In this document: positions 1 through 64,000 of the stretch, in pieces | How the letters are laid out: each line of letters begins with the position of its first letter | Position numbering within the stretch: position 1 is the first letter of the stretch | Assembly (NCBI GenBank): GCA_023435305.1 | Contig: JAEYRV010000027.1 | Span: forward strand, 59,114 to 123,113 | Direction: 5' to 3' | Source: Bacillota bacterium | GTDB lineage: Bacteria > Bacillota > Clostridia > Acetivibrionales > DTU013 | DNA: 64,000 bases | Program-made: the position numbers and the translations under genes | Notes under the pieces: model-generated | Seen by the model: only the letters and a program-made list of their open reading frames with translations | Database searches by the model: none | What the model was told of the DNA's origin: nothing

Positions 1-1033
1 GTATCCTTTCGTTAAGCTTCTTGCGTATCAGCTCTGCCCTCTTCTGGTCCCTTTCATCGGGCTTGAGCTGATCTCCGTATATTTTTTGCAGATAAGCCGG
101 CTGTATCATAAGCGTAAGTTCATTTATATCCTCAAGCTCCATTCCCTGCAGCAGCCCCATTATCATCCCGAGCCTGACATCGGATATAAGCTTCAGACTT
201 TCATCTGTAGAAATAAGCCTGGCATTTTGCAGCAAGCCAAGAGATCTGAATATCCTGTCCTCGAATCGTACAGGGTTCTGTCTGTAAAGCTCCATGCGCA
301 GCATTTTTTCCTGCTCTGAGATCTGTGCAGTGATATTAGATATGCCTGCTATTATCTCCTCCTCTGTCTGACCCAGCGTTACCTGATTTGATATCTGGAA
401 CATATTCCCGTCAGCATCGCTGTTCTCTCCATATAAACCCCGAACAGCCACGCCGATCTTTCCACAGGTCTCAAGAATGCCCTTGATGTAGCCCGTCATC
501 GATAATGCAGGAAGATGGAGCATTACAGAAGCTCTTATTCCTGTTCCAATATTGGTCGGGCAGCATGTAAGATAACCATATGTTTTATCAAATGCAAATC
601 CAAGCTTTTTATCAAGGCCGGACTCCAGGCTGCTGCAAAGCCTCCACGCCTCATCGAGCTTCATACCGGCATATATGCACTGCAGCCTCAAATGATCCTC
701 TTCATTCACCATTATACTTACTCTTTCATCTTTGCTGACAATTGCAGCCCTGTTGGCATTTCCTTCAGCAAATTCAGGACTTATAAGGTGCTTTTCCACC
801 AGGAGCTGTCTGTCTAATGGCTTCAATGACTGCATCTCCAGATATGAGAATCCAAGTCCGGATATCGCCGTATCATTGAGTATCGCGGCTCTTACCTTCT
901 CAAGGATCTCAGCTCCCTGTACACGGCTCATGCGCGTCGTAAATGGATATGCCCCAAGGTTTCTCGCGAGCCTGACCCTGCTGCTTATTGCCACATCAAA
1001 ACCGGGTGCCGGACGGGTGCCTTCCTGACTCAT
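1..1033 (-). CDS. mcsB: protein arginine kinase McsB (3' end runs off the window)
   Basis: Own minus-strand translation from ATG 1033 gives MSQEGTRPAPGFDVAISSRVRLARNLGAYPF... The start forms an ATGA overlap with the mcsA stop. The guanido-phosphotransferase block GYLTCCPTNIGTGIRASVM lies near nt 520-575. It is absent from the ORF track because it is open at the window edge. The order ctsR-mcsA-mcsB is canonical. Confidence 0.9.
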   Translation of the reverse strand, partial: MSQEGTRPAPGFDVAISSRVRLARNLGAYPFTTRMSRVQGAEILEKVRAAILNDTAISGLGFSYLEMQSLKPLDRQLLVEKHLISPEFAEGNANRAAIVSKDERVSIMVNEEDHLRLQCIYAGMKLDEAWRLCSSLESGLDKKLGFAFDKTYGYLTCCPTNIGTGIRASVMLHLPALSMTGYIKGILETCGKIGVAVRGLYGENSDADGNMFQISNQVTLGQTEEEIIAGISNITAQISEQEKMLRMELYRQNPVRFEDRIFRSLGLLQNARLISTDESLKLISDVRLGMIMGLLQGMELEDINELTLMIQPAYLQKIYGDQLKPDERDQKRAELIRKKLNERI

Positions 1034-1569
1034 ACCGCACCTCCGTTCACATTTCTGCTGCTCTCCAGGTTCCTGATCCTGTCCCTCAGCTCTGCTGCCC
1101 TCTCATACTGCTCGCTTTCTATGGCGCCGGACAATTCCGTCCTTAGCCTTTCGATCTCATCCGAAAGCCTGATCCCGGCATCTTCCTTTTTTATACCCTG
1201 ATTCTCCTCAGGCTTCTTTCCCGTGTGCTCGGCATTGCCATGCAGTCTCCTGAGTACTGGTGCCAGACTGTCCCTGAATACGCTGTAGCAGTTGGCGCAG
1301 CCAAGCTTTCCGCTTTTTCTGAAGTCGTCGAAGCTCATGCCGCAGACATTGCAGCGGAGTATTTCCGGCTGCTCAAACTCTCCATATCCTGTATTGCTGA
1401 AGCCGGGAAATCCCCAAAGGAAATTACCCAGACTGATCTGAGGGCTGAAGGACAATGTACCGTTTTCAGCTGCGCACTGGGTGCAGAGAAACATCTCGAC
1501 CTTCTTGCCGTTTATAATTTGTGTATAATGCACATTAGCCTCTCTTTTGTGACACTGCTGGCAAACCAT
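1030..1569 (-). CDS. mcsA: McsA, activator of protein arginine kinase (zinc-finger/UVR protein)
   Basis: It has CxxC pairs (CQQCHKREA...CTQCA and CNVCG...CANCY) and a C-terminal UVR motif (YERAAELRDRIRNLE). The track start at 1587 is TTG. ATG 1569 has GGGAGTGAGG just upstream, so I prefer it. Confidence 0.85.
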   Translation of the reverse strand: MVCQQCHKREANVHYTQIINGKKVEMFLCTQCAAENGTLSFSPQISLGNFLWGFPGFSNTGYGEFEQPEILRCNVCGMSFDDFRKSGKLGCANCYSVFRDSLAPVLRRLHGNAEHTGKKPEENQGIKKEDAGIRLSDEIERLRTELSGAIESEQYERAAELRDRIRNLESSRNVNGGAV

Positions 1570-1650
1570 AAGCCTCACTCCCTGCAAAATTAGTCATTAA
1601 ATGATTATTACCCCACTGTTATATTTATTAACAGTACCGCATCGTGTGTA

Positions 1651-2109
1651 CTATACCATCAGACTCAGCAGCATATTCTTCAGCATCGCAGCCCTTATTA
1701 TATCCCTGTCAGGCATGCCTATACCGCCAATCACCTTATCGCTGGTTGCTGCTTTGAGCAGCAGGCCCTCTCTGGCGCTGATGACCTCATAGTCAACGAA
1801 ATTATTGACAAAAACCTCCGCAGACTGTTGAGAAATGCTGTCTCCCATGGAACTGACGATATGCATGAGATAATTTCCCGGTCTGTTAATATTAACCCGT
1901 CTGATCCTTATGTGTCCTCCACCGCCGCGCCTGCTCTCGACATAATAGCCTCTCTCAGTCGTAAATCTTGTATCTATAACATAGTTTATCTGCGAGGGCA
2001 CGCAGTTGAAATGGTTTGCCAGTTCGTTGCGCTGTATTTCTATAGCTCCGTCGGTGTCGTTTATCAACTGCTTTAAAAAAGCTTCAATAATATCACTCAT
2101 CCTGGCCAA
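1651..2109 (-). CDS. ctsR: CtsR, class III heat-shock gene repressor
   Basis: MSDIIEAFLKQL..., the glycine loop ESRRGGGGHIRI and its position as first gene of the ctsR-mcsA-mcsB operon support the call. TTG 2109 has GGAGTGAG 5 nt upstream. ATG 2100 is the alternative start. Confidence 0.9.
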   Translation of the reverse strand: MARMSDIIEAFLKQLINDTDGAIEIQRNELANHFNCVPSQINYVIDTRFTTERGYYVESRRGGGGHIRIRRVNINRPGNYLMHIVSSMGDSISQQSAEVFVNNFVDYEVISAREGLLLKAATSDKVIGGIGMPDRDIIRAAMLKNMLLSLMV

Positions 2110-2140
2110 TTGCGCTCACTCCCTTCATCGCTGTGTTGAT

Positions 2141-2157
2141 TTTGACTATCTTTGACT
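2141..2157 (-). promoter_or_regulatory. CtsR operator (tandem heptad box)
   Basis: The minus strand reads AGTCAAAGATAGTCAAA, matching the CtsR box A/GGTCAAA-NAN-A/GGTCAAA. It lies about 10 nt downstream of the -10 hexamer of the ctsR promoter. Confidence 0.8.
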
Positions 2158-2166
2158 TTCAATAAT

Positions 2167-2195
2167 ATTATAATTCACGATGTTATTATATTCAA
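2167..2195 (-). promoter_or_regulatory. sigma-A-type promoter of the ctsR operon
   Basis: The minus strand reads TTGAAT (2195-2190), a 17-nt spacer, then TATAAT (2172-2167). Confidence 0.65.
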
Positions 2196-2356
2196 GCATT
2201 TTTTGATCATCAGCCATAATATAATCTCCTTTACAGGCTCTGTGCCGACATATGGCTCGAAACGGGAATTGCTCCTATCACATAATTTTTGCTCGTATCC
2301 CTCTGATTATTCAACGAACAGCACCGTTAAGACCGCTCATATGCAGCTCAAACAAT

Positions 2357-2384
2357 AAAAAACCCGGCAGTTTTCCTGCCGGGC
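2357..2384 (-). terminator. intrinsic terminator after the DUF4349 gene
   Basis: On the minus strand CCCGGCAG-gaaaa-CTGCCGGG is followed by TTTTTT. Confidence 0.75.
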
Positions 2385-2432
2385 AATAATTCATACTATA
2401 TTTACTATTTCGCTTTTAAAAGGAATATCAAA

Positions 2433-3590
2433 TCACTGCTTGCCTTCCGGCTCATCCGTCTGCTTTGACATCTCCCCGGAAGGGGCTTCTCCCTGCTGCA
2501 TCGGGGCTCCCCCCTGCTGGGCCGGTGCTCCGCTTTGCTGTGCCGGGGCCCTTCCCTGCGCGGTCGGTGCAGGCTGTGTCTGTTGAACATACGGTGCATT
2601 TGCCGACGGTGATCCAGGATAAACGGGACCCCGTGGATATGGACTATCATTCCTGCGCTTCTTGATCATTTTCCTGTAGATCCATATGCCGAATAACACG
2701 CATAACCCTATGAATACAAGAACAGGCAGCGCTGCCACTATGAACAGAAGCAGATCGCCAAGGAATTCAACGACATTAAACAGGCTCTCCTTCAGGCTGT
2801 TCAGCAGCTTCTCACCATAAGTTTCAGGCTTCGGGTTATAGTCCGGACGCTTTTCGTTCAGATTGATTGTAATGGTAGAAAGGTCCACCAGGCTGTTCAG
2901 CTTGTTCAGATTGCCGGTAAGGCTCTCGATCTGGTATCTTATTTCAGTCAGCTTGCTCTCGGCTTTAAAGATCTCCTCCAGGTCATTAAGCTTGACTACA
3001 TAAGCTTCAAGCTTTTCCTGCTCCATCTTCAACAGCCTCAGCCTTGATTCCACATCAACTACCTGATCCGTAACATCCTGTCCGTCTGTTGTGTAATTGT
3101 ATACATCGCCCAGGCCCCTCAGCTTGTTGATCACGGAATCAAACATTGACTTATCGACACGCAGTACTATCGTTCCGCTCTTTACAAGCTTCATTTCCTC
3201 TTCGATATAGACTCTGTCAGTATTTATATTTGTCTGCTGAACAAAGCCTATGTTGGCAATTATGCCCTCAATGTTGGCAAATGCTTTATCGAAGTTTTCC
3301 ACTTCTATGGTCAGGTTAGCGCTTCTGATTATTTTTCTCTCGGCAAGTATGGCATTGGAGACATTTACGGGGCTGCTCCCGACTCCCGCCAGCGAATCTG
3401 CATCAGGAGCCATTGGCGCTTCTGCCGGAGCATCTACTCCATATTCACCTTTATTGTACGAGCCCGAATCCATCGCAGGCCCTGCTGTCGTCGACGGCGC
3501 CCGATCAGCCTTATTACCGCTGCTGCAGCCTGTCATTACCGATGCCAAGATCACCAGTACCAGGATTATACCTAATAACTTTCTGGGCAT
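2433..3590 (-). CDS. DUF4349-like lipoprotein with Q/A/P-rich C-terminal tail
   Basis: It has a lipobox signal (MPRKLLGIILVLVILASVMTG|C), a central coiled-coil region and a C-terminal TM helix (LLLFIVAALPVLVFIGLCVLFGIWIY). A repetitive tail follows (GRAPAQQSGAPAQQGGAPMQQGEAP). The DUF4349 assignment is from memory of that architecture. Confidence 0.6.
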   Translation of the reverse strand: MPRKLLGIILVLVILASVMTGCSSGNKADRAPSTTAGPAMDSGSYNKGEYGVDAPAEAPMAPDADSLAGVGSSPVNVSNAILAERKIIRSANLTIEVENFDKAFANIEGIIANIGFVQQTNINTDRVYIEEEMKLVKSGTIVLRVDKSMFDSVINKLRGLGDVYNYTTDGQDVTDQVVDVESRLRLLKMEQEKLEAYVVKLNDLEEIFKAESKLTEIRYQIESLTGNLNKLNSLVDLSTITINLNEKRPDYNPKPETYGEKLLNSLKESLFNVVEFLGDLLLFIVAALPVLVFIGLCVLFGIWIYRKMIKKRRNDSPYPRGPVYPGSPSANAPYVQQTQPAPTAQGRAPAQQSGAPAQQGGAPMQQGEAPSGEMSKQTDEPEGKQ

Positions 3591-3753
3591 AACTTCCTCC
3601 TCCTTTATCCCATATATGTATTTATTGGGCTTAATAGTACAGACGTAAATGCTTTATCAAAGTTCCATCGAAGTTAAAGTACAGTTAGAGCCTAATAATA
3701 CATAAAGAGCTGCCTTATCAGGCAGCCCTCATGATCATCCAACAATTACCTTA

Positions 3754-5844
3754 TTATTCGTCATCAACGTCGTCGGTCATTTCCTTCTTGGCCTCATCAA
3801 TGACCTTCTGAGCCACATTGGCCGGAGCCTCCTCATATCTTTCAAAATACTGCTTGAAGGCGCCTCTGCCCTGGGTCATGCTTCTGAGATCGTTGGCATA
3901 TTTGAACATCTCCGCCGACGGCACTTCTGCAACGACCTGCTGCAAACCGCCTTCCTGCGGGTTCATGCCGAGGATCCTTCCCCTTCTCTTGTTGAGGTCA
4001 CCGATGATGTCTCCCATGTAGTTGTCCGGAATATATACCTCAACATGGCTTATGGGCTCGAGCAGTACAGGTCCTGCCAGCGGGAGGCCCTTCTTGTAGG
4101 CCAGGCGGGCTGCGATCTTGAATGCCATTTCTGAAGAGTCGACATCATGATATGATCCATCCACCAGAGTGGCCTTCAGATTAACAACCGGATATCCTGC
4201 CAGAACTCCGTGGGGTATAGCCTCACGAAGACCCTTTTCAACTGCCGGGTGATACTGCTTCGGAACTGATCCGCCGAAAATCTTTTCTTCAAATACCAGG
4301 TCCTCGGATTCACCGCGCTCGAATTCCACCCATACATGTCCATACTGGCCATGGCCGCCGGACTGTTTCTTGTGCTTTCCTTCAACCTTGACCTTCTTCT
4401 TTATGGTCTCTCTGTAGGGGACCTTGGGATCTACCAGATTAACTGATACACCGAATTTTGCCTTGAGCTTGCTCACGATAACGTCGAGATGCTGCTCGCC
4501 GACACCGGATATAACGGTCTGATGAGTCTCAGTATTCAATTCTACCTTGAAGGTAGGATCTTCATCCTGAAGCCTGTTGAGACCCGAACCTATCTTTTCC
4601 TCGTCACCCTTGGCCTTCGGTTCTACTGCCAGCGAAAGCGCCGGTTCGGGGAAGACGATCTTCTCAAGGGCCACCGGCTTTGCCTGGTCGCACAGAGTGT
4701 CGTTCGTATTGGTATACTGCAGCTTTGCAACTGCGCCTATATCCCCTGCGATGAGCTTATCGACAGGAAGCTGCTTCTTTCCTCTCAGCATGAATACCTG
4801 AGCTGTTTTCTCGTTTTTCTCCGCTGTTGTATTATAAACAACCGTGTCTGATTTAAATGTGCCCGAATATACTCTGAATATTGAGATCTTTCCAACAAAG
4901 GGGTCTGCAATAGTCTTGAAAACAAGAGCCGACATGCTCTCATCCGCAGCATTCCTCAATTCCACGACTGTGTCAGTTCCGGGCTTGACTGCCTTTGTTA
5001 CCGGCTTGACTGCAGGTGAGGGCATATATTCCACGATCATATCCATGAGTGTCTGCACGCCCTGATTAAGGAATGAAGAGCCGCAGAGCACCGGAACTAT
5101 GGAACCGTCGGAGATTCCTGCGCACAGGCCCTTCTGTATTTCCTCATTTGTAAACTCCTCGCCTCCGAAGAACTTTTCCATCAATTCCTCATCTGTTTCG
5201 GCGATCGCTTCATTGAGGACATCCTTCAATTCTGTGATCTTATCATTCAAATCGGCTGGGATAGCTGCATCTACAAGCTTATCCTTGTCGAATTTTTTTG
5301 CTTTCATATTTATAACATCAACAAAACCTGTAAATTTCTCTGCTTCTATGATGGGAAGCTGGAAAGCAATTACATTTTTGCCGAATGTATCTGTCAACTG
5401 GTCAAGTACTTCAAAGAAATTTGCATTTTCTTCGTCCATCTTGTTAACGAAGAACATTTTGGGCAGTGCATACTCTTTGGCATATGCCCAGGACTTTTCA
5501 GTACCTACTGCGACGCCGCCCTTGGCCGGAACCAATATGACTGCGGAATCTGATATCCTGATTCCCTGCTTTACTTCTCCCACAAAGTCAAAATAGCCGG
5601 GAGTGTCAATAACATTGATTTTAACATCCTTCCATTCACAAGGTGCAATAGCTGTGTTGATCGAAATCTTCCTCTTGATTTCCTCCGGGTCGTAATCCGT
5701 AGTAGTATTACCGTCATTAACCTTGCCAAATCTGTCAAGTACTCCGGTATTGAACAGCATAGCCTCCGCAAGAGTCGTCTTACCTGCCCCGCCGTGCGAC
5801 AACAGGCACACATTGCGGAGCTTTTCCACGGTATAATCCTTCAT
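3754..5844 (-). CDS. elongation factor G paralog (EF-G-like translational GTPase)
   Basis: This 696-aa protein shows G motifs SHGGAGKTT, DTPG and NKMD, with EF-G domain II-V-like sequence throughout. The RBS is AAGGGGGA. It is monocistronic and not in an rpsL-rpsG-fusA-tuf context. Confidence 0.85.
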   Translation of the reverse strand: MKDYTVEKLRNVCLLSHGGAGKTTLAEAMLFNTGVLDRFGKVNDGNTTTDYDPEEIKRKISINTAIAPCEWKDVKINVIDTPGYFDFVGEVKQGIRISDSAVILVPAKGGVAVGTEKSWAYAKEYALPKMFFVNKMDEENANFFEVLDQLTDTFGKNVIAFQLPIIEAEKFTGFVDVINMKAKKFDKDKLVDAAIPADLNDKITELKDVLNEAIAETDEELMEKFFGGEEFTNEEIQKGLCAGISDGSIVPVLCGSSFLNQGVQTLMDMIVEYMPSPAVKPVTKAVKPGTDTVVELRNAADESMSALVFKTIADPFVGKISIFRVYSGTFKSDTVVYNTTAEKNEKTAQVFMLRGKKQLPVDKLIAGDIGAVAKLQYTNTNDTLCDQAKPVALEKIVFPEPALSLAVEPKAKGDEEKIGSGLNRLQDEDPTFKVELNTETHQTVISGVGEQHLDVIVSKLKAKFGVSVNLVDPKVPYRETIKKKVKVEGKHKKQSGGHGQYGHVWVEFERGESEDLVFEEKIFGGSVPKQYHPAVEKGLREAIPHGVLAGYPVVNLKATLVDGSYHDVDSSEMAFKIAARLAYKKGLPLAGPVLLEPISHVEVYIPDNYMGDIIGDLNKRRGRILGMNPQEGGLQQVVAEVPSAEMFKYANDLRSMTQGRGAFKQYFERYEEAPANVAQKVIDEAKKEMTDDVDDE

Positions 5845-5935
5845 ATGAATTCCCCCTTGTTTTATTACGCTCTTTTAGTATTTTCCTTTTACAGGAAAAA
5901 GATTCAAGCAATATGGGTATTATGACACAATGTAT

Positions 5936-5963
5936 ATTATAACATACATCAAGGCCAGTTCAA
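5936..5963 (-). promoter_or_regulatory. candidate sigma-A promoter of the EF-G paralog
   Basis: The minus strand reads TTGAAC, a 16-nt spacer, then TATAAT, about 90 nt upstream of the ATG. Confidence 0.5.
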
Positions 5964-6054
5964 GGATTTTCTTGAAAGAGAAGACCGTCCTGAGGACAGG
6001 ACTGTCCCTCCAAAAAGATACTGATGGTCCGGTCATTGCAGGATACCGTTTTTC

Positions 6055-6083
6055 TTGACATTTCCAATGTATCAATGTAAATT
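6055..6083 (+). promoter_or_regulatory. candidate sigma-A promoter of aroF-tyrA-aroA
   Basis: TTGACA (6055-6060), a 17-nt spacer, then TAAATT (6078-6083). This leaves a leader of about 100 nt. Confidence 0.55.
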
Positions 6084-6191
6084 TAAATCAAAATAACACC
6101 AAAGTAATATAGTTGGTAAAACGGCAGAATGGAAAGAATAGCAGCATAGTAACCGAAATACGGCAGAAAGACGGCAGAAAGGAAGATATTT

Positions 6192-7217
6192 ATGATTATT
6201 GTAATGAAGCCCGGCTCAAAGGAGTCCGAAATACGTGAAGTTTCAAATGTTCTGGAAAATGCCGGATTGGGGGTCCATATCTCCAAGGGCACCGAGAGGA
6301 CTATTATCGGTGTGATCGGCGATAAACGGCTCCTTCGCGATATCCCTCTCGAACTGATGCAGGGTGTCGACAAGCTGGTGCCTATAATGGAAAGCTACAA
6401 GCTGGCCGGCAGGACCTTCAAGCCGGAGGCGAGCGTAATAGATGTGGGCGGAGTGAAAATAGGCGGCAGGGAGCTTGTGATGATGGCAGGCCCTTGCGCC
6501 GTGGAAGGCCCGGATCAGATAATGGAAGCGGCCAGGGCCATCAAGAAGTCCGGCGCACAGTTCCTTCGAGGCGGAGCCTTCAAGCCCAGGACCTCCCCCT
6601 ATTCCTTCCAGGGGCTGGAGGAGGAAGGACTGAAAATGCTCAAGGAAGCCAGCGAGGCTACGGGCCTGCTGACCGTCACGGAAGTCATAAGCGAGCGTTC
6701 TGTAGAGATAGCGGCAAGATATGTCGACATGTTCCAGATCGGCGCGCGAAATTCACAGAACTTCCACCTTCTCAGGGAAGTGGGACGCTCAGGCAAGCCG
6801 GTGCTATTTAAAAGAGGCTCCGCAACTACTATAGATGAATGGCTCAATGCAGCTGAATATATAATGAGCGAGGGCAATTACAATGTAGTGCTCTGTGAAC
6901 GCGGCATCAGGACCTTTGAGACAGCAACAAGAAATACGCTGGACATCAGCGCCGTCCCGGTCGTTAAAAGCAGCAGCCATCTGCCGGTGATCGTCGACCC
7001 CAGCCATGCTGCAGGAAGGACTCAGTACATCCTGCCCCTTTCGAGGGCAGCCATTGCAGCAGGCGCCGACGGCCTGATCATCGAAGTGCATCCGTGTCCG
7101 AGATGTGCCCTTTCAGATGCTGCACAGCAATTGGATCCCGAATCATTTGACAATTTGTGTAAAGATATTGGAAAGATTGCCGAAATAGTAGGCAGAGAGT
7201 TCAGATATGGAGATTGA
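6192..7217 (+). CDS. aroF: 3-deoxy-7-phosphoheptulonate (DAHP) synthase, type I-beta with N-terminal regulatory domain
   Basis: The KDSA/DAHPS I-beta core carries [19 protein letters not shown] and VDPSH motifs. An extra N-terminal domain of about 70 aa resembles that of Thermotoga-type enzymes. Confidence 0.9.
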
Positions 7218-8307
7218 AAGAGTATCGATCATCGGCCTTGGGCTGATCGGGGGTTCTCTGGCACGGGCATTGCGGGCAAAGACAGCGGCAGGTGAAATCC
7301 TGGCCGTCGACAGCGACCAGTCAGCTCTTGGGCTCGCACTGGAACAAGGTATCATCGACAGAGGTCTTGCTGAGCCGGACAGCAGTGTCTGTTCCTCGGA
7401 TATTATTTTCATCTGTACTCCGGTAAAGCAGGCACTTGTTTATCTGGATATGCTGGCTCCTAAGGCAGGAGACAGGACTATAATCACCGATGTGTGCAGC
7501 ACCAAGAGCGAGATCATGGAATATGCCGAAAAGATGCAGAAGGCGCCGTGCTTTATTGGAGGCCATCCAATGGCCGGCACTGAAAGATCCGGTTTCGCAA
7601 ACAGCTTCGCACATCTTTTCGAGAATGCATATTATGTACTTACACCGGCATCAAACGCATCACAGGAAGCTGTCAGCATTCTTACCTCAGTTGTTGAGAG
7701 CATTGGTGCCATACCTCTTATAATGACCGCAGAGGAACACGACAGGGCTGCAGGCAGCATAAGCCATCTCCCCCATGTGCTTGCTGCGGCGCTGGTGAAC
7801 CTGGTAAGAGAAGCCGACAAGGGCAGCGGCAGAATGCAGGCTTTAGCCGCCGGCGGCTTCAGGGACATAACACGGATAGCTTCATCAAATCCGGGGTTAT
7901 GGGAAAGCATCGTACTTAGCAATAAGGAACAATTATTACTGCTTTTAAGGCAGCTTGAAAAAATATTGGATGAATTTGCCGGGTACATGGAAAACAGCAG
8001 CTCGGAAGACATATACGATTTCTTCAGCCAGGCGGGCAGATTCCGGGACTCCATATCAGATCACGGACGCGGATTGCTGCCGGCAGTACACAAGCTTATC
8101 GTAGATGTGCAGGACAGACCCGGGATTATAGGCGAGATAGCAACAATACTGGGCAGCAATAATATTAATATTAAGAATATAAATGTGGCAAACAGCCGCG
8201 AATTCGAGCAAGGATGCCTGATAATAACACTCTCCGACAGCGAGAGTGCAAATATTGCCTTTGACTTGCTCGTGAAAACAGGATATAAAGTATTTAAAAA
8301 TAGGTAA
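7207..8307 (+). CDS. tyrA: prephenate dehydrogenase with C-terminal ACT domain
   Basis: A Rossmann motif IIGLGLIGGSLARAL and the GGHPMAG motif are present. The C-terminal ~70 aa look ACT-like (LIVDVQDRPGIIGEIATILG). It overlaps the aroF stop by 11 nt. Confidence 0.9.
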   Translation: MEIERVSIIGLGLIGGSLARALRAKTAAGEILAVDSDQSALGLALEQGIIDRGLAEPDSSVCSSDIIFICTPVKQALVYLDMLAPKAGDRTIITDVCSTKSEIMEYAEKMQKAPCFIGGHPMAGTERSGFANSFAHLFENAYYVLTPASNASQEAVSILTSVVESIGAIPLIMTAEEHDRAAGSISHLPHVLAAALVNLVREADKGSGRMQALAAGGFRDITRIASSNPGLWESIVLSNKEQLLLLLRQLEKILDEFAGYMENSSSEDIYDFFSQAGRFRDSISDHGRGLLPAVHKLIVDVQDRPGIIGEIATILGSNNINIKNINVANSREFEQGCLIITLSDSESANIAFDLLVKTGYKVFKNR

Positions 8308-8340
8308 TTTATATGATTTCTTATTCAGGGGGGACGTAGC

Positions 8341-9615
8341 GTGTTAATTGAGAAGAGGAACAGACTCAGGGGAGAAATAACCGTACCCGGCGACAAATCG
8401 ATTTCCCACAGGGCGATAGTCATCGGAGCTCTTGCAAGCGGGACTACCGAGGTGGACAATTTTCTGCTTGGAGAAGACTGCATAAGCACTATCGATTGTT
8501 TCAGAAAGATGCAGGTCGGAATCGAAATATTGCAGGATAACAGGGTCAGGGTAAACGGCAAGGGTCTTTATGGCCTTAAGGCTCCCGCTGCAGTGCTCAA
8601 TGCAGGACGCTCAGGCACCGCGCTCCGGCTGCTGCTTGGAGTCCTTTGCGGCCAGCCGTTCACATCCGGTATCATCAGAAACGAATCCTCGATGAAAAAG
8701 CCGGTGGGTAAGGTCGTAAATTATCTCAGGCAGATGGGAGCCGGCATCTCAGGCAAGGAAGACGGCAATCTCTGTCCTCTGACCATTTCCCCATCCAGGC
8801 TCAGGGGAATAGAATGCGAACTGCCGGTACACGAGACACATATAAAGTCTCCGCTGCTGCTGGCAGGCCTGTACTCCGACAGCGAAACCATCGTCCATGA
8901 ACCTGTAATGTCAAGAAATCATACCGAACTGATGCTTAATTATTTCGGAGCCGATATAAGATCAGAAGGTCTTACAGTCAGATCACATTCTGTTGAAAAC
9001 CTATATGCACAGAAGGTATCGATTCCCGGCGATATATCCATGGCATCGTATTTTATTACAGCAGCGCTGCTGGTCCCCAATTCAGACATCGTTATAAAGA
9101 ACGTAGGCGTCAACGCTACAAGGACCGGCATATTGAATGTGTATAAAGATATGGGAGCCGCCATCGAGCTGTTGAATGAAAAAACCGTCAGCGGCGAAAA
9201 CGTTGCCGATATACATGTAATGACTTCGGGCCTGAAGGGCGTGAAAATCGACGGCCAGCATGTTCCGAGCCTCATTGACGAGCTGCCGGTCATTATTGTC
9301 GCAGCCAGTCTTGCTGAGGGCACGACCGAGATAAACGGCCTCTCCGGCTTCAAGGTCAAGGAGTCAGGCAAGCTGAAGGCAATTTCCATGGAGCTTGCAA
9401 AAATGGGCGCGAAAATTACAGAGAACGAAGACGGGCTGGTCATCGAGGGCCGGAAATCCCTCAGAGGTACAGTCGTAGACAGCAATAACAACCACTCCCA
9501 TGCCATGGCCCTGTCTATAGCCGGGCTGGTCGCAGAGGAAGAGACTACGATAAGGAAAACACAATCTGTCGATATCGTGTACCCCAAATTCTATGAAACG
9601 CTTAACAAGCTTTGA
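8341..9615 (+). CDS. aroA: 3-phosphoshikimate 1-carboxyvinyltransferase (EPSP synthase)
   Basis: PGDKSISHRA, LNAGRSGTALRLL and the C-terminal DHSHAMAL-type blocks support the call. It has a GTG start with GGGGGGA 5 nt upstream. Confidence 0.9.
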   Translation: MLIEKRNRLRGEITVPGDKSISHRAIVIGALASGTTEVDNFLLGEDCISTIDCFRKMQVGIEILQDNRVRVNGKGLYGLKAPAAVLNAGRSGTALRLLLGVLCGQPFTSGIIRNESSMKKPVGKVVNYLRQMGAGISGKEDGNLCPLTISPSRLRGIECELPVHETHIKSPLLLAGLYSDSETIVHEPVMSRNHTELMLNYFGADIRSEGLTVRSHSVENLYAQKVSIPGDISMASYFITAALLVPNSDIVIKNVGVNATRTGILNVYKDMGAAIELLNEKTVSGENVADIHVMTSGLKGVKIDGQHVPSLIDELPVIIVAASLAEGTTEINGLSGFKVKESGKLKAISMELAKMGAKITENEDGLVIEGRKSLRGTVVDSNNNHSHAMALSIAGLVAEEETTIRKTQSVDIVYPKFYETLNKL

Positions 9616-9630
9616 TCAGCATATACACAA

Positions 9631-9673
9631 AAGCGTCCGGATACTTACTGGTATCCGGACGCTTATTTTTTTT
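9631..9673. terminator. bidirectional intrinsic terminator between aroA and rex
   Basis: AGCGTCCGGATAC-ttactg-GTATCCGGACGCT has an A-run on the 5' side and a run of about 9 T on the 3' side. Confidence 0.85.
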
Positions 9674-9675
9674 CG

Positions 9676-10311
9676 CTATTCAAACTTTTCCTTTATTTTA
9701 TAGCCAAGAACCATCAGACTGTCGCTGAGGTGCACATTCTCAATGACCATTTCATACGGGAGCTTCAGATCCATCGGAGAAAAGTTCCAGATCCCCTTTA
9801 TGCCAAGACGCGCTACCCTTTCGGCCGTCTCACGCGTATGCTCTGCCGGCACCGTGAGCATTGCAATATCGACCTTGTTTCCGCCCACAAAATCTTCAAG
9901 GGTCTTCATATCCAATATTTCAAGTCCGTTTATTTTTTTCCCGATGAGCTTGGGATCGACATCGAACAGCCCTATTGTCTTAAAGCCTCTCTTTTCAAAG
10001 TTGCCATAGTGAGCCAGCGCCTGTCCCATGTTGCCCGCCCCTAGTATAATAGTCTGGAACTTGTTGTTGACACCCAATATATTGGCTATTTCATTGTAAA
10101 GCAATTCCACATTGTATCCGTAGCCCTGCTGTCCAAAGCCTCCAAAGCAATTAAGATCCTGTCTTATCTGTGATGCTGTTATCCCCATTCTGCCGCTGAG
10201 TTCCTTGGATGATATCCTGGTTATATCCATCATGAGCAGGTCGGACAAATATCTGTAATATCTGGGGAGCCTTTTGATAACCGCAATAGAGACATTCTTT
10301 TTTGAAGCCAT
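9676..10311 (-). CDS. rex: redox-sensing transcriptional repressor Rex
   Basis: The N-terminal IKRLPRYYRYL winged helix and the GAGNMGQAL Rossmann motif support the call. The track ORF is extended to 10407. ATG 10311 is preceded by GGAGGAGG and gives the usual ~211 aa. Confidence 0.9.
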   Translation of the reverse strand: MASKKNVSIAVIKRLPRYYRYLSDLLMMDITRISSKELSGRMGITASQIRQDLNCFGGFGQQGYGYNVELLYNEIANILGVNNKFQTIILGAGNMGQALAHYGNFEKRGFKTIGLFDVDPKLIGKKINGLEILDMKTLEDFVGGNKVDIAMLTVPAEHTRETAERVARLGIKGIWNFSPMDLKLPYEMVIENVHLSDSLMVLGYKIKEKFE

Positions 10312-10362
10312 GTACTGCCTCCTCCAAAATTTGATAACGTTTTGGGCACTTGCTCCAATGAA

Positions 10363-10391
10363 ATTATACAACTTTGATATTTTTTTGTCAA
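10363..10391 (-). promoter_or_regulatory. consensus sigma-A promoter of rex
   Basis: The minus strand reads TTGACA (10391-10386), a 17-nt spacer, then TATAAT (10368-10363). Confidence 0.7.
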
Positions 10392-10467
10392 TATTGCCCC
10401 AAACCACATATTCTGCTAGAATTAAGTCTCGTAGAAACCAAACAGCATTTACGGAACGGGACGGGAA

Positions 10468-12381
10468 ATGATAATTCTATCATGCAATGAAATAAGTCTG
10501 TCCTTTGGAACAGATGTTATACTAAATAAGGCAAGCTTCAAGCTGCAGCAGGGGGAGAAAGCAGGTCTGGTCGGCGTCAACGGAGCCGGTAAGTCGACTC
10601 TTTTCCGGATAATAACAGGACAGCTTCAACAGGACAGCGGAGATGTCTTCATGTCCAGAGGGCTTCGTGTAGGTTTCCTTGACCAGTACTCCGGTTTGGA
10701 GTCGGATAATACCATATGGTCTGAAATGCTCACAACATACAAAACACTAATATCTGCTGAAAACCGTCTGAAGCAGCTGGAGCAGGATATAAGCAGTGAA
10801 AGCAGCCAGGAGCGTCTCCAATCGATGATGAAGGAGTACGATACGCTGCTGGAGCGTTTTTCCCGTGAAGGGGGCTACGAGTATAACAGCCGCATACGGG
10901 GCATTTTGCGCGGTCTCGGTTTTGAGGATTCACAGTTTGAGCTGACGGTGAAAACACTGAGCGGAGGACAAAAAACGCGCCTTGCTCTTGCCAGGCTGCT
11001 GCTGGAGGAACCGGATCTGCTGCTTCTGGACGAGCCCACCAACCACCTTGATATCAGTGCGATAGAGTGGCTCGAGGACTTTCTGAAGAATTACAGGAAG
11101 TCTGTTCTCGTCATATCGCATGACAGATACTTTTTAGATACAGTAACAACTAAAACAATCGAAATCGAAAACAATGAATGCACGGAGTACGGCGGCAGCT
11201 ATACGGAGTACGCCAAAAAGAAATCAGAGGCAAGGGAAATATTGCAGAAGCACTACGAGCTGCAGCAAAAGGAAATCGCACGGATGGAGGCTTTCATCGA
11301 GCAGCAGCGCAGGTGGAACAGGGAGAAAAATATAGTTGCGGCAGAGAGCAGGCAAAAGGCAATTGACAGGATAGAGAAGCTCGATGCACCCAAAAAACTG
11401 CCCGGCAGTATTAAACTAAGGTTTACCAGCAGTATCACAAGCGGAAATGATGTACTCTTTGTCGAAGAGTTGTCCAAAAGCTTTCCGGGGAAGGAACTGT
11501 TCAAGGATATCAGTTTTGATGTAAAGCGAAATGAAAAGGTATTTCTGCTTGGCCCCAACGGCTGCGGAAAATCGACACTGCTCAAGATCCTGTCGGGTAA
11601 ACTCCCCCAGACCTATGGCAATTTTGAGTACGGGCATAAAATAGTGCTGGGTTATTACGATCAGGAGCTCGAAGGACTCGATGAGAGCAATACGGTCCTG
11701 GAGGAAGTGTGGAATGATAATGAAAACCTCAACCATACACAGATCCGCAATGCCCTGGCCCAATTCCTGTTCATGGGGGAAGACGTATACAAGCCAATAA
11801 GCGTGCTCAGCGGCGGCGAGAAAAGCCGGGTCGCCCTGGTCAAGCTGATGCTCTCCGGATCCAATCTGCTGCTTCTTGACGAGCCCACCAACCATCTGGA
11901 CATAAACTCAAGAGAAGCCCTTGAGGAAGCTCTGCTTCTGTTTGACGGGACGCTTCTGGCAGTTTCCCATGACCGTTACTTCATTCGCAAGCTTGCCTCC
12001 AGAGTCATCGAGATGGCCGACAACGGCATCGAAGACTATAGAGGCGGCTACCAGTATTACCTGGATCACCGCCGTGTCTCCACTATAACTGAATCCGATG
12101 AAAAAAACAGGTCTGTTTCCGTTTCCAAGCAGGAACACCTGGAAACCAAGGAAGAAAGGGCACGGAGACGGAAGCTTGAAAAGCAGCTGACCTCTTGTGA
12201 GGCTGAGATAAGCAAAACAGAGACCAGGCTGGCCGCCATTTCGGACGAGATGTCGAGAGATGACGCTCTCAGTGACCATGTATTGCTTTCTGCGCTCCAT
12301 AATGAACAGCTCTCACTGGAGACCCGCCTGGAGCAGCTTTATAGTGAGTGGACCGAACTGTCGGAGCAGTCAACTAGTTAA
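10468..12381 (+). CDS. ABC-F family ATPase (ribosome-associated, no TM domain)
   Basis: Two ABC cassettes are present (GVNGAGKST/LSGGQKTR and GPNGCGKST/LSGGEKSR). They are joined by a charged ~80-aa linker and followed by a C-terminal coiled-coil tail. Confidence 0.85.
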   Translation: MIILSCNEISLSFGTDVILNKASFKLQQGEKAGLVGVNGAGKSTLFRIITGQLQQDSGDVFMSRGLRVGFLDQYSGLESDNTIWSEMLTTYKTLISAENRLKQLEQDISSESSQERLQSMMKEYDTLLERFSREGGYEYNSRIRGILRGLGFEDSQFELTVKTLSGGQKTRLALARLLLEEPDLLLLDEPTNHLDISAIEWLEDFLKNYRKSVLVISHDRYFLDTVTTKTIEIENNECTEYGGSYTEYAKKKSEAREILQKHYELQQKEIARMEAFIEQQRRWNREKNIVAAESRQKAIDRIEKLDAPKKLPGSIKLRFTSSITSGNDVLFVEELSKSFPGKELFKDISFDVKRNEKVFLLGPNGCGKSTLLKILSGKLPQTYGNFEYGHKIVLGYYDQELEGLDESNTVLEEVWNDNENLNHTQIRNALAQFLFMGEDVYKPISVLSGGEKSRVALVKLMLSGSNLLLLDEPTNHLDINSREALEEALLLFDGTLLAVSHDRYFIRKLASRVIEMADNGIEDYRGGYQYYLDHRRVSTITESDEKNRSVSVSKQEHLETKEERARRRKLEKQLTSCEAEISKTETRLAAISDEMSRDDALSDHVLLSALHNEQLSLETRLEQLYSEWTELSEQSTS

Positions 12382-13084
12382 AGTAGCTGTCTATACCCTT
12401 CTTGACAGCCTCTGCGATTTTTGCCTGATATTCTTCCGTCCCAAGCTTTTGCTCTTCTGCCGCGTTGGATAAAAAGCCGCATTCTACTATGGTCGTAGGT
12501 GTCTTGAGATTCTTGATGATAACTATAGGCTGCTTTAGTTCAGGTTCACGTTTGTTGCTCTTATCAACATTTTCCCGTAATGATTTCTGGATACATTCAG
12601 CAAGCTTTTTACTTTCAGGAGAGTCTGACGGATAAAATGTCTGTGCTCCATAATACTGAGCCTGCGTAAAGCTGTTGGTATGGATGCTGACAACTATCTG
12701 CGCACCGCTGTTGTCCATGATCTCCTTGCGCCTGGTCAGATCCTGCAGCCTCTTGTAATAAATATCCGTCGTGCCGTCGCTGTACACAAGCTTATCTTCT
12801 TCACGCGTCATGATCACGTTGTACTGGTCCTTCTCCAAAAGCTCTCTGACCTTGAAGGCAATGCTCAGATTCAGATCCTTTTCCTTCAGGCCGCTATAGC
12901 TGCTGATCTTTCCCGGATCCTCCCCTCCATGGCCCGCATCTATTACGACGGTCTTCTGCCCGGATGTTTTGGCGGCTGTGGCGGCCCTTGTATCCACATT
13001 CATATTAAGGCTGTAGATGGCTACAAGCAAAGCGAAAATAAGCCCTATCAGGATCAGATTGGATTTTCTCATCACAATAATCAT
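12374..13084 (-). CDS. cwlD: N-acetylmuramoyl-L-alanine amidase, CwlD-like (Amidase_3)
   Basis: A signal anchor plus VVIDAGHGGEDPG, SIHTNS and ECGFLSN blocks are typical of CwlD/Amidase_3. ATG 13084 has GGGAGACGGG upstream, and the track start at 13141 looks like an extension. The symbol is tentative. Confidence 0.75.
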   Translation of the reverse strand: MIIVMRKSNLILIGLIFALLVAIYSLNMNVDTRAATAAKTSGQKTVVIDAGHGGEDPGKISSYSGLKEKDLNLSIAFKVRELLEKDQYNVIMTREEDKLVYSDGTTDIYYKRLQDLTRRKEIMDNSGAQIVVSIHTNSFTQAQYYGAQTFYPSDSPESKKLAECIQKSLRENVDKSNKREPELKQPIVIIKNLKTPTTIVECGFLSNAAEEQKLGTEEYQAKIAEAVKKGIDSYFN

Positions 13085-13159
13085 ATAACCCGTCTCCCTA
13101 TTCAAATTCAATATAAGAATATTCGGGGACGGGTTGGACATATTACTAAGACTTGTTGT

Positions 13160-14011
13160 TTATCTTTTACGGACTTGTTTCAGATCATCTATCCTGCCGC
13201 CAAGAAGCCTGACAGAGGATACGATATCGTAGAATGCTTCTCTGCTGATGTTCTCCCCGCTCTTTTGCAGATAGCCCCTCAATGCGGGTATCGCCCTGCC
13301 GTCGCCGTATTTGGCCAGGCAGGCCGCTGTGACGACCTTATCCTCCAGCATATTGAATGCATTTTTCAGCGCTGAGTATATTTCATCCGTGGGGTGATCC
13401 CTTCCGATCTCAGCCAGAGACATGGCAAGATACTCACAGGTTTCTTCAGATCGATTTCCCGAACTCATTTCCTGTACGATTGAACTGACGGCGGCCTGCC
13501 CTATATCGGCCAGAGCATCTCTTGCAGTCTCCTTCATAAGCTCGGTTCCTGCCTCGCTGCTTTCAATAATGGTTATCAGAGGCAAAACAGCCTTCAGTAC
13601 TTTATATCTGCCAAGCAGCCTGGCTGCCATGACAGACCGGACGAGGCATTCTTCGCCGGCTGCGGTCTCTAATAAGAAACCTATGGCTTCATTTCCATAG
13701 CTCATCAGTTTTTCAACAAATATCTCGGGCAGCTCATCATCACAAATCTCTGTTCCAAAACAAAACATTTCCTTGATTTCATCAAATCCGGCTTCGTTCA
13801 AATATTCGGACGGGGTTTTACCGATTTCCGGAAGCTGCTCTGACAACCATCTCTCATATTCGTTATCCAGACTGGCCTGTATAAAACCTTCGCTGCCTGT
13901 GTCCGCAAAACCGTCGGAGGTGCGCCCTTCGGTGGCCTCGATGCACGCATCATAAGCCGCCTGCATCGACAGATTGTAGCTGCTGAAAAAAATCTCGGAA
14001 TATTTGTTCAA
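13160..14011 (-). CDS. hypothetical HEAT/PBS-lyase-repeat-like protein
   Basis: It is alpha-helical with a repeat signature (KYGDGRAIPALRGYL). The track ORF (to 14113) overlaps the upstream gene by 100 nt. An in-frame TTG at 14011 lies 1 nt after the upstream TGA, with GGAGG 8 nt upstream. ATG 13966 is the alternative. Confidence 0.55.
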   Translation of the reverse strand: MNKYSEIFFSSYNLSMQAAYDACIEATEGRTSDGFADTGSEGFIQASLDNEYERWLSEQLPEIGKTPSEYLNEAGFDEIKEMFCFGTEICDDELPEIFVEKLMSYGNEAIGFLLETAAGEECLVRSVMAARLLGRYKVLKAVLPLITIIESSEAGTELMKETARDALADIGQAAVSSIVQEMSSGNRSEETCEYLAMSLAEIGRDHPTDEIYSALKNAFNMLEDKVVTAACLAKYGDGRAIPALRGYLQKSGENISREAFYDIVSSVRLLGGRIDDLKQVRKR

Positions 14012-14012
14012 A

Positions 14013-14624
14013 TCACTTGCCTCCGGATGCTTTCTTTTTCTTCTTCTTTGTGGTTTTGTTTTCATTGGCTGTAGGATTCCAGGGGCTCTTTTTGAAGGCC
14101 TTCTCCTGGACATCTTCCTTTTTTTTGAGCTTTTTAATGATATCGATGCCGAAGTATCCCATCAGATACCCTGCGGCAGCAACAACAGGAATGGTCAGTA
14201 TGGCTGCGATATAACCGACGATGGATTCATTCAGCCATCTGATTATAAAGTACTCCGGGCCAAGAAGGCTGTTTATCGCAAGATGCTTTATCCTCTCGGC
14301 ATAGCTGGCTTCAAAGCGCAGCAATGAAAGGACCGATACTACAAGCGCCACAGGAAGAATGCCCATCGAACCGATGACCAGGCCCTTCCAGGGCTTGGGT
14401 TCCAGCTCGTACTGCGGCTTTTTCTCTTTGATGGCCAATTCCTTCATGTCCGAATAAGTAAGCAGTGCGATGAATGCAAACGCAACAAAGCAGTAAAGGG
14501 GAAGCCAGTTATTGAATTTGTCGCCTGTTACGGACATGAACGGATATATGAATATAAAAAAAACAACAAGTGTCATGGTATAGTTGAATAGGACTCTGGC
14601 CCCGCTCTTAATATATTCTTTCAT
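14013..14624 (-). CDS. hypothetical ~4-TM membrane protein with poly-lysine tail
   Basis: Four hydrophobic helices are visible and the C-terminus reads KTTKKKKKKASGGK. An AGGAGAG RBS sits in the 12-nt gap after the REC-GGDDF gene. Confidence 0.6.
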   Translation of the reverse strand: MKEYIKSGARVLFNYTMTLVVFFIFIYPFMSVTGDKFNNWLPLYCFVAFAFIALLTYSDMKELAIKEKKPQYELEPKPWKGLVIGSMGILPVALVVSVLSLLRFEASYAERIKHLAINSLLGPEYFIIRWLNESIVGYIAAILTIPVVAAAGYLMGYFGIDIIKKLKKKEDVQEKAFKKSPWNPTANENKTTKKKKKKASGGK

Positions 14625-14636
14625 CTATGATCTCTC

Positions 14637-15575
14637 CTATTGCTTCTGTCTTCGCATATCCTTGAGATATACGCTCCCTGTCACGAATTTAGCCTTCTTT
14701 TTCAGCTCCGCAGCGATCTCTCCGACCTGCAGATGATTGCAAAGAACTCTGTTTTCATTTGACACGACTGCAATAGATATCGTCATAATGGGGTATCTGG
14801 TTATATAGCCTCTTCTGTTTGTCGTGCTGATGAATCCTGATTGCTTGTCCGCGTCGGAATAAAGTTCCGGAACTCTTTCATCAAAATCCTTTATTATGTT
14901 CTCACAAAGTATATCTGCACATTCGGGTGATGTGACCACAACGAAGTCATCTCCGCCGATATGACCTGTAAAGTCGCTTTTGGAGCCGAAGGTCCTCACA
15001 TTGTCCATCAGTATGTCGGCAATGAGCTTTATCGCGGAGTCTCCGCGGGAAAAGCCGTAAGCGTCATTATATGCTTTAAAATTGTCGACATCCAGATATA
15101 AAACGGAAAATATCATTTCCTTAGCGATCCTGTAATTTATCTCTGTCTGTATCTCGATATTTCCGGGCAGCCCCGTCAGAGGATTAGCCAACCTGTTCCT
15201 GTCTATCCGCAGCAGCGTGTTTTTTACCCTGCTTATCAGCTCACGCGGGTTAAAGGGTTTTGTTATATAGTCATCAGCACCCAGTTCGAGTCCGGCAAGC
15301 TTGTCTTCCTCATTGCCCTGGGCCGTGAGCATAATGATGGGCATAAGATTGTTGCTTTCATCTTTTCTGAGCAGCTTACAGACTTCAAATCCATCAATGC
15401 CGGGCATCACTACATCAAGAAGCACAAGGTCCGGTTTTTCCGACATGACCATCTTTATGCCGTCAACACCGTTGCTTGCTGATACGACTTCGTACCCCTT
15501 CTCCTTAAGTATATCTGTAGTCAGCTTCACCATCAGTTCCGTATCGTCGATTATGAGAATCTTCTTTTTAAACAT
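14637..15575 (-). CDS. response regulator with GGDEF-type output domain (motif GGDDF)
   Basis: The REC domain reads KILIIDD...LLDVVMPGIDG...LTA. The GGDEF-like domain reads LTGLPGN...YLDVDNFKAYND...HIGGDDFVVV. ATG 15575 has GGGGAG upstream, and the track start at 15608 is an extension. Confidence 0.85.
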   Translation of the reverse strand: MFKKKILIIDDTELMVKLTTDILKEKGYEVVSASNGVDGIKMVMSEKPDLVLLDVVMPGIDGFEVCKLLRKDESNNLMPIIMLTAQGNEEDKLAGLELGADDYITKPFNPRELISRVKNTLLRIDRNRLANPLTGLPGNIEIQTEINYRIAKEMIFSVLYLDVDNFKAYNDAYGFSRGDSAIKLIADILMDNVRTFGSKSDFTGHIGGDDFVVVTSPECADILCENIIKDFDERVPELYSDADKQSGFISTTNRRGYITRYPIMTISIAVVSNENRVLCNHLQVGEIAAELKKKAKFVTGSVYLKDMRRQKQ

Positions 15576-15808
15576 ATGCGCTCCCCAAAACAGTTTTGCC
15601 GCTGACAATATCTATCTACATAAAATTATATAATATTTTTATGTATTTGAACAGGTGCTTTAGTCTGCTTTCCCCCCTTATTATAATATCATGTTTAGCT
15701 GATAATACAATAGAAACACTAATTTATAGCAATATCACAGCCTCAGATCAGCTCGGATACATTGTTACGAATTTTTCACCCGAACCAAATAATATTCACA
15801 TGCATCCC

Positions 15809-15837
15809 TTATCATAATCCTTTATCTGAGGTATAAT
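15809..15837 (+). promoter_or_regulatory. candidate sigma-A promoter for the small Cys-knuckle gene
   Basis: TTATCA, a 17-nt spacer, then TATAAT (15832-15837). Confidence 0.45.
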
Positions 15838-15897
15838 ACTATACAGCTTCAAACAGCAATATAAATAGTAAAAATACATACCCAAGGAGTGATATGA

Positions 15898-16140
15898 TTG
15901 GCCGAATTTTGTGAATGCGGCTCTCTGAAGATCAACGGACGTTGTTCTAATAAGAGCTGCAAGCTTGGCGGCAATACAAGCGCCGCTTCCGCCAGGAAGA
16001 CAGCCGCCGGACCGGGTGCATCCGGTAAAGCTAAAGTCCCGAAGACATCTGCCCCCAAAAAGGCCGACCCAAGAAGGGCCTCAAAGGTAGTAACCTATAA
16101 TCTTTATGATATCAAAAAGGACAGCGAGCCTGAAAGCTAA
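15898..16140 (+). CDS. hypothetical small protein, N-terminal CxC-x10-C-x5-C knuckle and basic disordered tail
   Basis: It has a TTG start with AAGGAG 9 nt upstream. The sequence is MAEFCECGSLKINGRCSNKSCK followed by a K/A/P/G-rich segment. Confidence 0.5.
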   Translation: MAEFCECGSLKINGRCSNKSCKLGGNTSAASARKTAAGPGASGKAKVPKTSAPKKADPRRASKVVTYNLYDIKKDSEPES

Positions 16141-16487
16141 GCATTTTCAGGCCCGCTTCCCTCACTGGGCCATGGGCCGTCATACGGCTGCACACGGTAC
16201 CCGATGATGCACAGCCTCTGCCCTATCCTCAAAAAATCCGGATCGATTCCCGGATTTGCTTCTAAAATGCTTTCCACACTCGTATTATATTCCCGGGCTA
16301 TACCGGTCAGCGTATCACCCGGCTGGATATATCTTTCCTCATGATCCGGATCTATAGTGCCCCATGGTGTTATATAAGGATTATTGCTGAAGGGTATGCT
16401 GAAAAAACAAGCCATCGGACAGAACCACTCCCTTGATATACTTCTTATGTATACTATGAAGCAGTAATCCTCTTGTTGCAGGTACAA
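16137..16487 (-). CDS. LysM domain-containing small protein
   Basis: The LysM core reads IQPGDTLTGIAREYNTSVESILEANPGIDPDFLRIGQRLCI. The start is uncertain, with an internal ATG at 16415 possible. Confidence 0.7.
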   Translation of the reverse strand: MYLQQEDYCFIVYIRSISREWFCPMACFFSIPFSNNPYITPWGTIDPDHEERYIQPGDTLTGIAREYNTSVESILEANPGIDPDFLRIGQRLCIIGYRVQPYDGPWPSEGSGPENA

Positions 16488-16601
16488 TGGGCACCGTCAG
16501 AACAGATATAGCCGAACCAAAATATGTGCACATCTGTGATAATCATGATACAATATTAGTATTATCCTGGATTATTATTCCTCCGGCTGAAAGGATACAT
16601 A

Positions 16602-17375
16602 ATGCTGCCATCTTACAGTGAATTAGTGAATATGGACATGCTCAGGTACTATGTGCTCGGTATATGTACTATTACGGCAATTGCCTGCGCCATTATATAC
16701 CTTTGGTGGGCTTTATCCGGAGAAAGACACACCACACGCGATATTATCGAGAATGCCAATGAAACCACCGTCATTTATGACAAGCATGATAATCTCTGTT
16801 ACATAAATACGACCTTTGACCGCAGAAATATAATGAAATTCCTGAATGGGATAGATGAGAAAATAAACAGATCGGGTCAGATCCCTGCAGATTTGAAAAA
16901 AAGATGTCTTGAGGAAGACGCCGTGACACTCTATGAAGGTGAAATAAAGCCTTTCGCCGAAGACGATTCCATATTTTCCTGGAAAATGTGCCCGGTTATC
17001 AGGAAGCATAAGTATGCGGGGCGAATTTATGTTTTCAATGAAATAACGGAATACAAAAACCTGCTGGAGCTGCTCGATCAAAAAAACAGGCAGCTGAAGG
17101 ACACCCTTGAAATGCAGCGCAGTTATGCAAAGGTCGCAGGGAAGCTGATAGTTGAAGAAGAACGTGAAAGGATCATGGAGCTTTTGTATAAAGTCGCGGG
17201 AGAATACCTTCAACAGCTGCAGGACAGCATCAGCAGGATGAAAAATTACTCAGCCGAGAGCGCTCCTGAGGACAGGATAGAGTTTGAAGCTGAAAACGAC
17301 AGAATGATAGGGATAACAAGAGAGACAATCGCCGGGATAAGGAAAACCGTAAAGGTCCTCCATGTCTCAGATTGA
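16602..17375 (+). CDS. membrane-anchored PAS-like/DHp-only protein (histidine-kinase stub lacking the phospho-His and the ATPase domain)
   Basis: It has one TM helix, a PAS-like segment and a coiled coil. A HisKA_3-like helix pair follows, EEERERIMELLYKVAGEYL, where Tyr occupies the position of the conserved His (EIHDVMGHSL in the neighbouring kinase). The protein ends about 40 aa later with no HATPase_c domain. Confidence 0.6.
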   Translation: MLPSYSELVNMDMLRYYVLGICTITAIACAIIYLWWALSGERHTTRDIIENANETTVIYDKHDNLCYINTTFDRRNIMKFLNGIDEKINRSGQIPADLKKRCLEEDAVTLYEGEIKPFAEDDSIFSWKMCPVIRKHKYAGRIYVFNEITEYKNLLELLDQKNRQLKDTLEMQRSYAKVAGKLIVEEERERIMELLYKVAGEYLQQLQDSISRMKNYSAESAPEDRIEFEAENDRMIGITRETIAGIRKTVKVLHVSD

Positions 17376-17404
17376 TACATAATATACCGGGAGTGATATT
17401 TTTT

Positions 17405-18031
17405 ATGCGTATATTGATCGCCGATGATCATGTGCTCCTTTCGGAAAGTCTGCGCATGATGCTCGAAACCAACAATGATATCGAGGTCGTAGGGATCGCC
17501 TATGACGGAATGCAGGCAGTAGCGCTTTGTGACGAACAAAAACCCGATGTCATACTGATGGATATCAGAATGCCGGTCATGGATGGGATCGCCGCCGCAA
17601 AACAAATCAAGGACAAAAGCCCTGATACCAAAGTGATCATTCTGACTTCCCTCGAGGATGATAAATGCGTGTTCAACAGCTTTGCCTCAGGCGCAGATGG
17701 ATATCTGCTGAAGGACACCCCTCCGGACAAGCTTGTAACACTGATCCGCTGCGTATACTGGGGATATATCGTATCCAGCCCTCTTGCCCTGCGAGTGATG
17801 CTCAGCGGAAAAGAGGCCCTGGAGGAGCCGCAGCAGGTCCCGGATATCGCAGATGATGAATTGACAATGATAAAGCTGATCAGCGAGGGCAAATCAAACA
17901 GTGAGATAGCAAGGATCATGTGTTTCGCCGAAGGAACTGTAAAAAACAAGATCACAAGGATCATCGAGATGGCAGGTGTGGAGAACAGGGCCCAGCTAGT
18001 GATGTACGCACTCAGAAACAATCTGATCTGA
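17405..18031 (+). CDS. NarL/LuxR-family response regulator
   Basis: REC domain (RILIADDH...DVILMDIRMPVMDG...LTS) plus a LuxR HTH (LISEGKSNSEIARIMCFAEGTVKNKITRI). ATG 17405 follows GGGAGTG. Confidence 0.9.
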   Translation: MRILIADDHVLLSESLRMMLETNNDIEVVGIAYDGMQAVALCDEQKPDVILMDIRMPVMDGIAAAKQIKDKSPDTKVIILTSLEDDKCVFNSFASGADGYLLKDTPPDKLVTLIRCVYWGYIVSSPLALRVMLSGKEALEEPQQVPDIADDELTMIKLISEGKSNSEIARIMCFAEGTVKNKITRIIEMAGVENRAQLVMYALRNNLI

Positions 18032-18046
18032 CGGGAGTTAAGTGAT

Positions 18047-19756
18047 ATGGAAATGACATTAGTATTACGGCTGCAGATCGAGTTTTGGATCCACCTTATC
18101 TTTGTGACTGTAATGGCCGGTTTCCTTGCCTTTATCATCATCAACTCCAAACGGACACTATTATTATTTCGTTATTGCTTCCTGCATACGTTTATCATCG
18201 TATTGCTGATATGCAATTTCACCTCGATGATAGCCCCGGATATCAGGACCCGGTGGATCTGCTTATCGGTGACATACATCTGCAAGTTCGTTTTTGACAC
18301 TCTGTATTTCTTTCGTATATTTGATTTTATCCCCAGGTACAAAAAGATCCTTCCATTTGTGTTTGTTGTACTATACATAGCAACCGGCGTTATCATCATT
18401 ATCACCAACCCCACCCATCACTTGTTTATAAAGGAGATGACGGTCGGCGGGAACACAGTCGGGATCCTCTACTATATAATGATGGCGGCAGGTTACATCT
18501 TTGAATCGGCAGGATTGGCAGGATTGGCCAGATACTGGATAGGAAAGCTTGAAAATCCTGCTTACAGAGTTCTGATAACCATATCGGCACTTTTATGTAC
18601 ACTGTTCCTGCACCTTTACATGATGAGAGTCGTGGGAACATCTGTAGACTTTTTCCCTCTAATAATGCTGGTCTGTTTCGGAACATATTTTATCGGCGCC
18701 TACAAATACGGCATGTTCGATACCATAACCCGCAGCAGTAAACGAGGTTTCGAGATGTACACCGATGCGCTGCTGATCACCGGTAATAAAGGAAATGTGT
18801 TATACAAAAACAAAGCCTGCGAAATGCTTGACGGGAAACTGCTGCAGGATATCTGCGGCAGGCTTGTACAGGATACGGGACAAAAATCTGCAGGCAGTAT
18901 AGATAAGATCGATGTGGAGATACCCGCAGAGGGCGGCACCAGGTATTTTACTGTCTCCAAAAAGATAATAAAGCCCCGGCTTTTCTCTTCAGGCAAAACT
19001 ATCTTCATCATACATGAAAATACCGGCATCATTTCTTCCATCCGGAGCCTTTCTGAGAAAAATCAATACCTGGAGGAAATGAATGAAAGTGTCAAAGAGC
19101 TGGCTGAGGATTCAAAGAGATTGGCTGTGCTGAAGGAACGGAACCTGATGGCAAAAGAGATCCACGATGTGATGGGACATTCGCTGATCCTTGCATTGAA
19201 TACCATGGAAAGCAACAAGCTGCTCAGCGGAGACATGTCCGCCGCAGTGCGGAGGATCGAGCAGGCTGTTTCCGAGATCAGCAGCAGTCTTAAGGAAATC
19301 GCTGCAGCCGGGGAACGCAGAACGGCACAGGAGAATATGCAGGAACGATCACTTGATGAAAGCATCAGTAAACCGTACCATACCATACTTATCGAAAGGC
19401 TTCTGACACTGTCATCAAGGCTCTCCGAAGCGGGTATACGGCTGGAGATCGCCGCTATGGATGATCTGCACGGCTGTGATGAAAAGTCCATCAACAACAT
19501 CTATAGGGTATGCCAGGAGTCGGTCACCAACGCGATAAAGCATGGGCAGGCAAGCCGGATAACCATATCGGCGAAAATAAGGTCAGGTATGATCGAGCTC
19601 TTCATTGTGGATAACGGAAAGGGCTGCACAAACTGTATAAAGGGGACAGGCCTCACAGGCATGGAAGAGCGTGTCAGGGAGCTGAACGGATCGATAATGT
19701 TCGGTTCCTTTGAAGACCAGGAAGGCTTTATGGTCCGTGTAAGCATACCGGCCTGA
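18047..19756 (+). CDS. sensor histidine kinase (multi-TM N-terminus, PAS-like, HisKA_3 + HATPase_c)
   Basis: It has about 6-7 N-terminal TM helices, the H-box MAKEIHDVMGHSL, the N-box CQESVTNAIKHG and G-boxes DNGKG/GLTGMEERV. Confidence 0.9.
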   Translation: MEMTLVLRLQIEFWIHLIFVTVMAGFLAFIIINSKRTLLLFRYCFLHTFIIVLLICNFTSMIAPDIRTRWICLSVTYICKFVFDTLYFFRIFDFIPRYKKILPFVFVVLYIATGVIIIITNPTHHLFIKEMTVGGNTVGILYYIMMAAGYIFESAGLAGLARYWIGKLENPAYRVLITISALLCTLFLHLYMMRVVGTSVDFFPLIMLVCFGTYFIGAYKYGMFDTITRSSKRGFEMYTDALLITGNKGNVLYKNKACEMLDGKLLQDICGRLVQDTGQKSAGSIDKIDVEIPAEGGTRYFTVSKKIIKPRLFSSGKTIFIIHENTGIISSIRSLSEKNQYLEEMNESVKELAEDSKRLAVLKERNLMAKEIHDVMGHSLILALNTMESNKLLSGDMSAAVRRIEQAVSEISSSLKEIAAAGERRTAQENMQERSLDESISKPYHTILIERLLTLSSRLSEAGIRLEIAAMDDLHGCDEKSINNIYRVCQESVTNAIKHGQASRITISAKIRSGMIELFIVDNGKGCTNCIKGTGLTGMEERVRELNGSIMFGSFEDQEGFMVRVSIPA

Positions 19757-19759
19757 TTC

Positions 19760-19813
19760 GTGCAAAAGTCACTTCTTCAGTGCAATTGTCATTTTGCCGC
19801 AGTGCAAATATCA
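19760..19813 (+). repeat. three direct GTGCAAnnnTCA repeats (candidate response-regulator operator)
   Basis: GTGCAAAAGTCA (19760-19771), GTGCAATTGTCA (19780-19791) and GTGCAAATATCA (19802-19813) have start-to-start spacing of 20 and 22 bp. They sit between the kinase stop and the giant SLH gene. Confidence 0.6.
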
Positions 19814-19986
19814 TACATTTATGTAATTATGCCATTTTAATACAATTGTAACATTTAGTACGGATCCTTCTGTGATATACTCATCTTACACAAATAAGTT
19901 TTATTCTATTATTTTCAACTTTTTATTCCAGGATGCATGGCATCCGGAAAATGCTAATGTAATACATAAAGCTGGAGGTTTTCAAC

Positions 19987-22900
19987 GTGAAAAAGCTCAA
20001 GTCTGTTTTGTCATTCTTTCTTACTGCAAGCATACTGATAGCATTATTCTGCCCGATAACGGCGGCAGGCGGCGCTGAAGGTCCTGCCGGCCCTATCATA
20101 GCGGACCACAGCAATGCCACGCTGGCAAAGCTGGAAGCAATTCCTGTTGAGTGGATCAACAAGGCAAAATCCGACCTTCATATCTATTTCAACCATACCT
20201 CGCACGGGAGCCAGATCCCGACCGGCATGACCGGGCTTGTGAACTTCAGGGGCAGCCAATATGCCTGGAATAGCAGCGGCAGCAACGGGGCGCTGTATCT
20301 GGCCGATACATACAGTACAGATCTCGGTGACGCAGATTGGCCAAATATAACGCGCAATTATCTGAACAGCCATCCGAACATCAACGTGGTCATGTGGTCC
20401 TGGTGCGGACAGGTCAGCGGCTCTACAGAGGCCTATATCAACACCTATCTGAACAACATGAGCCAGTTGGAAAGGGAATATCCCAATGTGAAGTTCGTCT
20501 ATATGACAGGACATACCGACGGCACGGGAGAAAGCGGCAGTCTTCACCGCAGAAATGAGCAGATCCGCCAATACTGCCGTACAAATAACAAAATACTGTT
20601 TGATTTCGCCGATATCGAAAGCCATGACCCGGACGGCAATTATTATATGAATAAGGCAGTCAATGACAATTGCGACTATGACTCGGACGGAAACGGATCA
20701 CGGGATAAAAACTGGGCAACCGTCTGGCAAAACAGCCACACCCGCAATGTAGACTGGTTCGACTGTGATCCCGCCCACACACAGGCACTGAATGGAAATA
20801 TGAAAGCCTATGCGGCATGGTACCTTTGGGCAAGGCTCGCCGGATGGGACGGAGGCACTCAAGGCACGACCCAGCCGACAACTTCAGTCAGCCAGCTTAC
20901 AGCAAGGCACTACAACGGGCAGACTATTCTGACCTGGAATGAGATCCCGGAAGTTACAGCGGCAATTCCCGGCACAATGACACCGCAGCAGGTGAAGGAT
21001 CTAAGATCATCGTTCAATAATATAACCTATAGGATATACCGATCCACATCCCCTATTACATCAGTTACAGGACTGTCCCCGATAAAGACAGTCACTACAC
21101 TGAGCGGATGGGACGATGAGTTTTACGGACGAGAAAACAATAATGTCAGTACCCAGAACTGTCCCCGTTTTGTAGTTGTAAAAGATACAAATAATATCGC
21201 TGCTGCTCCGGTATCTGCAAATACAGCTGTGAGTGCATATAATCCTGTTGCTGCAGGAACTGCTTATTATGCTGTAACTGTTGTACGCAACAGTGTCGAG
21301 GAAAAGTTGATTGGCAGCGGAAATACCGTAATGGTCAATGAAACTGTGGGACAGGGAATTCCAATCCTGCAAAAGGTGGAAACACAAACGGACTATTTCT
21401 ACACCCAGGGGATATCGACCCATTACTATTATACCCGGTGGGAATCCCCTCCGAACAGCAATGTTCAGGGAATGCCCCATGATTACAAGGTAATTGTCCC
21501 GCAATCCTATCAACAGGGTACACCGGCGCCTGTGTATATGAGCTTCCATGGATGGAGCAGCAGTATGCATAGTATCTCCGCCTGGTGGCTCAACTATAGT
21601 AAGGGGACGATCGTCATCACTTCGAATGAGAATCCCTATGACTGGTGGACGGGCTATCATGAAAAATACGGCATTGGAGAGCGTTCACAACAGAATTGGT
21701 CCTCCGGCGTTGTTCGGCCCTATACTCAAAACAGGCTCAACTCCTTCTATGACTGGGCGGCCACCAAATGGAGCTTCGACCGCAGCCGCACCATTTCAGG
21801 CGGAGTATCCATGGGGGGATCGGGTTCCGTCATGTATGGGATCAGAAACCCGGACCGTATCGCCTGGGTCTATTCCTGGGTAGGCGTTCATGTGCCTGCC
21901 GAGTCCCCGACCTTCAGGAGCTCCTATCAGGGAGTTTATGGTGAGCTTGAATGGCAGATCAAATATGAGGATGGCATAACTCCAGCCTTCAGCTTTTATG
22001 ATGATGACTGGTATCTTCGCAATCACATATCGGATGAGACCCCCTTCATCACATTTTCAAACGGTAAGAATGACGGCAGTATCGGCTGGAGCCAGGCTGT
22101 CAAATTTGTTAATGCGCTGCAGGACACAAAGAGGCCTCATATATTTTACTGGGGTCAGGGCGGACATAACCAGAGGACTTTGAACCCGCCGGATATAAAC
22201 GGGATCAGTTCCGAGAGTGCAAACCCCATAGATATCCGCACCAATCAGAGTCTGCCTGCGTTTACAAAATGCAGCCTTGATGATAAACCCGGAAACGGCA
22301 GCACCAATAACGGAGATGCATCCGGCCAGATCAACGCATATATGTTCTGGAAAACAGAAGACATCGTTGACACACAAAGCAGATGGGAAATGACTGTGGG
22401 TGCGGTTCAGACAGCACCTGCCCAGTCCTGTACCGTAAGCCTTACACCAAGGCGCCTCCAGAACTTTGATCCAACTCCCGGAGAGGTCTATCGCTGGAGT
22501 AATACTTCCCTCAGCAATAACACACGTATACAGTCAGGTACCGTCACTGCTGATGCCAATGGATTGATCACGATCGATAATCTGACGGTAAACCGCATCA
22601 CTTCAGCCGGCGGGGGAAACCGTATCGTCATTTACAGCGATGACGGGACTGTCCCTGCCAATAATCCGCCGGTGCTTGCAGGTGAAATAAGCACATTTGA
22701 AGAAGGCAAGACACCCACAAGCATCATACATGTTGCAACAAACGGAAATGATTCTACAGGAAACGGGAGTGCCGCATCACCCTTCAGATCTATCAACCGC
22801 GCTCTGCAAGCGGCGGCTCCCGGAACAGCCATTAGGATCCATCCCGGTACCTATTCGGGCAGGATCAACATCAGCGGCCTGTCTGGGACTGCACAGGCTC

Positions 22901-25900
22901 CCATCTGGATCGGAGGAGTTCCCGGCGAGGCTAAACCGGTGATCACCAGCTCTACAGAAGGTATCCATCTGACAAGAGTACGCTATCTGATCCTTCATGA
23001 CCTGGAGATCTCAAACACATCTGAAAACGCCATAAACTGCGATGACGGCAGCGAATATAACAATATAGATGCCACCAGGTATTTGATATTCCGGGATCTG
23101 TATATCCATGATGTCAATACCTCGGGAAATGAAGACGGCATCAAATTATCCGGTGTCAACGACTACTATATATTGGACTGCGAAATAACCAGGTGCGGAA
23201 ACAATTACGGAAGCGGCATCGACCATGTCGGATGCCACAACGGCATTATTGCCGGCAATTACCTGCATGACTTTGCCGGCACCGGCATCACATCAAAGGG
23301 CGGCAGTGAAAATATCCATATCCGCGGCAATCGCCTGTTCGATTGCGGAGAAAGAGCGGTAAATATCGGCGGCAGTACCGACTTTGCATTTTTCAGGCCG
23401 CCTCTTTCGACCACGCAGCCAAACTATGAGGCCAAGAACATACATGTATACAGCAATCTGATGCGGGGAAGCATCGCTCCGATAGCTTTTGTAGGAGCAA
23501 CAAGCTGCAGTGCTGTGAACAATACAGTCATATCTCCTGAAAATTGGCTGATACGTATCCTGCAGGAGAGGACATCTACTTCCCAGTATATCTTTGGCCC
23601 ATGTGCAAACAATACGGTCGCCAACAACATTTTTTACTATAATGGTTCAGCCCTCTCCCAGTACGGAACGATAAATGTCGGGAACAATACTTCACCTGCA
23701 ACCTTCACGTTCTCGAACAATCTCTGGTACAACTATAACTCACCTCAGAATTCCACACCGAACCTGCCTGTTACTGAAACCGGTGGGATATTCGGTCAGG
23801 ATCCTCTGTTTACCAATCTGGCTGACAATAATATCAGTCTGCATACCAGCAGTCCGGCAGTGGGAAGGGGAGTCAGCAACGAGACTGCATTATATGATTA
23901 CAATGGGGTTCCTTTCGGCAGTCCCAGGAATATCGGCGCAGTTGCAGGAAGCTCTTCTGCTGTTCAGAACCAGCCGCCTGTGCTTGCTTCGATCGGAGCT
24001 AAAACGGTAAACGAAGGCGCAAACCTCTCCTTTACCATCAATGCCACAGACCGCGACCAAGGAGAAACACTCACTTATTCCATCAGTCCGGTCTCACCTT
24101 CAACACTGCCGGCAGGCATCAGCTTCAACTCCACGACCCGAGTATTCAGCTGGACGCCGGGTGATGAGCAGAGCGGGACCTATACATTGCGCTTTACAGT
24201 CAGTGATGGGAAGCAAATCGATTACGAAGATGTTGTGATCACTGTAATGAATATGTCCAACACTACCCCGCAGGGACGCAATGTCAGGGTAACATCAGCT
24301 GCAGAGCTGCGCAGCGCCATCACCAATGCCCAGAATGGTGACACGATACTCATAGCAAACGGAGATTACACAAACGGAAATCCATTGATACTTAACAATG
24401 TGGATAATATATCTATCCGAAGCGAGTCCAATGATCCAACAAAGGTCACTCTTCGCGGGCGCAGCCGCTTTACAGGAACAGGCTCCTATGACGAGCTGGA
24501 TGACATACTGCGCATAGGTGACTGCAACAATGTCCATATATCTGGACTGACACTGACACAGGCTCACGGATATGGTATCAAGCTGGAGCTCGACGGGAAT
24601 TCGAACCCCAATGCGATTTATATAGAAAACTGCCGATTTATAGATATCGGTACGCGCCACATAAAAGGGACCAAGGACAGCAATTCCTCAACGAAGCGTA
24701 TAACAGGCGGAGCAATACGGAACTGCTATTTTGAGAATACAGTTACACCGCCATCCACAGGCGGTTGGCGCTTCGATGGCAACTATGTCGGAGCAATCGA
24801 TATGATGTCACTGGACGGCTGGGTAATCGAGGATAATGAATTCCGCAACATTCATGGAATAAGCGGAGAAGGACGTTCCGCTATAATGATCTGGCATTAT
24901 TCAGAGGATCTGACAATACAGCGGAACCGCATCATCAACTGCGACAGGGGCATCACTCTGGGACTGCCTGGTTCTGACCTTGGCGGCGGGCGTCATGTGA
25001 AGGATGCCATCGTCCGGAACAATTTCATTCTGCCGGGAAGCAGGGCAGGTTATCAGAGCGACGCCGGAATCGAATGCTCCGATGTGGACAATGTAAAGAT
25101 CTATAATAATACGATATGGCGGCTGAAAAATGACTACAACGGAAGAGGTATCCGGTTCATCCAGAACATCGCCAATACACAGATGGTCAACAATCTGGTC
25201 TACGGCAGGCTTGTCTTTGACAACAATCTTACCATCAGCCGGAATGAAAATAACCTGAGCGGCAATTTATCATCCGGATATGTGGTGAATGTATCCTCCG
25301 GAGACCTTCACCTGACATCGTCTGCAGTCGACGCGCTCAACAAGGGAGTGCTGCTTGCGGAAGTTACGGAAGATATTGACGGAAATGCCCGTGGAACAAC
25401 ACCGGATATCGGTGCGGATGAATATATTGCCCCAAGTGGCGGCAACACTAATCCCGGAGGTGGCACTACTAACCCCGGTGGCGGCAACACCAATCCCGGT
25501 GGCGGCATCATCCTTCCTCCTCCACCGGGCGGCGACAATACCACGGATACTCCTACGGATACCTCCACAACGACTCCGGCTACAACAATTGTTTCTGTCA
25601 CGCAATCAGTGGTTGTATCAGGTGGAACAGCCAAGGCTGCTACCAGCGTGGAACAGCTAAGCAGCGCAATAAATCAGGCGGCACCTGACAACGACGGTGT
25701 CAGAAGTATTGCATTGACACTGCCGGAGGTCAGGCAAGCAGGTACATATCTGCAGGAAATCCCCGCTGAAGCCTTCCGAAAAGGAACAGAAAAGGAGCGA
25801 TATGAAATAATAACTCCTCTCGCCTCCATTTCCATACCCGGCAACATGTTCCCGGCAGGTGAGGTAAACAAGCCGCAGAACATGGGGATATCGGTTTCCT

Positions 25901-26745
25901 ATGCGGATAAGTCGCAGATAAAAAAGAACCTTGCCGAGAAAATAGGAGACAGGCCGGTGCTCCAGATCACTGCATATGCTGATGATAAAAAGATCGAATG
26001 GAATAATAAGAAGGCACCGGTCACGATCACAGTTGATTATACTCCGACAGAAAAAGAGTTGAAAAATCCGGATCACATCGTGGTGTGGTATATTGACGGC
26101 AAAGGAAACATTATTCCGGTAACAAACAGCCGATACGACCCTGTGACTAAAAAGGTGACGTTTAAATTGACCCATTTCAGCGATTATGTGATAGCCTATT
26201 CAGAAAAAACCTACAGTGATATTGGCAAGGCCTACGCAAAGGCTGAGATAGAAGCGCTTGCATCCAAAGGCTTCTACGAATGGATAACAGGCAGCAGCTT
26301 CGCACCCGACAGAAACATAACAAGAGGAGAATTCCTGTACTTGCTGGTTACTCTATTGGATCTGCAAGACACAGTCGAGGAGAATTTCTCGGATGTGAAG
26401 TCAACCGATTTTTATTACGAAGCTGCAGGAATCGCTAAAAAATACGGCATATCCAATGGAATCGGCAGCAACAAGCTGGGAGCAGAACAGAGCATCACAC
26501 GTCAGGATATGTCCACAATGATAGTTCGGGCATTGAATGCAGCAGACAGGAAATATCCTGCAGGCAGTATATCTGATCTGAACCAGTTCAAAGATACCGG
26601 AAAGATATCGTCATATGCAAAGGAAAGCCTGATGGCGCTTGTAAAAGCCGGTATTCTCAAGGGTTCCAATGGTTTACTCGATCCGAAGGGCAGCTTTACG
26701 ATGCAGCAGGCTGCGACAGTCATATGGCGGTTATATAACGAATGA
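19987..26745 (+). CDS. 2252-aa SLH-anchored multi-domain surface enzyme (esterase + two right-handed beta-helix modules + cadherin-like domain)
   Basis: GTG start with GGAGG 8 nt upstream, followed by a signal peptide. An alpha/beta-hydrolase region carries GVSMG (Ser608, nt 21808-21810). The first beta-helix module spans aa ~912-1325 (SPFRSINRALQAAAPGTAIRIHPGTY). A cadherin/He_PIG-like domain spans aa ~1327-1422. The second beta-helix module spans aa ~1430-1815. Three C-terminal SLH motifs occupy aa ~2075-2252. Confidence 0.9.
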   Translation: MKKLKSVLSFFLTASILIALFCPITAAGGAEGPAGPIIADHSNATLAKLEAIPVEWINKAKSDLHIYFNHTSHGSQIPTGMTGLVNFRGSQYAWNSSGSNGALYLADTYSTDLGDADWPNITRNYLNSHPNINVVMWSWCGQVSGSTEAYINTYLNNMSQLEREYPNVKFVYMTGHTDGTGESGSLHRRNEQIRQYCRTNNKILFDFADIESHDPDGNYYMNKAVNDNCDYDSDGNGSRDKNWATVWQNSHTRNVDWFDCDPAHTQALNGNMKAYAAWYLWARLAGWDGGTQGTTQPTTSVSQLTARHYNGQTILTWNEIPEVTAAIPGTMTPQQVKDLRSSFNNITYRIYRSTSPITSVTGLSPIKTVTTLSGWDDEFYGRENNNVSTQNCPRFVVVKDTNNIAAAPVSANTAVSAYNPVAAGTAYYAVTVVRNSVEEKLIGSGNTVMVNETVGQGIPILQKVETQTDYFYTQGISTHYYYTRWESPPNSNVQGMPHDYKVIVPQSYQQGTPAPVYMSFHGWSSSMHSISAWWLNYSKGTIVITSNENPYDWWTGYHEKYGIGERSQQNWSSGVVRPYTQNRLNSFYDWAATKWSFDRSRTISGGVSMGGSGSVMYGIRNPDRIAWVYSWVGVHVPAESPTFRSSYQGVYGELEWQIKYEDGITPAFSFYDDDWYLRNHISDETPFITFSNGKNDGSIGWSQAVKFVNALQDTKRPHIFYWGQGGHNQRTLNPPDINGISSESANPIDIRTNQSLPAFTKCSLDDKPGNGSTNNGDASGQINAYMFWKTEDIVDTQSRWEMTVGAVQTAPAQSCTVSLTPRRLQNFDPTPGEVYRWSNTSLSNNTRIQSGTVTADANGLITIDNLTVNRITSAGGGNRIVIYSDDGTVPANNPPVLAGEISTFEEGKTPTSIIHVATNGNDSTGNGSAASPFRSINRALQAAAPGTAIRIHPGTYSGRINISGLSGTAQAPIWIGGVPGEAKPVITSSTEGIHLTRVRYLILHDLEISNTSENAINCDDGSEYNNIDATRYLIFRDLYIHDVNTSGNEDGIKLSGVNDYYILDCEITRCGNNYGSGIDHVGCHNGIIAGNYLHDFAGTGITSKGGSENIHIRGNRLFDCGERAVNIGGSTDFAFFRPPLSTTQPNYEAKNIHVYSNLMRGSIAPIAFVGATSCSAVNNTVISPENWLIRILQERTSTSQYIFGPCANNTVANNIFYYNGSALSQYGTINVGNNTSPATFTFSNNLWYNYNSPQNSTPNLPVTETGGIFGQDPLFTNLADNNISLHTSSPAVGRGVSNETALYDYNGVPFGSPRNIGAVAGSSSAVQNQPPVLASIGAKTVNEGANLSFTINATDRDQGETLTYSISPVSPSTLPAGISFNSTTRVFSWTPGDEQSGTYTLRFTVSDGKQIDYEDVVITVMNMSNTTPQGRNVRVTSAAELRSAITNAQNGDTILIANGDYTNGNPLILNNVDNISIRSESNDPTKVTLRGRSRFTGTGSYDELDDILRIGDCNNVHISGLTLTQAHGYGIKLELDGNSNPNAIYIENCRFIDIGTRHIKGTKDSNSSTKRITGGAIRNCYFENTVTPPSTGGWRFDGNYVGAIDMMSLDGWVIEDNEFRNIHGISGEGRSAIMIWHYSEDLTIQRNRIINCDRGITLGLPGSDLGGGRHVKDAIVRNNFILPGSRAGYQSDAGIECSDVDNVKIYNNTIWRLKNDYNGRGIRFIQNIANTQMVNNLVYGRLVFDNNLTISRNENNLSGNLSSGYVVNVSSGDLHLTSSAVDALNKGVLLAEVTEDIDGNARGTTPDIGADEYIAPSGGNTNPGGGTTNPGGGNTNPGGGIILPPPPGGDNTTDTPTDTSTTTPATTIVSVTQSVVVSGGTAKAATSVEQLSSAINQAAPDNDGVRSIALTLPEVRQAGTYLQEIPAEAFRKGTEKERYEIITPLASISIPGNMFPAGEVNKPQNMGISVSYADKSQIKKNLAEKIGDRPVLQITAYADDKKIEWNNKKAPVTITVDYTPTEKELKNPDHIVVWYIDGKGNIIPVTNSRYDPVTKKVTFKLTHFSDYVIAYSEKTYSDIGKAYAKAEIEALASKGFYEWITGSSFAPDRNITRGEFLYLLVTLLDLQDTVEENFSDVKSTDFYYEAAGIAKKYGISNGIGSNKLGAEQSITRQDMSTMIVRALNAADRKYPAGSISDLNQFKDTGKISSYAKESLMALVKAGILKGSNGLLDPKGSFTMQQAATVIWRLYNE
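25438..25506 (+). repeat. in-frame 21-nt tandem repeats encoding GGNTNPG x3 linker
   Basis: It encodes GGNTNPGGGTTNPGGGNTNPGGG, followed by a P/T-rich linker inside the giant ORF. Confidence 0.85.
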
Positions 26746-26753
26746 GTCAAAAA

Positions 26754-26787
26754 ACAGCCTGTCGGTTTGATCCGACAGGCTGTTTTC
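26754..26787. terminator. intrinsic terminator between giant SLH gene and dtxR-like gene
   Basis: ACAGCCTGTCGG-tttgat-CCGACAGGCTGT followed by TTTT, 9 nt after the TGA. Confidence 0.85.
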
Positions 26788-26818
26788 CATACCGGATAAC
26801 AGCGGCAAACTGACTGAG

Positions 26819-27319
26819 TCACTCTGACAGGATGGGTCCGCTTGCAGCAGAGCATCCTTTTTTGAAACTCTCAAACTCACAAATTATATCCGGATGCATT
26901 TCGAGGAACCTGTTCAACATATCGATATTTCTCAATGTATTGCTGCTTATATTATGCTCGATCAGCTCTGTCTCCGTCAGCAAATCGTCATCGGTCCCTA
27001 TGCAGCTTAGGAATTTTTCAATAATATTATGCCTTTTCAGGAGGAATTCGCCTATTTCTTTGCCGCGCCCGGTCAAAAAAATGATTCCGTATTTCTTGTA
27101 GTCCAACAATTCCAGCTCTGTGAGCTTCTGCACCATTTTTGTGGCAGATGAAGGCTTTACGTGCAGCATCTCCGATAAAGTATTGATACGCATGTATCCT
27201 GTCTCATGAATGTTCCTGTAGATCATTTCGAGATAGTCCTCCATTGCAGGGGTCAGCAGCTTATCCTCCTGTGCAAGCAGCTGGTAGCCACGGACCGTAT
27301 GAAAATCATTTTGCTGCAT
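26819..27319 (-). CDS. DtxR/MntR-family metal-dependent transcriptional repressor
   Basis: TPAMEDYLEMIY...SEMLHVKPSSATKMVQKL is an HTH of the DtxR type. It is divergent from feoAB. Confidence 0.8.
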   Translation of the reverse strand: MQQNDFHTVRGYQLLAQEDKLLTPAMEDYLEMIYRNIHETGYMRINTLSEMLHVKPSSATKMVQKLTELELLDYKKYGIIFLTGRGKEIGEFLLKRHNIIEKFLSCIGTDDDLLTETELIEHNISSNTLRNIDMLNRFLEMHPDIICEFESFKKGCSAASGPILSE

Positions 27320-27481
27320 ATTATCACACCTTTATCAGCGAAAAATTTTTTTGCTCATTTACAATATATTCGTAACACTGGTTTTTTATATTTCATATAT
27401 TGGTCTAGGATAAGAATCTTTCTCTCCTCTAAAGCAGGCAATATAAATCATGTACATAACCTGTAAAGGAGGCTTTATTAT

Positions 27482-27721
27482 ATGACCGATCGATATATTC
27501 CCCTTAGTCAGCTGCCCCTGGGCAGAAAGGCAAAGGTCAGGGCACTTACCTCCGACGGGCCTGCCCGCAGAAGGATGCTGGATCTCGGACTGATCTCTGA
27601 TACGCCGGTCGAAGCCCTGCAAAAAAGCCCATCCGGCGATCCTACTGCATATAGCATCCGCGGAGCAGTAATAGCACTGCGCTCGGAGGAAGCAAGTAAA
27701 ATCATGGTTGAGGCTCACTAA
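27482..27721 (+). CDS. feoA: ferrous iron transport protein A
   Basis: A 79-aa FeoA/SH3-like protein (LSQLPLGRKAKVRAL...RRRMLDLGL) with an AAAGGAGG RBS. Confidence 0.9.
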   Translation: MTDRYIPLSQLPLGRKAKVRALTSDGPARRRMLDLGLISDTPVEALQKSPSGDPTAYSIRGAVIALRSEEASKIMVEAH

Positions 27722-27748
27722 ACAGAGCTTGAGCCCAGGAGGATCATA

Positions 27749-29899
27749 ATGGGACTTACCAGCCAATCTACCGGTACCAGTGTGTTGGGCAGTGAACTAA
27801 GAATTGAACGCACATCAGCCAGTGACAGAGTCATCGCCCTCGCAGGAAATCCTAATGTGGGAAAAAGCACGGTTTTCAACAGCTTGACAGGCCTGAACCA
27901 GCACACGGGCAACTGGCCGGGTAAAACTGTCACCAATGCCCAGGGTAAATACAGGCACAAGGACACGAATTTCATTATGGTAGACATCCCCGGTACCTAT
28001 TCCCTTATGGCAAACTCTGCAGAAGAAGAGGTTGCAAGAGATTTTATATGCTTCGGTAAGCCTGACGCTGCAGTTGTGGTAACCGATGCCACCTGCCTGG
28101 AAAGGAATCTGAATCTTGTCCTTCAGACTTTGGAAATCACAGATAAGGTCGTTATATGCGTCAACCTGATCGATGAGGCAAACAGAAAGAATATCTCAAT
28201 AAACTGTGAAAGGCTTGCCCGGCTGCTTGGAGTGCCCGTAGTCCCAACGGACGCCAGAAGAGGAAAGGGTCTTGAAGAACTCATGGATGCTGTTTATGCA
28301 GTCGCCTGTAAGCACACATCTGCAATACCCGTGTGCATTACATATGATGATATCATTGAACAGGCAGTAAAAATAATTCAGCCAAGAATATATGAATTGG
28401 CAGACAGAAAAATCAACAGCCGATGGGCAGCACTGAAGCTATTAGATGGAGATCCTTCACTATTGAGTTCATTGGATAAATATCTGGGCTTTAGTCTTCA
28501 AGAGGATTCTTTACTTGAAGACCTGCTTGGCACCGCTGAAAAACTTCTAGCCGATAATGGTATACAGACTGGCCAAATACGCGACAGGACTGTATCAAGG
28601 CTCGTTCACACAGCTGAGGATATAAGCAGAGATACTGTCACCTTCCATAACAATCAGTACAATCGTATGGACCGGAAGATCGACAGTATCGTTACCTCAA
28701 GGATCCTGGGAATACCAATCATGCTGTGCCTGCTGGCAGCAATCTTCTGGCTGACTATGGCAGGTGCAAACGTCCCATCTGCTATCATAGCAGATTTCCT
28801 TTTCGGTATTGAAACCAAACTGACTGAGTTGTTTATATCGGCGGGATCACCCGAATGGCTCCATGGTGCATTGGTGCTTGGCATGTACAGGACTCTGGCA
28901 TGGGTGATCTCTGTCATGCTGCCTCCCATGGCCATATTCTTCCCTTTGTTTACCCTGCTTGAGGATTTGGGTTACCTGCCCAGGATCGCTTTTAATCTGG
29001 ATAATTTTTTCAAGAAAGCCTGTGCTCACGGCAAGCAGGCTTTGACCATGTGCATGGGCTTTGGCTGCAATGCAGCGGGAGTTATTGGCTGCAGGATCAT
29101 TGAGTCTCCGAGGGAAAGGCTGATCGCCATACTCACAAATGTCTTTGTGCCCTGTAATGGACGTTTTCCTACATTGATCGCTATCGGTACTGTTTTCATA
29201 GGCGGAACCGCGGGCGGCGCCTTCCGGTCATTGACCTCCACCCTTGCCCTCACTGGGATCGTGATTCTGGGGATCCTTATGACTTTATTGGTATCCAGGA
29301 TACTCTCTAAAACCATATTGAAAGGACTACCCTCCTCCTTCACACTGGAGCTGCCTCCATACCGCAAACCGCAAATCGGCAGGATCATTGTCCGCTCGAT
29401 CCTTGACAGAACGCTGTTTGTATTGGGCCGGGCAGTCGCCATCGCAGCACCGGCGGGTCTGGTGATCTGGCTCATGGCAAATATTTCGGTTGGCGAAGTC
29501 AGTCTGTTGACTTACTGTGCAAATTTTCTCGACCCCTTTGCCAAACTGCTGGGACTGGACGGGTATATCCTGATGGCCTTTATCCTGGGCCTGCCTGCCA
29601 ATGAGATCGTCATTCCCATAATCATCATGAGCTACATGGCCTCCGGCTCCATACTCGAACTGAATGAACTTGAGGACTTAAGGCTTCTTCTTGTATCACA
29701 TGGCTGGACCTGGCTGACCGGTGTGTGCGTAATGCTCTTCTCACTCATGCACTTCCCTTGCGGCACGACTTTATGGACGATCCGTAAAGAAACACAAAGT
29801 ATGAAATGGACGCTTGCTTCTTTTGCAATACCAACTGCAGCAGGAATCATAATATGCTTTGTTGTTGCTAATGTGGTACGTCTGCTCGGATTGGTATAG
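27749..29899 (+). CDS. feoB: ferrous iron transport protein B
   Basis: An N-terminal G domain (GNPNVGKST, DIPGTYS) plus a polytopic membrane domain. The RBS is AGGAGG. Confidence 0.95.
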   Translation: MGLTSQSTGTSVLGSELRIERTSASDRVIALAGNPNVGKSTVFNSLTGLNQHTGNWPGKTVTNAQGKYRHKDTNFIMVDIPGTYSLMANSAEEEVARDFICFGKPDAAVVVTDATCLERNLNLVLQTLEITDKVVICVNLIDEANRKNISINCERLARLLGVPVVPTDARRGKGLEELMDAVYAVACKHTSAIPVCITYDDIIEQAVKIIQPRIYELADRKINSRWAALKLLDGDPSLLSSLDKYLGFSLQEDSLLEDLLGTAEKLLADNGIQTGQIRDRTVSRLVHTAEDISRDTVTFHNNQYNRMDRKIDSIVTSRILGIPIMLCLLAAIFWLTMAGANVPSAIIADFLFGIETKLTELFISAGSPEWLHGALVLGMYRTLAWVISVMLPPMAIFFPLFTLLEDLGYLPRIAFNLDNFFKKACAHGKQALTMCMGFGCNAAGVIGCRIIESPRERLIAILTNVFVPCNGRFPTLIAIGTVFIGGTAGGAFRSLTSTLALTGIVILGILMTLLVSRILSKTILKGLPSSFTLELPPYRKPQIGRIIVRSILDRTLFVLGRAVAIAAPAGLVIWLMANISVGEVSLLTYCANFLDPFAKLLGLDGYILMAFILGLPANEIVIPIIIMSYMASGSILELNELEDLRLLLVSHGWTWLTGVCVMLFSLMHFPCGTTLWTIRKETQSMKWTLASFAIPTAAGIIICFVVANVVRLLGLV

Positions 29900-30045
29900 A
29901 TTCCGCCAAGCTATCCTTGCACTGTTGCCTGTTCATTTTCTCCTTATTGAAATTTTTCAATTACTATTGAAAAACATCCCAATGTATGCTTTAATTGATG
30001 ATAATTTGTCCTGGTTTTACAAATTTCATTAAGTGAGGGCACATA

Positions 30046-31134
30046 ATGAGACAGAAGATTTTATGCTTAATTGTGTTATTTGCGCTAGTACTGGCGTTTA
30101 CAGGCTGTGGCGGCAGCAAAACGGTATCTCCTGAAAATCAGGCTGCCGGATCCGATGTGAAAACAGAAGATAATACAGGGTCAGATAACACCGATACTGC
30201 ATCAACAGGCGAAACAGATATCACCACAGTTGACCAGAATGAATCAGGGGACGTTCAACAGAACGATCAACAAAGCAATGCTGATACTCTTGTCAGTGAA
30301 GACTTTTTAATGCAGATAGAAGACGTCTTTTCCATAACAGGCAGAGGTACGGTAGCAACAGGCCTGATCCTGTCAGGTCAGGTATCTACTGGTGCCGAAG
30401 TCGAGCTGGTCGGTTTGTCCGACAGCCCAAAAAATGTTGTTATCGGCGGTATCGAGTCCTTCAGAAAGATGTTGGACACTGCAATAGCCGGTGATAATGT
30501 CGGCATAATGATAAATGAAATTGACAAAGCTGATGTCCAAAGAGGACAAGTACTGGCTGCCAAAGGTTCGATCTCTGCACACAATACATTTTCAGCAGAT
30601 ATCGTTTTTACAGAAAAGCAGGCTGATGCTTTCTTCAGCCGGGGCGGTTTCGACGGGCTAAGCTATTTCTTTACCACAGATTCAAACACTGTTTACTATT
30701 TTGGACAGACACTGCCTGATGAAAACGGCAAGCTGTCCGTAACAGCACAAATGCTTGCCAAGCTCCCTATGAATGAAGGCACCGAATTTAGAGTCAAACG
30801 CGACGGAAAAACAATAGCTTCAGGTGTAGTGACAGGTGTTGATGTAGAAATCACAGCTGTACCCGGTTTTGAAAATATCAGTATACCCGACAGCGAAACA
30901 CAGTCTGCTGCTGACGACGACGCTACAAATTGCAGTATCAAGCTTTTGAACTATGGTACTCAAAAAGTACAGGTCATCAAGATAATTCGCGAGGTAACCG
31001 GGCTGGATCTGAAGGAAGCCAAAGCCCTTGCTGATTATACACCTTCGATCATCAAAGAAAACATAACTCTGGAAGAAGCCCAGAGCATAAAATCAAAGCT
31101 GGAGGAAGCCGGAGCAGCTGCCGAAATCATATGA
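30046..31134 (+). CDS. lipoprotein fusing EF-Tu domains II-III to a ribosomal L7/L12 C-terminal domain (no G domain)
   Basis: The lipobox is LAFTG|C (Cys21), followed by an acidic linker at aa 22-85. Residues 86-265 align with EF-Tu domains II/III (IEDVFSITGRGTVATG, AGDNVGIMI...VQRGQVLA, TEFRVKRDGKTIASGVVTGV). Residues 296-362 match the L7/L12 CTD (KVQVIKIIREVTGLDLKEAKALAD...KLEEAGAAAEI). Confidence 0.8.
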   Translation: MRQKILCLIVLFALVLAFTGCGGSKTVSPENQAAGSDVKTEDNTGSDNTDTASTGETDITTVDQNESGDVQQNDQQSNADTLVSEDFLMQIEDVFSITGRGTVATGLILSGQVSTGAEVELVGLSDSPKNVVIGGIESFRKMLDTAIAGDNVGIMINEIDKADVQRGQVLAAKGSISAHNTFSADIVFTEKQADAFFSRGGFDGLSYFFTTDSNTVYYFGQTLPDENGKLSVTAQMLAKLPMNEGTEFRVKRDGKTIASGVVTGVDVEITAVPGFENISIPDSETQSAADDDATNCSIKLLNYGTQKVQVIKIIREVTGLDLKEAKALADYTPSIIKENITLEEAQSIKSKLEEAGAAAEII

Positions 31135-31265
31135 TAGAGTAAATACTCTGGCAACTCGTCCTGTCATCGCCACATCGAGAAATATTGCCGAAAAAGAAGC
31201 TGTTGCTCAAATTTCGCAGGTCTAGGGGTAAAATCACTATGATTTTATAGAATATTATCAATAAT

Positions 31266-31306
31266 CGGGTCACATAATGCGCTATTGAATAAATTATGTT
31301 GACCCG
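31266..31306. terminator. long imperfect hairpin between convergent genes (possible factor-independent terminator)
   Basis: CGGGTCACATAAT, a 14-nt loop, then ATTATGTTGACCCG. No clear U-tract is present on either strand. Confidence 0.35.
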
Positions 31307-31350
31307 TATTGCTATAAATCATCCCATTACTTATAAAATTTGAGCATCCG

Positions 31351-32142
31351 TCAAAAAAATACCTCAATGAAATGGGCTATGCCGTCATCGTCGTTTGAAA
31401 GCGTTACATAACCAGCTTTCTTCTTCAGTTCTTCCGGCGCGTTTCCCATAGCAACTCCAAGGCCGGCATATTCTATCATTGACAGGTCATTGAAGCCATC
31501 GCCTATGGCAACCATTTCTTCACGGCGAATGCCAAAATGCTCCCCTATCTTTTCCATAGCGACAGCCTTGGAAACTTTACTATTAAAGAACTCAAGGAAT
31601 GTCGGCTTGGACGTGCAATAAGTCACACCTTCGCTCAGCTTATCCGCCAGAACCTCCTGAAAGTGCCGGATCCTATCTGCATCGTCATACCACAAAAATT
31701 TAGTAACACCATTATTGACCAACTCTTCTTCATCTGTGATCAAAATCGGCTCGACCAATGATAATTTTTTATAATCATGTACTCTATCATTTAGTTCATT
31801 AGCATACAGCTTGTTGTCCGACCAGGCGATTACCGTTGTCCCGAGCTTTTTTCCCCACACCAGTATATCTCTCGCATCACTGGGATCAAGATCCTGCTTG
31901 TACAAAATCTCGCGTGACCTTCCCATTACTGTCATAGCGCCATTGTAGGTTATGACAGGTGAATTGGTATCTAATACGTCATAATACCGCTCAACACCCT
32001 GTATCGGCCTGCCGGTGCAAATCGTAAACAAAACCCCTTTTTCCACCACCTTGTGGATAGCGGCAATCGTCTTCTCTGTGATTTTGCCCTGGCTATTCAA
32101 CAATGTGCCATCCATATCTACAGCAATCAATCTGTATTTCAT
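31351..32142 (-). CDS. Cof-type HAD-IIB family hydrolase
   Basis: IAVDMDGTLL (the DxD motif) and GDGFNDLSM support the call. The RBS is AAGGAGAG. Confidence 0.85.
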   Translation of the reverse strand: MKYRLIAVDMDGTLLNSQGKITEKTIAAIHKVVEKGVLFTICTGRPIQGVERYYDVLDTNSPVITYNGAMTVMGRSREILYKQDLDPSDARDILVWGKKLGTTVIAWSDNKLYANELNDRVHDYKKLSLVEPILITDEEELVNNGVTKFLWYDDADRIRHFQEVLADKLSEGVTYCTSKPTFLEFFNSKVSKAVAMEKIGEHFGIRREEMVAIGDGFNDLSMIEYAGLGVAMGNAPEELKKKAGYVTLSNDDDGIAHFIEVFF

Positions 32143-32186
32143 CTGCTCTCCTTATCGGCTCTGTCATTATCTATTGTCTGGTGGCC

Positions 32187-35100
32187 TCATACCCTTATAT
32201 AATCGATTTCGAAATACTCCTCATTCAATTTCGTATTCGTTGAAAAATTCGTTAGTTGTTTCATGAACTCATCTTCAGAACCAATATGCTTTTTGAGCCT
32301 GAAGCAGGCAGCACAATTCCTCCCGTTCTCTTTTGCGCGGTATAATGCATAATCGGCAATATTTATCATCTGCTCAAGGCTGAAAAGTATAGGATTATCT
32401 GCGTCCAGAGGTATCTGCGCATATCCCAGCGAGCAGGTCTTATATATTGTCTTGTCCTCATAAACCGTCATTGGTGTTTCACTTATCGTTCTCAAAACCT
32501 TTTTCGGAAATTCTCCCAGATATTCCGGCTTTGTATTGTTCAATATGATGAGGAATTCTTCTCCGCCCCATCGGATGACGAAATCACCGTCTCTGACTAT
32601 CTGTTTGAGAAGCTTTGATATCTCTACCAAAACATTATCTCCAGCTGAATGGCCATAAGTATCATTTACCTCTTTGAAATAATCGATGTCGATAAGAAAT
32701 ACTCCAATAACGTTATCTTTTATTGACAGATTCCTCTTCTCAGTATTTTCAACTATCCTTCTTTTACTCTGAACAAATTGAGATATTATGTCATATACGA
32801 ACTCAAAGGTATACCTTCGGTTGTAAAGGTCGGTCAACGGATCATGAAGTGACAGCTCTTTAAGCTTTTCATTGGCACTGTTGAGCTGGATCGTTCTTTC
32901 TCTGACCATATCCTCCATGTTTTCATAAAGCCTGGCATTCTCAATTGAGATCGAAGCCTGCGAAGACATGATTTTCAGTATCTCAAGTCTTTCCGATGTA
33001 AATACGCTGTCGGACAGGTTATTCTCCAGATAAACAACACCCTTCAGGCGATTTTGATAGATGACCGGCATGCACAATAATGATTTGATCTGATTATCCA
33101 TGATATAAGAGTTGTTCTGGTATTTTATGTCCATACAGGCATTGTGGATAACTATAGTTTCCATTGTCCTTGTCACATACTGCACGATTTCAGGACAAAG
33201 GACCCCACTTTCCGCAAAGGGAAGTGACTGCATGACCTGAAGCCTGTTGGAGACCACATCCTGCATCGCCTCTATATAGAACCGGTCGTCGGCTTCATTC
33301 TTCAGCAGCAGGCAGCCCCGCTGAGCGCCTGCGTTTTCAATCATTGTCCTGATCAATATCGTCAATAGCTTGTCGATTTTTATTTCGCTGGAGATGGCCT
33401 GAGTAGATTTCAAAATTGAATTTACATCGATAAATTCACAGAATGAAGCAGAATATGTTCCCTTTATTCCACGTACAGCTTCATCGCTCATAAAATAGTG
33501 AGAATACTGCCTTTCCAGCAGCACTGCCTTCCGATAGGCTCCCCATTGCCTGTAAAGATACTTCGCTTCCCTGATATATGCTTTTCCAATGGTTTCATCT
33601 CCCGCCTCCAGCCAGAACTTCCCGTACGATTCATTGATCAGCGCCCTGTACTGGACGAAATCATTGTTCCCTATGGAGTCCAGCGCCTTTTTAAAGAAAT
33701 CGACGACAGTATCCAGCGGTTCATTATTAATGACCGCAATTTCTGCAGAAAGCAGATAGTATTTATGTGCGAAATTATCCGGGCAATTTTCTGACCAAAT
33801 CCTCAATTTTTGTTGAATATCAACAAGAGATGCTTTTATTTGCGTCTTTTCTTCATCCGATGCTTTTTTCCATTTGTATACGAGTATGAGACCACGGAAC
33901 AAATAGTGATCCGGGATGGGATAATCGGACAGCCCGGCGAAAACTATCCTCTCGGCCAGATCATTCCATCTCCCGGCAGCTTCCATGTTGCCTGTGATAA
34001 TATTCTCATAGGTATTGTATTGATAGAATCTGCACAGGAAGGACAGATCCCTGGTACTTTCTATAGTCGCCAGCATTTCCCGGTCTTCTTTATCGAAGTC
34101 GGTTCCGTCCTCATTTACGGGGACTGTCTGGAGCTTTTTGATAATATAATTGATGATTTGGGTCAAAAACAGCGGCATGGCTGTTTTAGCCCTGCTGAGG
34201 ATCTCTATGGTACTTTCCGCTTCCTGTTTCAGCTCTGTCAGGTTTTTTCCGACCCAAAGCAATAAGTGTACCTTGTGTGACAAAGCGTAGGCAGCATGTT
34301 GGATATCACCTGTTTCAAGGCCTTTGCTGTAGGCCATGTCATAGTATTTGAGGCTTTCAGCATAATGTGCCTTCCAGTAGGAGCAGAATGTGAACCCGAA
34401 GTAAACTGCAGGTTTCAACGATTCGGCATTGAATTTATTGATTATTGAAAATGCCGCCTCACCGAGCCTGTAGCTGGTATTGTAATCCTTGAGCATCGAA
34501 CCCATAACTATACCGCAGTCAGTAAAGCATTTGCTCGACAGCGGCGATGTTCCATATGTACAGGTCATTTCAAACATCATCAGCGAAGCCAGGATATATA
34601 ATGACGGATTGGTCTGAAGTGCCGGAGGGACCACTTGGTAAAGCAGCTGCATGACCATTGCTTTATCCGGAGCGTTCATTACAGGAAGCTCCACAAGCTC
34701 TTCAACAGGTGTTTGTGCCAGAAAGGCCTGCATTTTGCCAATGCCCTCCTGTATTTTCAGGCCGATCTCCTGCTCATTTTCAGGCAGGGATACGCCAAAT
34801 AATGATAAGCTTCGGCGTATTTCATCAATCGCTTCGAAAAGTCTGCCCTGAAACTCAAGAATCTGAACTTTAACATTGGAGACAGCACCCTTGTTGATGT
34901 TGGTAACAGCCAATTGCGACAAATGTCCGCAAAGCTCGTCAGCCTTGACTAATTCTCCGGATAACAAGGCGGAGGCCGCAAGCTCCAATTCCAGCGGGAA
35001 CAGCCTGCCGGGCTCGCTGCTCCATTCTTCCTCCGTCAATTGGTATACCGCGGTTTCAAAATATTTCATGGCCGCTGAAAAAGCGCCTGATTTCTTTGCT

Positions 35101-37400
35101 TTATTACCAGCCATGGCATTCAGATCGGATAATTCGACACGTTCATCCTTCTCATTGACCAGAGCTCTGCCGATATTCAGGTGATTCACCAGGTCAAAAA
35201 GCGAGTCCGCCCTGTTTGTTTCCCGTAAGGTTATTTTGAAAGCCTTCAGATATTCGCGTCCTATCAATAAATGGATTTCCGATTGTTCGTTTTCGGACAT
35301 CAGGGACTGTACAGCCTGCCGGATCCGGTCATGAGCAAAGCAAAGCTTTACATCCAGATCCTGCGAGAGGTCTATGCCCTTCTGAGCTTTTATCAGGCGG
35401 TAATCATTATTTAGGGGCAGAATGATCTCATCTTCAATAGCGATCCATATATCCTTACCCAGCACCTCATACGATTTCTTACTTACTTTCGCGAGCATTG
35501 ACAGATCAAACTGATTTCCGATGCAGGCAGCGAGCTTAAGCACAGTCAGGGTACCTTCCGGGAGTGATTCAAGAGAACTTACCAGAAGCTCCACTACATT
35601 GTCAGTGATTTCGACAGTTTTCATCCTTTCAAGATCATAATCCCATTGTCCTCTTTCCGACCTGAAGGTGAAATATCCCCGGGAATAAAACGTGTTCAGC
35701 AGCTTATCAATGAAAAATGGATTACCCTTTGTCTTGGACAAAACAAGCTCGGTAAGTGGTTCAGTTTCCCTCTGGCTGCTATGCAGCGTATCTGATATCA
35801 GGCGGTTCACAGCATTTGGCTTCAATGGTTCAAGGCTTATCTGACGGCATGGCGTGTCAAATCCCTGATAATTGTTTTCCAGGTCTTTAATAAGCTGCAG
35901 CAGCGGATGTCCATCCCGCACCTCATTGTTCCTGTAAGCCCCTAATAAGTAAACATGCTTTACGTTACCCGCTCCCAGGATATACTTGATCAGTTCCAGT
36001 GTAGAAACATCACTCCAATGAAGATCATCAAGAAAGATCACCAACGGATGCTCTTGTGCTGCAATAGCCCTGACAAATTCAAGAAAGACAAGCTGGAAGC
36101 GATTCTGAGCTTCAAGGGGATTAAGCTCGGACACCCCGGGCTGAGGTCCGATGATCTGTTCCAGCTCGGGAATGATATCCGTAATGACCTGCCCATTGCT
36201 TCCAAGGGCTTCATCCAGGCGTTTTCTCCAATTATCCAGACTGCTTTGTGTTTCGGAAAGCAGTTGCTTTATCAGGTCCCGAATCGCCTGGATCATACCG
36301 TAATATGGAATATTTCGTTCCAGATGGTTACACTTCCCGGATGTATAGTATCCTTTTTTATACATCACGGGCTTGCGTATCTCCTGGATCAATGAGGATT
36401 TTCCGATCCCTGAAAAACCACTGACTAAAAGAAGCCTGCAATGACCTTCCGCAGCTTTTTCAAAGTCTTCGGCCATGATCCGCATCTCATCTTCGCGGCC
36501 GTATAGCTTGTGTGGGATCTCAAATCTGTTGACGATATCTTCCTCACCGGGTTTGAAGTTTCTGACTTCCTTCGGTTTTACAATCATTTGGCGGCAGTAC
36601 TCGAGATCTTTTTTTACTCCAAATGCCGATTGATATCTTTCCTCAACCGTCTTAGAGAGCATTTTCATAATGATTCCCGACAGAGGATCCGGGATCTCGG
36701 GACATATGTCTTTTGGAGGAATTGGTGTTTTAGCTATATGTCCATATACGATCTCCGATTCATCCTCACCTGAGAAAGGCAGCTGACCGGTGAATAACTC
36801 ATAAAGGGTAACTCCCAGTGAATAAATATCGGTTCTGTAATCGACCGGCCTGTTAACTCTGCCGGTTTGTTCAGGAGAAATATAAAACAAGTTTCCTTCC
36901 GGATTGCTCATATCGATACTTTGAGATGATTCTCTGAATAACTCGGCAGAGATGCCAAAATCAATCAATTTGACCTGACCGGTACTCTGATCCCAGATGA
37001 AGTTTGTCGGATTTATGTCCTTATGAATGATGTTCTGTTCATGTATTTGGATCAATGAGTTTGTCATTTGTATCGCCAGGGACAATCCGTCGTAAATACC
37101 TGTCTTAACGGATCCCAACGTCCTGGCAACGGATTCTCCTTCTATATCCTCCATTATGATGGCAAGGCTCTTATTGTACTTTTCGATGGAGTAGGCCTTT
37201 ATTATCCCGTCGCCTGTCAGCTTGTTCATAATTTCATATTCCCGCATAAAGGCGGACAATTCCCTGGATGTCGGGTATTCTCTGTTTAGAAGTTTTACTA
37301 TGACCGGGCATTTATCAGAATCACGGGTTCCGCGATATATAGCTGAATTGTCGCATTTATAGATTTCTTCATTGATATTGAAACCAGTCAGATGTATCAT
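32187..37400 (-). CDS. 1737-aa Ser/Thr protein kinase / STAND (AAA_16) NTPase / helical repeat / GAF / GGDEF diguanylate cyclase
   Basis: Kinase motifs are VIVK, HKDINPTN, DFG and SPE (aa 1-275). Walker A is GFSGIGKSS (aa 328-336) and Walker B is VIFLDDLHW. The GAF domain spans aa ~1323-1492 (nt ~32925-33434). The GGDEF domain spans aa ~1516-1700, with an RDGD I-site and GGEEF at nt 32553-32567. Confidence 0.9.
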   Translation of the reverse strand: MIHLTGFNINEEIYKCDNSAIYRGTRDSDKCPVIVKLLNREYPTSRELSAFMREYEIMNKLTGDGIIKAYSIEKYNKSLAIIMEDIEGESVARTLGSVKTGIYDGLSLAIQMTNSLIQIHEQNIIHKDINPTNFIWDQSTGQVKLIDFGISAELFRESSQSIDMSNPEGNLFYISPEQTGRVNRPVDYRTDIYSLGVTLYELFTGQLPFSGEDESEIVYGHIAKTPIPPKDICPEIPDPLSGIIMKMLSKTVEERYQSAFGVKKDLEYCRQMIVKPKEVRNFKPGEEDIVNRFEIPHKLYGREDEMRIMAEDFEKAAEGHCRLLLVSGFSGIGKSSLIQEIRKPVMYKKGYYTSGKCNHLERNIPYYGMIQAIRDLIKQLLSETQSSLDNWRKRLDEALGSNGQVITDIIPELEQIIGPQPGVSELNPLEAQNRFQLVFLEFVRAIAAQEHPLVIFLDDLHWSDVSTLELIKYILGAGNVKHVYLLGAYRNNEVRDGHPLLQLIKDLENNYQGFDTPCRQISLEPLKPNAVNRLISDTLHSSQRETEPLTELVLSKTKGNPFFIDKLLNTFYSRGYFTFRSERGQWDYDLERMKTVEITDNVVELLVSSLESLPEGTLTVLKLAACIGNQFDLSMLAKVSKKSYEVLGKDIWIAIEDEIILPLNNDYRLIKAQKGIDLSQDLDVKLCFAHDRIRQAVQSLMSENEQSEIHLLIGREYLKAFKITLRETNRADSLFDLVNHLNIGRALVNEKDERVELSDLNAMAGNKAKKSGAFSAAMKYFETAVYQLTEEEWSSEPGRLFPLELELAASALLSGELVKADELCGHLSQLAVTNINKGAVSNVKVQILEFQGRLFEAIDEIRRSLSLFGVSLPENEQEIGLKIQEGIGKMQAFLAQTPVEELVELPVMNAPDKAMVMQLLYQVVPPALQTNPSLYILASLMMFEMTCTYGTSPLSSKCFTDCGIVMGSMLKDYNTSYRLGEAAFSIINKFNAESLKPAVYFGFTFCSYWKAHYAESLKYYDMAYSKGLETGDIQHAAYALSHKVHLLLWVGKNLTELKQEAESTIEILSRAKTAMPLFLTQIINYIIKKLQTVPVNEDGTDFDKEDREMLATIESTRDLSFLCRFYQYNTYENIITGNMEAAGRWNDLAERIVFAGLSDYPIPDHYLFRGLILVYKWKKASDEEKTQIKASLVDIQQKLRIWSENCPDNFAHKYYLLSAEIAVINNEPLDTVVDFFKKALDSIGNNDFVQYRALINESYGKFWLEAGDETIGKAYIREAKYLYRQWGAYRKAVLLERQYSHYFMSDEAVRGIKGTYSASFCEFIDVNSILKSTQAISSEIKIDKLLTILIRTMIENAGAQRGCLLLKNEADDRFYIEAMQDVVSNRLQVMQSLPFAESGVLCPEIVQYVTRTMETIVIHNACMDIKYQNNSYIMDNQIKSLLCMPVIYQNRLKGVVYLENNLSDSVFTSERLEILKIMSSQASISIENARLYENMEDMVRERTIQLNSANEKLKELSLHDPLTDLYNRRYTFEFVYDIISQFVQSKRRIVENTEKRNLSIKDNVIGVFLIDIDYFKEVNDTYGHSAGDNVLVEISKLLKQIVRDGDFVIRWGGEEFLIILNNTKPEYLGEFPKKVLRTISETPMTVYEDKTIYKTCSLGYAQIPLDADNPILFSLEQMINIADYALYRAKENGRNCAACFRLKKHIGSEDEFMKQLTNFSTNTKLNEEYFEIDYIRV

Positions 37401-37641
37401 ATCAGCCTCCCTATTGACTTAAAACGAATCTGGAAAAAAGCATCGCCTCTATAATTATTACCATCATAATTGTATATTGAATCGACAAATGGTTTTTTCA
37501 ACCAGATAATTTAGTATTTTGTCGATAGAATGTCTATCTTGGTGGAGGCTGAATATAACCCCTTTCAATGAAATGGTCCAGATACCTGAATATAAGCTCA
37601 CTGCAAACGGGTGTACAGGATATCTCCTCATTGGCAATCAG

Positions 37642-38115
37642 CTACCTTTTGAAGACAGAGACATCCTGTACATGTTTTTGCTCTTCTTGGATTAGTTCAG
37701 TCAATACTTTATACTTGGTTGTTTTTTCATCATCTTTTGATTGTATCAATATCCCTTGAATGATAATAAGTAATGCCAGATTTTCTTCCTCGAAATTCAA
37801 GCAAAAATAAATCAATTCACTTGTGTCCTTAAATGAAAAATATCTTGTGAAACTAGCAATATCAGATATCAATTTTGATGCTCTGTCATATACACTGAAA
37901 TCAATAACTATATCAGAGTCATCCTTCACCCTTTCCTTTAAATTTTTGTATATCTCTACATGTCGATTTTCTTCGAGCGCAAAAACTCTGGCAATAACCT
38001 TGACCCTTTCTGGAACAGCAGCTTCATTTGCTATTTTCATATACAACTCATATCCTGCCTGTTCAATCGATATGAATTTATCCAGCAGATCAACAACTGT
38101 ATATCCCATAGCCAT
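37642..38115 (-). CDS. ferritin-like (rubrerythrin-type four-helix-bundle, diiron-motif) protein
   Basis: Two ExxH motifs are present (LEENRH and QEEQKH), plus glutamates in the intervening helices (SIEQAGYELY and NFEEEN). Confidence 0.6.
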   Translation of the reverse strand: MAMGYTVVDLLDKFISIEQAGYELYMKIANEAAVPERVKVIARVFALEENRHVEIYKNLKERVKDDSDIVIDFSVYDRASKLISDIASFTRYFSFKDTSELIYFCLNFEEENLALLIIIQGILIQSKDDEKTTKYKVLTELIQEEQKHVQDVSVFKR

Positions 38116-38307
38116 CTTAATTATAGTTCCTTTCAGAAATTATCAGTTCGAAACAAATTCTACATTAAACCTGGAAATCCTCTTTATCTATAAAATTTCT
38201 GCTTATTCTATTTACTGGCTCAAACCTCCACTGCCGGACTCCTTAGTCCTTATCACTTCTTCAGATTAAAATCAATTGCAACAGCCATTATAAAATACTT
38301 TATGTAT

Positions 38308-38336
38308 AAAAAAAACCACCTCGATTTGAGATGGTT
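38308..38336 (-). terminator. intrinsic terminator after tRNA-Cys
   Basis: The minus strand reads AACCATCTC-aaatc-GAGGTGGTT followed by T8. Confidence 0.75.
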
Positions 38337-38344
38337 CTTTGTTT

Positions 38345-38419
38345 TGGAGGCGCCACCCAGACTTGAACTGGGGGATAAGGGTTTTGCAGACCCGTGCCTT
38401 ACCACTTGGCTATGGCGCC
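38345..38419 (-). tRNA. tRNA-Cys (GCA)
   Basis: GGCGCCATAGCCAAGTGGTAAGGCACGGGTCTGCAAAACCCTTATCCCCCAGTTCAAGTCTGGGTGGCGCCTCCA folds as a cloverleaf. The anticodon loop is CTGCAAA and CCA is encoded. Confidence 0.9.
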
Positions 38420-38609
38420 GTATCAATTGCGGCTAGTATATGATAACATGAATAGTTATCAGTGTCAATATGATTTATACTGGGAAAAACGCCTGCTTCG
38501 GGCTTATTCCAGGCTGCACCGGGCACACGGTGACAGCTCATAACAGTTGCCTAAACAGGCGTTTTCCGACTACATTCTATTCCTCTGGATCGCTTGCTCC
38601 TGCTTTAGA

Positions 38610-38954
38610 TCACAAGCTCATCCTGATCTCGTCAAGTCTGCTCTTTGCTTCAGCTGTTCCCTCATGGAAGGAGCTGAGCTTCTCACATGAATAATCGTTA
38701 CAATGTGCGCAGTTTTCAACTTCATTTTTCTCGCCGCATAGACGAATTTCACAGACGTTGCAGTATCCCATATGCCTTCCGTCCTTGCCTACGCAGCCGT
38801 CACAGTTGATGTCTTCTGCCTTGAACTCTCCTCCGAAATCCTTTGACCATTGCTCTGCAACCTTCGCCCTTAATGCATTATCATTATTGACAGTGGCAAC
38901 GTATGCCGGGCAGACACTACAATCCAGTCCACAGTATGCGATATTATTCTGCAT
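38610..38954 (-). CDS. DUF3795-like cysteine-rich protein
   Basis: The 114-aa protein has the pattern CGLDCSVCPAY...CDGC...CNVCEIRLC...CAHC...C. The RBS is GAGGGGGAAG. Confidence 0.65.
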   Translation of the reverse strand: MQNNIAYCGLDCSVCPAYVATVNNDNALRAKVAEQWSKDFGGEFKAEDINCDGCVGKDGRHMGYCNVCEIRLCGEKNEVENCAHCNDYSCEKLSSFHEGTAEAKSRLDEIRMSL

Positions 38955-39032
38955 TTATCTTCCCCCTCGATATGATTTATAAGAATAATATTACATCATA
39001 GGAGTGACAACAGTATGTCATGTTTGAAAAGC

Positions 39033-39055
39033 AAAAAAAGCGCTCTATGCGCTTT
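39033..39055 (-). terminator. intrinsic terminator of the four-tRNA operon
   Basis: The minus strand reads AAAGCGC-ataga-GCGCTTT followed by TTTTT. Confidence 0.7.
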
Positions 39056-39059
39056 ATTT

Positions 39060-39134
39060 TGGAGCGGGATACGAGATTCGGACTCGCGACTTTCACCTTG
39101 GCAAGGTGACACTCTACCACTGAGTTAATCCCGC
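39060..39134 (-). tRNA. tRNA-Gly (GCC)
   Basis: GCGGGATTAACTCAGTGGTAGAGTGTCACCTTGCCAAGGTGAAAGTCGCGAGTCCGAATCTCGTATCCCGCTCCA. The anticodon loop is TTGCCAA. Confidence 0.9.
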
Positions 39135-39197
39135 ATACGTGCCTGGGGACCATACCCGCCGGCACTCATTCATACCGCCGTCAAGCGGAAAAAATGA

Positions 39198-39273
<76 letters not shown>

Positions 39274-39306
39274 ATGCTGCAGATGACATTTCTGGCATCT
39301 GCACAT

Positions 39307-39383
39307 TGGCGACCCGGAAGGGACTCGAACCCTCGACCTCTAGCGTGACAGGCTAGCGTTCTAACCAACTGAACTACCGGGCC
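39307..39383 (-). tRNA. tRNA-Asp (GTC)
   Basis: GGCCCGGTAGTTCAGTTGGTTAGAACGCTAGCCTGTCACGCTAGAGGTCGAGGGTTCGAGTCCCTTCCGGGTCGCCA. The anticodon loop is CTGTCAC. Confidence 0.9.
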
Positions 39384-39433
39384 AAATATCGCCTGCGATA
39401 AACATTCAGGATATGCCTTTCGGCTAAGATCCT

Positions 39434-39509
39434 TGGTGGGCACTATAGGGCTCGAACCTATGACCCCCTGCTTGTAAGGCAGGTGCTCCCCCAGCTGAGC
39501 TAAGCGCCC
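39434..39509 (-). tRNA. tRNA-Val (TAC)
   Basis: GGGCGCTTAGCTCAGCTGGGGGAGCACCTGCCTTACAAGCAGGGGGTCATAGGTTCGAGCCCTATAGTGCCCACCA. The anticodon loop is CTTACAA. Confidence 0.9.
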
Positions 39510-39540
39510 GTATCGTTTATCGCCTTGAGCGACATTAACT

Positions 39541-39569
39541 AGTATACAAAAAAGCCATCCCAAAGTCAA
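39541..39569 (-). promoter_or_regulatory. candidate sigma-A promoter of the tRNA operon
   Basis: The minus strand reads TTGACT, a 17-nt spacer, then TATACT, about 30 nt upstream of tRNA-Val. Confidence 0.55.
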
Positions 39570-39643
39570 TAACATTTTCAATTTTAAATCAAGTAATTTC
39601 TGCGTAATATCTGCCAACCACTATGCAGCCTGCAGTCTTCAAC

Positions 39644-40513
39644 TCATATCAGCTCTCTGAGCTCAGCCTCTGTAAACTGGTATTTGGTATTGCAGAAGTG
39701 GCATTGCAGCTCGGCTCCATGCTGTTCATCCGCCATCTCCTCCAGTTCCTTTGCGCCAAGACTGATCAGGTTCCTCTCCATGCGGTCCCTGCTGCAGTTA
39801 CACTGATACTTGCATGGCAGTCTGTCTGTTATCTGAAGCTCCTTTTCACCAAGCAGGCTATTGAGAACAGCCTCGGCATCCATGCCGATTGAGAGCATGT
39901 ATGTTATGGAATCGGCCAGGAAGACCTTATCCTCTATGAACTCAATAATGCTTTCGTCAGCCCCGGGCATCAGCTGGATTATAAAACCTCCGGCGGTCAC
40001 GACCTCCTCGTCGGGATCAACAAGGACACCAAGAGAAACGACTGTCGGTATCTGCTCCGAGGAAGCGAAATAATACGCCATGTCTTCCCCGATCTCACCC
40101 GAAATAAGCTCAACGTAACCGACATATGGTTCCTTGAGACCCATATCCTTTATTACATTCAAATAACCGTTCTTTCCTACTGCCTGTGCAACATCGAATT
40201 TTCCTGCAGCATTGAGCGGAAGGTATACCTGAGGCTCATACACATAGCCTCTGACATTGGATTGTGCATCCGACACTGCGATTATACCGCCAAGAGGCCC
40301 GTCACCCTTTACCTGTATCGTCAGTATGTCCTTTTCATTTTTAAACATCCGGCCCATCATCGCGGCTGCAGTGAGGGTCCTCCCCAGGGCTGCCGACGCC
40401 ACACCGGATGTACCGTGAGTAATATGTGCCTTTTGTACAAGATCCTTTGTTACTGCGGCGAATGCACGCACCGCGCCTCCCGCTGCCGTAGCCCTTACAA
40501 TATGGTCTTCCAT
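39644..40513 (-). CDS. hslO: Hsp33 family redox-regulated chaperone
   Basis: The Hsp33 fold sequence is present with the C-terminal zinc centre CKYQCNCSRD...CHFCNTKY. The RBS is AAAGGAGA. Confidence 0.9.
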   Translation of the reverse strand: MEDHIVRATAAGGAVRAFAAVTKDLVQKAHITHGTSGVASAALGRTLTAAAMMGRMFKNEKDILTIQVKGDGPLGGIIAVSDAQSNVRGYVYEPQVYLPLNAAGKFDVAQAVGKNGYLNVIKDMGLKEPYVGYVELISGEIGEDMAYYFASSEQIPTVVSLGVLVDPDEEVVTAGGFIIQLMPGADESIIEFIEDKVFLADSITYMLSIGMDAEAVLNSLLGEKELQITDRLPCKYQCNCSRDRMERNLISLGAKELEEMADEQHGAELQCHFCNTKYQFTEAELRELI

Positions 40514-40674
40514 TTTGTCTCCTTTGCGTTCAGGTCATTACTGTGTTGCAGCAAGACGGAAAATATTCGTCATGTCCACACAAAAAGCCTCGTTATATGA
40601 ATCAAGAACCCCGATATTATCTATCGAGGTTCTTGTCTGCTGACTAGATTTATGTTAAAGTTTTTAAACTTTAA

Positions 40675-40878
40675 TTACATAACCCTTGAGACATTTGCAG
40701 CCTGGGGTCCCTTAGCACCCTCAACCACATCAAACTCTACTTCGCAGCCTTCTTCGAGGGTCTTGAACCCATCCATTGTTATTGCTGAAAAATGAACGAA
40801 AACATCATTTCCGTTATCTCTTTCGATAAAACCGAAACCCTTCTCAGCATTAAACCATTTCACTCTTCCTTTTTGCAT
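40675..40878 (-). CDS. cold-shock protein (CspA family)
   Basis: [16 protein letters not shown]...DVFVHFSAI carries the RNP1/RNP2 motifs. The RBS is AGGAGG. Confidence 0.95.
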
Positions 40879-41086
40879 TACGTAAAACCTCCTGAATTTA
40901 ACTTGGATCTGACCACACTTTGTGCTTTTTTGCCAAACCTTAATTAGTTTAACACATTCCTTTATGGCTTGTCAATCAAATAGATTACATAATCTGAATA
41001 CTATTTGACTGGTGTTTACCATAAAATCATTGTGCTTCTATATTACCACAATATCGATGTTTATATTCAGTAATATATAAGTAATA

Positions 41087-41842
41087 TTATCCTTGTTTTT
41101 CGCACACAAAAAAGATGCGTTCACTTTTAGGGCCGGGTCTCTTAAAAGTGAATGCAGAGTAGATCCCCAACACCTTCATTCCGGCATTGCCCAGTATTTC
41201 AGTTAATTCGCCGACAGCATAATTTCTCTCATAGTGCACCTCGTCGAATCTTTTGTAGAGTTCGCCTTCCTTGGCAAAGAAGGTCAGATCGAACCTGCAG
41301 AGCCCGGATCGCCTGTCATAAGTATTTTGCCATATATATGACACATCATCGGCTGTTTCGTAAAAGACATTTGATGCCAGGACATTCTCGAACTTATATG
41401 GTGAATTGATATCAAACACAAACAGGCCTTTGGGTTCCAGATAATTATGAACCCATTTTATCATGCGCTTCAAATCATTTTTAAGTGTTACATAATTCAA
41501 GCTGTCCATAAGACATGTGATCACATCAACAGTGCCATACAGCTCGAATTCCGATATGTCCTGATTCAGAAAGAGAATATCCGAACCTGCATCAAGAGCT
41601 TTTTGCCGTGCGCAGCTCAGCATTTCAGCTGAAGAGTCTATCCCTATCATTTCATAGCCTCTCCTGTCCATTTCAAGACAGAAGCTGCCCGTCCCGCATC
41701 CAAGATCAACTGCCAGCTTTGGTCGACAATTGAATCTCTCAAATATGCTCACCAGGTAGTCAGCCCATTGCGAATAGTTCACATCACCCATCAGCCTGTC
41801 GTAATAATATGCGAATTCGCTGTATATTGTAATCACCCTCAC
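41087..41842 (-). CDS. class I SAM-dependent methyltransferase
   Basis: Motif I is AVDLGCGTGSF, and the N-terminus reads FAYYYDRLM. It has a GTG start, and the exact start is uncertain. Confidence 0.8.
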   Translation of the reverse strand: MRVITIYSEFAYYYDRLMGDVNYSQWADYLVSIFERFNCRPKLAVDLGCGTGSFCLEMDRRGYEMIGIDSSAEMLSCARQKALDAGSDILFLNQDISEFELYGTVDVITCLMDSLNYVTLKNDLKRMIKWVHNYLEPKGLFVFDINSPYKFENVLASNVFYETADDVSYIWQNTYDRRSGLCRFDLTFFAKEGELYKRFDEVHYERNYAVGELTEILGNAGMKVLGIYSAFTFKRPGPKSERIFFVCEKQG

Positions 41843-41982
41843 TTCGAAATTTCAGCTTTGATCATTTGCTAAAGCACAGCTCCGCTGTTAGCTTTTATAT
41901 TTACGGAATAATTTTACCACACCTGCTGGATTATTCATAATGTTATCCCAAAACGACAGATCTGACAAAAAGGCGGCTTCCG

Positions 41983-42011
41983 AAAAAAAAGAAGCCGTAT
42001 TTGATACGGCC
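41983..42011 (-). terminator. intrinsic terminator after the SASP gene
   Basis: The minus strand reads GCCGTATC-a-AATACGGC followed by TTCTTTTTTTT. Confidence 0.7.
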
Positions 42012-42037
42012 TCCATTACTCTGTGAAAATATATTGC

Positions 42038-42211
42038 TTACATCTGTTCCTGCTTTGTTTCCTGCATCGCCTTCATTCTTTTGGAAACAAGCCCTCCTAT
42101 TTTACCTGTCTCCTTCGCCGACAGGCTCTTCCAGCCTAACTTCAGGACCTTTTCCCCAAGTCCCAGCTCTCTGGCAATTTCAAATTTAAGTACATCCTGC
42201 ATCTTTTCCAT
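42038..42211 (-). CDS. alpha/beta-type small acid-soluble spore protein (57 aa, below ORF-track cutoff)
   Basis: Own translation: MEKMQDVLKFEIARELGLGEKVLKLGWKSLSAKETGKIGGLVSKRMKAMQETKQEQM. It contains the SASP blocks K-x-EIA-x-ELG and GG-x-V/M-x-KR. A GAGAGGTG RBS lies 8 nt upstream. Confidence 0.7.
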   Translation of the reverse strand: MEKMQDVLKFEIARELGLGEKVLKLGWKSLSAKETGKIGGLVSKRMKAMQETKQEQM

Positions 42212-42253
42212 ATTCACAACACCTCTCAGTCCTTAATTTTACACTCTGAAAGG

Positions 42254-42282
42254 TATTTTGTGGAGAAATCCGCCATTTATAC
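42254..42282 (-). promoter_or_regulatory. candidate forespore (sigma-G/F-type) promoter of the SASP gene
   Basis: The minus strand reads GTATA, a 17-nt spacer, then CAAAATA. This resembles the sigma-G consensus as I recall it (-35 GnATA, -10 CAtAnTA). Confidence 0.4.
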
Positions 42283-42289
42283 ATCGAAC

Positions 42290-43513
42290 TCAGTTAATTT
42301 CACCAAGCATCGCCTCAATAGCTGACTTGAGCTGAATATCCCTGTCCCTTGGTATCTGCGAAACAGGATAGTTCTTGTATTCTTCCAGTACATCCACTTC
42401 TATGTCAGGTTTGATGCCTGTTCCATGGATACATACTCCCGACGGAGTGAAATATCTGGAAATCGTCACCTTAAGCCCGGAGCCATCCTTTAGGAGTTTA
42501 AGCTCCTGAACCAGTCCCTTCCCGAATGTCCTGGTCCCGACAAGCTTGCCCCTCCCATGGTCCTTGACCGCACCTGCCAGTATTTCGGAGGCACTTGCAC
42601 TGTTTCCATTGATCAGCAGCACAATCGGCAGATCATTACTTGATCTGTTGGAGTTCTTGATGTCCTTTTTGCCCTCCCTGTCTTCCGTATAAACAATCAC
42701 ACCCTCAGGAAGAAGACTGTCAGCTATCTGTACGACCTGTTCGTAAGATCCTCCCGGGTTGTCTCTAAGGTCGATTATAAGACCTTCTATACCCTTTTTC
42801 ATCATACTGTTGAGATCATTCCTAAAATACCTTGCTATCTCACTGTCAAACATAACCAGCTTGATGTAGCCGATATTGCCGTCGATGATCTCGCTTTTTA
42901 TGTTGGAAGCCTTAATCCTCCTTCGGGTAATGTCAAACTGCACGTAACGATCCTCAGAGGGCCGGTAAACTGTAATATTGACCTTTGTGTTTTCTTTGCC
43001 CTTTATCATGCTGATGATCATATTCTCATCACTGAATGAGGTCACATCTTTATCGTCCACCTTGACTATTTTATCTCCCTGCTGCATTCCCGCATCTTTT
43101 GCCGGAGAGCCTTCATATGGCTCGATGACAGTCAGAAGTCCTTTATCGTCCACATTGACAGTGACACCTATGCCGACATAGCTGCCTTCTGATTTTTCCA
43201 GAAACGTCTTCATCTGCTCCTTGTTGAAGTAAACCGTATATGGGTCGTCGAGGGCTTCGGCAAGGCCATTTGTGGCGCCTTCTATCAATTTGTTTTCATC
43301 GACTGACATGTAAAAATCATTCTTCAGGATATCTCTCACCTGATTGAATTTAACTACGTTCTCCAGGTCGACAGTTTCCGCGTCAAAGCTTATAACATGC
43401 CTGTTTGCGGATGTATATGCCGAATACAGAACAAATATAGTCGCACAGACAGAAATCGCCACGGCCACAGCAACAATTACAGCGACCTGACGTACCGAGA
43501 ATTTTCTACCCAT
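42290..43513 (-). CDS. S41 family C-terminal processing peptidase with PDZ domain
   Basis: An N-terminal anchor, a PDZ domain (GSPAKDAGMQQGDKIVKVD) and the catalytic blocks NGNSASASEI and TFGKG support the call. Confidence 0.9.
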   Translation of the reverse strand: MGRKFSVRQVAVIVAVAVAISVCATIFVLYSAYTSANRHVISFDAETVDLENVVKFNQVRDILKNDFYMSVDENKLIEGATNGLAEALDDPYTVYFNKEQMKTFLEKSEGSYVGIGVTVNVDDKGLLTVIEPYEGSPAKDAGMQQGDKIVKVDDKDVTSFSDENMIISMIKGKENTKVNITVYRPSEDRYVQFDITRRRIKASNIKSEIIDGNIGYIKLVMFDSEIARYFRNDLNSMMKKGIEGLIIDLRDNPGGSYEQVVQIADSLLPEGVIVYTEDREGKKDIKNSNRSSNDLPIVLLINGNSASASEILAGAVKDHGRGKLVGTRTFGKGLVQELKLLKDGSGLKVTISRYFTPSGVCIHGTGIKPDIEVDVLEEYKNYPVSQIPRDRDIQLKSAIEAMLGEIN

Positions 43514-43682
43514 CTTGCACGCTCCTCAAGTCAGTATTAATACGCATCATCTATACTTTTAAATGCATTCTTAAGCCGATCAATATATCTTATGCTGCCT
43601 GTCAAATAAATAAACCCGGTTTTTGACCGGGTTTTGCTTTCAATAGACTTCAAGATGATATTAAGATATTGCTCCGGTCCGA

Positions 43683-44816
43683 TCATTTGCTTAGATAACC
43701 CTTCATCGGATCCTTTGGTTCACCGTTTACCCTTACCTCAAAATGGAGGTGGTTTCCTGTGGACAATCCGGTGCTGCCTACTTTGGCTATTACCTCACCC
43801 GATTTAACTTCCTGTCCGACCTTTACCAGGAGCTTGCTGGCATGGCCATACAAAGTGGTGATACCGCCGCCATGATCTATAACTACCATATTTCCATATC
43901 CGCTCTTGTCATATTGAGCCATTATTACAGTGCCTTTATTTGCGGCCACTATCGATGCACCTTTATCGGCTCCAATATCGACACCTGTGTGAAGCTTGTA
44001 TTTCCTTAGTATGGGGTGCTTTCTGTTGCCGAAAGAAGATGTGATGGTTTGTGAGCTTGGGCAGGGCCAGGTCATTGAGCCGCCTGCATACTTCTTCTTT
44101 GTCGACAGGTTCTTGATGACGCTGTTGAGTCTTTTAGACTCCTCGTTCATCTTATCTATTTCTTTTTCAAGATTTGCGATCTCGGTCTTGCTCCTGGATA
44201 TTTCACCTTCGACCTCTGACCTGTCAGTTTTGATCTGCTGGATCCTCTGCTCCTTCTCTCTGGCCTTTTCCTCGTAAAATTCCTTGGCCTGCTGCTGGAG
44301 CTTCTTCTTCACTTCCACATCCTGTCTGGCTTCTTCCAGCTTCAGTATCATATTGTTGTCGTTTTCAGATATTACAGACATGTAATGGAGACGCTCATAA
44401 AATTCGACAACGCTTTTAGATTCAAGAAGTGTATCCAGCATCGTTGTGCTTGCGTTCTGGTACATCACCTGGAGTCGTGTCTTAACCAGCTCATTCTGTT
44501 GGTTATAATTTGCTATAGCTTCCGCAAGTGCGATCTCAGTCTGCCTTAGATGCTCCTCGGCATCGCTTATCTGCGCCAGGAGTTCCTCATAAGCATTTGT
44601 CTCTTCCGCCTGCTGTTTTGAAAGTGCGGCTTTTTCCCGTTCGAGCTTTGCCTTTTCGTTCAGTTCAGCCTGCTGTTTCTTCTTCAGTTCGGAAATACGA
44701 TTATCGGTGGATGCTTTCTGATTCTTTGCAGTTGACAGTTCATCCGCCATGACCGGTATTGCAGAAGAAACTAAAATTGCGACAAGTAGTATCGCGATAG
44801 TAAATCTCTTCCTCAC
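43683..44816 (-). CDS. coiled-coil M23 (LytM) metallopeptidase, EnvC/PcsB-like partner of FtsEX
   Basis: A signal peptide, ~230 aa of coiled coil and an M23 domain with intact HTGVD (HxxxD) and HLHFE (HxH) motifs are present. GTG 44816 has GGAGG 8 nt upstream. The track start at 44831 is a TTG inside that RBS. Confidence 0.85.
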   Translation of the reverse strand: MRKRFTIAILLVAILVSSAIPVMADELSTAKNQKASTDNRISELKKKQQAELNEKAKLEREKAALSKQQAEETNAYEELLAQISDAEEHLRQTEIALAEAIANYNQQNELVKTRLQVMYQNASTTMLDTLLESKSVVEFYERLHYMSVISENDNNMILKLEEARQDVEVKKKLQQQAKEFYEEKAREKEQRIQQIKTDRSEVEGEISRSKTEIANLEKEIDKMNEESKRLNSVIKNLSTKKKYAGGSMTWPCPSSQTITSSFGNRKHPILRKYKLHTGVDIGADKGASIVAANKGTVIMAQYDKSGYGNMVVIDHGGGITTLYGHASKLLVKVGQEVKSGEVIAKVGSTGLSTGNHLHFEVRVNGEPKDPMKGYLSK

Positions 44817-44877
44817 AGATTTAACCTCCAAATATATAAAATCTCCACTCCCTGTAAGGAGTGTCCCCTTACCTTAT

Positions 44878-45777
44878 TTACACCTTTAAATGTCTTCTCA
44901 GAGATATAAAGCTTCCGGTCGCACCAACTGCCGTACCTATTACCACGTACGATGAAGCCAGCTGTGTCCAGACATCCTTTATATCCACCATGCTCAGCAG
45001 CTGTGACTCGGCAAGAAACAGGTCCTGCGCGAATTTATCCTGCAGTAAGCTGTAACCATAAGCTGATATCACAAATGCCAAAATTGCCCCAACGATACTT
45101 ATTATAACACCTTCTACGACAAAAGGCCAGCGAATAAACCAATCTGTGGCGCCAATGTATTTCATAATGTTGATTTCCTTACGCCTGGCGAACACAGTAA
45201 GCTTGATGGTATTGGAAATAATAAATATCGAAACCACCAATAATATCGCTATCATAACGCCGCTGCCCAGCTTGAACCAGTGTGAGACACGAGTAATGAC
45301 CTCGATGGTATCCTGGGAATAGCTGACCTTTTCAACGCCGTTTACATTTTCCAGCGCCTTGACGACTGCATCGCTGTATGCAACATCCTTGAGCTTTATT
45401 ATAAACGATACCGGGAAAATCTCTGCCCCATACCCATCTAATATGGCCGAGTTTTTTCCAAGCTTATCACGCATCTTTTCAAAGGCCTGTTCCTTGCTTA
45501 CCCTTTCATAATGCAATATCCTGTCATCCTTTTTTATTACATCCTCTACACGCTGTATCTGTGTATCGTCCAGCTCTTCGTAGCAAAATGCCTCAAGCTG
45601 GGGCTGCTCCTTCCACATATCGATATTTGTCTCCATATTTATTACAAGCAGCAGAAAAATACCGAATACTATAAGCGAAGCAACCACTATGGCTATTGAT
45701 GCCAGTGACATCAGCTTGTTTCTATATGAGTTTACAAAACCTTCTTTAAATATATGCCGGATTGTTCTTATCTTCAT
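44878..45777 (-). CDS. ftsX: cell-division permease-like protein FtsX
   Basis: Four TM helices with a large first extracellular loop. It overlaps the ftsE 3' end. Confidence 0.9.
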   Translation of the reverse strand: MKIRTIRHIFKEGFVNSYRNKLMSLASIAIVVASLIVFGIFLLLVINMETNIDMWKEQPQLEAFCYEELDDTQIQRVEDVIKKDDRILHYERVSKEQAFEKMRDKLGKNSAILDGYGAEIFPVSFIIKLKDVAYSDAVVKALENVNGVEKVSYSQDTIEVITRVSHWFKLGSGVMIAILLVVSIFIISNTIKLTVFARRKEINIMKYIGATDWFIRWPFVVEGVIISIVGAILAFVISAYGYSLLQDKFAQDLFLAESQLLSMVDIKDVWTQLASSYVVIGTAVGATGSFISLRRHLKV

Positions 45778-46453
45778 CCCTGTATTGTCCTTTCTCCTGA
45801 TCCCTGACTATTAAGCCCTTGCTGATGGAAACAACGCGTTTCTTCATCTCATCAACGATGGATTTCTCATGCGTCGCCACAATTACTGTCGTACCCCTGT
45901 GATTTACTTCGCTCAGGAGCTTCATAATTTCCCATGATGTCTCGGGATCAAGATTTCCTGTCGGCTCGTCTGCGATCAGAAGCGCCGGGTTGTTTGCCAG
46001 AGCCCTGGCCAGAGCAACTCTCTGCTGCTCTCCTCCTGAGAGCTGGTTGGGATACATATTGGCCTTCCTGCTCAGGCCCACGAGCGCCAGCGCCATTGGT
46101 ACCTGCCTTCGGATCTCCTTTGGCAGCGCTTCGGTAATAATCATTGCAAAAGCTACATTTTCATAAACCGTTTTATTCGGCAGCAGTCTGAAATCCTGAA
46201 AAACAAAGCCCAGACTTCTTCTGAGATAAGGTATCTCTCCTCTTGACATGGACGATACATCATATCCGTTTACATAAACTTCTCCTTCACTTACGTTCTC
46301 TTCCTTGAGAAGAAGCTTGACAAGCGTTGATTTTCCTGAGCCGCTGGGACCCACCAAAAATACGAACTCGCCTTTTTCTATTTTAAGATTGACATCCCTA
46401 AGTGCTACCGTACCGTTGGGATACGTCTTTGATACGCCTTTTAACTCAACCAC
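45746..46453 (-). CDS. ftsE: cell-division ATP-binding protein FtsE
   Basis: GPSGSGKST, LSGGEQQRVALARAL and LIADEPTGNLD motifs are present. It has a GTG start with ACGGGGTG upstream. Confidence 0.9.
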   Translation of the reverse strand: MVELKGVSKTYPNGTVALRDVNLKIEKGEFVFLVGPSGSGKSTLVKLLLKEENVSEGEVYVNGYDVSSMSRGEIPYLRRSLGFVFQDFRLLPNKTVYENVAFAMIITEALPKEIRRQVPMALALVGLSRKANMYPNQLSGGEQQRVALARALANNPALLIADEPTGNLDPETSWEIMKLLSEVNHRGTTVIVATHEKSIVDEMKKRVVSISKGLIVRDQEKGQYRDEDKNNPAYI

Positions 46454-46572
46454 ACGAATACACCCCGTTGATTTATATGTCCGAAGACAATATACATTAT
46501 GTAACGTAACATATTTCTACAAAAAACCCCATAAATCCTGCTTTATAGTGTTACATTTTTATTTCCAGCATT

Positions 46573-47664
46573 TTACCGGTACTCGATTTGTTGCTTTTCC
46601 GCCTTATCCAGATATTTTTTTACAAGCAGCGACACCTTGAATATAATGGCATCATCAAAGTTTCTCAGATCCAGGCCGGTTATTTTCTGTATTTTATCCA
46701 GCCTGTACACCAGGGTGTTCCTGTGCACATAAAGCTGTCTGGAGGTTTCACTGACATTGAGGTTGTTTTCGAAGAATTTCTGGATGGTCAGCAGTGTTTC
46801 CTGGTCCAGGGCTTCGAAGGGGCCTTTCTTGAATACCTCCTTCATATAAAGCCTGCACATGGTAGTCGGAAGCTGGAATATGAGCCTTCCTATCCCCAGA
46901 TTGTCATAGTTTATGATCGCCTTGTCACTGTCGAATATGCTTCCTATCTGCAGCGCCGTCTGAGCCTCCTTGTAAGAACGCCCGATATCCCAGACACTAT
47001 CGACGATGGATCCGATCCCTATCTGTGCCTTTACCATGAGCTCTGTATTCAGGGTGTCTATTATTGCTTTGGCGGTTCGATCTATGTCCTTTGTATCATT
47101 TGCATCCTTCAGTTCCTTAATAAGCACTACAGTCTCATCATCGAGAGCTATCACGTAGTCCTTTACCTTCTTCGGGAAAAGGCCGATTATGACCTCATGG
47201 GGCTGAATGTCCCTTAATCTCTCAGTTTTTATAAGGAATACCGAACGGAATGTACTAAAGGGTATATGAAGCTCTTTTGCTTTGATCTGGATATCTCCCG
47301 GCAGTATATTGTCGGTTATGATGTTTTTAAAGAAATTTCCTCTGTCGAATTTTTCCTCGTAATAATTCTTTATATTAGCCACATTTACCGCAAGCATGGA
47401 CAAAAGCTTCTTGCTGTGTTCACCCTCCATTACGGTAAAGACTATGAACTCCAGCCTGTTCTTGATGTATACCTTCTGAAAGATCCATCCGCCGGCCTCG
47501 GTAAACATTCCGACATCATTTGTTATCTCTGAGATGGAAGGATGTGTGGTCCCTGATAAATTCTCATCCGTGCACCCCAGAATAAGTCCGGTCTCGTCCA
47601 TTATACCGAAACTTCCGCTCATGTACTCACGTATCTGGCTGATCAAATTCTGAAATAGTCTCAA
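46573..47664 (-). CDS. PucR/CdaR-family transcriptional regulator
   Basis: The C-terminal PucR HTH reads ETSRQLYVHRNTLVYRLDKIQKITGLDL. An in-frame TTG at 47664 has AGGAGG 7 nt upstream. The track start at 47703 is an unsupported TTG. Confidence 0.8.
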   Translation of the reverse strand: MRLFQNLISQIREYMSGSFGIMDETGLILGCTDENLSGTTHPSISEITNDVGMFTEAGGWIFQKVYIKNRLEFIVFTVMEGEHSKKLLSMLAVNVANIKNYYEEKFDRGNFFKNIITDNILPGDIQIKAKELHIPFSTFRSVFLIKTERLRDIQPHEVIIGLFPKKVKDYVIALDDETVVLIKELKDANDTKDIDRTAKAIIDTLNTELMVKAQIGIGSIVDSVWDIGRSYKEAQTALQIGSIFDSDKAIINYDNLGIGRLIFQLPTTMCRLYMKEVFKKGPFEALDQETLLTIQKFFENNLNVSETSRQLYVHRNTLVYRLDKIQKITGLDLRNFDDAIIFKVSLLVKKYLDKAEKQQIEYR

Positions 47665-47763
47665 ATTTATTCCTCCTGCCGTTATTGGTTTACGGGCAAG
47701 CAAAAATGAGCCGATAAAGCATCATCAAGCTTTATTATACTATATTGAAAATGTATATGGAAT

Positions 47764-47800
47764 AAAAAAAACAGTACTGACTTTTGCCAGCACTGTTTTT
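47764..47800 (-). terminator. intrinsic terminator after msmX (A-run/T-run both sides)
   Basis: AACAGTACTG-acttttgc-CAGCACTGTT has one mismatch and is flanked by A8 and T5. Confidence 0.7.
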
Positions 47801-47814
47801 GTATTAATTTTGAA

Positions 47815-48927
47815 TCAGTTTACTATCGTCTTTTCAGTGTCCTTGTCAAAGAGGTGGACTCTGTTGGTATCGATAGCTATCTTGACTGTATCGCCGGATC
47901 TTGTCTTTGTTCTCGGGTTAACTCTTGCAGTACAGCTCACGCCTTCGATGAACATGTGGAGCAGAGTCTCGGAACCGAGCATTTCAACGACTTCGACATC
48001 AGCGTTGACAATACTGTCAGACATTGACTCGAGGAACTGTTCCTCATCATGCATGCTCTCAGGCCTGATGCCCATAACGACTTCTCTGCCGATATAGTCG
48101 GTGCCTTCGAGTTTCTTTGCCTTGCCTTCGGGCAGCTTGATTTCGTTTTCGCCGAATTTGAGGAATATAGCGTCACCGCGCTTGTCGATAGTAACGTTGA
48201 TGAAGTTCATCTGCGGGCTGCCTATGAAGCCTGCAACGAACATGTTGACCGGTCTGTCATAAAGTGAGGTCGGAGTATCGACCTGCTGTACGAAGCCGTC
48301 CTTCATAACAACGATCCTGGTACCCATCGTCATAGCTTCGGTCTGGTCATGTGTAACGTAAATGAACGTAGTATTCAGTTTCTGATGGAGCTTGGTGATC
48401 TCAAGTCTCATCTGTACTCTCAGCTTAGCATCGAGGTTTGAGAGAGGTTCGTCCATAAGGAATACCTTAGGGTCACGGACTATAGCACGGCCGAGGGCAA
48501 CCCTCTGCCTCTGTCCGCCTGACAGAGCCTTTGGCTTTCTGTCGAGCAGGTGCTCTATCTCGAGGATTTTTGCAGCTTCATGAACTCTCTTCTTTATATC
48601 TTCCTTAGGAGTCTTTCTGAGCTTAAGGCCGAAAGCCATATTGTCGAAAACGGTCATATGCGGATACAATGCGTAGTTCTGGAAAACCATTGCTATGTCT
48701 CTGTCTTTTGGCTGTACGTCATTGACAAGTCTGTCGCCGATGTACACTTCGCCCTCGGAGATCTCTTCAAGACCGGCAACCATTCTGAGCGTTGTTGTCT
48801 TACCGCAGCCGGAAGGTCCAACGAGGATAATGAATTCCTTGTCTTCAATGTCCAGATTAAAGTCGCTTACAGCTGTAACACCGCCATCATACCTCTTGTA
48901 CACATTTTTTAATTTTACGCTTGCCAT
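47815..48927 (-). CDS. msmX: sugar ABC transporter ATP-binding protein, MsmX/MalK/UgpC family (orphan ATPase)
   Basis: [23 protein letters not shown] and a C-terminal TOBE-like domain support the call. No permease or binding-protein genes lie adjacent. The RBS is GGGAGG. Confidence 0.85.
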
Positions 48928-49068
48928 TTTTTACCTCCCAAATATAGATACGGTTTTATATACTTTATTACTAATATACCATGCCTTATTTTTTTCAACT
49001 AGTATACAATTCACCAAATTTAAAAAACGGTATTTAGTAACTTTGCATAATGAACAGCAGTAAAAATG

Positions 49069-49116
49069 TTGCATTATTATGCATTCGGATGTATAATTAT
49101 GAGCATATATTCATGG
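49069..49116 (+). promoter_or_regulatory. argC promoter with overlapping candidate ArgR (ARG-box) operators
   Basis: TTGCAT (49069-74), a 17-nt spacer, then TATAAT (49092-97). Overlapping AT-rich palindromic elements are TGCATTATTATGCA, ATGTATAATTATGAGCAT and TGAGCATATATTCAT. These resemble the ARG-box half-site TGAAT/TGCAT...ATTCA/ATGCA. Confidence 0.5.
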
Positions 49117-49207
49117 TATTATTATATGTAGACAATTAATACATGCTCTAAATCATGACATTATTCGCTAAAATGCCATGGCAGAAAGCAGCGGAAGGGA
49201 GAGGTTT

Positions 49208-50158
49208 ATGTCTTATAAAGTATTCGTAGACGGCCAGGAGGGAACCACAGGTCTGCAGATAAATGAACGCCTGGCTCGGCGTGATGATATAGAACTGTTG
49301 AAGATCGACCCTGAAAAAAGAAAAGATATTATAGAAAGAAAAAAATTAATAAGCGAGGCTGACATAGTCTTCCTTTGTCTGCCCGACGATGCTGCAAGGG
49401 AGTCGGTTGCTCTTGCCGAAGGCAGCAAGGCCAGGATCATTGACGCAAGCACTGCGCACCGCACGAATGATGCATGGGCATACGGTTTTCCCGAACTGAG
49501 CAGCGCCCACCGCGAAAGAATAAAGAGCGCCTCAAGGGTATCCGTGCCAGGCTGTTACGCAACGGGCTTCAATTCCATGTTATATCCGCTGATAAAGGCG
49601 CAGATCGTGCCTTCCGATTATCCTGTGACCTGCCACGCAGTATCAGGCTATAGCGGCGGCGGAAAAAAGCGCATTGCTGAATATGCATCCGCCGACCCTG
49701 CTGACGAAGCCATTAGGAGTCCAAGATTTTATGCACTTTCACTAAAGCACAAGCACATACCGGAAATGCAGAAGATCTCGGGTCTCAGCCAGCCGCCTCT
49801 TTTCACTCCGATCATCGGACCCTATTACAAGGGCATGACGGTTGCAGTTCCTCTTTATGCAGGGATGCTTAATAAAATGAAAAGCGCCGAAGCTGTTTCC
49901 GATTTTTTCTCTTCATATTATAAGGATCAGCGCTTTATAAAGGTTTATCCCTTTGGCTCTGACGGAGGCATCATTGACGGCTTTCTGGACGCTACCGGCT
50001 GTAATGATACAAATATCCTCGAAATATATGTTGCCGGGAATGATGAACATATCCTCCTGACCGCAAGACTCGACAACCTTGGCAAAGGCGCATCGGGCGC
50101 CGCTGTCCAGTGTATGAATATCATGCTGGGTATTGATGAATCTGTCGGACTGGAATAA
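49208..50158 (+). CDS. argC: N-acetyl-gamma-glutamyl-phosphate reductase (short, type-2 form)
   Basis: VFVDGQEGTTGLQI and the catalytic PGCYATG motif are present in a ~316-aa form. ATG 49208 follows GGGAGAGG. Confidence 0.9.
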   Translation: MSYKVFVDGQEGTTGLQINERLARRDDIELLKIDPEKRKDIIERKKLISEADIVFLCLPDDAARESVALAEGSKARIIDASTAHRTNDAWAYGFPELSSAHRERIKSASRVSVPGCYATGFNSMLYPLIKAQIVPSDYPVTCHAVSGYSGGGKKRIAEYASADPADEAIRSPRFYALSLKHKHIPEMQKISGLSQPPLFTPIIGPYYKGMTVAVPLYAGMLNKMKSAEAVSDFFSSYYKDQRFIKVYPFGSDGGIIDGFLDATGCNDTNILEIYVAGNDEHILLTARLDNLGKGASGAAVQCMNIMLGIDESVGLE

Positions 50159-50181
50159 AATATTGATTAATGGAGGTCATA

Positions 50182-51075
50182 ATGGAAACCATCATCAAAA
50201 AGGCTGAGATACTGATAGAGGCTCTTCCTTACATACAAAAGCTGCATGGCAAGACCGTCGTCATAAAATACGGCGGCAACGCAATGATCAATGAGGAGCT
50301 TAAGAACTCCGTAATGGAAGATATCACGCTTCTGAAATATATAGGACTAAATCCGGTAGTGGTCCATGGCGGAGGGCCGGACATCAACAAGATGCTCGAA
50401 CGCCTGGATATCAAAAGTGAGTTTGTAAATGGTCTGCGCGTCACCGACAAGGAGACTATGGAAGTGGCCCAGATGGTCCTTATAGGAAAGACTAACAAGG
50501 AAATCGTATCTCTGATCAACCAGAACGGCGGAAAGGCCATCGGCCTTTGTGGTATAGACGGCAATATCCTGGAGTGCGAGCAGTACAAAACGGCCATTGA
50601 CGGCGTCGAAACAGACATCGGTCAGGTTGGCCGGATCACCAAAGTCAACTCCGCCGTGCTGGAGTTCATGGCAAAGGATGAGTACATCCCGGTGGTGGCT
50701 CCTATTGGCATCGGCAGCGACGGCCGCAGCTACAATATAAACGCAGATACCGTGGCAGGTGAGGTAGCAATAGCGCTTAAGGCGGAAAAGCTGATGCTCC
50801 TGACTGATGTGGAAGGCGTGAAGGGCAATGATGGTATATTGCATGCCCTGACAGCGGCAGAGGCCCATGACCTCATTGACAGAAAGGTCATCAACGGCGG
50901 TATGATCCCGAAGGTGCTCGGATGCCTGGAAGCTCTGGACAAAGGCGTGGGAAGGACTCATATAATCGACGGCAGGATCCCTCACTGCATACTGCTTGAA
51001 ATATTCACAAACAAGGGCATAGGTACCATGATAATGAAGGAAAAGGTTCTTTATTTCGACAAAGAAAATCTATAA
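50182..51075 (+). CDS. argB: acetylglutamate kinase
   Basis: [17 protein letters not shown] and NINADT motifs are present. ATG 50182 lies 6 nt after GGAGG. ATG 50170 lies inside that RBS. Confidence 0.9.
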
Positions 51076-51120
51076 AAATTTTCCTATGGAATTTGTGTGT
51101 TTTAATTAACAATTACAGGT

Positions 51121-51153
51121 ATCCATCCGATATACTATCGGATGGATTTTTTT
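51121..51153 (+). terminator. strong intrinsic terminator between argB and the PilZ gene
   Basis: A perfect 12-bp stem ATCCATCCGATA-tac-TATCGGATGGAT is followed by T7. It ends 2-6 nt before the AGGGGG RBS of the next gene. Confidence 0.85.
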
Positions 51154-51158
51154 AGGGG

Positions 51159-51824
51159 GTGATCGGATTGAATGCCTCATATATTCCGGCTGTACTGAAG
51201 CAAGGCATGATGGTAGGCGTACGCATCGGGCAGGATTCCCAATGGCACGGCAATATCGTCTACGGAGTGACCGGCAATGTTATACGCATTGCATATCTGG
51301 AAAAATTCATAAAGCAATATGCCGAACCTGAGTGTCCGGTTTGGGTCAAATATTCAAATGACTATTTTATCTACTATTTCTATGGCAAGGTGAAAAGAAT
51401 AGGCGCCGAGTCCCCCAAATACATCATGGTCGCACTTGAGAACGCCGAAGAAATGATAAACAACAGACTTTACCCCCGTTATGATGTCCGTCTCGAGGCA
51501 ACTCTCCGTCCGCTCTGGGACGACGAAACCTATAAGTGCGTTATAACAGACCTTTCATACGGCGGCGCCGCCTTCGAATGTGAGCACAAATTTGACGGCA
51601 ATGAAAATATAGAAATGGTGATACACCTGCCGGAATGCGAGCCTGCCAAGGTGACAGGAAAGGTCCTGAGACGCAGATGCACCAATGGCATTATCGCCGA
51701 TCATGCAGCACAGTTTATAGAATGTGACAATATAAGCAACAAACAGCTTTCAAATTATTTCAACAAACTGGAAAACGAGGCCTCGGAAATATACGATCGG
51801 TACATGGATAATGAAAATAAATAA
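51159..51824 (+). CDS. YcgR-like PilZ domain protein (predicted c-di-GMP receptor)
   Basis: The PilZ motifs are RLYPR (RxxxR) and DLSYGG (D/NxSxxG). A ~110-aa N-terminal PilZN-like domain precedes them. The start is either GTG 51159 or TTG 51168, and the latter lies 8 nt after AGGGGG. Confidence 0.8.
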   Translation: MIGLNASYIPAVLKQGMMVGVRIGQDSQWHGNIVYGVTGNVIRIAYLEKFIKQYAEPECPVWVKYSNDYFIYYFYGKVKRIGAESPKYIMVALENAEEMINNRLYPRYDVRLEATLRPLWDDETYKCVITDLSYGGAAFECEHKFDGNENIEMVIHLPECEPAKVTGKVLRRRCTNGIIADHAAQFIECDNISNKQLSNYFNKLENEASEIYDRYMDNENK

Positions 51825-51844
51825 TTCAGTATATAATAATATTT

Positions 51845-51873
51845 ATAAAGAGGCGTAATGCCTTTATTTTTTG
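51845..51873 (+). terminator. weak intrinsic terminator after the PilZ gene
   Basis: AAAGAGGC-gtaat-GCCTTTAT is an imperfect stem followed by T6. Confidence 0.45.
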
Positions 51874-51912
51874 TTGCATTTTTATACATTGCATTGTATA
51901 ATTATGAATAAA
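51874..51912 (+). promoter_or_regulatory. argD promoter with candidate ARG boxes (paralogous to the argC module)
   Basis: TTGCAT (51874-79), a 17-nt spacer, then TATAAT (51897-902). The string TTGCATTTTTATACATTGCATTGTATAATTATGAATA is closely similar to the argC promoter. Confidence 0.5.
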
Positions 51913-51950
51913 ATAAATTTAAGTGTCACGGATAAAGAGGAGTTGATTTT

Positions 51951-53150
51951 ATGGATCTCCATGAGATAATGGATATGGATTCCAAATACTATATGAATAC
52001 CTTCGGCGCCAGGACACAGGTGTGTTTTGACCACGGCAAGGGCATGAAGCTCTATGATGGCCTGGGCCGCCAATACTACGACTTTTTAGGCGGCATTGCC
52101 GTAAACGCTCTGGGATATGGTCATCCGGCACTGGTTCAGGCTGTCAGTTCTCAGGCAGAAAAGCTAATGCACTGCTCAAACCTGTATTACATAGAATCTC
52201 AGGCCAGGCTTGCGAAAATGCTGGTCGAAAACTCCTGCGCTGACCGTGTCTTCTTTGCAAACAGCGGCGCCGAGGCTAATGAAGGTGCCATCAAGCTTGC
52301 CAGGATCTATTTCAAGAAAAAGGAAATGCCCCAGAAGTATGGCATCATAACACTTAAGAACTCATTCCATGGCAGGACGCTTACAACAGTGGCCGCCACG
52401 GGACAGGAAAAATATCAGAAGCCCTATGCACCATTGATCCCGGGCTTCAAGCATGTTCTCATAAATGACCTCGATGCCCTCAGTGCGGCTGTGGACAGTG
52501 AGACCTGTGCAATAATGCTTGAGCTTGTCCAGGGAGAAAGCGGAGTAAACCCGCTGGATGCAGACTATGTAAGAGCTGTACGCAAAATGTGTGATGAGAA
52601 GGATCTGCTGCTGATCTTTGACGAGATCCAGACAGGAATGGGCAGGACCGGTAAGCTTTTTGCATACGAGAATTACGAAGTAGAGCCCGACATATTCACA
52701 CTGGCCAAAGCACTGGCCGGCGGCGTTCCTATCGGAGCTGTGTGCGCAAAGGAAAATGTGGCACAGGCCTTCGCTCCGGGAGACCACGGCTCCACCTTCG
52801 GAGGCAATCCTCTGGCATGCGCCGCGGGACTTGCCGTTATGCAAACCATAATGGCGGAGGGCCTGCTTGCAAATGCCGAAAAAATGGGCAGTTATCTTAA
52901 GGAAAAGCTGCTTGTATTGAAAAATAAGCTCGATATCATCACAGAGGTCCGCGGTCTTGGTTTGATGATCGGTATCGAACTGGGGCAGCAAAAAGCTCTG
53001 GAAGTGAAAAACAAGCTGTTTGAGAAGGGCTTCCTCGTGGGCAGCGTCGGTACGGCTGTTATAAGGCTGCTGCCTCCGTTGATCATAGCAGAGGGCGACA
53101 TAGATGTATTTGTAAAAGCTTTGGAAGAAGTACTTATATCAATGAAATAA
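51951..53150 (+). CDS. argD: acetylornithine aminotransferase
   Basis: Class-III aminotransferase motifs are present: FANSGAEANE, DEIQTGMGRTG and TLAKALAGG (PLP lysine). The RBS is AAAGAGGAG. Confidence 0.9.
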   Translation: MDLHEIMDMDSKYYMNTFGARTQVCFDHGKGMKLYDGLGRQYYDFLGGIAVNALGYGHPALVQAVSSQAEKLMHCSNLYYIESQARLAKMLVENSCADRVFFANSGAEANEGAIKLARIYFKKKEMPQKYGIITLKNSFHGRTLTTVAATGQEKYQKPYAPLIPGFKHVLINDLDALSAAVDSETCAIMLELVQGESGVNPLDADYVRAVRKMCDEKDLLLIFDEIQTGMGRTGKLFAYENYEVEPDIFTLAKALAGGVPIGAVCAKENVAQAFAPGDHGSTFGGNPLACAAGLAVMQTIMAEGLLANAEKMGSYLKEKLLVLKNKLDIITEVRGLGLMIGIELGQQKALEVKNKLFEKGFLVGSVGTAVIRLLPPLIIAEGDIDVFVKALEEVLISMK

Positions 53151-53171
53151 AAGTGTAAAAGGAGTGCATAT

Positions 53172-54227
53172 ATGAAATCAGTATTGGTTCTTGAGGATGG
53201 AACGTATTTCCCCGGTCTGGGTTTTGGAGCAAGCGGTGAAACTGTGGGCGAAGTAGTATTTAATACATGTATGACAGGTTACCAGGAAATCACTACCGAC
53301 CCCTCATATAACGGTCAGATAGTAACAATGACATATCCGCTTATCGGTAACTATGGGTTCAACACTGAAGACAACGAGTCTTCCAAAACTCATGTCCAGG
53401 GCTTTATAGTAAAGGAGCTCTGCGAGTATCCCAACAACTGGCGATGTTCAATAGGTACGGATGAGTATTTTAAGAAAAACAACATCATCGGTCTCAAAGG
53501 CATCGATACCAGAGCTCTGACACAGCATATCCGAAGCTTCGGAAGCATGTACGGGATAATCTCCACAGAGTGCGGCAATGTAGATGTTTTGCTGGAAAAG
53601 CTCAAGGCAAAAATGCAGGAACCCCGGAATCTGGTAATGGAGGTCACCTCAAAGGAGCCGATCCACATAAAGGGCGAGGGAAAAAGGGTCGTATTGCTGG
53701 ACCTCGGAATGAAGCACAACATAATAAGATATCTGGAGAAACACAATTGTGATATTTACATAATGCCGGCAAATTCCACATTTGAAGACATTATGGCCTG
53801 TGAGCCGGATGGGATCCTCGTTTCCAATGGACCTGGCGACCCGGCCGACCTTGTGGAGCAAAAGGCAGTGCTGCAAAAGCTGATCGGCAAAAAGCCGCTG
53901 TTTGGCATTTGTCTTGGCCACCAGCTGCTGGGACTGGCCCTGGGCGGCACCACCTACAAGCTGAAGTACGGTCACCACGGCGCCAACCATCCTGTCAAGG
54001 ATTTTACGACAGGCAGGTGCTATATAACCTCTCAGAATCACAATTATGCACTGAAGGAAAGCTCCTCCGATGATATTGAAATAATCCAGATCAATGTCAA
54101 TGACAATACCGTCGAAGGCTTCCGGCACAAAAGCCTGCCGGTGCTTGGCGTTCAGTACCATCCTGAAGCCGCTGCCGGTCCAAGGGATTCTTCGTACATA
54201 TTCGATGATTTTATGAAAATGATGTAA
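53172..54227 (+). CDS. carA: carbamoyl-phosphate synthase small (glutaminase) subunit
   Basis: MTGYQE, GICLGHQ (catalytic Cys) and the QYHPE triad support the call. Confidence 0.95.
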   Translation: MKSVLVLEDGTYFPGLGFGASGETVGEVVFNTCMTGYQEITTDPSYNGQIVTMTYPLIGNYGFNTEDNESSKTHVQGFIVKELCEYPNNWRCSIGTDEYFKKNNIIGLKGIDTRALTQHIRSFGSMYGIISTECGNVDVLLEKLKAKMQEPRNLVMEVTSKEPIHIKGEGKRVVLLDLGMKHNIIRYLEKHNCDIYIMPANSTFEDIMACEPDGILVSNGPGDPADLVEQKAVLQKLIGKKPLFGICLGHQLLGLALGGTTYKLKYGHHGANHPVKDFTTGRCYITSQNHNYALKESSSDDIEIIQINVNDNTVEGFRHKSLPVLGVQYHPEAAAGPRDSSYIFDDFMKMM

Positions 54228-54313
54228 AAATGACGGAATAGTATATCAGATATGCAATGCGGCATCAGAGCTTATATTGCTGCATTGCTGTTATGTATGA
54301 TGTGGAGGTATGT

Positions 54314-57300
54314 ATGCCTAAAAGAAATGACATAAAAAAAGTGCTCGTCATAGGATCGGGTCCGATCGTAATAGGCCAGGCAGCCGAATTTGACTATTCA
54401 GGCTCTCAGGCCTGCAAATCCCTGAAGGAAGAGGGAATGGAAGTCGTTCTGGTCAACAGTAATCCGGCAACAATAATGACCGACAGTGAAACCGCTGATA
54501 AGATTTATATAGAGCCCATCACACTGGATTATGTGAAAAAGATAATCGAACGTGAGAAGCCCGATGGCATACTTGCCTCGCTGGGCGGGCAAACAGGCCT
54601 TAACATGGCTGTCCAGCTGTCAGATGACGGTATCCTGGACAGACTCGGAATCGAATTGCTGGGGACCTCCCTGCTCTCGATTAAAAAGGCTGAGGACAGA
54701 GAACTGTTCAAGGAAACCATGCAGAACATAAATGAGAAGGTCCCTCACAGCACGATAGTGACTAATCTCACCGATGCTATAGCATTCGCCGAGTCCGTGG
54801 GCTTCCCTATCATAATCAGGCCGGCGTATACTCTCGGCGGCACAGGCGGCGGTATTGCCGAAAACATGGAGGATTTCAGATATATCTGCGGCAAGGGGCT
54901 GAAGCTCAGCATGATCAATCAGGTCCTGCTGGAGCAAAGCGTTGCAGGCTGGAAGGAAATCGAATTCGAAGTAATGCGCGACGGTTCGGACAACTGCATA
55001 ATCATATGCAGCATGGAAAACTTCGACCCTGTCGGCGTACATACCGGTGACAGTATCGTGGTCGCTCCCTGTCAGACGCTGTCAGACATTGAATACCAGA
55101 TGCTCAGGACCGCATCCATCAAAATAATCCGCGCCCTCGAGATAAAAGGCGGCTGCAATATACAGTTTGCTCTCGACCCCGACAGCTACGAGTACGTTGT
55201 TATAGAGGTAAATCCGAGGGTCAGCCGTTCCAGCGCTTTGGCATCAAAGGCAACAGGCTACCCCATTGCCCGTGTGACTTCAAAGATAGCCATCGGCATG
55301 GACCTGGATGAGATAAGGAACTCCGTCACCCAAAACACTTTTGCCTGTTTCGAGCCTACTATCGATTATATAGTAACAAAAGTGCCCCGCTGGCCCTTCG
55401 ATAAGTTCACCTCCGCGGACCGCTCTCTCGGAACACAGATGAAGGCCACCGGAGAGGTAATGGCTATCGGAAGGACCTTTGAAGAGTCACTTCTCAAGGC
55501 AATCGATTCGCTGGACATAAAGCTCAACTACCAGCTGGGTCTTGAGCTGTTTGACAACAAAACGACTGACGAACTGATCGAGGTTCTCAGATCGCCAAGG
55601 GATGAACGTATCTTCGCGATCTTCAAGGCGCTGCAGAAGGGTATTCCAGTGGAAAAAATCGTCGATATCACCAAGGTCGACAGCTTCTTCATCCACAAGC
55701 TGCAAAATATAGTCCAGGTTGCAGAAGATGTCACAAATGCAGGAATCGCATGGCTTGACTACGACCTGTATATGCGCGCAAAAAAGATCGGCTTTGGCGA
55801 TTCATACATAGCTAACCTGGTAAATGTACCGGTGGATACAATACTGGACCTCCGGCAGAAATATCCCATAAATCCGGTATATAAGATAGTTGACACCTGT
55901 GCCGGAGAATTTGAGGCAGTGACGCCCTACTACTATTCCACCTATGAAGAGCACGATGATGTTATCGTCTCCGACAGGAAGAAGGTACTGGTAATAGGCT
56001 CGGGCCCCATCAGGATAGGTCAGGGTATAGAGTTTGACTACTGCAGTGTGCATTCCGTCAGGACTCTTAAAGAACTTGGAATAGAATCGATCATCATAAA
56101 CAACAACCCGGAAACCGTCAGCACGGATTTTGACACCTCTGACAAGCTCTATTTCGAGCCGCTGACAAAGGAATGCGTACTGGATATAATAGAAAAGGAA
56201 AACCCCGAAGGAATAATCGTCCAGTTTGGAGGCCAGACTGCCATCAACCTGGCTGAGACGCTTCACAAGGAAGGCATAAAAATACTCGGCACCTCTGTTG
56301 AAAGCATCGACATTGCAGAGGACAGGGATAAATTCCTGAAGCTCCTCGATGAGCTTGACATACCGATACCGGAAGGAAGCACTGCATATTCGGTCAAAGA
56401 AGCGCTGGCCATTGGCAATCGGATCGGCTACCCCGTATTAGTCAGACCCTCCTATGTCCTTGGCGGAAGAGCTATGGAGATAGTATACAATGACAAGTCA
56501 CTGGAAGAATACATGAGGATGGCAGTCGGGCTGTCAAAGAAGCATCCGGTGCTGATCGACAAGTATATAAACGGTACCGAAGCTGAAGTCGATGGTATAT
56601 GCGACGGTGAGGATGTCCTTATCCCGGGTATATTCCAGCATATCGAACGAGCAGGCGTCCATTCCGGCGACAGTATTGCAGTCTATCCCCCGCACACGCT
56701 GTCACAGGAGGTAAAGAACACCATAACAGATTATACTGTCAGGCTGGCAAAAGCCTTGAAGACAGTGGGCCTGTTTAACATACAGTTTGTCATCGATTCG
56801 GACAATAAGGTCTATGTCATCGAAGTCAATCCCAGGGCAAGCCGTACTATCCCGATAATGAGCAAGATAACCGGCATCCCAATGGTGAATGTCGCAACAA
56901 AGCTCATAATGGGCAGCAAGCTGAGAGAGCTCGGCTATGAGCCCGGTCTGGCAAAGGAAACGGAGTTCACAGCTGTCAAAGCGCCTGTATTCTCATTTGC
57001 CAAGCTCACTACGGTAGATACGTTCCTCAGCCCGGAAATGAAGTCCACAGGCGAAGTCATGGGTGTCGATAAAACTTACCGTCAGGCGCTGTACAAGGCT
57101 TTTATCGCCTCAGGGCTGTCAATACCAAGAGACGGCAGTGTCCTGATAGCTGCAGGCGAAAGAGATAAGGAGGACTGTCTTGTTATCTCATCAAGGTTCA
57201 GCAAGCTCGGCTTCAAGCTGATGGCAGTTGAAGATACCTACGGTTATCTTTCCGACGCCGGCCTTGCCGTAGAGCTGATTTCCGAGGCAAACATCCTTGA

Positions 57301-57529
57301 TTATATTAAAAACGACAAAGTGTCGCTGGTCATCAGCACACCTGCAAAGGAAGGCATACCGGGAAGACTGGGCTTCTCCATCAGGAGGACCTCAATGGAA
57401 TACAATACTCCCTGCCTTACATCACTTGACACTACCAACGCAATGCTTGACGTACTTGAGCATCTGTCCAATAACGGCGATGCAGAGATATATGCACTGG
57501 ATGAATATTCCCATAAACCCGTGATATAA
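54314..57529 (+). CDS. carB: carbamoyl-phosphate synthase large subunit
   Basis: [30 protein letters not shown] is followed by duplicated ATP-grasp halves and a C-terminal MGS-like domain. ATG 54314 lies 5 nt after GGAGG. The track start at 54257 is an extension. Confidence 0.95.
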
Positions 57530-57565
57530 GCAAAACCGGGAAGTAATCAGAAAGGAAGATAAGCA

Positions 57566-58483
57566 ATGAAACATCTTATAGACCTGAACGACGTATCGTA
57601 TGAGGAGATCGAAAGCCTTTTTTCACTGGCTGAAAAATTGAAAAAAGAGCTTCGTACGGGAGTCCGGCATCATCTGCTGGAGGGTAAGACCCTTGGAATG
57701 ATCTTCTCGAAATCCTCCACAAGAACCAGAGTTTCGTTTGAGGTAGGAATGTACCAGCTTGGAGGCTTCCCCATATTCCTCAGCTCCAACGACATACAGC
57801 TCGGCCGCGGCGAGACAATATATGATACGGCGAGGGTCCTCTCCCATTATATAAACGGCATCATGATCAGGACCTTCAAGCACAGTGATGTGCAGGACCT
57901 GGCAAAGTACGGTACGATACCGGTAATAAACGGGCTTACTGACCTGATGCATCCATGCCAGATACTGGCCGACCTCTTTACTGTGTACGAGGAGAAAGGC
58001 AAACTCAAGGGGCTGAAGCTGGCCTATATCGGAGACGGCAACAATGTTGCCAATTCACTGCTGCACGGCTGTGCCAAGACAGGCATGGATATTGCTGTGG
58101 CCGCCCCCGCCGGCTATATGTGCGACGGCACGATCATCGAGCAGGCCAGAAGCGCCGCTGCCAAATCCGGCAGCAGCGTAGTGATCACGGAGGATCCCGA
58201 GGAAGCCATCAAGGACGCAGATGTTGTCTATACGGATACATGGATAAGCATGGGTCAGGAAGATGAGAAGGAAATGAGAATAAAAATATTCATGCCGTAT
58301 CAGGTCAACGAAAAACTGTTCTCACTGGCAAAAAAGGATGCCATGTTCCTCCACTGTCTGCCTGCATACAGGGGCCTGGAAGTAACTGAAGAAATTATAG
58401 ACGGCCCCAACTCATGTGTATTTGACGAAGCAGAGAACAGGCTGCATATTCAGAAGGCCATTATGGCAACATTAATGGGGTGA
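57566..58483 (+). CDS. argF: ornithine carbamoyltransferase
   Basis: The motifs are STRTR, HPCQ, DGNNV and HCLP. Confidence 0.95.
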   Translation: MKHLIDLNDVSYEEIESLFSLAEKLKKELRTGVRHHLLEGKTLGMIFSKSSTRTRVSFEVGMYQLGGFPIFLSSNDIQLGRGETIYDTARVLSHYINGIMIRTFKHSDVQDLAKYGTIPVINGLTDLMHPCQILADLFTVYEEKGKLKGLKLAYIGDGNNVANSLLHGCAKTGMDIAVAAPAGYMCDGTIIEQARSAAAKSGSSVVITEDPEEAIKDADVVYTDTWISMGQEDEKEMRIKIFMPYQVNEKLFSLAKKDAMFLHCLPAYRGLEVTEEIIDGPNSCVFDEAENRLHIQKAIMATLMG

Positions 58484-58493
58484 GTACAGAATC

Positions 58494-58973
58494 ATGGTGG
58501 ATTATTCTTTTATAATACGAAAGGCAGTTGAAGAGGATGCTCCTGCAATTTACGAAATAATGCAGGAGTCCTTCAGCAAATATATGGCTGACACAGGCCT
58601 GACATCTACAATGGAAGCCTTACAGGAGAGCTGTGAGGACATTGTAAGGGATATACGGACCAAGGAAGTCTATATTGCAGTCATGGACAATATTGCAGTA
58701 GGAAGTGCAAGGGTTTCCATACTGCCAGACAACACGGCATATCTTAGCAGGTTCGGCGTACGCCTCAGCTATCATAACATAGGGATCGGAAAATCATTAA
58801 TGAATCTGATCGACAAGACGCTGATCAAAAGGGGCATAAAAAGCGTAAGCCTTCATACCGCATCCAGGTATAGGGATCTTGTCAGATTCTACTATGGCAG
58901 GGGTTTTTACATAGACTCCATAACAAAAGACAAAGGCTATGTCAGAGCCCTTATGATAAAGGAATACTGTTGA
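58494..58973 (+). CDS. GNAT family N-acetyltransferase (last gene of the arg operon)
   Basis: The acetyl-CoA motif reads YHNIGIGKSLMN. It starts 10 nt after the argF stop, with a GGGTGAG RBS. Confidence 0.8.
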   Translation: MVDYSFIIRKAVEEDAPAIYEIMQESFSKYMADTGLTSTMEALQESCEDIVRDIRTKEVYIAVMDNIAVGSARVSILPDNTAYLSRFGVRLSYHNIGIGKSLMNLIDKTLIKRGIKSVSLHTASRYRDLVRFYYGRGFYIDSITKDKGYVRALMIKEYC

Positions 58974-58977
58974 AGCT

Positions 58978-59017
58978 ATGCACGCCCTGGGCTAAGCCGG
59001 GTGACGGGCATGCATTT
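58978..59017. terminator. hairpin between convergent GNAT and HTH genes
   Basis: ATGCACGCCC, an 18-nt loop, then GGGCATGCAT (one mismatch) followed by TTTC. The U-tract is weak. Confidence 0.35.
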
Positions 59018-59025
59018 CATTGCTG

Positions 59026-59235
59026 TCAGATACTGATATACTCCTCGAAGTCCAATCCGTTGATTTTGCAGTACTTGATAACGGACATCAGAATCTTCTT
59101 TCCGCCGCCGACGCCTGTATTGAGAAATCTGTACAGGTGTGACGGATCGACTCCGAGTTCTCTTGCAAACCGGTTGTAATTCCCCGCGCAGTTGGTCTTC
59201 ATAAGATCATGAACCTTCTGCCTGTTAACTTCCAT
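59026..59235 (-). CDS. small helix-turn-helix protein
   Basis: The 69-aa protein contains NYNRFARELGVDPSHLYRFL (an HTH). ATG 59235 has GGAGGAAAG upstream, and the track start at 59289 is an extension. Confidence 0.6.
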   Translation of the reverse strand: MEVNRQKVHDLMKTNCAGNYNRFARELGVDPSHLYRFLNTGVGGGKKILMSVIKYCKINGLDFEEYISI

Positions 59236-59413
59236 TTTGCTTTCCTCCAATAATTTTCCAGAATGAACCATAAAATAAATTCTAGGCAAATACTTACATT
59301 TTTATTTAATATTAGTACAAGCCTAGAATATTGTCAATACATTTCCGACCATTTTTTTACTGTACTTTTGCCGCCCTGATTCAGTCCGTCGAATCAATTG
59401 GATATCATCCCGG

Positions 59414-59959
59414 TCATATTTTATATTTTCTGATGACGTTCTTAAGGATCATATGCAGAAAATACGCGGGTATGGAAACGATGATCCCTTTGACAATGTT
59501 GAACGGAATAGTTATCGCAAGGATCGTATCCAGCAGTACCTTGTTATCCGCACCCTTCATATACAGCGGAAGAGTGATAAAATAATTAACAAGGTTCGCT
59601 GTGACTGTCATCCCTATGGTACCTAAAATCAGTCCGATCCACATTCTTTTTCCATTTTTTCTGGTCACAAGCACGATTGGCAGCACCAATCCTATACCGG
59701 CGGCAAAGTTTGCTATCTCACCGATCCCGCCTTCCTTGCTCATGGTGAAGAAATGCAGCAGGTTCTTCAATAATTCCGTTGCAACTGCTGCCAGCGGTCC
59801 TGCGATGATACCGCTGAAAATAGCAGGAAGATCGCTGAAATCGATTTTCAGGTATGAAGGAAAGTATATAAAAAGCGGAAACTCAAGCGCCATTAATACC
59901 CATGAAAGAGCGGAAAGCACACCAACCAGCACAATTACCCTTGTTCTTTTTGAAGCCAT
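59414..59959 (-). CDS. ribU: ECF-transporter S component, riboflavin-type (RibU-like)
   Basis: It has about six TM helices and sits directly downstream of an FMN riboswitch. ATG 59959 lies 6 nt after GGAGGG. The track start TTG 59965 abuts the RBS. Confidence 0.75.
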   Translation of the reverse strand: MASKRTRVIVLVGVLSALSWVLMALEFPLFIYFPSYLKIDFSDLPAIFSGIIAGPLAAVATELLKNLLHFFTMSKEGGIGEIANFAAGIGLVLPIVLVTRKNGKRMWIGLILGTIGMTVTANLVNYFITLPLYMKGADNKVLLDTILAITIPFNIVKGIIVSIPAYFLHMILKNVIRKYKI

Positions 59960-60000
59960 AATCAACCCTCCAATTTGCTTTATTTCCCCGAAAGGAATAA

Positions 60001-60180
60001 AATAAAAAATCCCCGGAATAGGATCCCAGGGACATCAATGGTCAAAAAGCGCGCATCTTCTTCCATCCAGACTGTACTGTCGGCTCCGGGATCACACCGG
60101 GATCTGCTTTCGCTCGCGGGCTAACGGCCATTGGCCGCATTACCGCCGGTAGGGAATCTCACCCTGCCCTGAAGATCATA
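60001..60180 (-). promoter_or_regulatory. FMN (RFN) riboswitch with terminator expression platform
   Basis: The minus strand reads ATCTTCAGGGCAGGGTGAGATTCCCTACCGGCGGTAA...AGCCCGCGAGCG...GATCCCGGTGTGATCCCGGAGCCGACAGTACAGTCTGGATGGAAGAAGAT, which gives the aptamer at ~60055-60180. A hairpin TCCCTGG...CCGGGGA with T6 follows at ~60004-60033. Confidence 0.9.
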
Positions 60181-60243
60181 TTCAATTTCCCTAATACTAA
60201 CACCTTTGTGTTGTCCATGTCAATAGTGAAATAGCCACAGCCC

Positions 60244-61143
60244 TCAGTCGTAGGTTTTGAACCCCTCCCCCAGTACCTCGGTCACGTCACTGAGTATGAT
60301 AAATGCCGACGGATCAGCCTTTTTTACTATGTTTTTAAGTTCCTGCAGCTGCCCTCTGTGTATTACGCAGTAAAGGACGTTCTTCTCACTTTTTGTGTAC
60401 ATTCCTATCCCCTTGAGGGCAGTAACGCCTCTGTCCAGCTCCTTCATTATTTCTTCTGCGATGGACTCCGAATGGTCTGAAACGATGTAGACAGCTTTGG
60501 CAAAATTTACTCCCTCAAGAATGATATCAACGATTTTTGTAGAAATATACAGTGCCAGTATGGAATAGAGCGCCAGCAGAAAGCTTCTGAATGCGATGGC
60601 CGCAAATATTATAACTGCTGAATCGATTATCAAAAGCGCCTTCCCCATGGAGAGCCAGGGCATGAAATGATGCATTATCCTCGCTCCCAGGTCAGTGCCT
60701 CCTGTTGTCGCTCCCGATTTGAATACCAGGCCAAGGCCAAGGCCCATGAAAAAGCCTCCGAAAATCGAGTACAGCAGGAAGTCCGGCCCTGCCGTCAGAT
60801 TCTCCAGTGCAAGCTGCTGACTGAACCATTCTGCAAAGGGCTCTGACAGGTCAATGGCAACAGAAAGCAATATCGTGCTGAAAAGCGTCCTGACGATGAA
60901 CCTCCGCCCTATGTATTTCGTACCAAAAATAAAAAGAGGTATGTTCAATATAAGCATGATCATTCCTACGGGAAGATACTCACTTATCAGATAATAAATG
61001 ACCGTGGCGATTCCCGTCACACCGCCCGGTGCTATTTTGTAAGGCACGAGAAAAATGTTGATAGCTGCTGCAGTGATTGCAGATCCAAGTATGATCCACA
61101 AATAATCCTCGATCTTCTTTTTGATATTTCCCGCTGACTTCAT
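60244..61143 (-). CDS. YitT-family membrane protein with C-terminal DUF2179 domain
   Basis: It has five or six TM helices and a soluble tail (GVTALKGIGMYT...AFIILSDVTEVLGEGF). Confidence 0.8.
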   Translation of the reverse strand: MKSAGNIKKKIEDYLWIILGSAITAAAINIFLVPYKIAPGGVTGIATVIYYLISEYLPVGMIMLILNIPLFIFGTKYIGRRFIVRTLFSTILLSVAIDLSEPFAEWFSQQLALENLTAGPDFLLYSIFGGFFMGLGLGLVFKSGATTGGTDLGARIMHHFMPWLSMGKALLIIDSAVIIFAAIAFRSFLLALYSILALYISTKIVDIILEGVNFAKAVYIVSDHSESIAEEIMKELDRGVTALKGIGMYTKSEKNVLYCVIHRGQLQELKNIVKKADPSAFIILSDVTEVLGEGFKTYD

Positions 61144-61353
61144 AAAATTACCGTCCCCTGACCACCTGTTTTTCAGGTATTCATAATATTTATCATTTTA
61201 CCCGGTTTCATAGAGATAAAACCTCTGCATATATATTCTACATCATTTTTTGCAGATTCCAACCCCCGCTTCTTCATCATCTTTGACAAAGCACACAGGT
61301 TATAATATCATCAATATTGTCAGTATTATCAACAAGTAAGGGGACACCGGACG

Positions 61354-62088
61354 ATGAGAAAAACCAAGGATATATTAGGTATACAAGTTGATGCCGTCAC
61401 TATGAAGGAAGCAGTGGACAGGGTAGGTTCATTTGTCAGTGAAGGCGGAGCACATACGATATATACTCCAAATGCCGAGATAATGATGGCGGCCCAAAGG
61501 GATCCCGAGTTGAAGGAGATCCTGAAAAAGGCAGACATGCTTGTGGCCGACGGGGCCGGCGTGGTACTGGCATCAAAGCTTCTGGGCAGACCGGTCCCCG
61601 AAAAGGTTTCGGGCGTCGACCTGGTCCGCGAGGTATTCAAGGCCTATGCCGCAAATGGACTGAGCTGCTACCTGTTCGGAGCAAAACCGGGAGTGGCGCA
61701 GGAGGCAGCGGACAGAATAAAAGCAGAGTATCCCGGACTAAGAATCGCAGGCTTCCGGGACGGATATTTCAATGAACAGGATGAAGCCGGGATAATAAAC
61801 GATATCAGCCAATCATCCCCAGATATACTTCTGGTTGCCCTTGGCGCTCCAAAGCAGGAAAAGTGGATATCCAGCCACCTTGACAAGCTGAACTCCCGAG
61901 TCTGTATAGGGGTTGGAGGAACTATAGATATACTGTCAGGCAGGGTACAGCTCTGCCCCGACTTCTTCAGAAGAAATGGCCTGGAATGGCTTTACAGGCT
62001 GTATAAGGAGCCTCGCAGAGCACGGCGGATGATGGACATTCCGAGATTTATCCTACGGGTCCTGTACGCCAGGGTCTCCGGCAGATGA
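61354..62088 (+). CDS. tagA: WecG/TagA/CpsF-family glycosyltransferase (ManNAc transferase-like)
   Basis: ILGIQVDAVTMKEAV..., TPNAEI, VADGAGVV and GAPKQEKW are family blocks. The symbol is tentative. Confidence 0.8.
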   Translation: MRKTKDILGIQVDAVTMKEAVDRVGSFVSEGGAHTIYTPNAEIMMAAQRDPELKEILKKADMLVADGAGVVLASKLLGRPVPEKVSGVDLVREVFKAYAANGLSCYLFGAKPGVAQEAADRIKAEYPGLRIAGFRDGYFNEQDEAGIINDISQSSPDILLVALGAPKQEKWISSHLDKLNSRVCIGVGGTIDILSGRVQLCPDFFRRNGLEWLYRLYKEPRRARRMMDIPRFILRVLYARVSGR

Positions 62089-63945
62089 ATACCAGGGTAC
62101 AGTCTCTGAGACATCCTTTCCGGTAAAGCTGCGGATGCTGTATGCCCCTATATAATAGACCATATCCATAGTGATGATTTCCGCATTTGTTTTCAGCTTG
62201 CCCAGCCTGTCGGAGAAAATTCCGTTGATACGCTGTTGTTCATAAAGCTTTTTATAGATATCATCCGGTTCTCCTTCAATACCATAGAGAGCACCAAGCA
62301 TCCTTATCATACTGTCGAAAGTAAGACTATCGTCGCTAATAAATGGTTTCAGCCTCTCATGCAGCTGCTCGGTATAGCTGTCCCGATCCAGTCGATAAAT
62401 GCCGTTTATCAGTATATATGCCAGGTCCTTCTGCGAGGCATGCATGTCGGCCTTCATATCATTATCGGCCCCTCCAGCGAGGAGTCCCAGAGATACCAGC
62501 TGCTGAAATGATTCATATGCCCAATTGTTCTTATACTTGAATGAAGATGTCTTATCAGGCAGGTACATATCCTTTGCAGCAAGGGTCGCACCAAACTCCT
62601 TAAAATACTCATATCCCTCCACCAGGAACATGGGGCTTTCATTTCTGGCTGCACACATCACAGCAGCGGCGCCTGCTGCCTCACCCGTTGCAATGCTTGT
62701 TCCGATCGTGCCGGCGCTGCTTGAAGCAAGAGATGAATATGAAACCCTGGGTCCTGCCATAAAGAGGTTCTGTACTCCGTCGGGGACAAGACATCTCAGC
62801 GGTATGGAATATCTGTCAGCCTTACCCGCTATATATGAACCTTTTACGGCCAGCTTGCTTATCATTACGGGATATGCTCCCATTGCCGCTGTATCTGCAA
62901 AGTACCTTCCATCCAGGATATCCTTCACCGTCAGCATATATCTGCCCTTATAGTGCTTGGATTCCATAACACGCAGTCTTTGGGCAGCCTCTGAAAATTG
63001 GTAGTCCTTTAACTCAACAAAGGTTTGCACCAGATACTCACTGAGATTTTTCGCTTCTTCAGCCGCAAGCTCATAGGCTTCCTTCATTTTTCCGCTGTCT
63101 GTCGTGTCGACTCCGGATACCTGAAGGCCGCTGACAATGGCTTTGTTATCCGGCAGGAAATATATGACCGGGCTTTCGAGACTGACCTTCCTGTTCTTTG
63201 GCACATATCTCAAAAATTCACTGCCCAATACCACCCTGCCTTCCTTGCCTGCGGATGAAGCCGGTCCGGTCTTCACCATTTCAAAATTCAGGCTTACAGG
63301 TATATAGCTGTTCTCCAGATTGAGATCCTCGGAACCCTTAAAATATGGCACTCCGCAAAAGTCGAGCAGCGCGCCGCTGTCGGATGCGTCAATATACATC
63401 CTCGCTGAGATATCCACCAGTCCGTCCCTTGAACGGACAGCAACAGAATCGATACGGTTGCCCGTCATACTGACTCCGGAAACAGACGATCCGGCGATGA
63501 TCCTCAAATTTTCTTCTGCCTGCAGCAGCTCATTTACCGCTGCTATATACTGATCCGGGCTGAAATACCCGCCCGTCATGCCCGACAGCTCTTTCATCAT
63601 ACCGCCGTTCAGCTTCTTATTGTCTTTATCAAGTGGAATTTCGAGTTCAGGTATAAGACACTGGGATATGCTCCCCCCCATATCATAATCTTCACTGATG
63701 AGCAAAGTGTTTGCCCCAAGCCTGGCCGAGGAAACAGCGGCTGCAATGCCCTGGGGCTCGGATCCGTAAACGATGATATCATAATCATAGCTGTCATCTT
63801 TGGGTAATAGCTCGGACCAGTATTGCCTGTCAGCCTTAATGACATTCTTGTCTTTTACAAAAAGCGGCCTCAGCCCGAACTGATATGTCAGAAAAACCAG
63901 GGATGCGATCGCAATGACCCTGAATAGCTTATCCTTGTTTATCAT
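62053..63945 (-). CDS. membrane-anchored FAD-dependent oxidoreductase-like protein with SLH-like C-terminal segment
   Basis: An N-terminal anchor is followed by the dinucleotide fold YDIIVYGSEPQGIAAAVSSARLG. Near the C-terminus, NNWAYESFQQLVSLGLLAGG resembles an SLH motif, which is a tentative reading. It overlaps tagA convergently by 36 nt. Confidence 0.7.
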   Translation of the reverse strand: MINKDKLFRVIAIASLVFLTYQFGLRPLFVKDKNVIKADRQYWSELLPKDDSYDYDIIVYGSEPQGIAAAVSSARLGANTLLISEDYDMGGSISQCLIPELEIPLDKDNKKLNGGMMKELSGMTGGYFSPDQYIAAVNELLQAEENLRIIAGSSVSGVSMTGNRIDSVAVRSRDGLVDISARMYIDASDSGALLDFCGVPYFKGSEDLNLENSYIPVSLNFEMVKTGPASSAGKEGRVVLGSEFLRYVPKNRKVSLESPVIYFLPDNKAIVSGLQVSGVDTTDSGKMKEAYELAAEEAKNLSEYLVQTFVELKDYQFSEAAQRLRVMESKHYKGRYMLTVKDILDGRYFADTAAMGAYPVMISKLAVKGSYIAGKADRYSIPLRCLVPDGVQNLFMAGPRVSYSSLASSSAGTIGTSIATGEAAGAAAVMCAARNESPMFLVEGYEYFKEFGATLAAKDMYLPDKTSSFKYKNNWAYESFQQLVSLGLLAGGADNDMKADMHASQKDLAYILINGIYRLDRDSYTEQLHERLKPFISDDSLTFDSMIRMLGALYGIEGEPDDIYKKLYEQQRINGIFSDRLGKLKTNAEIITMDMVYYIGAYSIRSFTGKDVSETVPWYSSAGDPGVQDP

Positions 63946-64000
63946 ACTAAAGATACCTCAAACAATACCGGCGAATATGTTTACCGGCTTGCAGCGGCCC

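Follow-up and report, generated by a model that had tools for sequence, protein, structure and literature searches.

The stretch of DNA analyzed here, 64,000 nucleotides in length and referred to below as the window, contains a gene whose product combines a predicted lipoprotein signal, domains 2 and 3 (D2 and D3) of elongation factor Tu (EF-Tu), and the C-terminal domain (CTD) of ribosomal protein L7/L12 (Table 1). The 362-aa open reading frame proposed in a first-pass annotation was recovered exactly, with an ATG start codon and, 7 nt upstream, a GAGGG motif that is invariant in a footprint alignment of the locus; the gene thus does have the ribosome-binding site (RBS) of its own that had been ascribed to it and, additionally, a predicted promoter.

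Table 1. Features of the lipoprotein locus and its neighbors, in window coordinates.
Feature	Position	Strand	Basis or remark
MntR-like DtxR-family repressor	26819-27319	-	Neighbor
feoA	27482-27721	+	Neighbor
feoB	27749-29899	+	Neighbor, directly upstream of the gene
Predicted sigma-A-type promoter	29967..29995	+	Read from sequence
AT-rich inverted repeat TTGATGATAATTTGT ... ACAAATTTCATTAA	29995..30032	+	Conserved, between -10 and RBS
RBS, GAGGG	30035..30039	+	Sequence; invariant in footprint alignment
Lipoprotein ORF	30046..31134	+	362 aa, ATG start
Type-II signal peptide (residues 1-20) and predicted lipidated Cys21	30046..30108	+	PROSITE-type lipobox rule
Acidic low-complexity tether (residues 22-82)	30109..30291	+	Composition, net charge -11
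EF-Tu domain 2 beta-barrel (residues 83-175)	30292..30570	+	Pfam PF03144, E 2.7e-15; PDB and Foldseek matches
EF-Tu domain 3 beta-barrel (residues 176-266)	30571..30843	+	NCBIfam and PDB alignments reach residues 264-265
Second flexible acidic tether (residues 267-295)	30844..30930	+	AF2 pLDDT <50 at 276-293
L7/L12 C-terminal domain (residues 296-362) and stop codon	30931..31134	+	Pfam PF00542, E 8.8e-22

The predicted promoter, which was absent from the list returned by a generic promoter scan, consists of a -35 element (TTGAAA, 29967-29972), a 17-nt spacer, and an extended -10 element (TGcTTTAAT, 29987-29995). Phylogenetic footprinting showed it to be kept at all five window-clade loci, one of which is L005, where the upstream gene encodes a histidine kinase and not FeoB; with such a promoter, the gene is predicted to form an independent transcription unit. 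No terminator was predicted between feoB and the gene. The AT-rich repeat between promoter and RBS was conserved in the same footprint and was detected as an inverted repeat in L001. Its motif occurs once within the 64-kb window, does not represent a canonical Fur box, and lies in a leader for which an Rfam search matched no family; we consider it a candidate for an operator or for a hairpin in the leader.

In the window clade, the gene indeed follows feoAB, as the first-pass annotation had pointed out, with an MntR-like repressor gene in divergent orientation. This arrangement could suggest a metal-regulated surface protein that concentrates manganese or iron cations and hands them to FeoB, for example via its acidic tethers, an idea with which the net charge of the mature protein (-28) and the lack of a predicted terminator after feoB would be compatible. 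A rearranged version of the arrangement exists at the locus of P0007 (42% identical), where the gene is divergent from feoB-feoA-feoA, followed by a DtxR-type gene. However, adjacency to Feo and DtxR genes recurs in only 2 of approximately nine lineages and does not, therefore, amount to a conserved functional linkage; seven lineages (P0005, P0006, L089, L090, P0137, P0131, and P0132) have no such neighbors, and not a single neighbor is conserved across the approximately nine lineages of the family. Moreover, the predicted promoter is kept where feoB is missing, a search for Fur- or DtxR-like operators found none (neither feoA nor the gene has a canonical Fur box nearby, and no palindrome is common to the window and P0007 loci), L089 lacks the acidic linker, and no metal-binding motif is conserved. 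Because the neighborhoods vary, we rejected a Feo accessory role as a family-wide explanation, and we regard a part in metal uptake as quite unlikely.

By all indications, the gene is intact, under selection, and working. Four independent contigs, drawn from NCBI, ENA, and Logan, encode an identical protein, and orthologues spanning 98% to 35% identity have the same architecture. The ratio of nonsynonymous to synonymous substitution rates (dN/dS) is 0.07 to 0.34 for the folded modules (D2, D3, and L12 CTD), all three of which are thus under purifying selection, with mostly higher values (0.15 to 0.98) for the linkers. Chimeric EF-Tu sequences with internal duplications are known from metagenome assemblies (P0008 to P0010), and a decaying tuf/rplL chimera, an assembly artifact, or some other nonfunctional ORF might be suspected here as well. 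Given the independent contigs, the shared architecture, the dN/dS values, and the conserved promoter and RBS, we consider this explanation effectively refuted, in agreement with the earlier assertion that the gene is not a decayed tuf.

The N terminus (MRQK-ILCLIVLFALVLAF-TG/C21, with lipobox AFTG/C) satisfies the PROSITE PS51257-type rule, our criterion being a positive n-region (here containing two K/R residues), a hydrophobic h-region, and a lipobox of the form [LVI..][AST..][GAS]C within the first ~35 residues. A cysteine occupies position 21 in 13 of the 16 single-module family sequences to which the rule was applied (including P0001 and P0199), and in P0139, whose lipobox (PTAC) narrowly fails the rule. 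An uncleaved transmembrane (TM) anchor takes the place of the lipobox in P0006 and L090. One or the other of these two elements is carried by nearly all family members, and by all proteins combining D2-D3 and L12 modules that have an intact N terminus. The type-II signal peptide read from the sequence at the outset is thus well founded, and the protein is predicted to be exported and lipid anchored, as a Sec/SPase-II lipoprotein. One could argue instead that the N-terminal segment is a mere anchor and that D2-D3 and the L12 CTD face the cytoplasm, regulating the G domain of FeoB; translational GTPases are the usual targets that both modules contact or stimulate, and FeoB, encoded directly upstream, has an N-terminal G domain. 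Nevertheless, the canonical lipobox with its conserved Cys21 (13/16) puts the mature protein on the external side, the hydrophobic segment is preceded by positive charges, and most members are not encoded beside feoB, making a cytoplasmic orientation highly improbable.

From its composition, the mature protein has a net charge of -28, to which the low-complexity linker that had been described directly after the signal peptide contributes -11. The length and sequence of this first tether vary across the family (it is missing in L089); its dN/dS is 0.18 to 0.61 and its AlphaFold2 (AF2) pLDDT is approximately 25 (8-sequence run). The second tether ranges from 0 to approximately 50 residues among family members, with a dN/dS of 0.15 to 0.98.

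Both profile and structure searches recovered the EF-Tu D2-D3 fold that had been proposed for the region following the first tether. NCBIfam EF-Tu models aligned residues 81-265 with profile positions 205-394 (E ~1e-40 to 1e-43), the matches beginning at position 205-209 of 394-396, and the full-length EF-Tu cutoffs were missed by a wide margin (137.8 bits versus 522.4 for TIGR00485; 146.5 versus 449 for PRK00049). A phmmer search against the PDB returned EF-Tu D2-D3 with an E value of 4.6e-39. Since an AF2 run with 8 sequences left D2 unmodeled, a rerun with 83 sequences was used; the resulting model (pLDDT 89, with D3 above 90) shows the two-barrel arrangement of EF-Tu and matched EF-Tu D2-D3 in Foldseek with an E value of 8e-20 and a probability of 1.0. 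The statement that the region tracks EF-Tu almost block for block does need qualification, as it holds for D2 (56% identity to the EF-Tu consensus; dN/dS, 0.08 to 0.19) but not for the strongly diverged D3 (26% identity; dN/dS, 0.22 to 0.34), for which the Pfam match covers residues 227-265 alone and stays under its cutoff. No G domain is present: a motif scan of the whole protein found no P-loop, D[CT]PGH, NKxD, or SA[LK], and a Pfam search returned no match to PF00009, in line with the reported absence of G-domain motifs.

The two barrels also differ in the residues that they have retained. At canonical-invariant positions, retention is far higher in D2 than in D3 (p ~2e-4), with values of 0.29 to 0.33 for D3. 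Within D2, the pocket that binds aminoacyl-A76 and thiopeptides such as GE2270A is largely kept, with a retention of 0.80 versus 0.55 to 0.63 for other invariant D2 positions, a contrast that is nonetheless weak (p, 0.04 to 0.18). The glycines associated with GE2270A resistance are still glycines in 11 and 13 of the 15 members, respectively, and erosion of the pocket was seen in L089 and L090, in which the equivalents of E271, F261, and R274 are changed. For D3, we take the tRNA-binding residues to be R330, H331, Q341, and T350 of Thermus aquaticus EF-Tu, as in the ternary-complex structure; their equivalents in the window protein (F197, S198, L205, and N214) are different and variable across the family. 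D3 has kept its fold but lost the residues that contact the tRNA T-stem and the G domain. With the D3 tRNA contacts gone and the mature protein being strongly acidic, extracellular RNA or tRNA binding was rejected as a function. From its domain content and residues, the protein is predicted to be unable to act as EF-Tu in translation.

The presence of an L7/L12 CTD at the C terminus is supported by PF00542, which aligns with residues 297-361 at profile positions 2-66 of 67, and by a match to PDB entry 1dd3 (E 1.3e-14). TIGR00855 is matched at positions 48-124 of 125 only (77.8 versus a cutoff of 84.4): the N-terminal dimerization/L10-binding domain and the hinge of L12 are absent, D3 and a tether preceding the CTD in their stead, and the protein therefore cannot join the ribosomal stalk. 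The CTD is up to 57% identical to the canonical L12 CTDs sampled and has a dN/dS of 0.07 to 0.33. Its factor-binding face is well preserved, with K65, A83, and K84 found in 15/15 members, R73 and L80 in 14/15, and K70 in 13/15. Mean retention of this face is 0.84 versus 0.68 for other conserved positions, a small contrast, and the residues retained in both the L12 face and the D2 pocket are also the most conserved ones in their parent families.

Among 1.84 billion representatives, the family, which is clostridial and rare, accounts for approximately a dozen clusters at 50% identity. This count was taken from an exhaustive HMMER scan, since word-indexed profile searches proved unusable for counting: a full-length 15-member profile returned mostly EF-Tu, with P0137 as its only addition, and a D3-only profile yielded 651 candidates yet missed known members. 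Similarly, in a contig scan with the D3+L12 alignment, the pattern DV[QE]RGQVL turned out to be generic to EF-Tu, the listed matches being tuf and rplL. The relatives originate from metagenomes and metagenome-assembled genomes of environmental or digester type, not from host-associated pathogens. One of them is labeled Clostridiales and has a SASP gene close by; the best EF-Tu matches of the window protein are from Bacillota, and the window also encodes SLH, CtpB-like, and PcsB-like genes. Members are annotated as hypothetical protein (NCBI, one relative) or mislabeled as L7/L12 (JGI). There is no dedicated family in Pfam, NCBIfam, or PADLOC, and a literature search found no description of the D2D3+L12-CTD architecture, only passing mentions of EF-Tu and L12/ClpS modules (PMC7159879), in keeping with the initial remark that no function had been described for it. 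PADLOC did not match the window protein, and membership in a known defense system was rejected.

A separate assembly of the same pair of modules seems to have taken place in high-GC bacteria, since the D2D3 and L12 modules of the window family are each nearer to canonical EF-Tu and L12 than to those of the high-GC proteins, the reverse holds too, and the domain orders differ. One such separately assembled relative, P0138, begins 15 nt after a gene encoding a caspase-nSTAND-WD40 protein, and P0148 has secreted C25 and C10 peptidases as neighbors, the C25 gene being separated from it by 38 nt. Furthermore, there are arrays of L12 CTDs, some of them fused to TIR, KAP, or LRR domains; P0134-type lipoproteins with tandem L12-CTD "beads" on Ser-rich linkers; and many other membrane-anchored EF-Tu paralogues, among which are some with a degenerate G domain and Firmicute proteins with EF-Tu-like ectodomains behind a TM helix or lipobox. 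Anchored proteins derived from EF-Tu and L12 form a much larger set, of which the architecture described here is a single branch; the window protein belongs to a rare, previously undescribed group of exported copies of translation parts.

Taken together, these observations make it probable (roughly 0.7) that the window protein is a noncatalytic binding protein. As for what it binds, we tentatively propose a tethered replica that captures, sequesters, or senses extracellular agents recognizing EF-Tu or L12, although the odds are against any such specific assignment. In this scheme, the mature part of the lipoprotein would hang beyond the cytoplasmic membrane on its acidic, disordered tether, as a rigid D2-D3 barrel pair joined via a second flexible tether to the L12 CTD. 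With the parts needed for translation gone, namely the G domain, the tRNA contacts of D3, and the N-terminal domain of L12, the aminoacyl/thiopeptide pocket of D2 and the factor-binding face of L12 would serve as capture surfaces at the cell surface for, e.g., EF-Tu-directed antibiotics, toxins, or peptidases, and its action would resemble that of an immunity lipoprotein or integrated decoy. Among the three ideas put forward in the first-pass annotation, the decoy fits the data modestly better than the others, because retention is highest at the pocket of D2 and at the L12 face and because distant relatives occur in conflict-type contexts, these contexts being those of the separately assembled relatives and not of the window family. 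No thiopeptide, toxin, immunity, or defense genes lie beside the window gene, no caspase, EACC1, vWA-MoxR, or STAND neighbors occur in the 64-kb window, and we know of no extracellular agents that target the L12 CTD. A surface-anchored copy could as plausibly be a receptor as a decoy.

Alternatively, the gene might encode a permanent version of the "moonlighting" surface EF-Tu, i.e., an adhesin or a matrix or polymer binder that attaches to substrates, to other cells, or to the cell's own wall or S-layer. Full-length EF-Tu, devoid of a signal sequence, has been widely reported on bacterial surfaces (review, PMC6822514), while a proper export signal is present here; many Firmicute proteins display EF-Tu-like ectodomains, and the L12-CTD beads of P0134 resemble wall-binding repeat arrays. 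On the other hand, the known host ligands of surface EF-Tu are irrelevant given the environmental origin of the relatives, the mature protein has a strongly negative net charge (-28), and we found neither sorting, S-layer, or wall-binding domains nor recurring adhesion-related neighbors, so that adhesion strikes us as rather unlikely. We attach similarly little likelihood to a role as adaptor, scaffold, or regulator of an extracytoplasmic protein, such as a secreted cysteine peptidase or the ecto-G-like domain of an anchored EF-Tu paralogue, with the L12 CTD as a generic binding or multimerizing module. The L12 CTD is protein binding by origin and has retained its face, P0148 is flanked by peptidases, anchored paralogues with a degenerate G domain exist, and an inserted L12/ClpS domain has been termed "multimerizing" by Kaur et al. 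(PMC7159879); but no neighbor is conserved in the approximately nine window-family lineages, the window gene has no adjoining peptidase, and the partner is purely hypothetical.

The decoy proposal can be carried further. Sec-exported, tethered replicas that copy the ligand pocket of D2 and the factor-binding face of L12 might form a layer of immunity outside the cell, acting as decoy or bait for antibiotics, toxins, or peptidases directed at EF-Tu or at the stalk. Clostridia and high-GC bacteria would have assembled it independently, the latter having it wired to caspase-STAND (NLR-like) proteins, and it would belong to a wider, unrecognized use of EF-Tu and L12 as integrated decoys in prokaryotic immunity, as in the TIR- and KAP-L12 arrays. 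This extension is speculative, and we hold it to be doubtful. If true, it would represent a new principle of resistance to EF-Tu-targeting antibiotics and a prokaryotic counterpart to the integrated decoys of plant NLRs. The apparently independent reassembly of D2D3 and L12 in distant lineages, and the occurrence of these modules beside caspase-STAND proteins and secreted peptidases and inside TIR or KAP proteins, do argue that the two do something specific together.

EF-Tu and L7/L12 are textbook cytoplasmic proteins, and since neither has an export signal, their frequent detection at the cell surface has been debated for decades as moonlighting versus contamination by lysis. Our analysis suggests that some bacteria have evolved dedicated genes, under selection, that export just parts of EF-Tu and L12 via the classical lipoprotein route, and an extracellular role of these folds would therefore be real and genetically tractable. 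Labels such as "ribosomal protein L7/L12," "EF-Tu-like GTPase," and "hypothetical" hide these proteins in present annotation pipelines.

A precedent for the use of such modules is found in the survey of Kaur et al. (eLife, 2020; PMC7159879). There, "Elongation Factor Tu domains" are named among the C-terminal modules that vary in a caspase component, and L12/ClpS domains are listed as inserted into vWA proteins. With those systems, the relatives described here share the position of P0138 directly after a caspase-STAND-WD40 gene and the L12 arrays with TIR or KAP domains; however, the mentions are passing ones and concern modules within large multidomain proteins, and neither an exported stand-alone lipoprotein nor a D2D3-L12 fusion is described (PMC7159879). 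Compared with EF-Tu itself (TIGR00485), residues 83-265 have homology and fold in common, including most residues of the A76/GE2270A pocket, whereas the window protein lacks the G domain, is predicted to be exported and lipid anchored, and scores approximately one-quarter of the family cutoff. Likewise, it shares with bL12 (TIGR00855) a genuine CTD with a largely intact factor-binding face (K65, K70, R73, L80, A83, and K84), but this CTD sits C-terminal to EF-Tu barrels, is predicted to be extracellular, and carries conserved residues specific to the window family (D330 and S334). Lipoproteins of the LanI/NisI type confer immunity by binding an antibiotic on the external side of the membrane, and producers of elfamycins and GE2270A protect themselves against EF-Tu-directed antibiotics with extra tuf-derived genes. 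The likeness to both would be one of functional analogy only: LanI proteins are unrelated in sequence to the window protein, and resistant EF-Tu paralogues are, unlike it, complete, cytoplasmic, working elongation factors. Finally, moonlighting EF-Tu has surface-displayed EF-Tu sequence in common with the window protein; the moonlighter, however, is the full-length housekeeping protein, with a debated export route, whereas the window encodes, in a separate gene, D2-D3 alone together with an L12 CTD, behind a classical lipoprotein signal.

Profile, structure and motif searches together with the lipobox confirmed the first-pass annotation, according to which the window gene encodes an exported fusion of EF-Tu domains 2 and 3 (D2D3) with the C-terminal domain (CTD) of ribosomal protein L7/L12, with no GTPase domain. 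In Pfam, the protein matched the Ribosomal_L12 C-terminal domain (residues 297 to 361, E = 8.8e-22), GTP_EFTU_D2 (residues 101 to 171, E = 2.7e-15) and, below threshold, GTP_EFTU_D3 (residues 227 to 265). NCBIfam EF-Tu models aligned residues 81 to 265 with profile positions 205 to 394 (E of about 1e-40 to 1e-43) at roughly one-quarter of the full-length cutoff, the L12 model aligned residues 285 to 361 at slightly under its cutoff, and phmmer against PDB sequences returned EF-Tu D2-D3 (E = 4.6e-39) and Thermotoga maritima L7/L12 (E = 1.3e-14). An AF2 model of residues 80 to 362 (alignment of 83 sequences; pLDDT of 89) comprised two confident beta-barrels, an 18-residue disordered tether (276 to 293) and a confident L12 CTD; the Foldseek search suggested at first reading gave EF-Tu D2-D3 as top matches (E = 8e-20, probability 1.0). 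The supposed block-for-block likeness to EF-Tu holds for D2, 56% identical to the EF-Tu consensus, but not for the far more diverged D3 (26%). As claimed, G motifs were absent from the whole protein, and no catalytic motif was found in its sequence. The proposed signal peptide (MRQK-ILCLIVLFALVLAF-TG/C, with Cys21) satisfies the PROSITE-type lipobox rule, for which reason the protein is predicted to lie outside the cell, and the acidic, low-complexity linker also described there spans residues 22 to 82 (net charge of -11). Judged from its sequence, this is a lipobox-bearing, predicted outward-facing, apparently nonenzymatic protein of two parts on flexible tethers.

The window gene is a real, working gene under selection. 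Four independent contigs from NCBI, ENA and Logan assemblies encode an identical protein, the same layout recurs in orthologues at 98, 74, 72, 70, 60, 49 and 42% identity, and Nei-Gojobori dN/dS values among its close orthologues (the window clade) are 0.08 to 0.19 for D2, 0.22 to 0.34 for D3, 0.07 to 0.33 for L12 and 0.15 to 0.98 for the two linkers; an artefact is vanishingly improbable. In one and the same set of sequence pairs (the window gene and its orthologues at loci L001 and L004), dS is much lower in the signal peptide and first linker (0.07 to 0.47) than in D2 (0.66 to 1.1), a hint that the 5' end may be mosaic or have recombined. Strong conservation extends over the 150 nt upstream in each of the five clade members, L005 among them, where a histidine kinase takes the place of feoB. 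An RBS of its own after feoAB, as first annotated, is indeed present, and a promoter is predicted besides; since terminator prediction gave none in the gap after feoB, transcription may also run in from feoAB. The leader inverted repeat has TGATAAT / ATTATGA-like half-sites at unusual spacing and a loop whose length varies among orthologues (lost from L001, present twice in L004); it had no Rfam match and could be an operator or leader hairpin.

Coordinates of features and gene neighbourhoods in the window and at loci of related proteins (P, protein; L, locus)
Locus or protein	Position	Strand	Feature or neighbours
Window	3754-5844	-	695-aa EF-G paralogue, all five EF-G domains, 24 kb upstream; housekeeping fusA or second copy
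Window	19987-26745	+	Giant flanking gene; 2,252-aa surface protein, C-terminus resembling SLH repeats (read by eye)
Window	29967-29995	+	Predicted sigma-A-type promoter (TTGAAA, 17 nt, TGcTTTAAT); footprint in five clade members
Window	29995-30032	+	AT-rich inverted repeat, then RBS; conserved in clade, directly 3' of promoter
Window	30046-31134	+	Window gene, 362 codons, ATG start, GAGGG RBS 7 nt upstream
Window	30046-30291	+	Signal peptide and first linker
Window	30292-30570	+	D2
Window	32187-37400	-	Giant flanking gene; 1,737-aa protein resembling Ser/Thr kinase, AAA, GAF and GGDEF domains (read by eye)
Window clade (window, P0002, P0003, P0004)			Gene 3' of feoA-feoB
Window and L001 (loci with visible flank)			Divergent DtxR-family repressor
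P0007 (42% identity)			Divergent from feoB-feoA-feoA; then DtxR-type gene
P0005			Upstream histidine kinase
P0006			DUF218, AzlC/AzlD
L089			AzlCD, HAD, ComEC-like lipoprotein
L090			Sugar ABC transporter, AraC-type response regulator
P0137 (L091, Clostridiales MAG)	5224-9276		With two small ORFs, flanked by a TrkA_N-only and a TrkA_C-only ORF
P0131			DUF1287, MatE
P0132 (L094; also orthologue locus L095)	9410-15597		MerR-family gene; convergent dltXABCD-looking operon (AMP-binding, PP-binding, MBOAT) and Asp/Glu racemase
P0138 (L097)	2518-10448		Start 15 nt 3' of gene for 1,822-aa caspase(C14)-nSTAND-WD40 protein
P0148 (L096)	4235-14429		Start 38 nt 3' of secreted C25 (gingipain-type) peptidase gene; C10 (streptopain-type) peptidase two genes downstream

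The DtxR-family repressor of the window is MntR-like (137.1 bits, against a cutoff of 138). An accessory role in manganese or iron uptake would fit the initially noted adjacency to feoAB, which with DtxR recurs in 2 of about 9 lineages but is not conserved across the family; no Fur operator, DtxR-type operator or riboswitch was found around feo and the window gene, and we consider that role improbable. A cytoplasm-facing regulator of FeoB, given the outward location predicted from the lipobox, is far less credible still. The gene behaves as a stand-alone unit, for which a connection to Fe or Mn is possible within the window clade but is not what the family has in common. Elsewhere, the 3.3-kb segment at L091 looks as if it had been inserted into a ktrA/trkA-like gene. 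The dlt-like operon beside P0132, seen in a single lineage only, represents D-alanyl ester chemistry at the outer face of the membrane and is curious because D2 of EF-Tu binds aminoacyl esters.

When 1.84 billion representatives clustered at 50% identity were scanned exhaustively with a HMMER profile and the matches sorted by module with local D2D3 and L12 HMMs, the clostridial window family proved to be rare: about a dozen clusters have the single-module layout of anchor, D2D3 and L12 CTD (P0002, P0007, P0130 to P0132, P0136, P0137, P0139, P0141, P0167, P0199 and P0256), to which a metagenome scan added L089 and L090. GC content at these loci is 32 to 48%. One member, with a SASP gene close by, is annotated as "hypothetical protein [Clostridiales bacterium]," and two relatives as "ribosomal protein L7/L12" by JGI. 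The strict lipobox rule was satisfied by 13 of 16 single-module sequences (including near-identical P0001 and short P0199), invariably with Cys at position 21; P0139 (PTAC) narrowly missed it, and P0006 and L090 have an uncleaved transmembrane (TM) anchor instead. No D2D3+L12 protein contains a G domain, and all those with an intact N-terminus begin with a lipobox, signal peptide or TM helix.

The scan also returned three further groups, so that the set of relatives is much wider, and undescribed. First, proteins from high-GC loci (55 to 66%) carry both modules in other orders: P0138 has a lipobox, PASTA and two copies of L12-D2D3-L12; P0142 a lipobox, three L12 modules and D2D3; and P0148 a signal peptide and L12-D2D3-L12-L12-D2D3. 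Their D2D3 is 55 to 68% identical to canonical EF-Tu and only 34 to 42% to the window family, which is itself 47% identical to canonical EF-Tu and 39% to the high-GC proteins; since the L12 modules follow the same pattern, the two modules seem to have been combined on at least two occasions. Second, in many Firmicute proteins an EF-Tu-like ectodomain with D2D3 comes after an anchor, which is either a lipobox or a single TM helix with a Zn-ribbon or Q/N-rich head in the cytoplasm; some of them retain a G domain that is degenerate and has its P-loop eroded. Where the head and TM helix precede a full EF-Tu-like ectodomain (P0232, P0210, P0181, P0176, P0277, P0249 and related low-GC Firmicute paralogues; P-loops such as GHEDHGKS and GDENHGKE), the proteins seem to form a class of pseudo-GTPase ectodomains that is apparently undescribed. 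Third, L12 CTDs form tandem arrays of 3 to 9 copies, behind a lipobox or signal peptide (P0134, P0144) or, with 3 to 6 copies in P0159, P0187, P0196, P0251, P0264, P0143 and P0146, joined to ThsB-like TIR, QatA/PifA-like KAP NTPase, BspA-type LRR or LRV/HEAT modules, a kind of architecture characteristic of immunity and conflict proteins. Five EF-Tu sequences of 308 to 519 aa with the G-domain end and D2 duplicated internally (P0008, P0009, P0010, P0278 and P0279) have most likely arisen as chimeras of tufA/tufB copies during metagenome assembly.

What the window protein retains of its parents is uneven. In D3, the equivalents of Thermus aquaticus R330, H331, Q341 and T350, the tRNA-contacting residues in the ternary complex, are F, S, L and N; with a net charge of -28 on the mature protein, this makes RNA binding unlikely. 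Across the family, canonical-invariant EF-Tu positions are retained at about 0.61 to 0.68 in D2 versus 0.29 to 0.33 in D3 (P of about 2e-4). The best-kept part of D2 is the aminoacyl-A76/GE2270A pocket (0.80 versus 0.55 to 0.63; P = 0.04 to 0.18), and the two glycines at which mutation confers GE2270A resistance are still Gly in 11 and 13 of 15 members. Retention is 0.84 on the factor-binding face of L12, versus 0.68 at other conserved L12 positions (K65, A83 and K84 in 15/15 members, R73 and L80 in 14/15 and K70 in 13/15). These contrasts are suggestive only, because it is just these residues that the parent families constrain most strongly, and because the divergent L089 and L090 have partly lost the pocket.

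The protein probably works through binding something. We speculate, at a probability of roughly 30%, that it acts as a replica of, or bait resembling, surfaces of the translation machinery: the EF-Tu D2 and L12 CTD surfaces would be displayed on a tether and would capture or sense extracellular agents that recognize them. This reading draws on the retained-surface pattern, on the module pair having apparently been assembled convergently and on the conflict-type company kept by separately assembled relatives and L12 arrays. Somewhat less probable is an adhesin, in effect moonlighting surface EF-Tu made permanent. Whether EF-Tu at the surface has biological meaning, a question of long standing, can be tested directly here. 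On a par with the adhesin, we would put a protein that regulates another exported protein or serves as its adaptor, e.g., a cysteine peptidase or an ecto-G-like domain.

The first-pass remark that no described function was known for this architecture agrees with the family libraries and literature searched. Our literature search found no description of exported EF-Tu/L12-derived proteins or of a D2D3-L12 fusion, the sole trace being Kaur et al. 2020 (PMC7159879), where "Elongation Factor Tu domains" appear in a list of some 50 variable modules attached to a caspase component, and L12/ClpS insertions are listed in vWA proteins. New relative to these sources are the architecture, its location and the existence of entire families of exported proteins derived from EF-Tu and L12. 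Specialists would be surprised, although the family is rare and the mechanism only proposed. In membership tests, the window protein came out as neither EF-Tu, bL12, a Feo component nor part of a known defence system, and we would place it outside the known kinds of system. Its folds are the textbook ones of EF-Tu and bL12, whereas their architecture and location are described in none of these sources; as a bait, the protein would follow a logic comparable to that of sequestering immunity lipoproteins or integrated decoys.

Follow-up and report, generated by a model that had tools for sequence, protein, structure and literature searches.

A single gene on the minus strand of the window, by which we mean the whole 64,000-nucleotide stretch of Bacillota bacterium DNA that was analysed, encodes a protein that joins a protein kinase-like domain, a STAND NTPase, a helical repeat region and a GAF domain to a diguanylate cyclase. 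The question raised by this locus is what controls the synthesis of c-di-GMP in such a protein. It had been predicted from the sequence alone that an oligomerisation switch of the STAND type does so, and the reading favoured here is in keeping with that idea. The protein would be a soluble cytoplasmic diguanylate cyclase built on a scaffold of kinase-like head, COG3899/AAA_16 STAND NTPase, TPR arm, GAF domain, signalling helix and output, with the STAND module gating the cyclase; we put the chances of this at around even.

Gene, domain order and surroundings

The open reading frame (32187..37400, (-)) is complete, with an ATG start, 1737 amino acid codons and a stop codon, and a ribosome binding site, GGGAGG, can be read from the sequence 5 nt before the ATG (37406..37411, (-)). 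The original prediction had allowed for two genes joined by a sequencing error. This is ruled out by the full-length homologues and by three independent assemblies, the contigs of which carry an identical 1737-residue product that is therefore not a chimera. Homologues with the full architecture form more than 110 clusters (at 90% identity) which align over 98-100% of the length at 37-76% identity, GC content runs between 0.40 and 0.47 along the gene without an abrupt step, and conservation is even over the full length (0.5-0.8 per 50-residue window among 114 full-length homologues, the set used for all motif counts below). An artefact in which two or more genes were fused during sequencing or assembly thus has a negligible probability, and the 1737-residue gene is confirmed as real.

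Five modules follow one another, with domain calls made at the curated cut-offs of Pfam. A Hanks-type kinase-like domain (aa 17-257; 36630..37352, (-); Pkinase, E 2e-37), of which the C-lobe was aligned to PknB, is followed by a STAND-type P-loop NTPase core (AAA_16, aa 298-483; 35952..36509, (-); E 2e-36) with strands at the expected places in the AlphaFold2 (AF2) model. Secondary structure in the same model places a helical lid and winged-helix region at aa 528-700 (35301..35819, (-)) and an all-alpha, TPR-like solenoid of approximately 30 helices at aa 703-1298 (33507..35294, (-)), where pLDDT is mostly above 90. The GAF domain (aa 1343-1486; 32943..33374, (-)) matches its Pfam model with E 2e-13 (51.4 bits, cut-off 22.4) and has the corresponding fold in the AF2 model, in which this region forms a beta-sheet with helices. 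A signalling-helix linker (aa 1487-1519; 32844..32942, (-)) then leads into a GGDEF diguanylate cyclase domain (aa 1518-1695; 32316..32849, (-)) recognised by Pfam (E 1e-36) and by TIGR00254 (131.9 bits, cut-off 37.4). The TPR_CHK1 family of Pfam falls slightly under its cut-off (26.3 against 27 bits). A scan of NCBIfam returned no full-length equivalog, the GGDEF model alone being above cut-off, and no solved structure found by sequence comparison spans more than one module.

The original module calls were all right, the Pkinase, AAA_16, GAF and GGDEF families are each above their cut-offs, and every motif quoted in support of them is present (Lys36 of VIVK, HKDINPTN, DFG at 147-149, SPE at 175-177, GFSGIGKS and VIFLDDLHW). 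The extent of the helical repeats, given as about 950 residues, has to be revised: the gap between AAA_16 and GAF is 860 residues, of which approximately 170 belong to the lid and winged helix and approximately 600 to the TPR-like solenoid that follows. As judged from residue conservation and the structural models, all modules are intact and purifying selection is evident on each.

The gene sits between a ferritin-like gene and genes for FeoAB and a DtxR-type repressor. The upstream gene had been described as ferritin-like and its 157-residue product does contain two ExxH motifs, with a Rubrerythrin match that is sub-threshold (19.1 against 22.8 bits). The gene is absent beside four homologues (62-76% identity) whose contexts have nothing in common with the window, and a link to ferritin or iron was therefore dropped as a property of the family. 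An MBL-fold gene lies downstream of homologues at two loci, where the copies are 77% identical to each other and probably reflect shared ancestry; in a third case the identity is only 23%. When the whole window was scanned with Rfam, the only hits were five tRNAs and a distant FMN riboswitch, with no riboswitch upstream of the gene, and promoter and terminator scans gave counts no different from those in shuffled sequence. The gene seems to stand on its own, without any conserved partner.

Conserved residues of the NTPase and the cyclase

The nucleotide-binding motifs of the NTPase are among the best conserved parts of the protein. In the Walker A motif (GFSGIGKS, G328-S335; nt 36396-36419, (-)) G328, G331, G333 and K334 are each present in all 114 homologues, and in the Walker B motif (hhhhDD, aa 453-459; nt 36024-36044, (-)), which overlaps VIFLDDLHW at aa 454-462, D458 is found in 113 and D459 in 114. 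The QW.D motif is invariant or near-invariant in the same set. Arg490 is kept in 111 of 114, the lid residues G559, N560 and P561 in 114, 110 and 111, and F688, H690 and R692 of the FxHDR motif (aa 688-692), which the model places in a strand-helix element of the winged helix, in 114, 113 and 109. On the basis of position we take Arg490, the GNP at 559-561 and H690 to be the sensor-1 Arg, the GxP motif and the winged-helix His of STAND proteins. The AF2 monomer model of aa 270-1340 has a pLDDT of 88.8 and a pTM of 0.84, and its top Foldseek match in the PDB is a STAND-TPR protein (6mfv, E 1e-10, 837 columns), with further matches to MalT (8bob, E 3.5e-5), Orc/Cdc6 and other TPR proteins. In its modelled structure, the middle region combines a STAND NTPase with a sensor of the TPR type, the solenoid presumably serving as the sensor or arm.

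At the C-terminus the signature motif takes the form GGEEF (aa 1612-1616; nt 32553-32567, (-)), located correctly by the original prediction, and its residues are each conserved in 107-113 of 114 homologues. The metal- and GTP-binding residues D1571, N1579, D1588, K1690 and R1694 are each present in at least 107 of 114; they are equivalent to D327, N335, D344, K442 and R446 of PleD. An I-site, RDGD (aa 1603-1606; nt 32583-32594, (-)), lies exactly five residues upstream of GGEEF, as had been stated, with R1603 in 101 and D1606 in 110 of 114. On alignment, therefore, the domain has every residue required for catalysis and for product inhibition.

Signalling helices (S-helices) were defined as helical segments of about 40 residues, with a central ERT, that lie between a sensor and a catalytic domain (PMC1592074). 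The AF2 model contains a single continuous helix of 49 residues (aa 1469-1517) running from the GAF into the GGDEF domain, and within it E1501, R1502 and T1503 are found in 98, 109 and 110 of 114 homologues. The GAF-GGDEF linker is fixed at 33 residues in all 76 sequences in which both anchors were matched. The best structural matches to aa 1290-1737 are Dcsbis (4zmu) and a phytochrome cyclase (5llw/6et7), with E values from 2e-19 to 4e-16, and it is the GAF-GGDEF cyclase Dcsbis that the GAF domain itself matches best.

Proposed gating of the cyclase and the kinase-like head

Given that the NTPase and the cyclase both keep their catalytic residues and that the middle region is of the STAND-TPR type in modelled structure, it is a reasonable hypothesis that a STAND switch feeds a dimerisation-dependent cyclase. 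The GAF, S-helix and GGDEF part would form a parallel dimer in which the helix positions the two GGDEF half-sites, by analogy with cyclases that are coupled through a coiled coil, the phytochrome-linked enzyme of Idiomarina being one. At rest the STAND module would be ADP-bound and closed. A ligand or partner on the TPR solenoid, and possibly a small molecule on the GAF domain as well, would be the trigger for the module to open, exchange ADP for ATP and self-associate. Self-association would in turn force or re-register the C-terminal dimer and so switch on synthesis of c-di-GMP, and c-di-GMP at the RxxD site would cap the output. Histidine-kinase outputs depend on a dimer that is constitutive, so that the role of the STAND module may be to tune an existing dimer rather than to drive its assembly. 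The STAND oligomers known so far take the form of rings or filaments, which do not obviously fit a two-fold output.

The place of the kinase-like head in such a scheme depends on what chemistry it retains. K36, E54, D147, P176 and E177 are invariant among the 114 homologues, D128 and N133 are present in 110 and 112, and SPEQ is near-invariant. The original assignment to the Hanks type holds for the domain as a whole, for the Lys, DFG and SPE motifs and for the degenerate Gly-rich loop, but HKDINPTN (aa 126-133; 37002..37025, (-)) cannot be taken as an ordinary catalytic loop: aligned to the HRDVKPAN of PknB (IIHRDVKPAN), it has Asn130 at the position of the canonical Lys, and Asn is found there in 109 of 114 homologues. 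The Gly-rich loop reads YKCDNSAIYRG with no Gly inside it, and GxGxxG is absent, a degeneracy that extends superfamily-wide. At the P+1 position, 170, the window protein has Asn, as do only 5 of the homologues (Thr in 93 of 114), no Ser or Thr is conserved in the activation loop across the 114, and the N-lobe, in contrast to the C-lobe, is poorly alignable to PknB. Most cyanobacterial histidine-kinase relatives retain the catalytic-loop Lys (HKDIKPxN), the Asn being the state of the GGDEF clade. A neighbour-joining tree of the scaffold, indicative only as it carries no support values, suggests that the GGDEF proteins form a single clade of the Asn type within which a histidine-kinase subgroup is nested, and the Asn state tends to accompany loss of a basic residue of the Gly-rich loop, a covariation that ignores kinship and is to be read as a lead only.

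With the catalytic-loop Lys and the Gly-rich loop missing, protein kinase activity is not to be assumed, and a robust PknB-like kinase is unlikely. From its conserved residues the head most likely still binds ATP, and it may have a regulatory role or provide a second output, for example through weak auto- or trans-phosphorylation or through nucleotide-dependent docking on the NTPase. A possible reading, to which we give somewhat less than an even chance, is that the head is a non-phosphorylating pseudokinase that binds a nucleotide or partner and whose only role is to act on the STAND switch allosterically or by way of dimerisation, leaving c-di-GMP as the sole enzymatic output. All of the departures from PknB just described, from the Gly-less loop to the Asn at P+1 and the covariation with the basic residue, point in this direction. 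The near-invariance of Lys36, Glu54, Asp128, Asn133, Asp147 and SPEQ argues against it, being difficult to account for unless nucleotide and metal chemistry takes place, and by the usual K/D/D criterion the domain scores as active. Moreover, several enzymes with a kinase fold, among them Rio, Bud32 and the aminoglycoside kinases, transfer phosphate despite lacking the catalytic-loop Lys. A kinase class linked to COG3899, CP1, has been catalogued (PMC12599244), and the architecture of the window protein agrees with the way in which the class has been described: a cytosolic kinase domain joined to COG3899, often with GAF or PAS (PMC12599244). Approximately 40% of this class are formal pseudokinases and every CP1 pseudokinase is fused to COG3899 (PMC12599244), which again favours the pseudokinase reading. 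A more elaborate proposal, which we consider doubtful, is that the head was remodelled in a coordinated manner in the GGDEF-output lineage (catalytic-loop Lys to Asn, basic Gly-loop residue to Asn) into a nucleotide or ligand sensor with no protein phosphorylation. The protein would then integrate three sites, ATP at the head, ADP/ATP at the STAND core and GTP with c-di-GMP at the GGDEF domain, and an energy or ligand signal would be turned into a burst of c-di-GMP through self-assembly of the STAND module, driven by ATP. If true, a second-messenger cyclase would for the first time have been shown to be controlled by a STAND switch via a signalling helix.

It might also be supposed that the input lies elsewhere, a small molecule on the GAF domain being the true signal to the cyclase and the kinase-STAND-TPR region a separate activity or a scaffold that does not gate c-di-GMP synthesis. 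GAF, S-helix and GGDEF form a complete and known sensor-output module, the closest folds being Dcsbis (4zmu) and other sensor-cyclases, and an S-helix normally joins the directly preceding sensor to the output (PMC1592074). In Candida albicans, where domain deletions of the related protein Chk1 have been studied genetically, the phenotype shifts when the GAF domain is removed along with the kinase and AAA domains, which shows that it has regulatory weight of its own; against this, deletion of the kinase and AAA domains already gives a phenotype that resembles deletion of the full gene (PMC9069115). A signature of the NKFDE type for binding of cyclic nucleotides was not seen in the GAF domain (aa 1343-1486), an inspection by eye only and a weak test. 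In the wider family, the NTPase and helical core retrieves 10,062 cluster representatives (50% identity) at E<=1e-30, and among the best 150 of these most are collinear over approximately 1060 residues, with approximately 275 residues of N-terminal sequence ahead of the match, and keep the order and lengths of kinase, NTPase, TPR and GAF whatever the output. This collinearity argues that the N-terminal 1300 residues and the GAF domain work as one input unit. An input confined to the GAF domain is considered rather unlikely. Many prokaryotic STAND-TPR proteins are antiviral sensors, so that an Avs-like role in conflict or defence, in which an invader protein would be detected by the STAND-TPR region and protection set off by the outputs, also comes to mind. 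PADLOC models do match the window protein, but only within the generic kinase domain (aa 7-281), and in view of this and of the lack of a defence-island context at the loci examined, annotation as a defence system was rejected. The neighbourhoods consist of ordinary housekeeping and metabolic genes that differ between genomes, the outputs are classic housekeeping signalling domains with no nucleases, proteases or NADases among them, and cyanobacteria carry many paralogues per genome (PMC2176072). Such a role is very improbable.

Family and known relatives

The window protein belongs to a very large family of cytoplasmic signalling proteins, long catalogued, in which it is unexceptional. The GGDEF-output architecture is common, the clusters described above coming mainly from Clostridia, Spirochaetes and Fibrobacterota. 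In the wider family the outputs that follow the GAF domain are interchangeable. Most are histidine kinases (HisKA/HATPase), and PP2C (SpoIIE), nucleotide cyclase (Guanylate_cyc), GGDEF, HD-GYP (HD_5) and sigma-54 ATPase (Sigma54_activat) domains also occur, the same set as has been described downstream of S-helices (PMC1592074). A literature search on the combination of Pkinase, AAA_16 and GGDEF found no papers. The statement that no functional study was known is too strong, as for relatives with histidine-kinase outputs there is genetic work on Chk1 (PMC9069115) and on Mak2 and Mak3 of S. pombe (PMC5383687) and expression work in Anabaena (PMC2176072).

The scaffold is among the largest uncharacterised cytoplasmic input modules of bacteria and fungi, and is found both in Chk1, a virulence factor of Candida, and in Mak2 and Mak3, which sense peroxide in fission yeast. 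A GGDEF member is a convenient model because c-di-GMP made by a soluble protein is an easy read-out, with which it could be asked whether nucleotide-driven STAND switching controls signalling-helix outputs and whether the atypical kinase head is catalytic. It is as a model system that the family is of value, the window gene itself being an ordinary member.

Known systems resemble the protein in different parts. In PH0952 of Pyrococcus (6mfv) and MalT (8bob) the NTPase, lid, winged helix and TPR arm are folded alike, and the two Walker motifs, sensor-1, GxP and the winged-helix His are shared as well, at an identity of 12-13%. Neither has a kinase-like head or a tail of GAF, S-helix and enzyme, and the effector of MalT is a DNA-binding domain. 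The likeness to Dcsbis of P. aeruginosa (4zmu) and to the Idiomarina phytochrome-cyclase (5llw/6et7) is in the sensor, the long helix and the GGDEF domain with its I-site (16-21% identity), and these proteins lack the 1300-residue kinase-STAND-TPR input. By domain content the group X hybrid histidine kinases of fungi (Chk1, Mak2 and Mak3) are comparable over the whole input, having a Ser/Thr-kinase-like domain, AAA_16, repeats of the TPR_CHK1 type and GAF ahead of the output (PMC9069115), and the weak TPR_CHK1 match of the window protein is in line with this. They are eukaryotic and larger (2471 residues in Chk1), and their HisKA-HATPase-REC output feeds a phosphorelay.

In the dual protein kinases of cyanobacteria (cbSTKIII: HstK, Pkn40/Pkn41) the kinase-like domain, AAA_16, helical region, GAF and S-helix are collinear with those of the window protein. 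Proteins of Nostoc, Microcoleus and others match the scaffold end to end with 30-34% identity over approximately 1060 residues, and the HKD..P.N loop, the degenerate Gly-loop, SPEQ, DDLQW.D and FxHDR are held in common. In place of GGDEF they carry a HisKA/HATPase output, to which PAS or REC is sometimes added, and the window protein has no HisKA or HATPase_c match in Pfam. The family is expanded in cyanobacteria; its known biology there is of expression only, which responds to nitrogen source for HstK and to iron deprivation for Pkn40/Pkn41 in Anabaena (PMC2176072). Finally, the architecture is not new: a kinase, TPR and GGDEF combination has been on record since 2005, when a survey listed an 1826-residue 'Kinase + 6 TPR + GGDEF' protein of Clostridium (Acetivibrio) thermocellum (PMC1262709). 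That description did not include the AAA_16 and GAF modules; the protein itself has the same full architecture as the window protein and belongs to the same length class, and homologues in A. thermocellum, Acetivibrio clariflavus and Pseudobacteroides cellulosolvens are 44-62% identical to the window protein over 100% of its length.

Integrity and domain structure of the gene

The reverse-strand ORF at 32187-37400 is the sole long ORF over this stretch, translates without interruption into 1737 residues and carries a ribosome-binding site, GGGAGG, five bases 5' of its ATG. GC content varies between 0.40 and 0.47 along the gene without an abrupt step. Contigs of three independent assemblies, two of them ENA metagenome assemblies and the third from Logan, encode an identical protein, and more than 110 homologue clusters span 98-100% of its length. 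Together these findings exclude the joining of two genes by a sequencing error, a possibility raised in the original prediction. An alignment of 114 full-length homologues (37-76% identity), which also supplied the residue counts at key positions, shows even conservation along the whole protein (0.5-0.8 per 50-residue window). The unbroken translation and the full-length homologues establish that the ORF is real, and an artefactual reading of the gene retains next to no probability.

The four domains originally proposed were all recovered by Pfam above curated cut-offs: Pkinase (aa 17-257, E 2e-37), AAA_16 (aa 298-483, E 2e-36), GAF (aa 1343-1486, E 2e-13) and GGDEF (aa 1518-1695, E 1e-36), with a near-threshold match to TPR_CHK1 at aa 1165-1242. 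Every motif quoted at that time was also found, with GGEEF exactly at nt 32553-32567 and RDGD five residues upstream.

The central part of the protein was modelled with AlphaFold2 (aa 270-1340, from 74 aligned sequences) and the model is confident (mean pLDDT 88.8, pTM 0.84). It places a five-stranded P-loop core, a helical lid and a winged-helix region at aa ~300-700 and a solenoid of approximately 30 helices at aa 703-1298. Of all solved structures the model comes closest to the STAND-TPR protein 6mfv (E 1e-10 over 837 aligned columns), and after it to MalT (8bob), to Orc/Cdc6 proteins and to numerous TPR proteins, and the modelled core is thereby shown to have a STAND fold. The model and these matches bear out a long helical region but not its predicted extent of about 950 aa of TPR-like repeats, which is revised to a solenoid of some 600 aa preceded by a lid and winged helix of some 170 aa. 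Conserved in the NTPase of the 114 homologues are the Walker A motif, G328xxGxGK334[ST], and a Walker B ending in D458-D459 that is followed by a QW.D motif; a sensor-1-type Arg490, a G559-N-P561 motif and an FxHDR motif (aa 688-692) are likewise kept.

In a second model (aa 1290-1737, pLDDT 86.9) the GAF fold is present and its last helix, 49 residues long (aa 1469-1517), leads into the GGDEF domain without a break. Within this helix lies E1501-R1502-T1503, whose residues are kept in 98, 109 and 110 of the 114 homologues respectively. Published work gives 'ERT' in the central heptad as the mark of the signalling helix, a parallel coiled coil that sits between a sensor and a catalytic domain (PMC1592074). 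Between the end of the GAF domain and the DPLT with which GGDEF begins there are 33 residues in every one of the 76 sequences in which both anchors were matched. The GGDEF domain retains its metal, guanine and phosphate ligands (D1571, N1579, D1588, K1690 and R1694) as well as GGEEF and the RxxD I-site, and among solved folds the C-terminus is nearest to the GAF-GGDEF cyclase Dcsbis and to the coiled-coil-coupled phytochrome cyclase of Idiomarina. Sequence and predicted structure together show a signalling helix of fixed length joining GAF to a catalytically complete, I-site-bearing GGDEF domain.

The kinase-like head and proposed gating of the cyclase

The head retains, near-invariant among the 114 homologues, the beta-3 Lys36, the alpha-C Glu54, His126-Lys-Asp128, Asn133, Asp147-Phe-Gly and Ser175-Pro-Glu-Gln, and probably still binds ATP. 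The loop that would be glycine-rich reads YKCDNSAIYRG, with no glycine within it, and in 109 of 114 homologues Asn130 replaces the catalytic-loop Lys of HRDxKxxN. Residue-by-residue alignment with PknB, in which only the C-lobe aligns well, sets Asn130 on the PknB Lys (IIHKDINPTN versus IIHRDVKPAN). The P+1 residue is Asn here and Thr in 93 of 114 homologues. Lacking the Gly-loop and bearing Asn for the catalytic-loop Lys, the head appears to be at best an atypical kinase. That it is a true pseudokinase is a real but lesser possibility, and one compatible with the mechanism proposed below; the head may act as a regulatory module or as a weak second output.

Across 302 kinase heads of the superfamily (including proteins P0001-P0270 and loci L005-L087, a phylogenetically non-independent sample whose counts are uncorrected for phylogeny) the residue in the catalytic loop varies together with one in the Gly-loop (aa 130 and 18; window 37002-37025 and 37347-37349). 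The Gly-loop position is mostly Arg or Lys in Lys-type heads ('G[ST][RK]T', 63 of ~87) and mostly Asn in Asn-type heads ('SxNS', 99 of ~200). Both positions face the gamma-phosphate in Hanks kinases. The co-variation may reflect coordinated remodelling of the phosphate site and not decay, which in a sample of related sequences is only a lead.

Synthesis of c-di-GMP by GGDEF domains requires two GTP-loaded domains to come together, and signalling helices are parallel dimeric transmitters. STAND proteins are ADP-bound and closed at rest; engagement of the sensor arm leads to opening, nucleotide exchange and self-association. The STAND control originally suggested is reasonable, and in a composite mechanism a ligand or partner on the TPR arm, possibly together with a GAF ligand, would trigger the switch, the C-terminal dimer would be re-positioned or assembled to turn the cyclase on, and output would be capped by RxxD feedback. 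The identity of the protein within this scheme is held with high confidence; for the STAND-gating step the balance is even, and the composite as a whole has about an equal chance of being right or wrong. An alternative, in which the GAF domain alone gates the cyclase and the front end works independently, is less likely. A role as a defence sensor is very improbable.

Genomic neighbourhood

A gap of 241 nt separates the giant gene from an upstream gene (37642-38115, reverse strand) whose 157-aa product contains a pair of ExxH motifs and matches Rubrerythrin only below threshold (19.1 bits versus 22.8), probably a small diiron four-helix-bundle protein. A Cof-type HAD phosphatase gene lies 44 nt downstream, and just past it come the genes for a 166-aa metal repressor of DtxR/MntR type and for FeoA and FeoB (26819-29899, together with FeoA immediately upstream of FeoB). 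None of these ferritin-like, phosphatase or Feo/DtxR neighbours recurs beside the four homologues examined (62-76% identity), so the iron flavour of the neighbourhood is specific to this genome and the proposed link to the ferritin-like gene is not borne out.

No riboswitch was found upstream of the giant gene; an FMN riboswitch lies at 60051-60180 (reverse strand). Five tRNA genes (Cys, Gly, Phe, Asp and Val; 38345-39509, reverse strand) lie upstream of the locus, and a 117-aa 'ORF' at 39264-39617 is probably spurious because it overlaps three of them (Phe, Asp and Val). A 362-aa ORF (30046-31134, forward strand) starts with a lipoprotein-like N-terminus and a low-complexity linker, after which come EF-Tu domain 2 (E 3e-15) and the C-terminal domain of ribosomal protein L7/L12 (E 9e-22), an odd pairing in an apparently exported protein. 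Also in the window is a 2252-aa secreted protein (19987-26745, forward strand) with beta-helix/pectate-lyase-like repeats, a He_PIG/Big_9 region, Pro/Gly/Thr-rich linkers and a faint C-terminal S-layer-homology match.

Two loci of other genomes carry paralogous kinase-STAND-GAF-GGDEF pairs, 152 nt apart in tandem in L088 (5-10610) and with one MBL-fold gene between them in L089 (4454-15763). MBL-fold (Lactamase_B_2/3) genes directly downstream of a homologue in L006 (10399-11106) and L089 (9865-10566) are 77% identical to each other and a third one, from L004, reaches just 23% identity; shared ancestry probably accounts for these neighbours rather than a functional link. A dockerin-bearing cellulase gene (L089, 417-2075) also adjoins a homologue.

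The family and its published relatives

Close homologues of the same architecture bear the names of Acetivibrio clariflavus, Pseudobacteroides cellulosolvens, Clostridia, Bacillota, Spirochaetales, Chitinispirillaceae and Fibrobacter MAGs. Judging from the taxon names many would be anaerobic polysaccharide degraders, and the cellulolytic taxa among them (Acetivibrio, Pseudobacteroides, Fibrobacter), taken with the cellulase gene of L089, may represent an ecological pattern. A search with the core (aa 270-1340) of 1.84 billion 50%-identity cluster representatives gave 10,062 proteins at E<=1e-30. The best 150 of these (all E<1e-170) mostly match over nearly the full 1071 residues from about 275 residues into the target, which places the core behind a kinase-sized head. 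Local profiles assigned histidine kinase to 84 of the 150 and GGDEF to 12; 27 unclassified representatives include SpoIIE (14), class III cyclase (8), HATPase_c-type histidine-kinase (2) and HD-GYP-type HD_5 (1) domains. P0124, a scaffold protein of 1677 aa with 40% identity across the core, has HD_5 as its output, and the family therefore includes a variant predicted to degrade c-di-GMP besides the one that makes it.

Among GTDB species genomes at least 218 relatives were found, mostly in Nostoc, Microcoleus and other cyanobacteria, with others in Thiotrichaceae, Burkholderiaceae, Acidobacteriota and Myxococcota. The domains after GAF at 73 of these loci, a sample biased by the use of RWGGEEFL as one search pattern, were HATPase_c (56), HisKA (41), GGDEF (5), SpoIIE (5), Guanylate_cyc (2) and Sigma54_activat (2), with extra PAS or REC domains in some. 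Such varied outputs on a common scaffold make the giant protein one among several output forms of a generic input scaffold, and the same list has been published downstream of signalling helices (PMC1592074). In a quick neighbour-joining tree of the scaffold, computed without support values, the GGDEF proteins form a single clade within which a small group of histidine-kinase proteins branches, which suggests output swapping.

Novelty of the architecture is not supported, since a 1826-aa Clostridium thermocellum protein was briefly discussed as 'Kinase + 6 TPR repeats + GGDEF' by Krupa and Srinivasan (2005; PMC1262709). Cytosolic kinase domains fused to COG3899 are assigned to class 'CP1' in a 2025 atlas and review, a class of which formal pseudokinases make up ~40% and of whose role almost nothing is said to be known (PMC12599244; bioRxiv 10.1101/2025.01.12.632604). 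Neither the scaffold NTPase nor any GGDEF-output member was the subject of a biochemical or structural study in our literature search, and the kinase, STAND and TPR terms looked for are absent from a census review of c-di-GMP sensory domains (PMC8846402). The giant gene is a member of a known, catalogued and biochemically unexplored kind, unexceptional within its family, and the family is a worthwhile model system.

The original remark that no functional study was known is not supported, given expression work on cyanobacterial relatives (PMC2176072) and deletions in fungal Chk1 (PMC9069115). Versions with a histidine-kinase output are known from cyanobacteria as 'dual protein kinases' (cbSTKIII), among which expression of HstK is governed by nitrogen source and the adjacent, co-transcribed Pkn40 and Pkn41 are induced by iron deprivation (PMC2176072). 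The echo of the latter in the iron neighbourhood described here is for now treated as coincidence. The paralogue pairs of L088 and L089 resemble the adjacent Pkn40/Pkn41 pair of Anabaena, and by analogy tandem paralogues raise the possibility of hetero-oligomers. The kinase-AAA_16-GAF front end is shared with fungal Chk1, Mak2 and Mak3; Chk1 lacking the kinase and AAA part is avirulent on mucosa, similar to the full-gene deletion, and removal of GAF as well partly restores hyphal formation (PMC9069115; PMC5383687).

Follow-up and report, generated by a model that had tools for sequence, protein, structure and literature searches.

The c-di-GMP receptor YcgR, the flagellar brake of Escherichia coli and Salmonella, combines an N-terminal PilZ-like barrel with a canonical PilZ domain, and the FliA site identified by ChIP at E. 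coli ycgR reads TTAAG-N15-CCGATAA (PMC4183435). MotI of Bacillus subtilis (DgrA/YpfA), a c-di-GMP-dependent clutch on MotA with an N-terminal domain of the PilZNR type, is the closest characterised Firmicutes relative of the protein described here. The downstream target of PlzD (VCA0042), from the proteobacterium Vibrio cholerae, is poorly defined. In the cellulolytic clostridia (Acetivibrio/Hungateiclostridium), a lineage-specific N-terminal PilZ-like domain precedes a canonical PilZ domain in the PilZN7-PilZ family, which is multi-copy, with nine paralogues in H. thermocellum; the accessible part of the preprint describing this family mentions neither an arg-cluster position nor a promoter (Galperin and Chou, bioRxiv 10.1101/814665). 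The related C. thermocellum is reported to possess flagellar genes (PMC5327387). The late flagellar promoters read by sigma-D (sigma-28) are represented by the B. subtilis consensus TAAA-N15-GCCGATAT (PMC5200910) and by the RACE-mapped promoter of C. difficile fliC, TAAAG-N16-CCGATAA (PMC3865298).

We describe here a gene, hereafter referred to as pilZ, located between two arginine biosynthesis operons in a stretch of 64 kb of DNA (hereafter referred to as the window). It shares with YcgR the order of the two barrels, with the RxxxR and DxSxxG motifs intact, and the form of its putative promoter; unlike YcgR, it belongs to a Gram-positive clostridial lineage and lies between arg operons, and its motor target is a predicted one. 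It resembles the PilZN7-PilZ proteins in taxonomic neighbourhood and domain organisation, the two features on which this comparison was based. None of the papers searched describes an arg cluster containing a PilZ gene.

The pilZ gene and its product

The first-pass annotation had placed a YcgR-like PilZ gene with intact RLYPR and DLSYGG signatures between argB and argD, and this description stands. The open reading frame at 51159–51824 (221 codons, GTG-initiated) matches Pfam PilZ (PF07238) with 44 bits, against a gathering cut-off of 22.5, over profile positions 2–99 of 102; no NCBIfam family matched the protein. The annotated length of 221 residues corresponds to this GTG-initiated frame, but the true start is almost certainly the TTG at 51168, which gives a protein of 218 residues (pilZ, 51168–51824, forward strand), because the homologues begin there, the codon lies 8 nt past GGGGG and the 218-residue form is found in public gene calls. 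The GTG at 51159 was abandoned as a start codon on the evidence of homologue starts and public gene calls. A Shine-Dalgarno region, AGGGGGTGATC, can be read at 51154–51164 (forward strand), starting with AGGGGG; its counterpart in the orthologues, with identical spacing, is GGAGGTG or GGGGGTGA.

RLYPR, the RxxxR motif, occupies residues 100–104 of the protein, and DLSYGG, residues 128–133, conforms to the [D/N]hSxxG motif as defined in bioRxiv 10.1101/814665. The residues R100, R104, D128, S130 and G133 were invariant across the 37 orthologues of family alignment A1, all of which matched Pfam PilZ, and R100 and R104 were at least 90% conserved among 62 remote relatives. The family comprises 68 clusters with 39–86% identity, all of about 220 residues, in which RxxxR and DxSxxG are invariant. 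We infer that the window protein binds c-di-GMP.

The AlphaFold2 model of the protein (pLDDT 87.6) contains an N-terminal beta-barrel (residues ~15–97), a canonical PilZ barrel (strands within 105–186) and a C-terminal helix (188–217). Comparison with stand-alone PilZ domains by Foldseek gave target-normalised TM-scores of 0.6–0.8. Alignments of 202–214 columns spanning both domains were obtained with 2rde, 5vx6, 5y6f, 3kyf and 5kgo; the best structural match was PlzD (2rde, E 1.6e-10), followed by MotI (5vx6, E 1e-9 over 205–214 columns) and YcgR (5y6f, E 1.4e-6), and MrkH was also matched, the TM-scores of these full-length matches being just 0.4–0.47. MrkH, a transcription factor, falls within the same fold class, and the flagellar motor is therefore only one possible target.

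At the sequence level, the kinship is distant: identity to YcgR is ~13%, to PlzD 14% and to MotI 15–18%. The PilZN-like N-domain proposed in the first-pass annotation agrees with the predicted fold, but Pfam PilZN (YcgR_N; PF07317) and PilZNR (PF12945) gave no match to the window protein at E values of up to 5. PilZNR matched three of the 37 orthologues weakly (best E 0.006) and two of the 62 remote relatives (best E 4e-14). The narrow profile A1 matched solved structures over the DxSxxG stretch alone (E 0.06 or worse); the wider profile A2 reached MotI with an E value of 4e-5 over residues 52–195, including part of the N-terminal domain, and the PilZ domain of PlzD with an E value of 2.4e-5. 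Because PilZN and PilZNR are not matched, yet profile A2 reaches MotI, the window protein is akin to the YcgR/MotI/PlzD group without being a member of the Pfam PilZN or PilZNR families.

Recent horizontal transfer was rejected: the G+C content of pilZ (0.449) is close to that of the window (0.462), orthologues extend down to 29% identity and there is no pilZ paralogue in the window. The pilZ open reading frame is genuine and vertically inherited, and it belongs to the two-domain YcgR/MotI/PlzD architectural class.

Arginine operons and gene order

The argC gene (N-acetyl-gamma-glutamyl-phosphate reductase; 49178–50158, forward strand; Pfam Semialdhyde_dh and Semialdhyde_dhC_1; NCBIfam TIGR01851 argC_other, E 1.7e-126), the true start of which may lie slightly downstream from 49178, is followed by argB (acetylglutamate kinase; 50170–51075, forward strand; Pfam AA_kinase, E 2e-46), with homologues of the same name that are 79–95% identical. 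A promoter can be read upstream from argC at 49069–49102 on the forward strand (TTGCAT-N17-TATAAT), with ARG-box-like repeats, TTGCATTATTATGCAT then GTATAATTATGA. On the other side of pilZ, the argD-carA-carB-argF operon (51951–58483, forward strand) was identified from Pfam matches and from synteny in 17 of 22 genome loci; it begins with argD (51951–53150, forward strand; Pfam Aminotran_3, E 5e-125) and is preceded by a promoter at 51874–51912 (forward strand; TTGCAT at 51874–51879, N17, TATAAT at 51897–51902), which is overlapped by the ARG-box-like repeats TTGCATTTTTATACAT then GTATAATTATGAATA. The argD promoter block is nearly invariant in all argD-bearing loci, including L023, L028 and L029, and the argC promoter matches it with a single mismatch. 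The conserved block, TTGCATTWTTATRCAT, has just two occurrences in the window, at 49069 (argC) and 51874 (argD). We infer, from the sequence of these sites, that ArgR binds and regulates both promoters.

The arg cluster is therefore composed of two operons, argCB and argD-carAB-argF, each with its own sigma-A promoter, such that pilZ lies in the gap between them. The first-pass annotation had treated pilZ as wedged into the arginine cluster and perhaps tied to it transcriptionally. The gene is not part of either operon, and nothing found ties it to arginine control in this genome, because no ARG-box-like site is present at 51076–51167, ahead of pilZ, and two close lineages (L028 and L029; ArgB 84% identical) have an argB-argD cluster without pilZ.

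The synteny comparison called for by the same annotation showed that pilZ follows argB in 24 contexts, with PilZ identities ranging from 86% down to 29% and with cultured Acetivibrio among them. In four loci in which the arg cluster is broken (L009, L010, L011 and L015), pilZ remains with argCB. In L010, it is followed by a chemotaxis receptor gene; L011 has a near-identical leader and an open reading frame of similar size at the same place, and the promoter of the chemotaxis receptor gene beside pilZ in these two loci is sigma-A-like and includes a palindromic operator. Genes for c-di-GMP signalling are present in the window.

That pilZ has persisted beside argB even in relatives with 29% identity is compatible with a role connected to arginine, in which PilZ would act on arginine metabolism, for example by c-di-GMP-dependent binding of ArgB or a further enzyme encoded in the cluster, and would keep its position for this reason; its retention next to argCB in broken clusters points in the same direction. 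The order of the whole ~15-kb region (FtsEX, PucR-like, ABC, argCB, pilZ, argD-carAB-argF) is nevertheless conserved in the clade, and the adjacency of pilZ and argB may therefore be a matter of plain inheritance. The two close lineages with the cluster but without pilZ argue against such a role, as does the much faster divergence of PilZ (52–86% identity) than of the arg enzymes (70–96%). Motility is suggested instead by the type of promoter and by the fold, and a link of this kind was described in no paper found. We consider a direct action on arginine enzymes unlikely.

Terminators on either side of pilZ

A hairpin at 51121–51153 on the forward strand constitutes the intrinsic terminator of argCB, with a perfect 12-bp stem (51121–51132 paired with 51136–51147) including five GC pairs, a 3-nt loop and a run of seven T residues extending to 51153, as expected for Rho-independent termination. 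It folds with an energy of −17.3 kcal/mol (z = −4.0); none of 200 shuffled sequences folded as well, in agreement with the T7-tailed terminator annotated just before AGGGGG. In eight loci selected for having the hairpin, 97.9% of the cells pair, and four pairs display compensatory double changes. These changes lie in the outer stem, and the half of the hairpin containing the −10 element described below stays fixed. The hairpin is real and is maintained in this sub-clade.

The second terminator annotated downstream from pilZ is also present (51849–51875, forward strand; hairpin AGAGGC-GTAAT-GCCTTT at 51849–51865, plus a T-run), but it is weak (−7 kcal/mol, z = −1.1) and not significant alone. 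A hairpin with a T-run is found at the equivalent site in most relatives; it is absent from L013 and L016–L018.

In an Rfam scan of 44000–64000 with permissive thresholds, no known riboswitch or leader RNA was found in the argB-pilZ spacer, and a sub-threshold sRNA match (E 0.28) was obtained over the upstream terminator. A scan of the same type of the L023 leader yielded nothing credible, and a riboswitch or known leader RNA ahead of pilZ was not retained as a candidate. The only other match in the scan of the window was an FMN riboswitch at 60051–60180.

A putative sigma-D-type promoter within the upstream terminator

A sigma-A promoter scan of 51076–51160 found no site, consistent with the earlier view that there is no room for a conventional promoter ahead of pilZ. 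The spacer does contain a sequence resembling a sigma-D/FliA-type promoter, with a −35-like TTAAC at 51106–51110 (family consensus T[T/A]AAG) and a predicted −10 element, CCGATATA, at 51127–51134 (both on the forward strand), the latter falling within the sequence that forms the 5' arm and loop of the terminator. The window reads tCCGATAT at 51126–51133, which corresponds to the −10 form (G)CCGATA[T/A]. Of 22 related genome loci, 20 have the identical heptamer CCGATAT upstream from pilZ; L009 has CCGATGA and L023 has tCGATATA. The remainder of the spacer is far less conserved. At positions −21 to −17 from CCGATAT, the relatives have T (19/19), T or A (19/19), A (18/19), A (14/19) and G (13/19); an exact TAAA is present in five loci, and the spacing is 15–16 nt, depending on how the elements are read, where a TAAA element would be looked for 13–16 nt upstream from the −10 element. 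The combined motif T[T/A]AAG-N16-CCGATAT(A) is kept just upstream from pilZ among orthologues of 41–86% identity, down to L023 (41%), which has TTAAG-N16-tCGATATA. These loci come from uncultured metagenome assemblies.

A strict version of the motif, of which TTAAC forms part, matches the window once, at the pilZ site, and no second sigma-D-type promoter was found in the window with it; nor does the window contain a sigma-D or flagellar gene. Over 414 kb, 20 matches to the motif were counted, of which 16 lie upstream from pilZ, against 3.8 expected from shuffles, although these conserved copies are orthologous rather than independent observations. The plain heptamer is also over-represented (23 against 8.9 expected), but this excess is uninformative alone because nearly all the copies lie in coding sequence. 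The motif is replaced by TATAAT-like elements in L014 and L021, and no CCGATAT-type motif is present at the orthologues from cultured Acetivibrio (29% identity).

In form, the window site resembles the published consensus of B. subtilis, the fliC promoter of C. difficile and the FliA site of E. coli ycgR, the last of which shares TTAAG with the family. It departs from the B. subtilis consensus in having TTAAC for TAAA, one additional base in the spacer and T for G before CCGATAT, and it differs from late flagellar promoters in general in having a −10 element embedded in an intrinsic terminator. Taken with the conservation of the motif, this similarity suggests that pilZ has its own sigma-D/FliA (sigma-28)-type promoter within the upstream terminator, and that the gene probably belongs to the motility regulon instead of being controlled by arginine.

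The first-pass annotation offered two explanations for the expression of a gene so placed. In the first, pilZ would have no promoter and would depend on read-through or regulated antitermination at the argB terminator, bringing it under ArgR/arginine control. The two genes are on the same strand, 92 nt apart, and the scan found no sigma-A promoter; moreover, a strong argB-pilZ hairpin is lacking from about half of the relatives, and in these genomes argCB transcripts probably enter pilZ and end at the terminator after it. Against this, the window terminator is perfect in its stem, is followed by its T-run and has been maintained, as indicated by covariation, and the spacer has neither a recognisable leader RNA nor a nearby ARG-box-like site. 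Read-through also leaves the conserved T[T/A]AAG-N16-CCGATAT unexplained: this motif is kept in loci without the hairpin (L006, L007, L010–L013, L015–L017 and L022) and accompanies pilZ at loci in which argB is no longer adjacent, remaining beside pilZ in L017 despite a 1.6-kb insert between the two genes, and in L019, in which CCGATAT lies ~205 nt upstream from pilZ. Dependence of pilZ on read-through in the window is, on these grounds, distinctly unlikely.

The second explanation invoked a weak sigma-A promoter with its −10 element, TATACT (51131–51136), in the hairpin loop, promoter and terminator being mutually exclusive structures. TTAACA (51106–51111) and TATACT each match five of the six positions of the consensus hexamer, but they are 19 nt apart, outside the range of 16–18 nt, and the scan did not call the site. 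The placement of a −10 element inside the hairpin was close to what we propose; the element itself was misidentified, as the loop bases completing TATACT differ among close relatives (ACT, GAA, ATA and GAG) and CCGATAT is constant. Nor need promoter and terminator exclude each other: the hairpin forms in RNA, on argCB transcripts, the promoter acts as DNA, and the two do not compete as proposed. With its predicted start in the 3' arm, pilZ mRNA would lack the hairpin. A sigma-A promoter of this kind is very unlikely.

Finally, CCGATAT(A)...TATCGG might be read as an operator bound by a dimeric transcription factor, given that in the window the motif forms the centre of a perfect palindrome, but this is highly improbable, as at least 10 loci keep the 5' half with the 3' half lost, and the second conserved block, at a fixed 16 nt and on one side only, has the geometry of a promoter and not dyad symmetry.

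Proposed mechanism

In the reading that we favour, pilZ would be a vertically inherited, single-gene transcription unit between two separately promoted arg operons, expressed from a sigma-D-type promoter over which the argCB terminator has been built, here and in about a third of the relatives. Transcripts of argCB would carry both arms of the hairpin and stop at the T-run. RNA polymerase with sigma-D would start ~7–10 nt past the −10 element, near 51139–51145, in the 3' arm, and as such a transcript would carry only half the hairpin, it would escape the terminator, making antitermination and read-through unnecessary. With 34 nt from the −10 element to the start codon, the predicted leader would be ~27 nt long, close to the length of 28 nt mapped in C. 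difficile for flgM (PMC3865298), and the mRNA would have a strong Shine-Dalgarno sequence. Read-through from argCB into pilZ is plausible only in the hairpin-less relatives. By analogy with FliA-dependent E. coli ycgR, and given the MotI/YcgR fold, the most likely role of the protein is that of a motor brake, slowing or disengaging the flagellum at high c-di-GMP concentrations. The gene, its motifs and predicted fold, the synteny, the conservation of the promoter-like motif and the hairpin covariation were observed; the use of sigma-D, the start site, the binding of c-di-GMP and the motor as target are deduced from them. As a whole, we hold this account to be moderately likely.

It is distinctly improbable that the overlap of terminator and promoter, together with the kept position, constitutes a working link from arginine to c-di-GMP and motility. 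Such a link could operate through heavy, ArgR-derepressed argCB transcription ending on the sigma-D promoter and occluding it; in the hairpin-less relatives, this transcription would continue into pilZ. Alternatively, c-di-GMP-bound PilZ might act directly on ArgB, by analogy with cyanobacterial PII and N-acetylglutamate kinase.

Implications

The analysis establishes neither a new mechanism nor a new link between arginine and c-di-GMP. If the favoured reading is correct, a gene that is boxed in by terminators and looks promoterless would be explained by an alternative-sigma promoter hidden in the upstream terminator. For annotation, a sigma-A scan misses a promoter of this type, and a terminator beside a ribosome-binding site need not mean antitermination. 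The presence of a PilZ orthologue at the same position in cultured Acetivibrio makes these questions testable in a tractable organism. For the uncultured anaerobic-digester group of Acetivibrionales, pilZ would provide a candidate marker of the sigma-D regulon and a likely c-di-GMP effector of motility.

Results

The arginine cluster of the window (argC, argB, the pilZ ORF, argD, carA, carB and argF; 49178–58483, + strand; Pfam) contains a predicted c-di-GMP receptor gene, pilZ (51168–51824, +), between argB (50170–51075, +) and argD (51951–53150, +). As the first-pass annotation had stated, the product carries both RLYPR and DLSYGG, and it matched the Pfam PilZ family with 44 bits (threshold 22.5). 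The ORF is real, but the 221-aa protein initially described is shortened to 218 aa, with TTG 51168 as the start codon, because homologue starts coincide there, the Shine-Dalgarno spacing fits and the 218-aa form is present in public gene calls; GTG 51159 was rejected as the start. Near-identical blocks (TTGCATTWTTATRCAT-N7-GTATAATTATGA) of the same promoter/operator architecture lie ahead of argC (49069–49102, +) and argD (51874–51912, +), the argD copy being almost invariant in about 25 genomes. This copy forms the end block of the pilZ-argD spacer (TTGCATTTTTATRCAT-N7-GTATAATTATGAATA), which hardly varies across all loci, and reads TTGCAT-N17-TATAAT with overlapping ARG-box-like repeats; given this resemblance to ARG boxes, both blocks are probably ArgR operators. 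The separate promoter blocks place pilZ in the gap between two operons, argCB and argD-carAB-argF, so the gene does lie inside the cluster, but within neither operon. A small GNAT acetyltransferase gene (58494–58973, +), with only weak, generic NCBIfam matches, directly follows argF in the window and in the more distant locus L023; as the window's arg cluster contains neither argJ nor argA, it could encode a short N-acetylglutamate synthase. Further downstream in the window, the gene for an ECF-transporter substrate component (59414–59965), probably a riboflavin transporter, is preceded by an FMN riboswitch (60051–60180, −; 106 bits, E = 3e-24).

The perfect 12-bp, T-tailed terminator reported ahead of the ribosome-binding site was recovered between the argB stop codon and pilZ (hairpin 51121–51147, +, T-run to 51153; −17.3 kcal/mol, z = −4.0, with none of 200 shuffles folding as well), and AGGGGG starts at 51154, just past the T-run. 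The second terminator, after pilZ (51849–51865, +), is present, and a hairpin with a T-run is found there in the majority of relatives, but it is weak in the window (−7 kcal/mol, z = −1.1). Among the related loci, the argB-pilZ hairpin is strong in the window, L001–L005, L018 and L020, partial in L008 and absent from L006, L007, L009–L013, L015–L017 and L022. In loci chosen for having the hairpin, 97.9% of stem positions pair, four pairs show double changes and none of 500 shuffles equalled the covariation score. The 5' arm varies (ATCCAT, ATTCAT, GCAAC, TTAAT), each variant with a matching 3' arm. These compensatory changes between lineages affect the outer stem, whereas the half containing the −10 element is fixed, a pattern suggesting that the promoter existed first and the terminator formed around it.

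When the argB-pilZ spacers were lined up, the conserved feature was CCGATAT(A) rather than the hairpin. Of the 22 loci, 20 have an identical copy ahead of pilZ, the one in L019 being about 205 nt away; L009 reads CCGATGA, and the more distant L023 reads tCGATATA. Positions −21 to −17 from CCGATAT are T (19/19), T/A (19/19), A (18/19), A (14/19) and G (13/19). In L017, the motif stays with pilZ although an inserted gene parts pilZ from argB; this 1.6-kb insert (2447–4043) contains a gene of about 1.2 kb that looks like an iron-containing alcohol dehydrogenase. The strict pattern matched once in the 64-kb window and 20 times in 414 kb (window plus loci; 3.8 expected from shuffles), with 16 matches upstream of pilZ, the copies being orthologous and therefore evidence of conservation rather than independent discoveries. 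Acetivibrio orthologues are without the motif; in L014 and L021, TATAAT-like elements take its place. In L014, a different long argB-pilZ hairpin (3470–3535, −22.3 kcal/mol) lacks CCGATAT and holds TATAAT in its 20-nt loop, so a −10 element inside a hairpin recurs with another sequence. In L023, a stable hairpin followed by UUUU (9948–10002; −24.8 kcal/mol, z = −2.7; no Rfam family match) lies immediately 3' of the sigma-D-like motif, not over it, and could attenuate the pilZ transcript itself; L024 has a similar element (...TGTCCCCGTTTG). Separately, seven of the 23 CCGATAT heptamers in the window are antisense to a gene (19987–26745, +) whose 2252-aa product is a surface protein combining SLH, beta-helix and Ig-like domains, which is probably a repeat or codon-usage effect.

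Judged by sequence, T[T/A]AAG-N16-CCGATAT has the form of a promoter for the flagellar sigma factor sigma-D (FliA). We know of no other Firmicute sigma consensus (A, B, E, F, G, H, K or L) similar to CCGATAT. Published sequences of this form are the RACE-mapped fliC promoter of C. difficile (TAAAG-N16-CCGATAA; PMC3865298), the FliA ChIP site at E. coli ycgR itself (TTAAG-N15-CCGATAA; PMC4183435) and the B. subtilis sigma-D consensus (TAAA-N15-GCCGATAT; PMC5200910). In the window, the −10 (51127–51133, +) lies in the 5' arm of the argB terminator and extends to the first base of its loop, and a −35-like TTAAC lies at 51106–51110 (+). Transcripts of argCB hold both arms and the U-run, and would terminate at this hairpin. 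A sigma-D start some 7–10 nt past the −10 (about 51139–51145) would fall in the 3' arm. Such a pilZ mRNA would have half a stem at its 5' end, a leader some 27 nt long and AGGGGGUGAUC, with UUG as its start codon. The predicted mRNA start folds as essentially unstructured (−1.2 kcal/mol), and with only half a stem, the antitermination previously thought to be one of two routes to expression would not be needed.

The 22 loci came from a scan in which each species was represented by one genome, and all are from metagenome-assembled Bacillota/Clostridia/Acetivibrionales. The proposed synteny with argB and argD was borne out: pilZ follows argC-argB in all loci with enough upstream sequence (21/21) and precedes argD-carAB-argF in 17 of the 22, other genes following it in L009, L010, L011 and L015. 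The arrangement is kept in L023 at 41% PilZ identity, and at 29% (E = 5e-30) in two cultured species, Acetivibrio straminisolvens and A. mesophilus, whose proteins preserve both motifs. Two abundant lineages with 84% identical ArgB have argB, terminator, argD promoter and argD, with pilZ absent. Synteny down to 29% identity, the rearrangements and these lineages indicate that pilZ is old at its position, fast-evolving and losable. In L024, three genes, one with a T6SS_HCP domain, are inserted between pilZ and argD (854–3285). L021, an 889-kb Acetivibrionales contig, has a truncated orthologue (7001–7456; 143 residues align), with the remainder of the reading frame visible in the downstream spacer; the gene is a pseudogene, or else the long-read sequence contains a frameshift.

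A public protein search returned 61 clusters with 51–86% identity to the pilZ product, and a few more, at 39–42%, came from a profile search; all homologue clusters found are about 220 aa long, with R100, R104, D128, S130 and G133 invariant in the family alignment. The AlphaFold2 model from this alignment was confident (pLDDT 87.6), with an N-terminal beta domain (15–97), a second barrel (105–186) and a long C-terminal helix. Full-length Foldseek matches in the PDB were PlzD/VCA0042 (E = 1.6e-10), B. subtilis MotI/DgrA (E = 1e-9), E. coli YcgR (E = 1.4e-6), MrkH and PP4397, with TM-scores of 0.4–0.47, as expected for two domains differing in relative orientation. The N-terminal domain was not recognized in the Pfam scan; an exhaustive profile search gave 564 representative relatives, and PilZNR was carried by two of 62 sampled. 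The wider profile reached MotI by sequence (E = 4e-5), the match extending into the N-terminal domain. "YcgR-like PilZ receptor" is, on the modelled structure, a fair name for the architecture of this predicted receptor. The product may belong to the PilZN7-PilZ group, described as a lineage-specific architecture of cellulolytic clostridia with nine paralogues in H. thermocellum (Galperin and Chou, bioRxiv 10.1101/814665).

Discussion

Two GGDEF proteins encoded in the window indicate that c-di-GMP signalling is present: a REC-GGDEF protein, the second candidate diguanylate cyclase (14637–15608, −), and a 1737-aa Ser/Thr kinase-AAA_16-TPR-GAF-GGDEF protein (32187–37400, −; domain matches), a candidate very large multi-input c-di-GMP synthase. 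The 64-kb window contains no flagellar genes. About 43 are present in the related C. thermocellum, whose planktonic cells show higher expression of flagellar genes and of "PilZ" (PMC5327387). In L010, a chemotaxis receptor gene follows pilZ, and L011 has a near-identical leader and similar-sized ORF there; ahead of this gene, both loci have a conserved palindrome (TATACTAAC/GT..AGTTAGTATACTAAC; L010 7820–7890, L011 7790–7850) that looks like a candidate operator of some regulator. We infer sigma-D use, the start site and a motor target; MrkH, a transcription factor of the same fold class, is a weak point for the last of these.

The suggested arginine–c-di-GMP tie stands as physical adjacency. 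Gene order is kept throughout the surrounding region of about 15 kb, so adjacency alone is no proof of a functional tie, and two lineages are without pilZ. The link is one of position, for which the conserved order of the local genes is at least as good an explanation as function, and a real coupling is improbable. The original observation is confirmed and its interpretation partly supported: the two-domain PilZ receptor is of an already known kind, and its gene is most likely transcribed from a flagellar-type promoter concealed in the upstream terminator.
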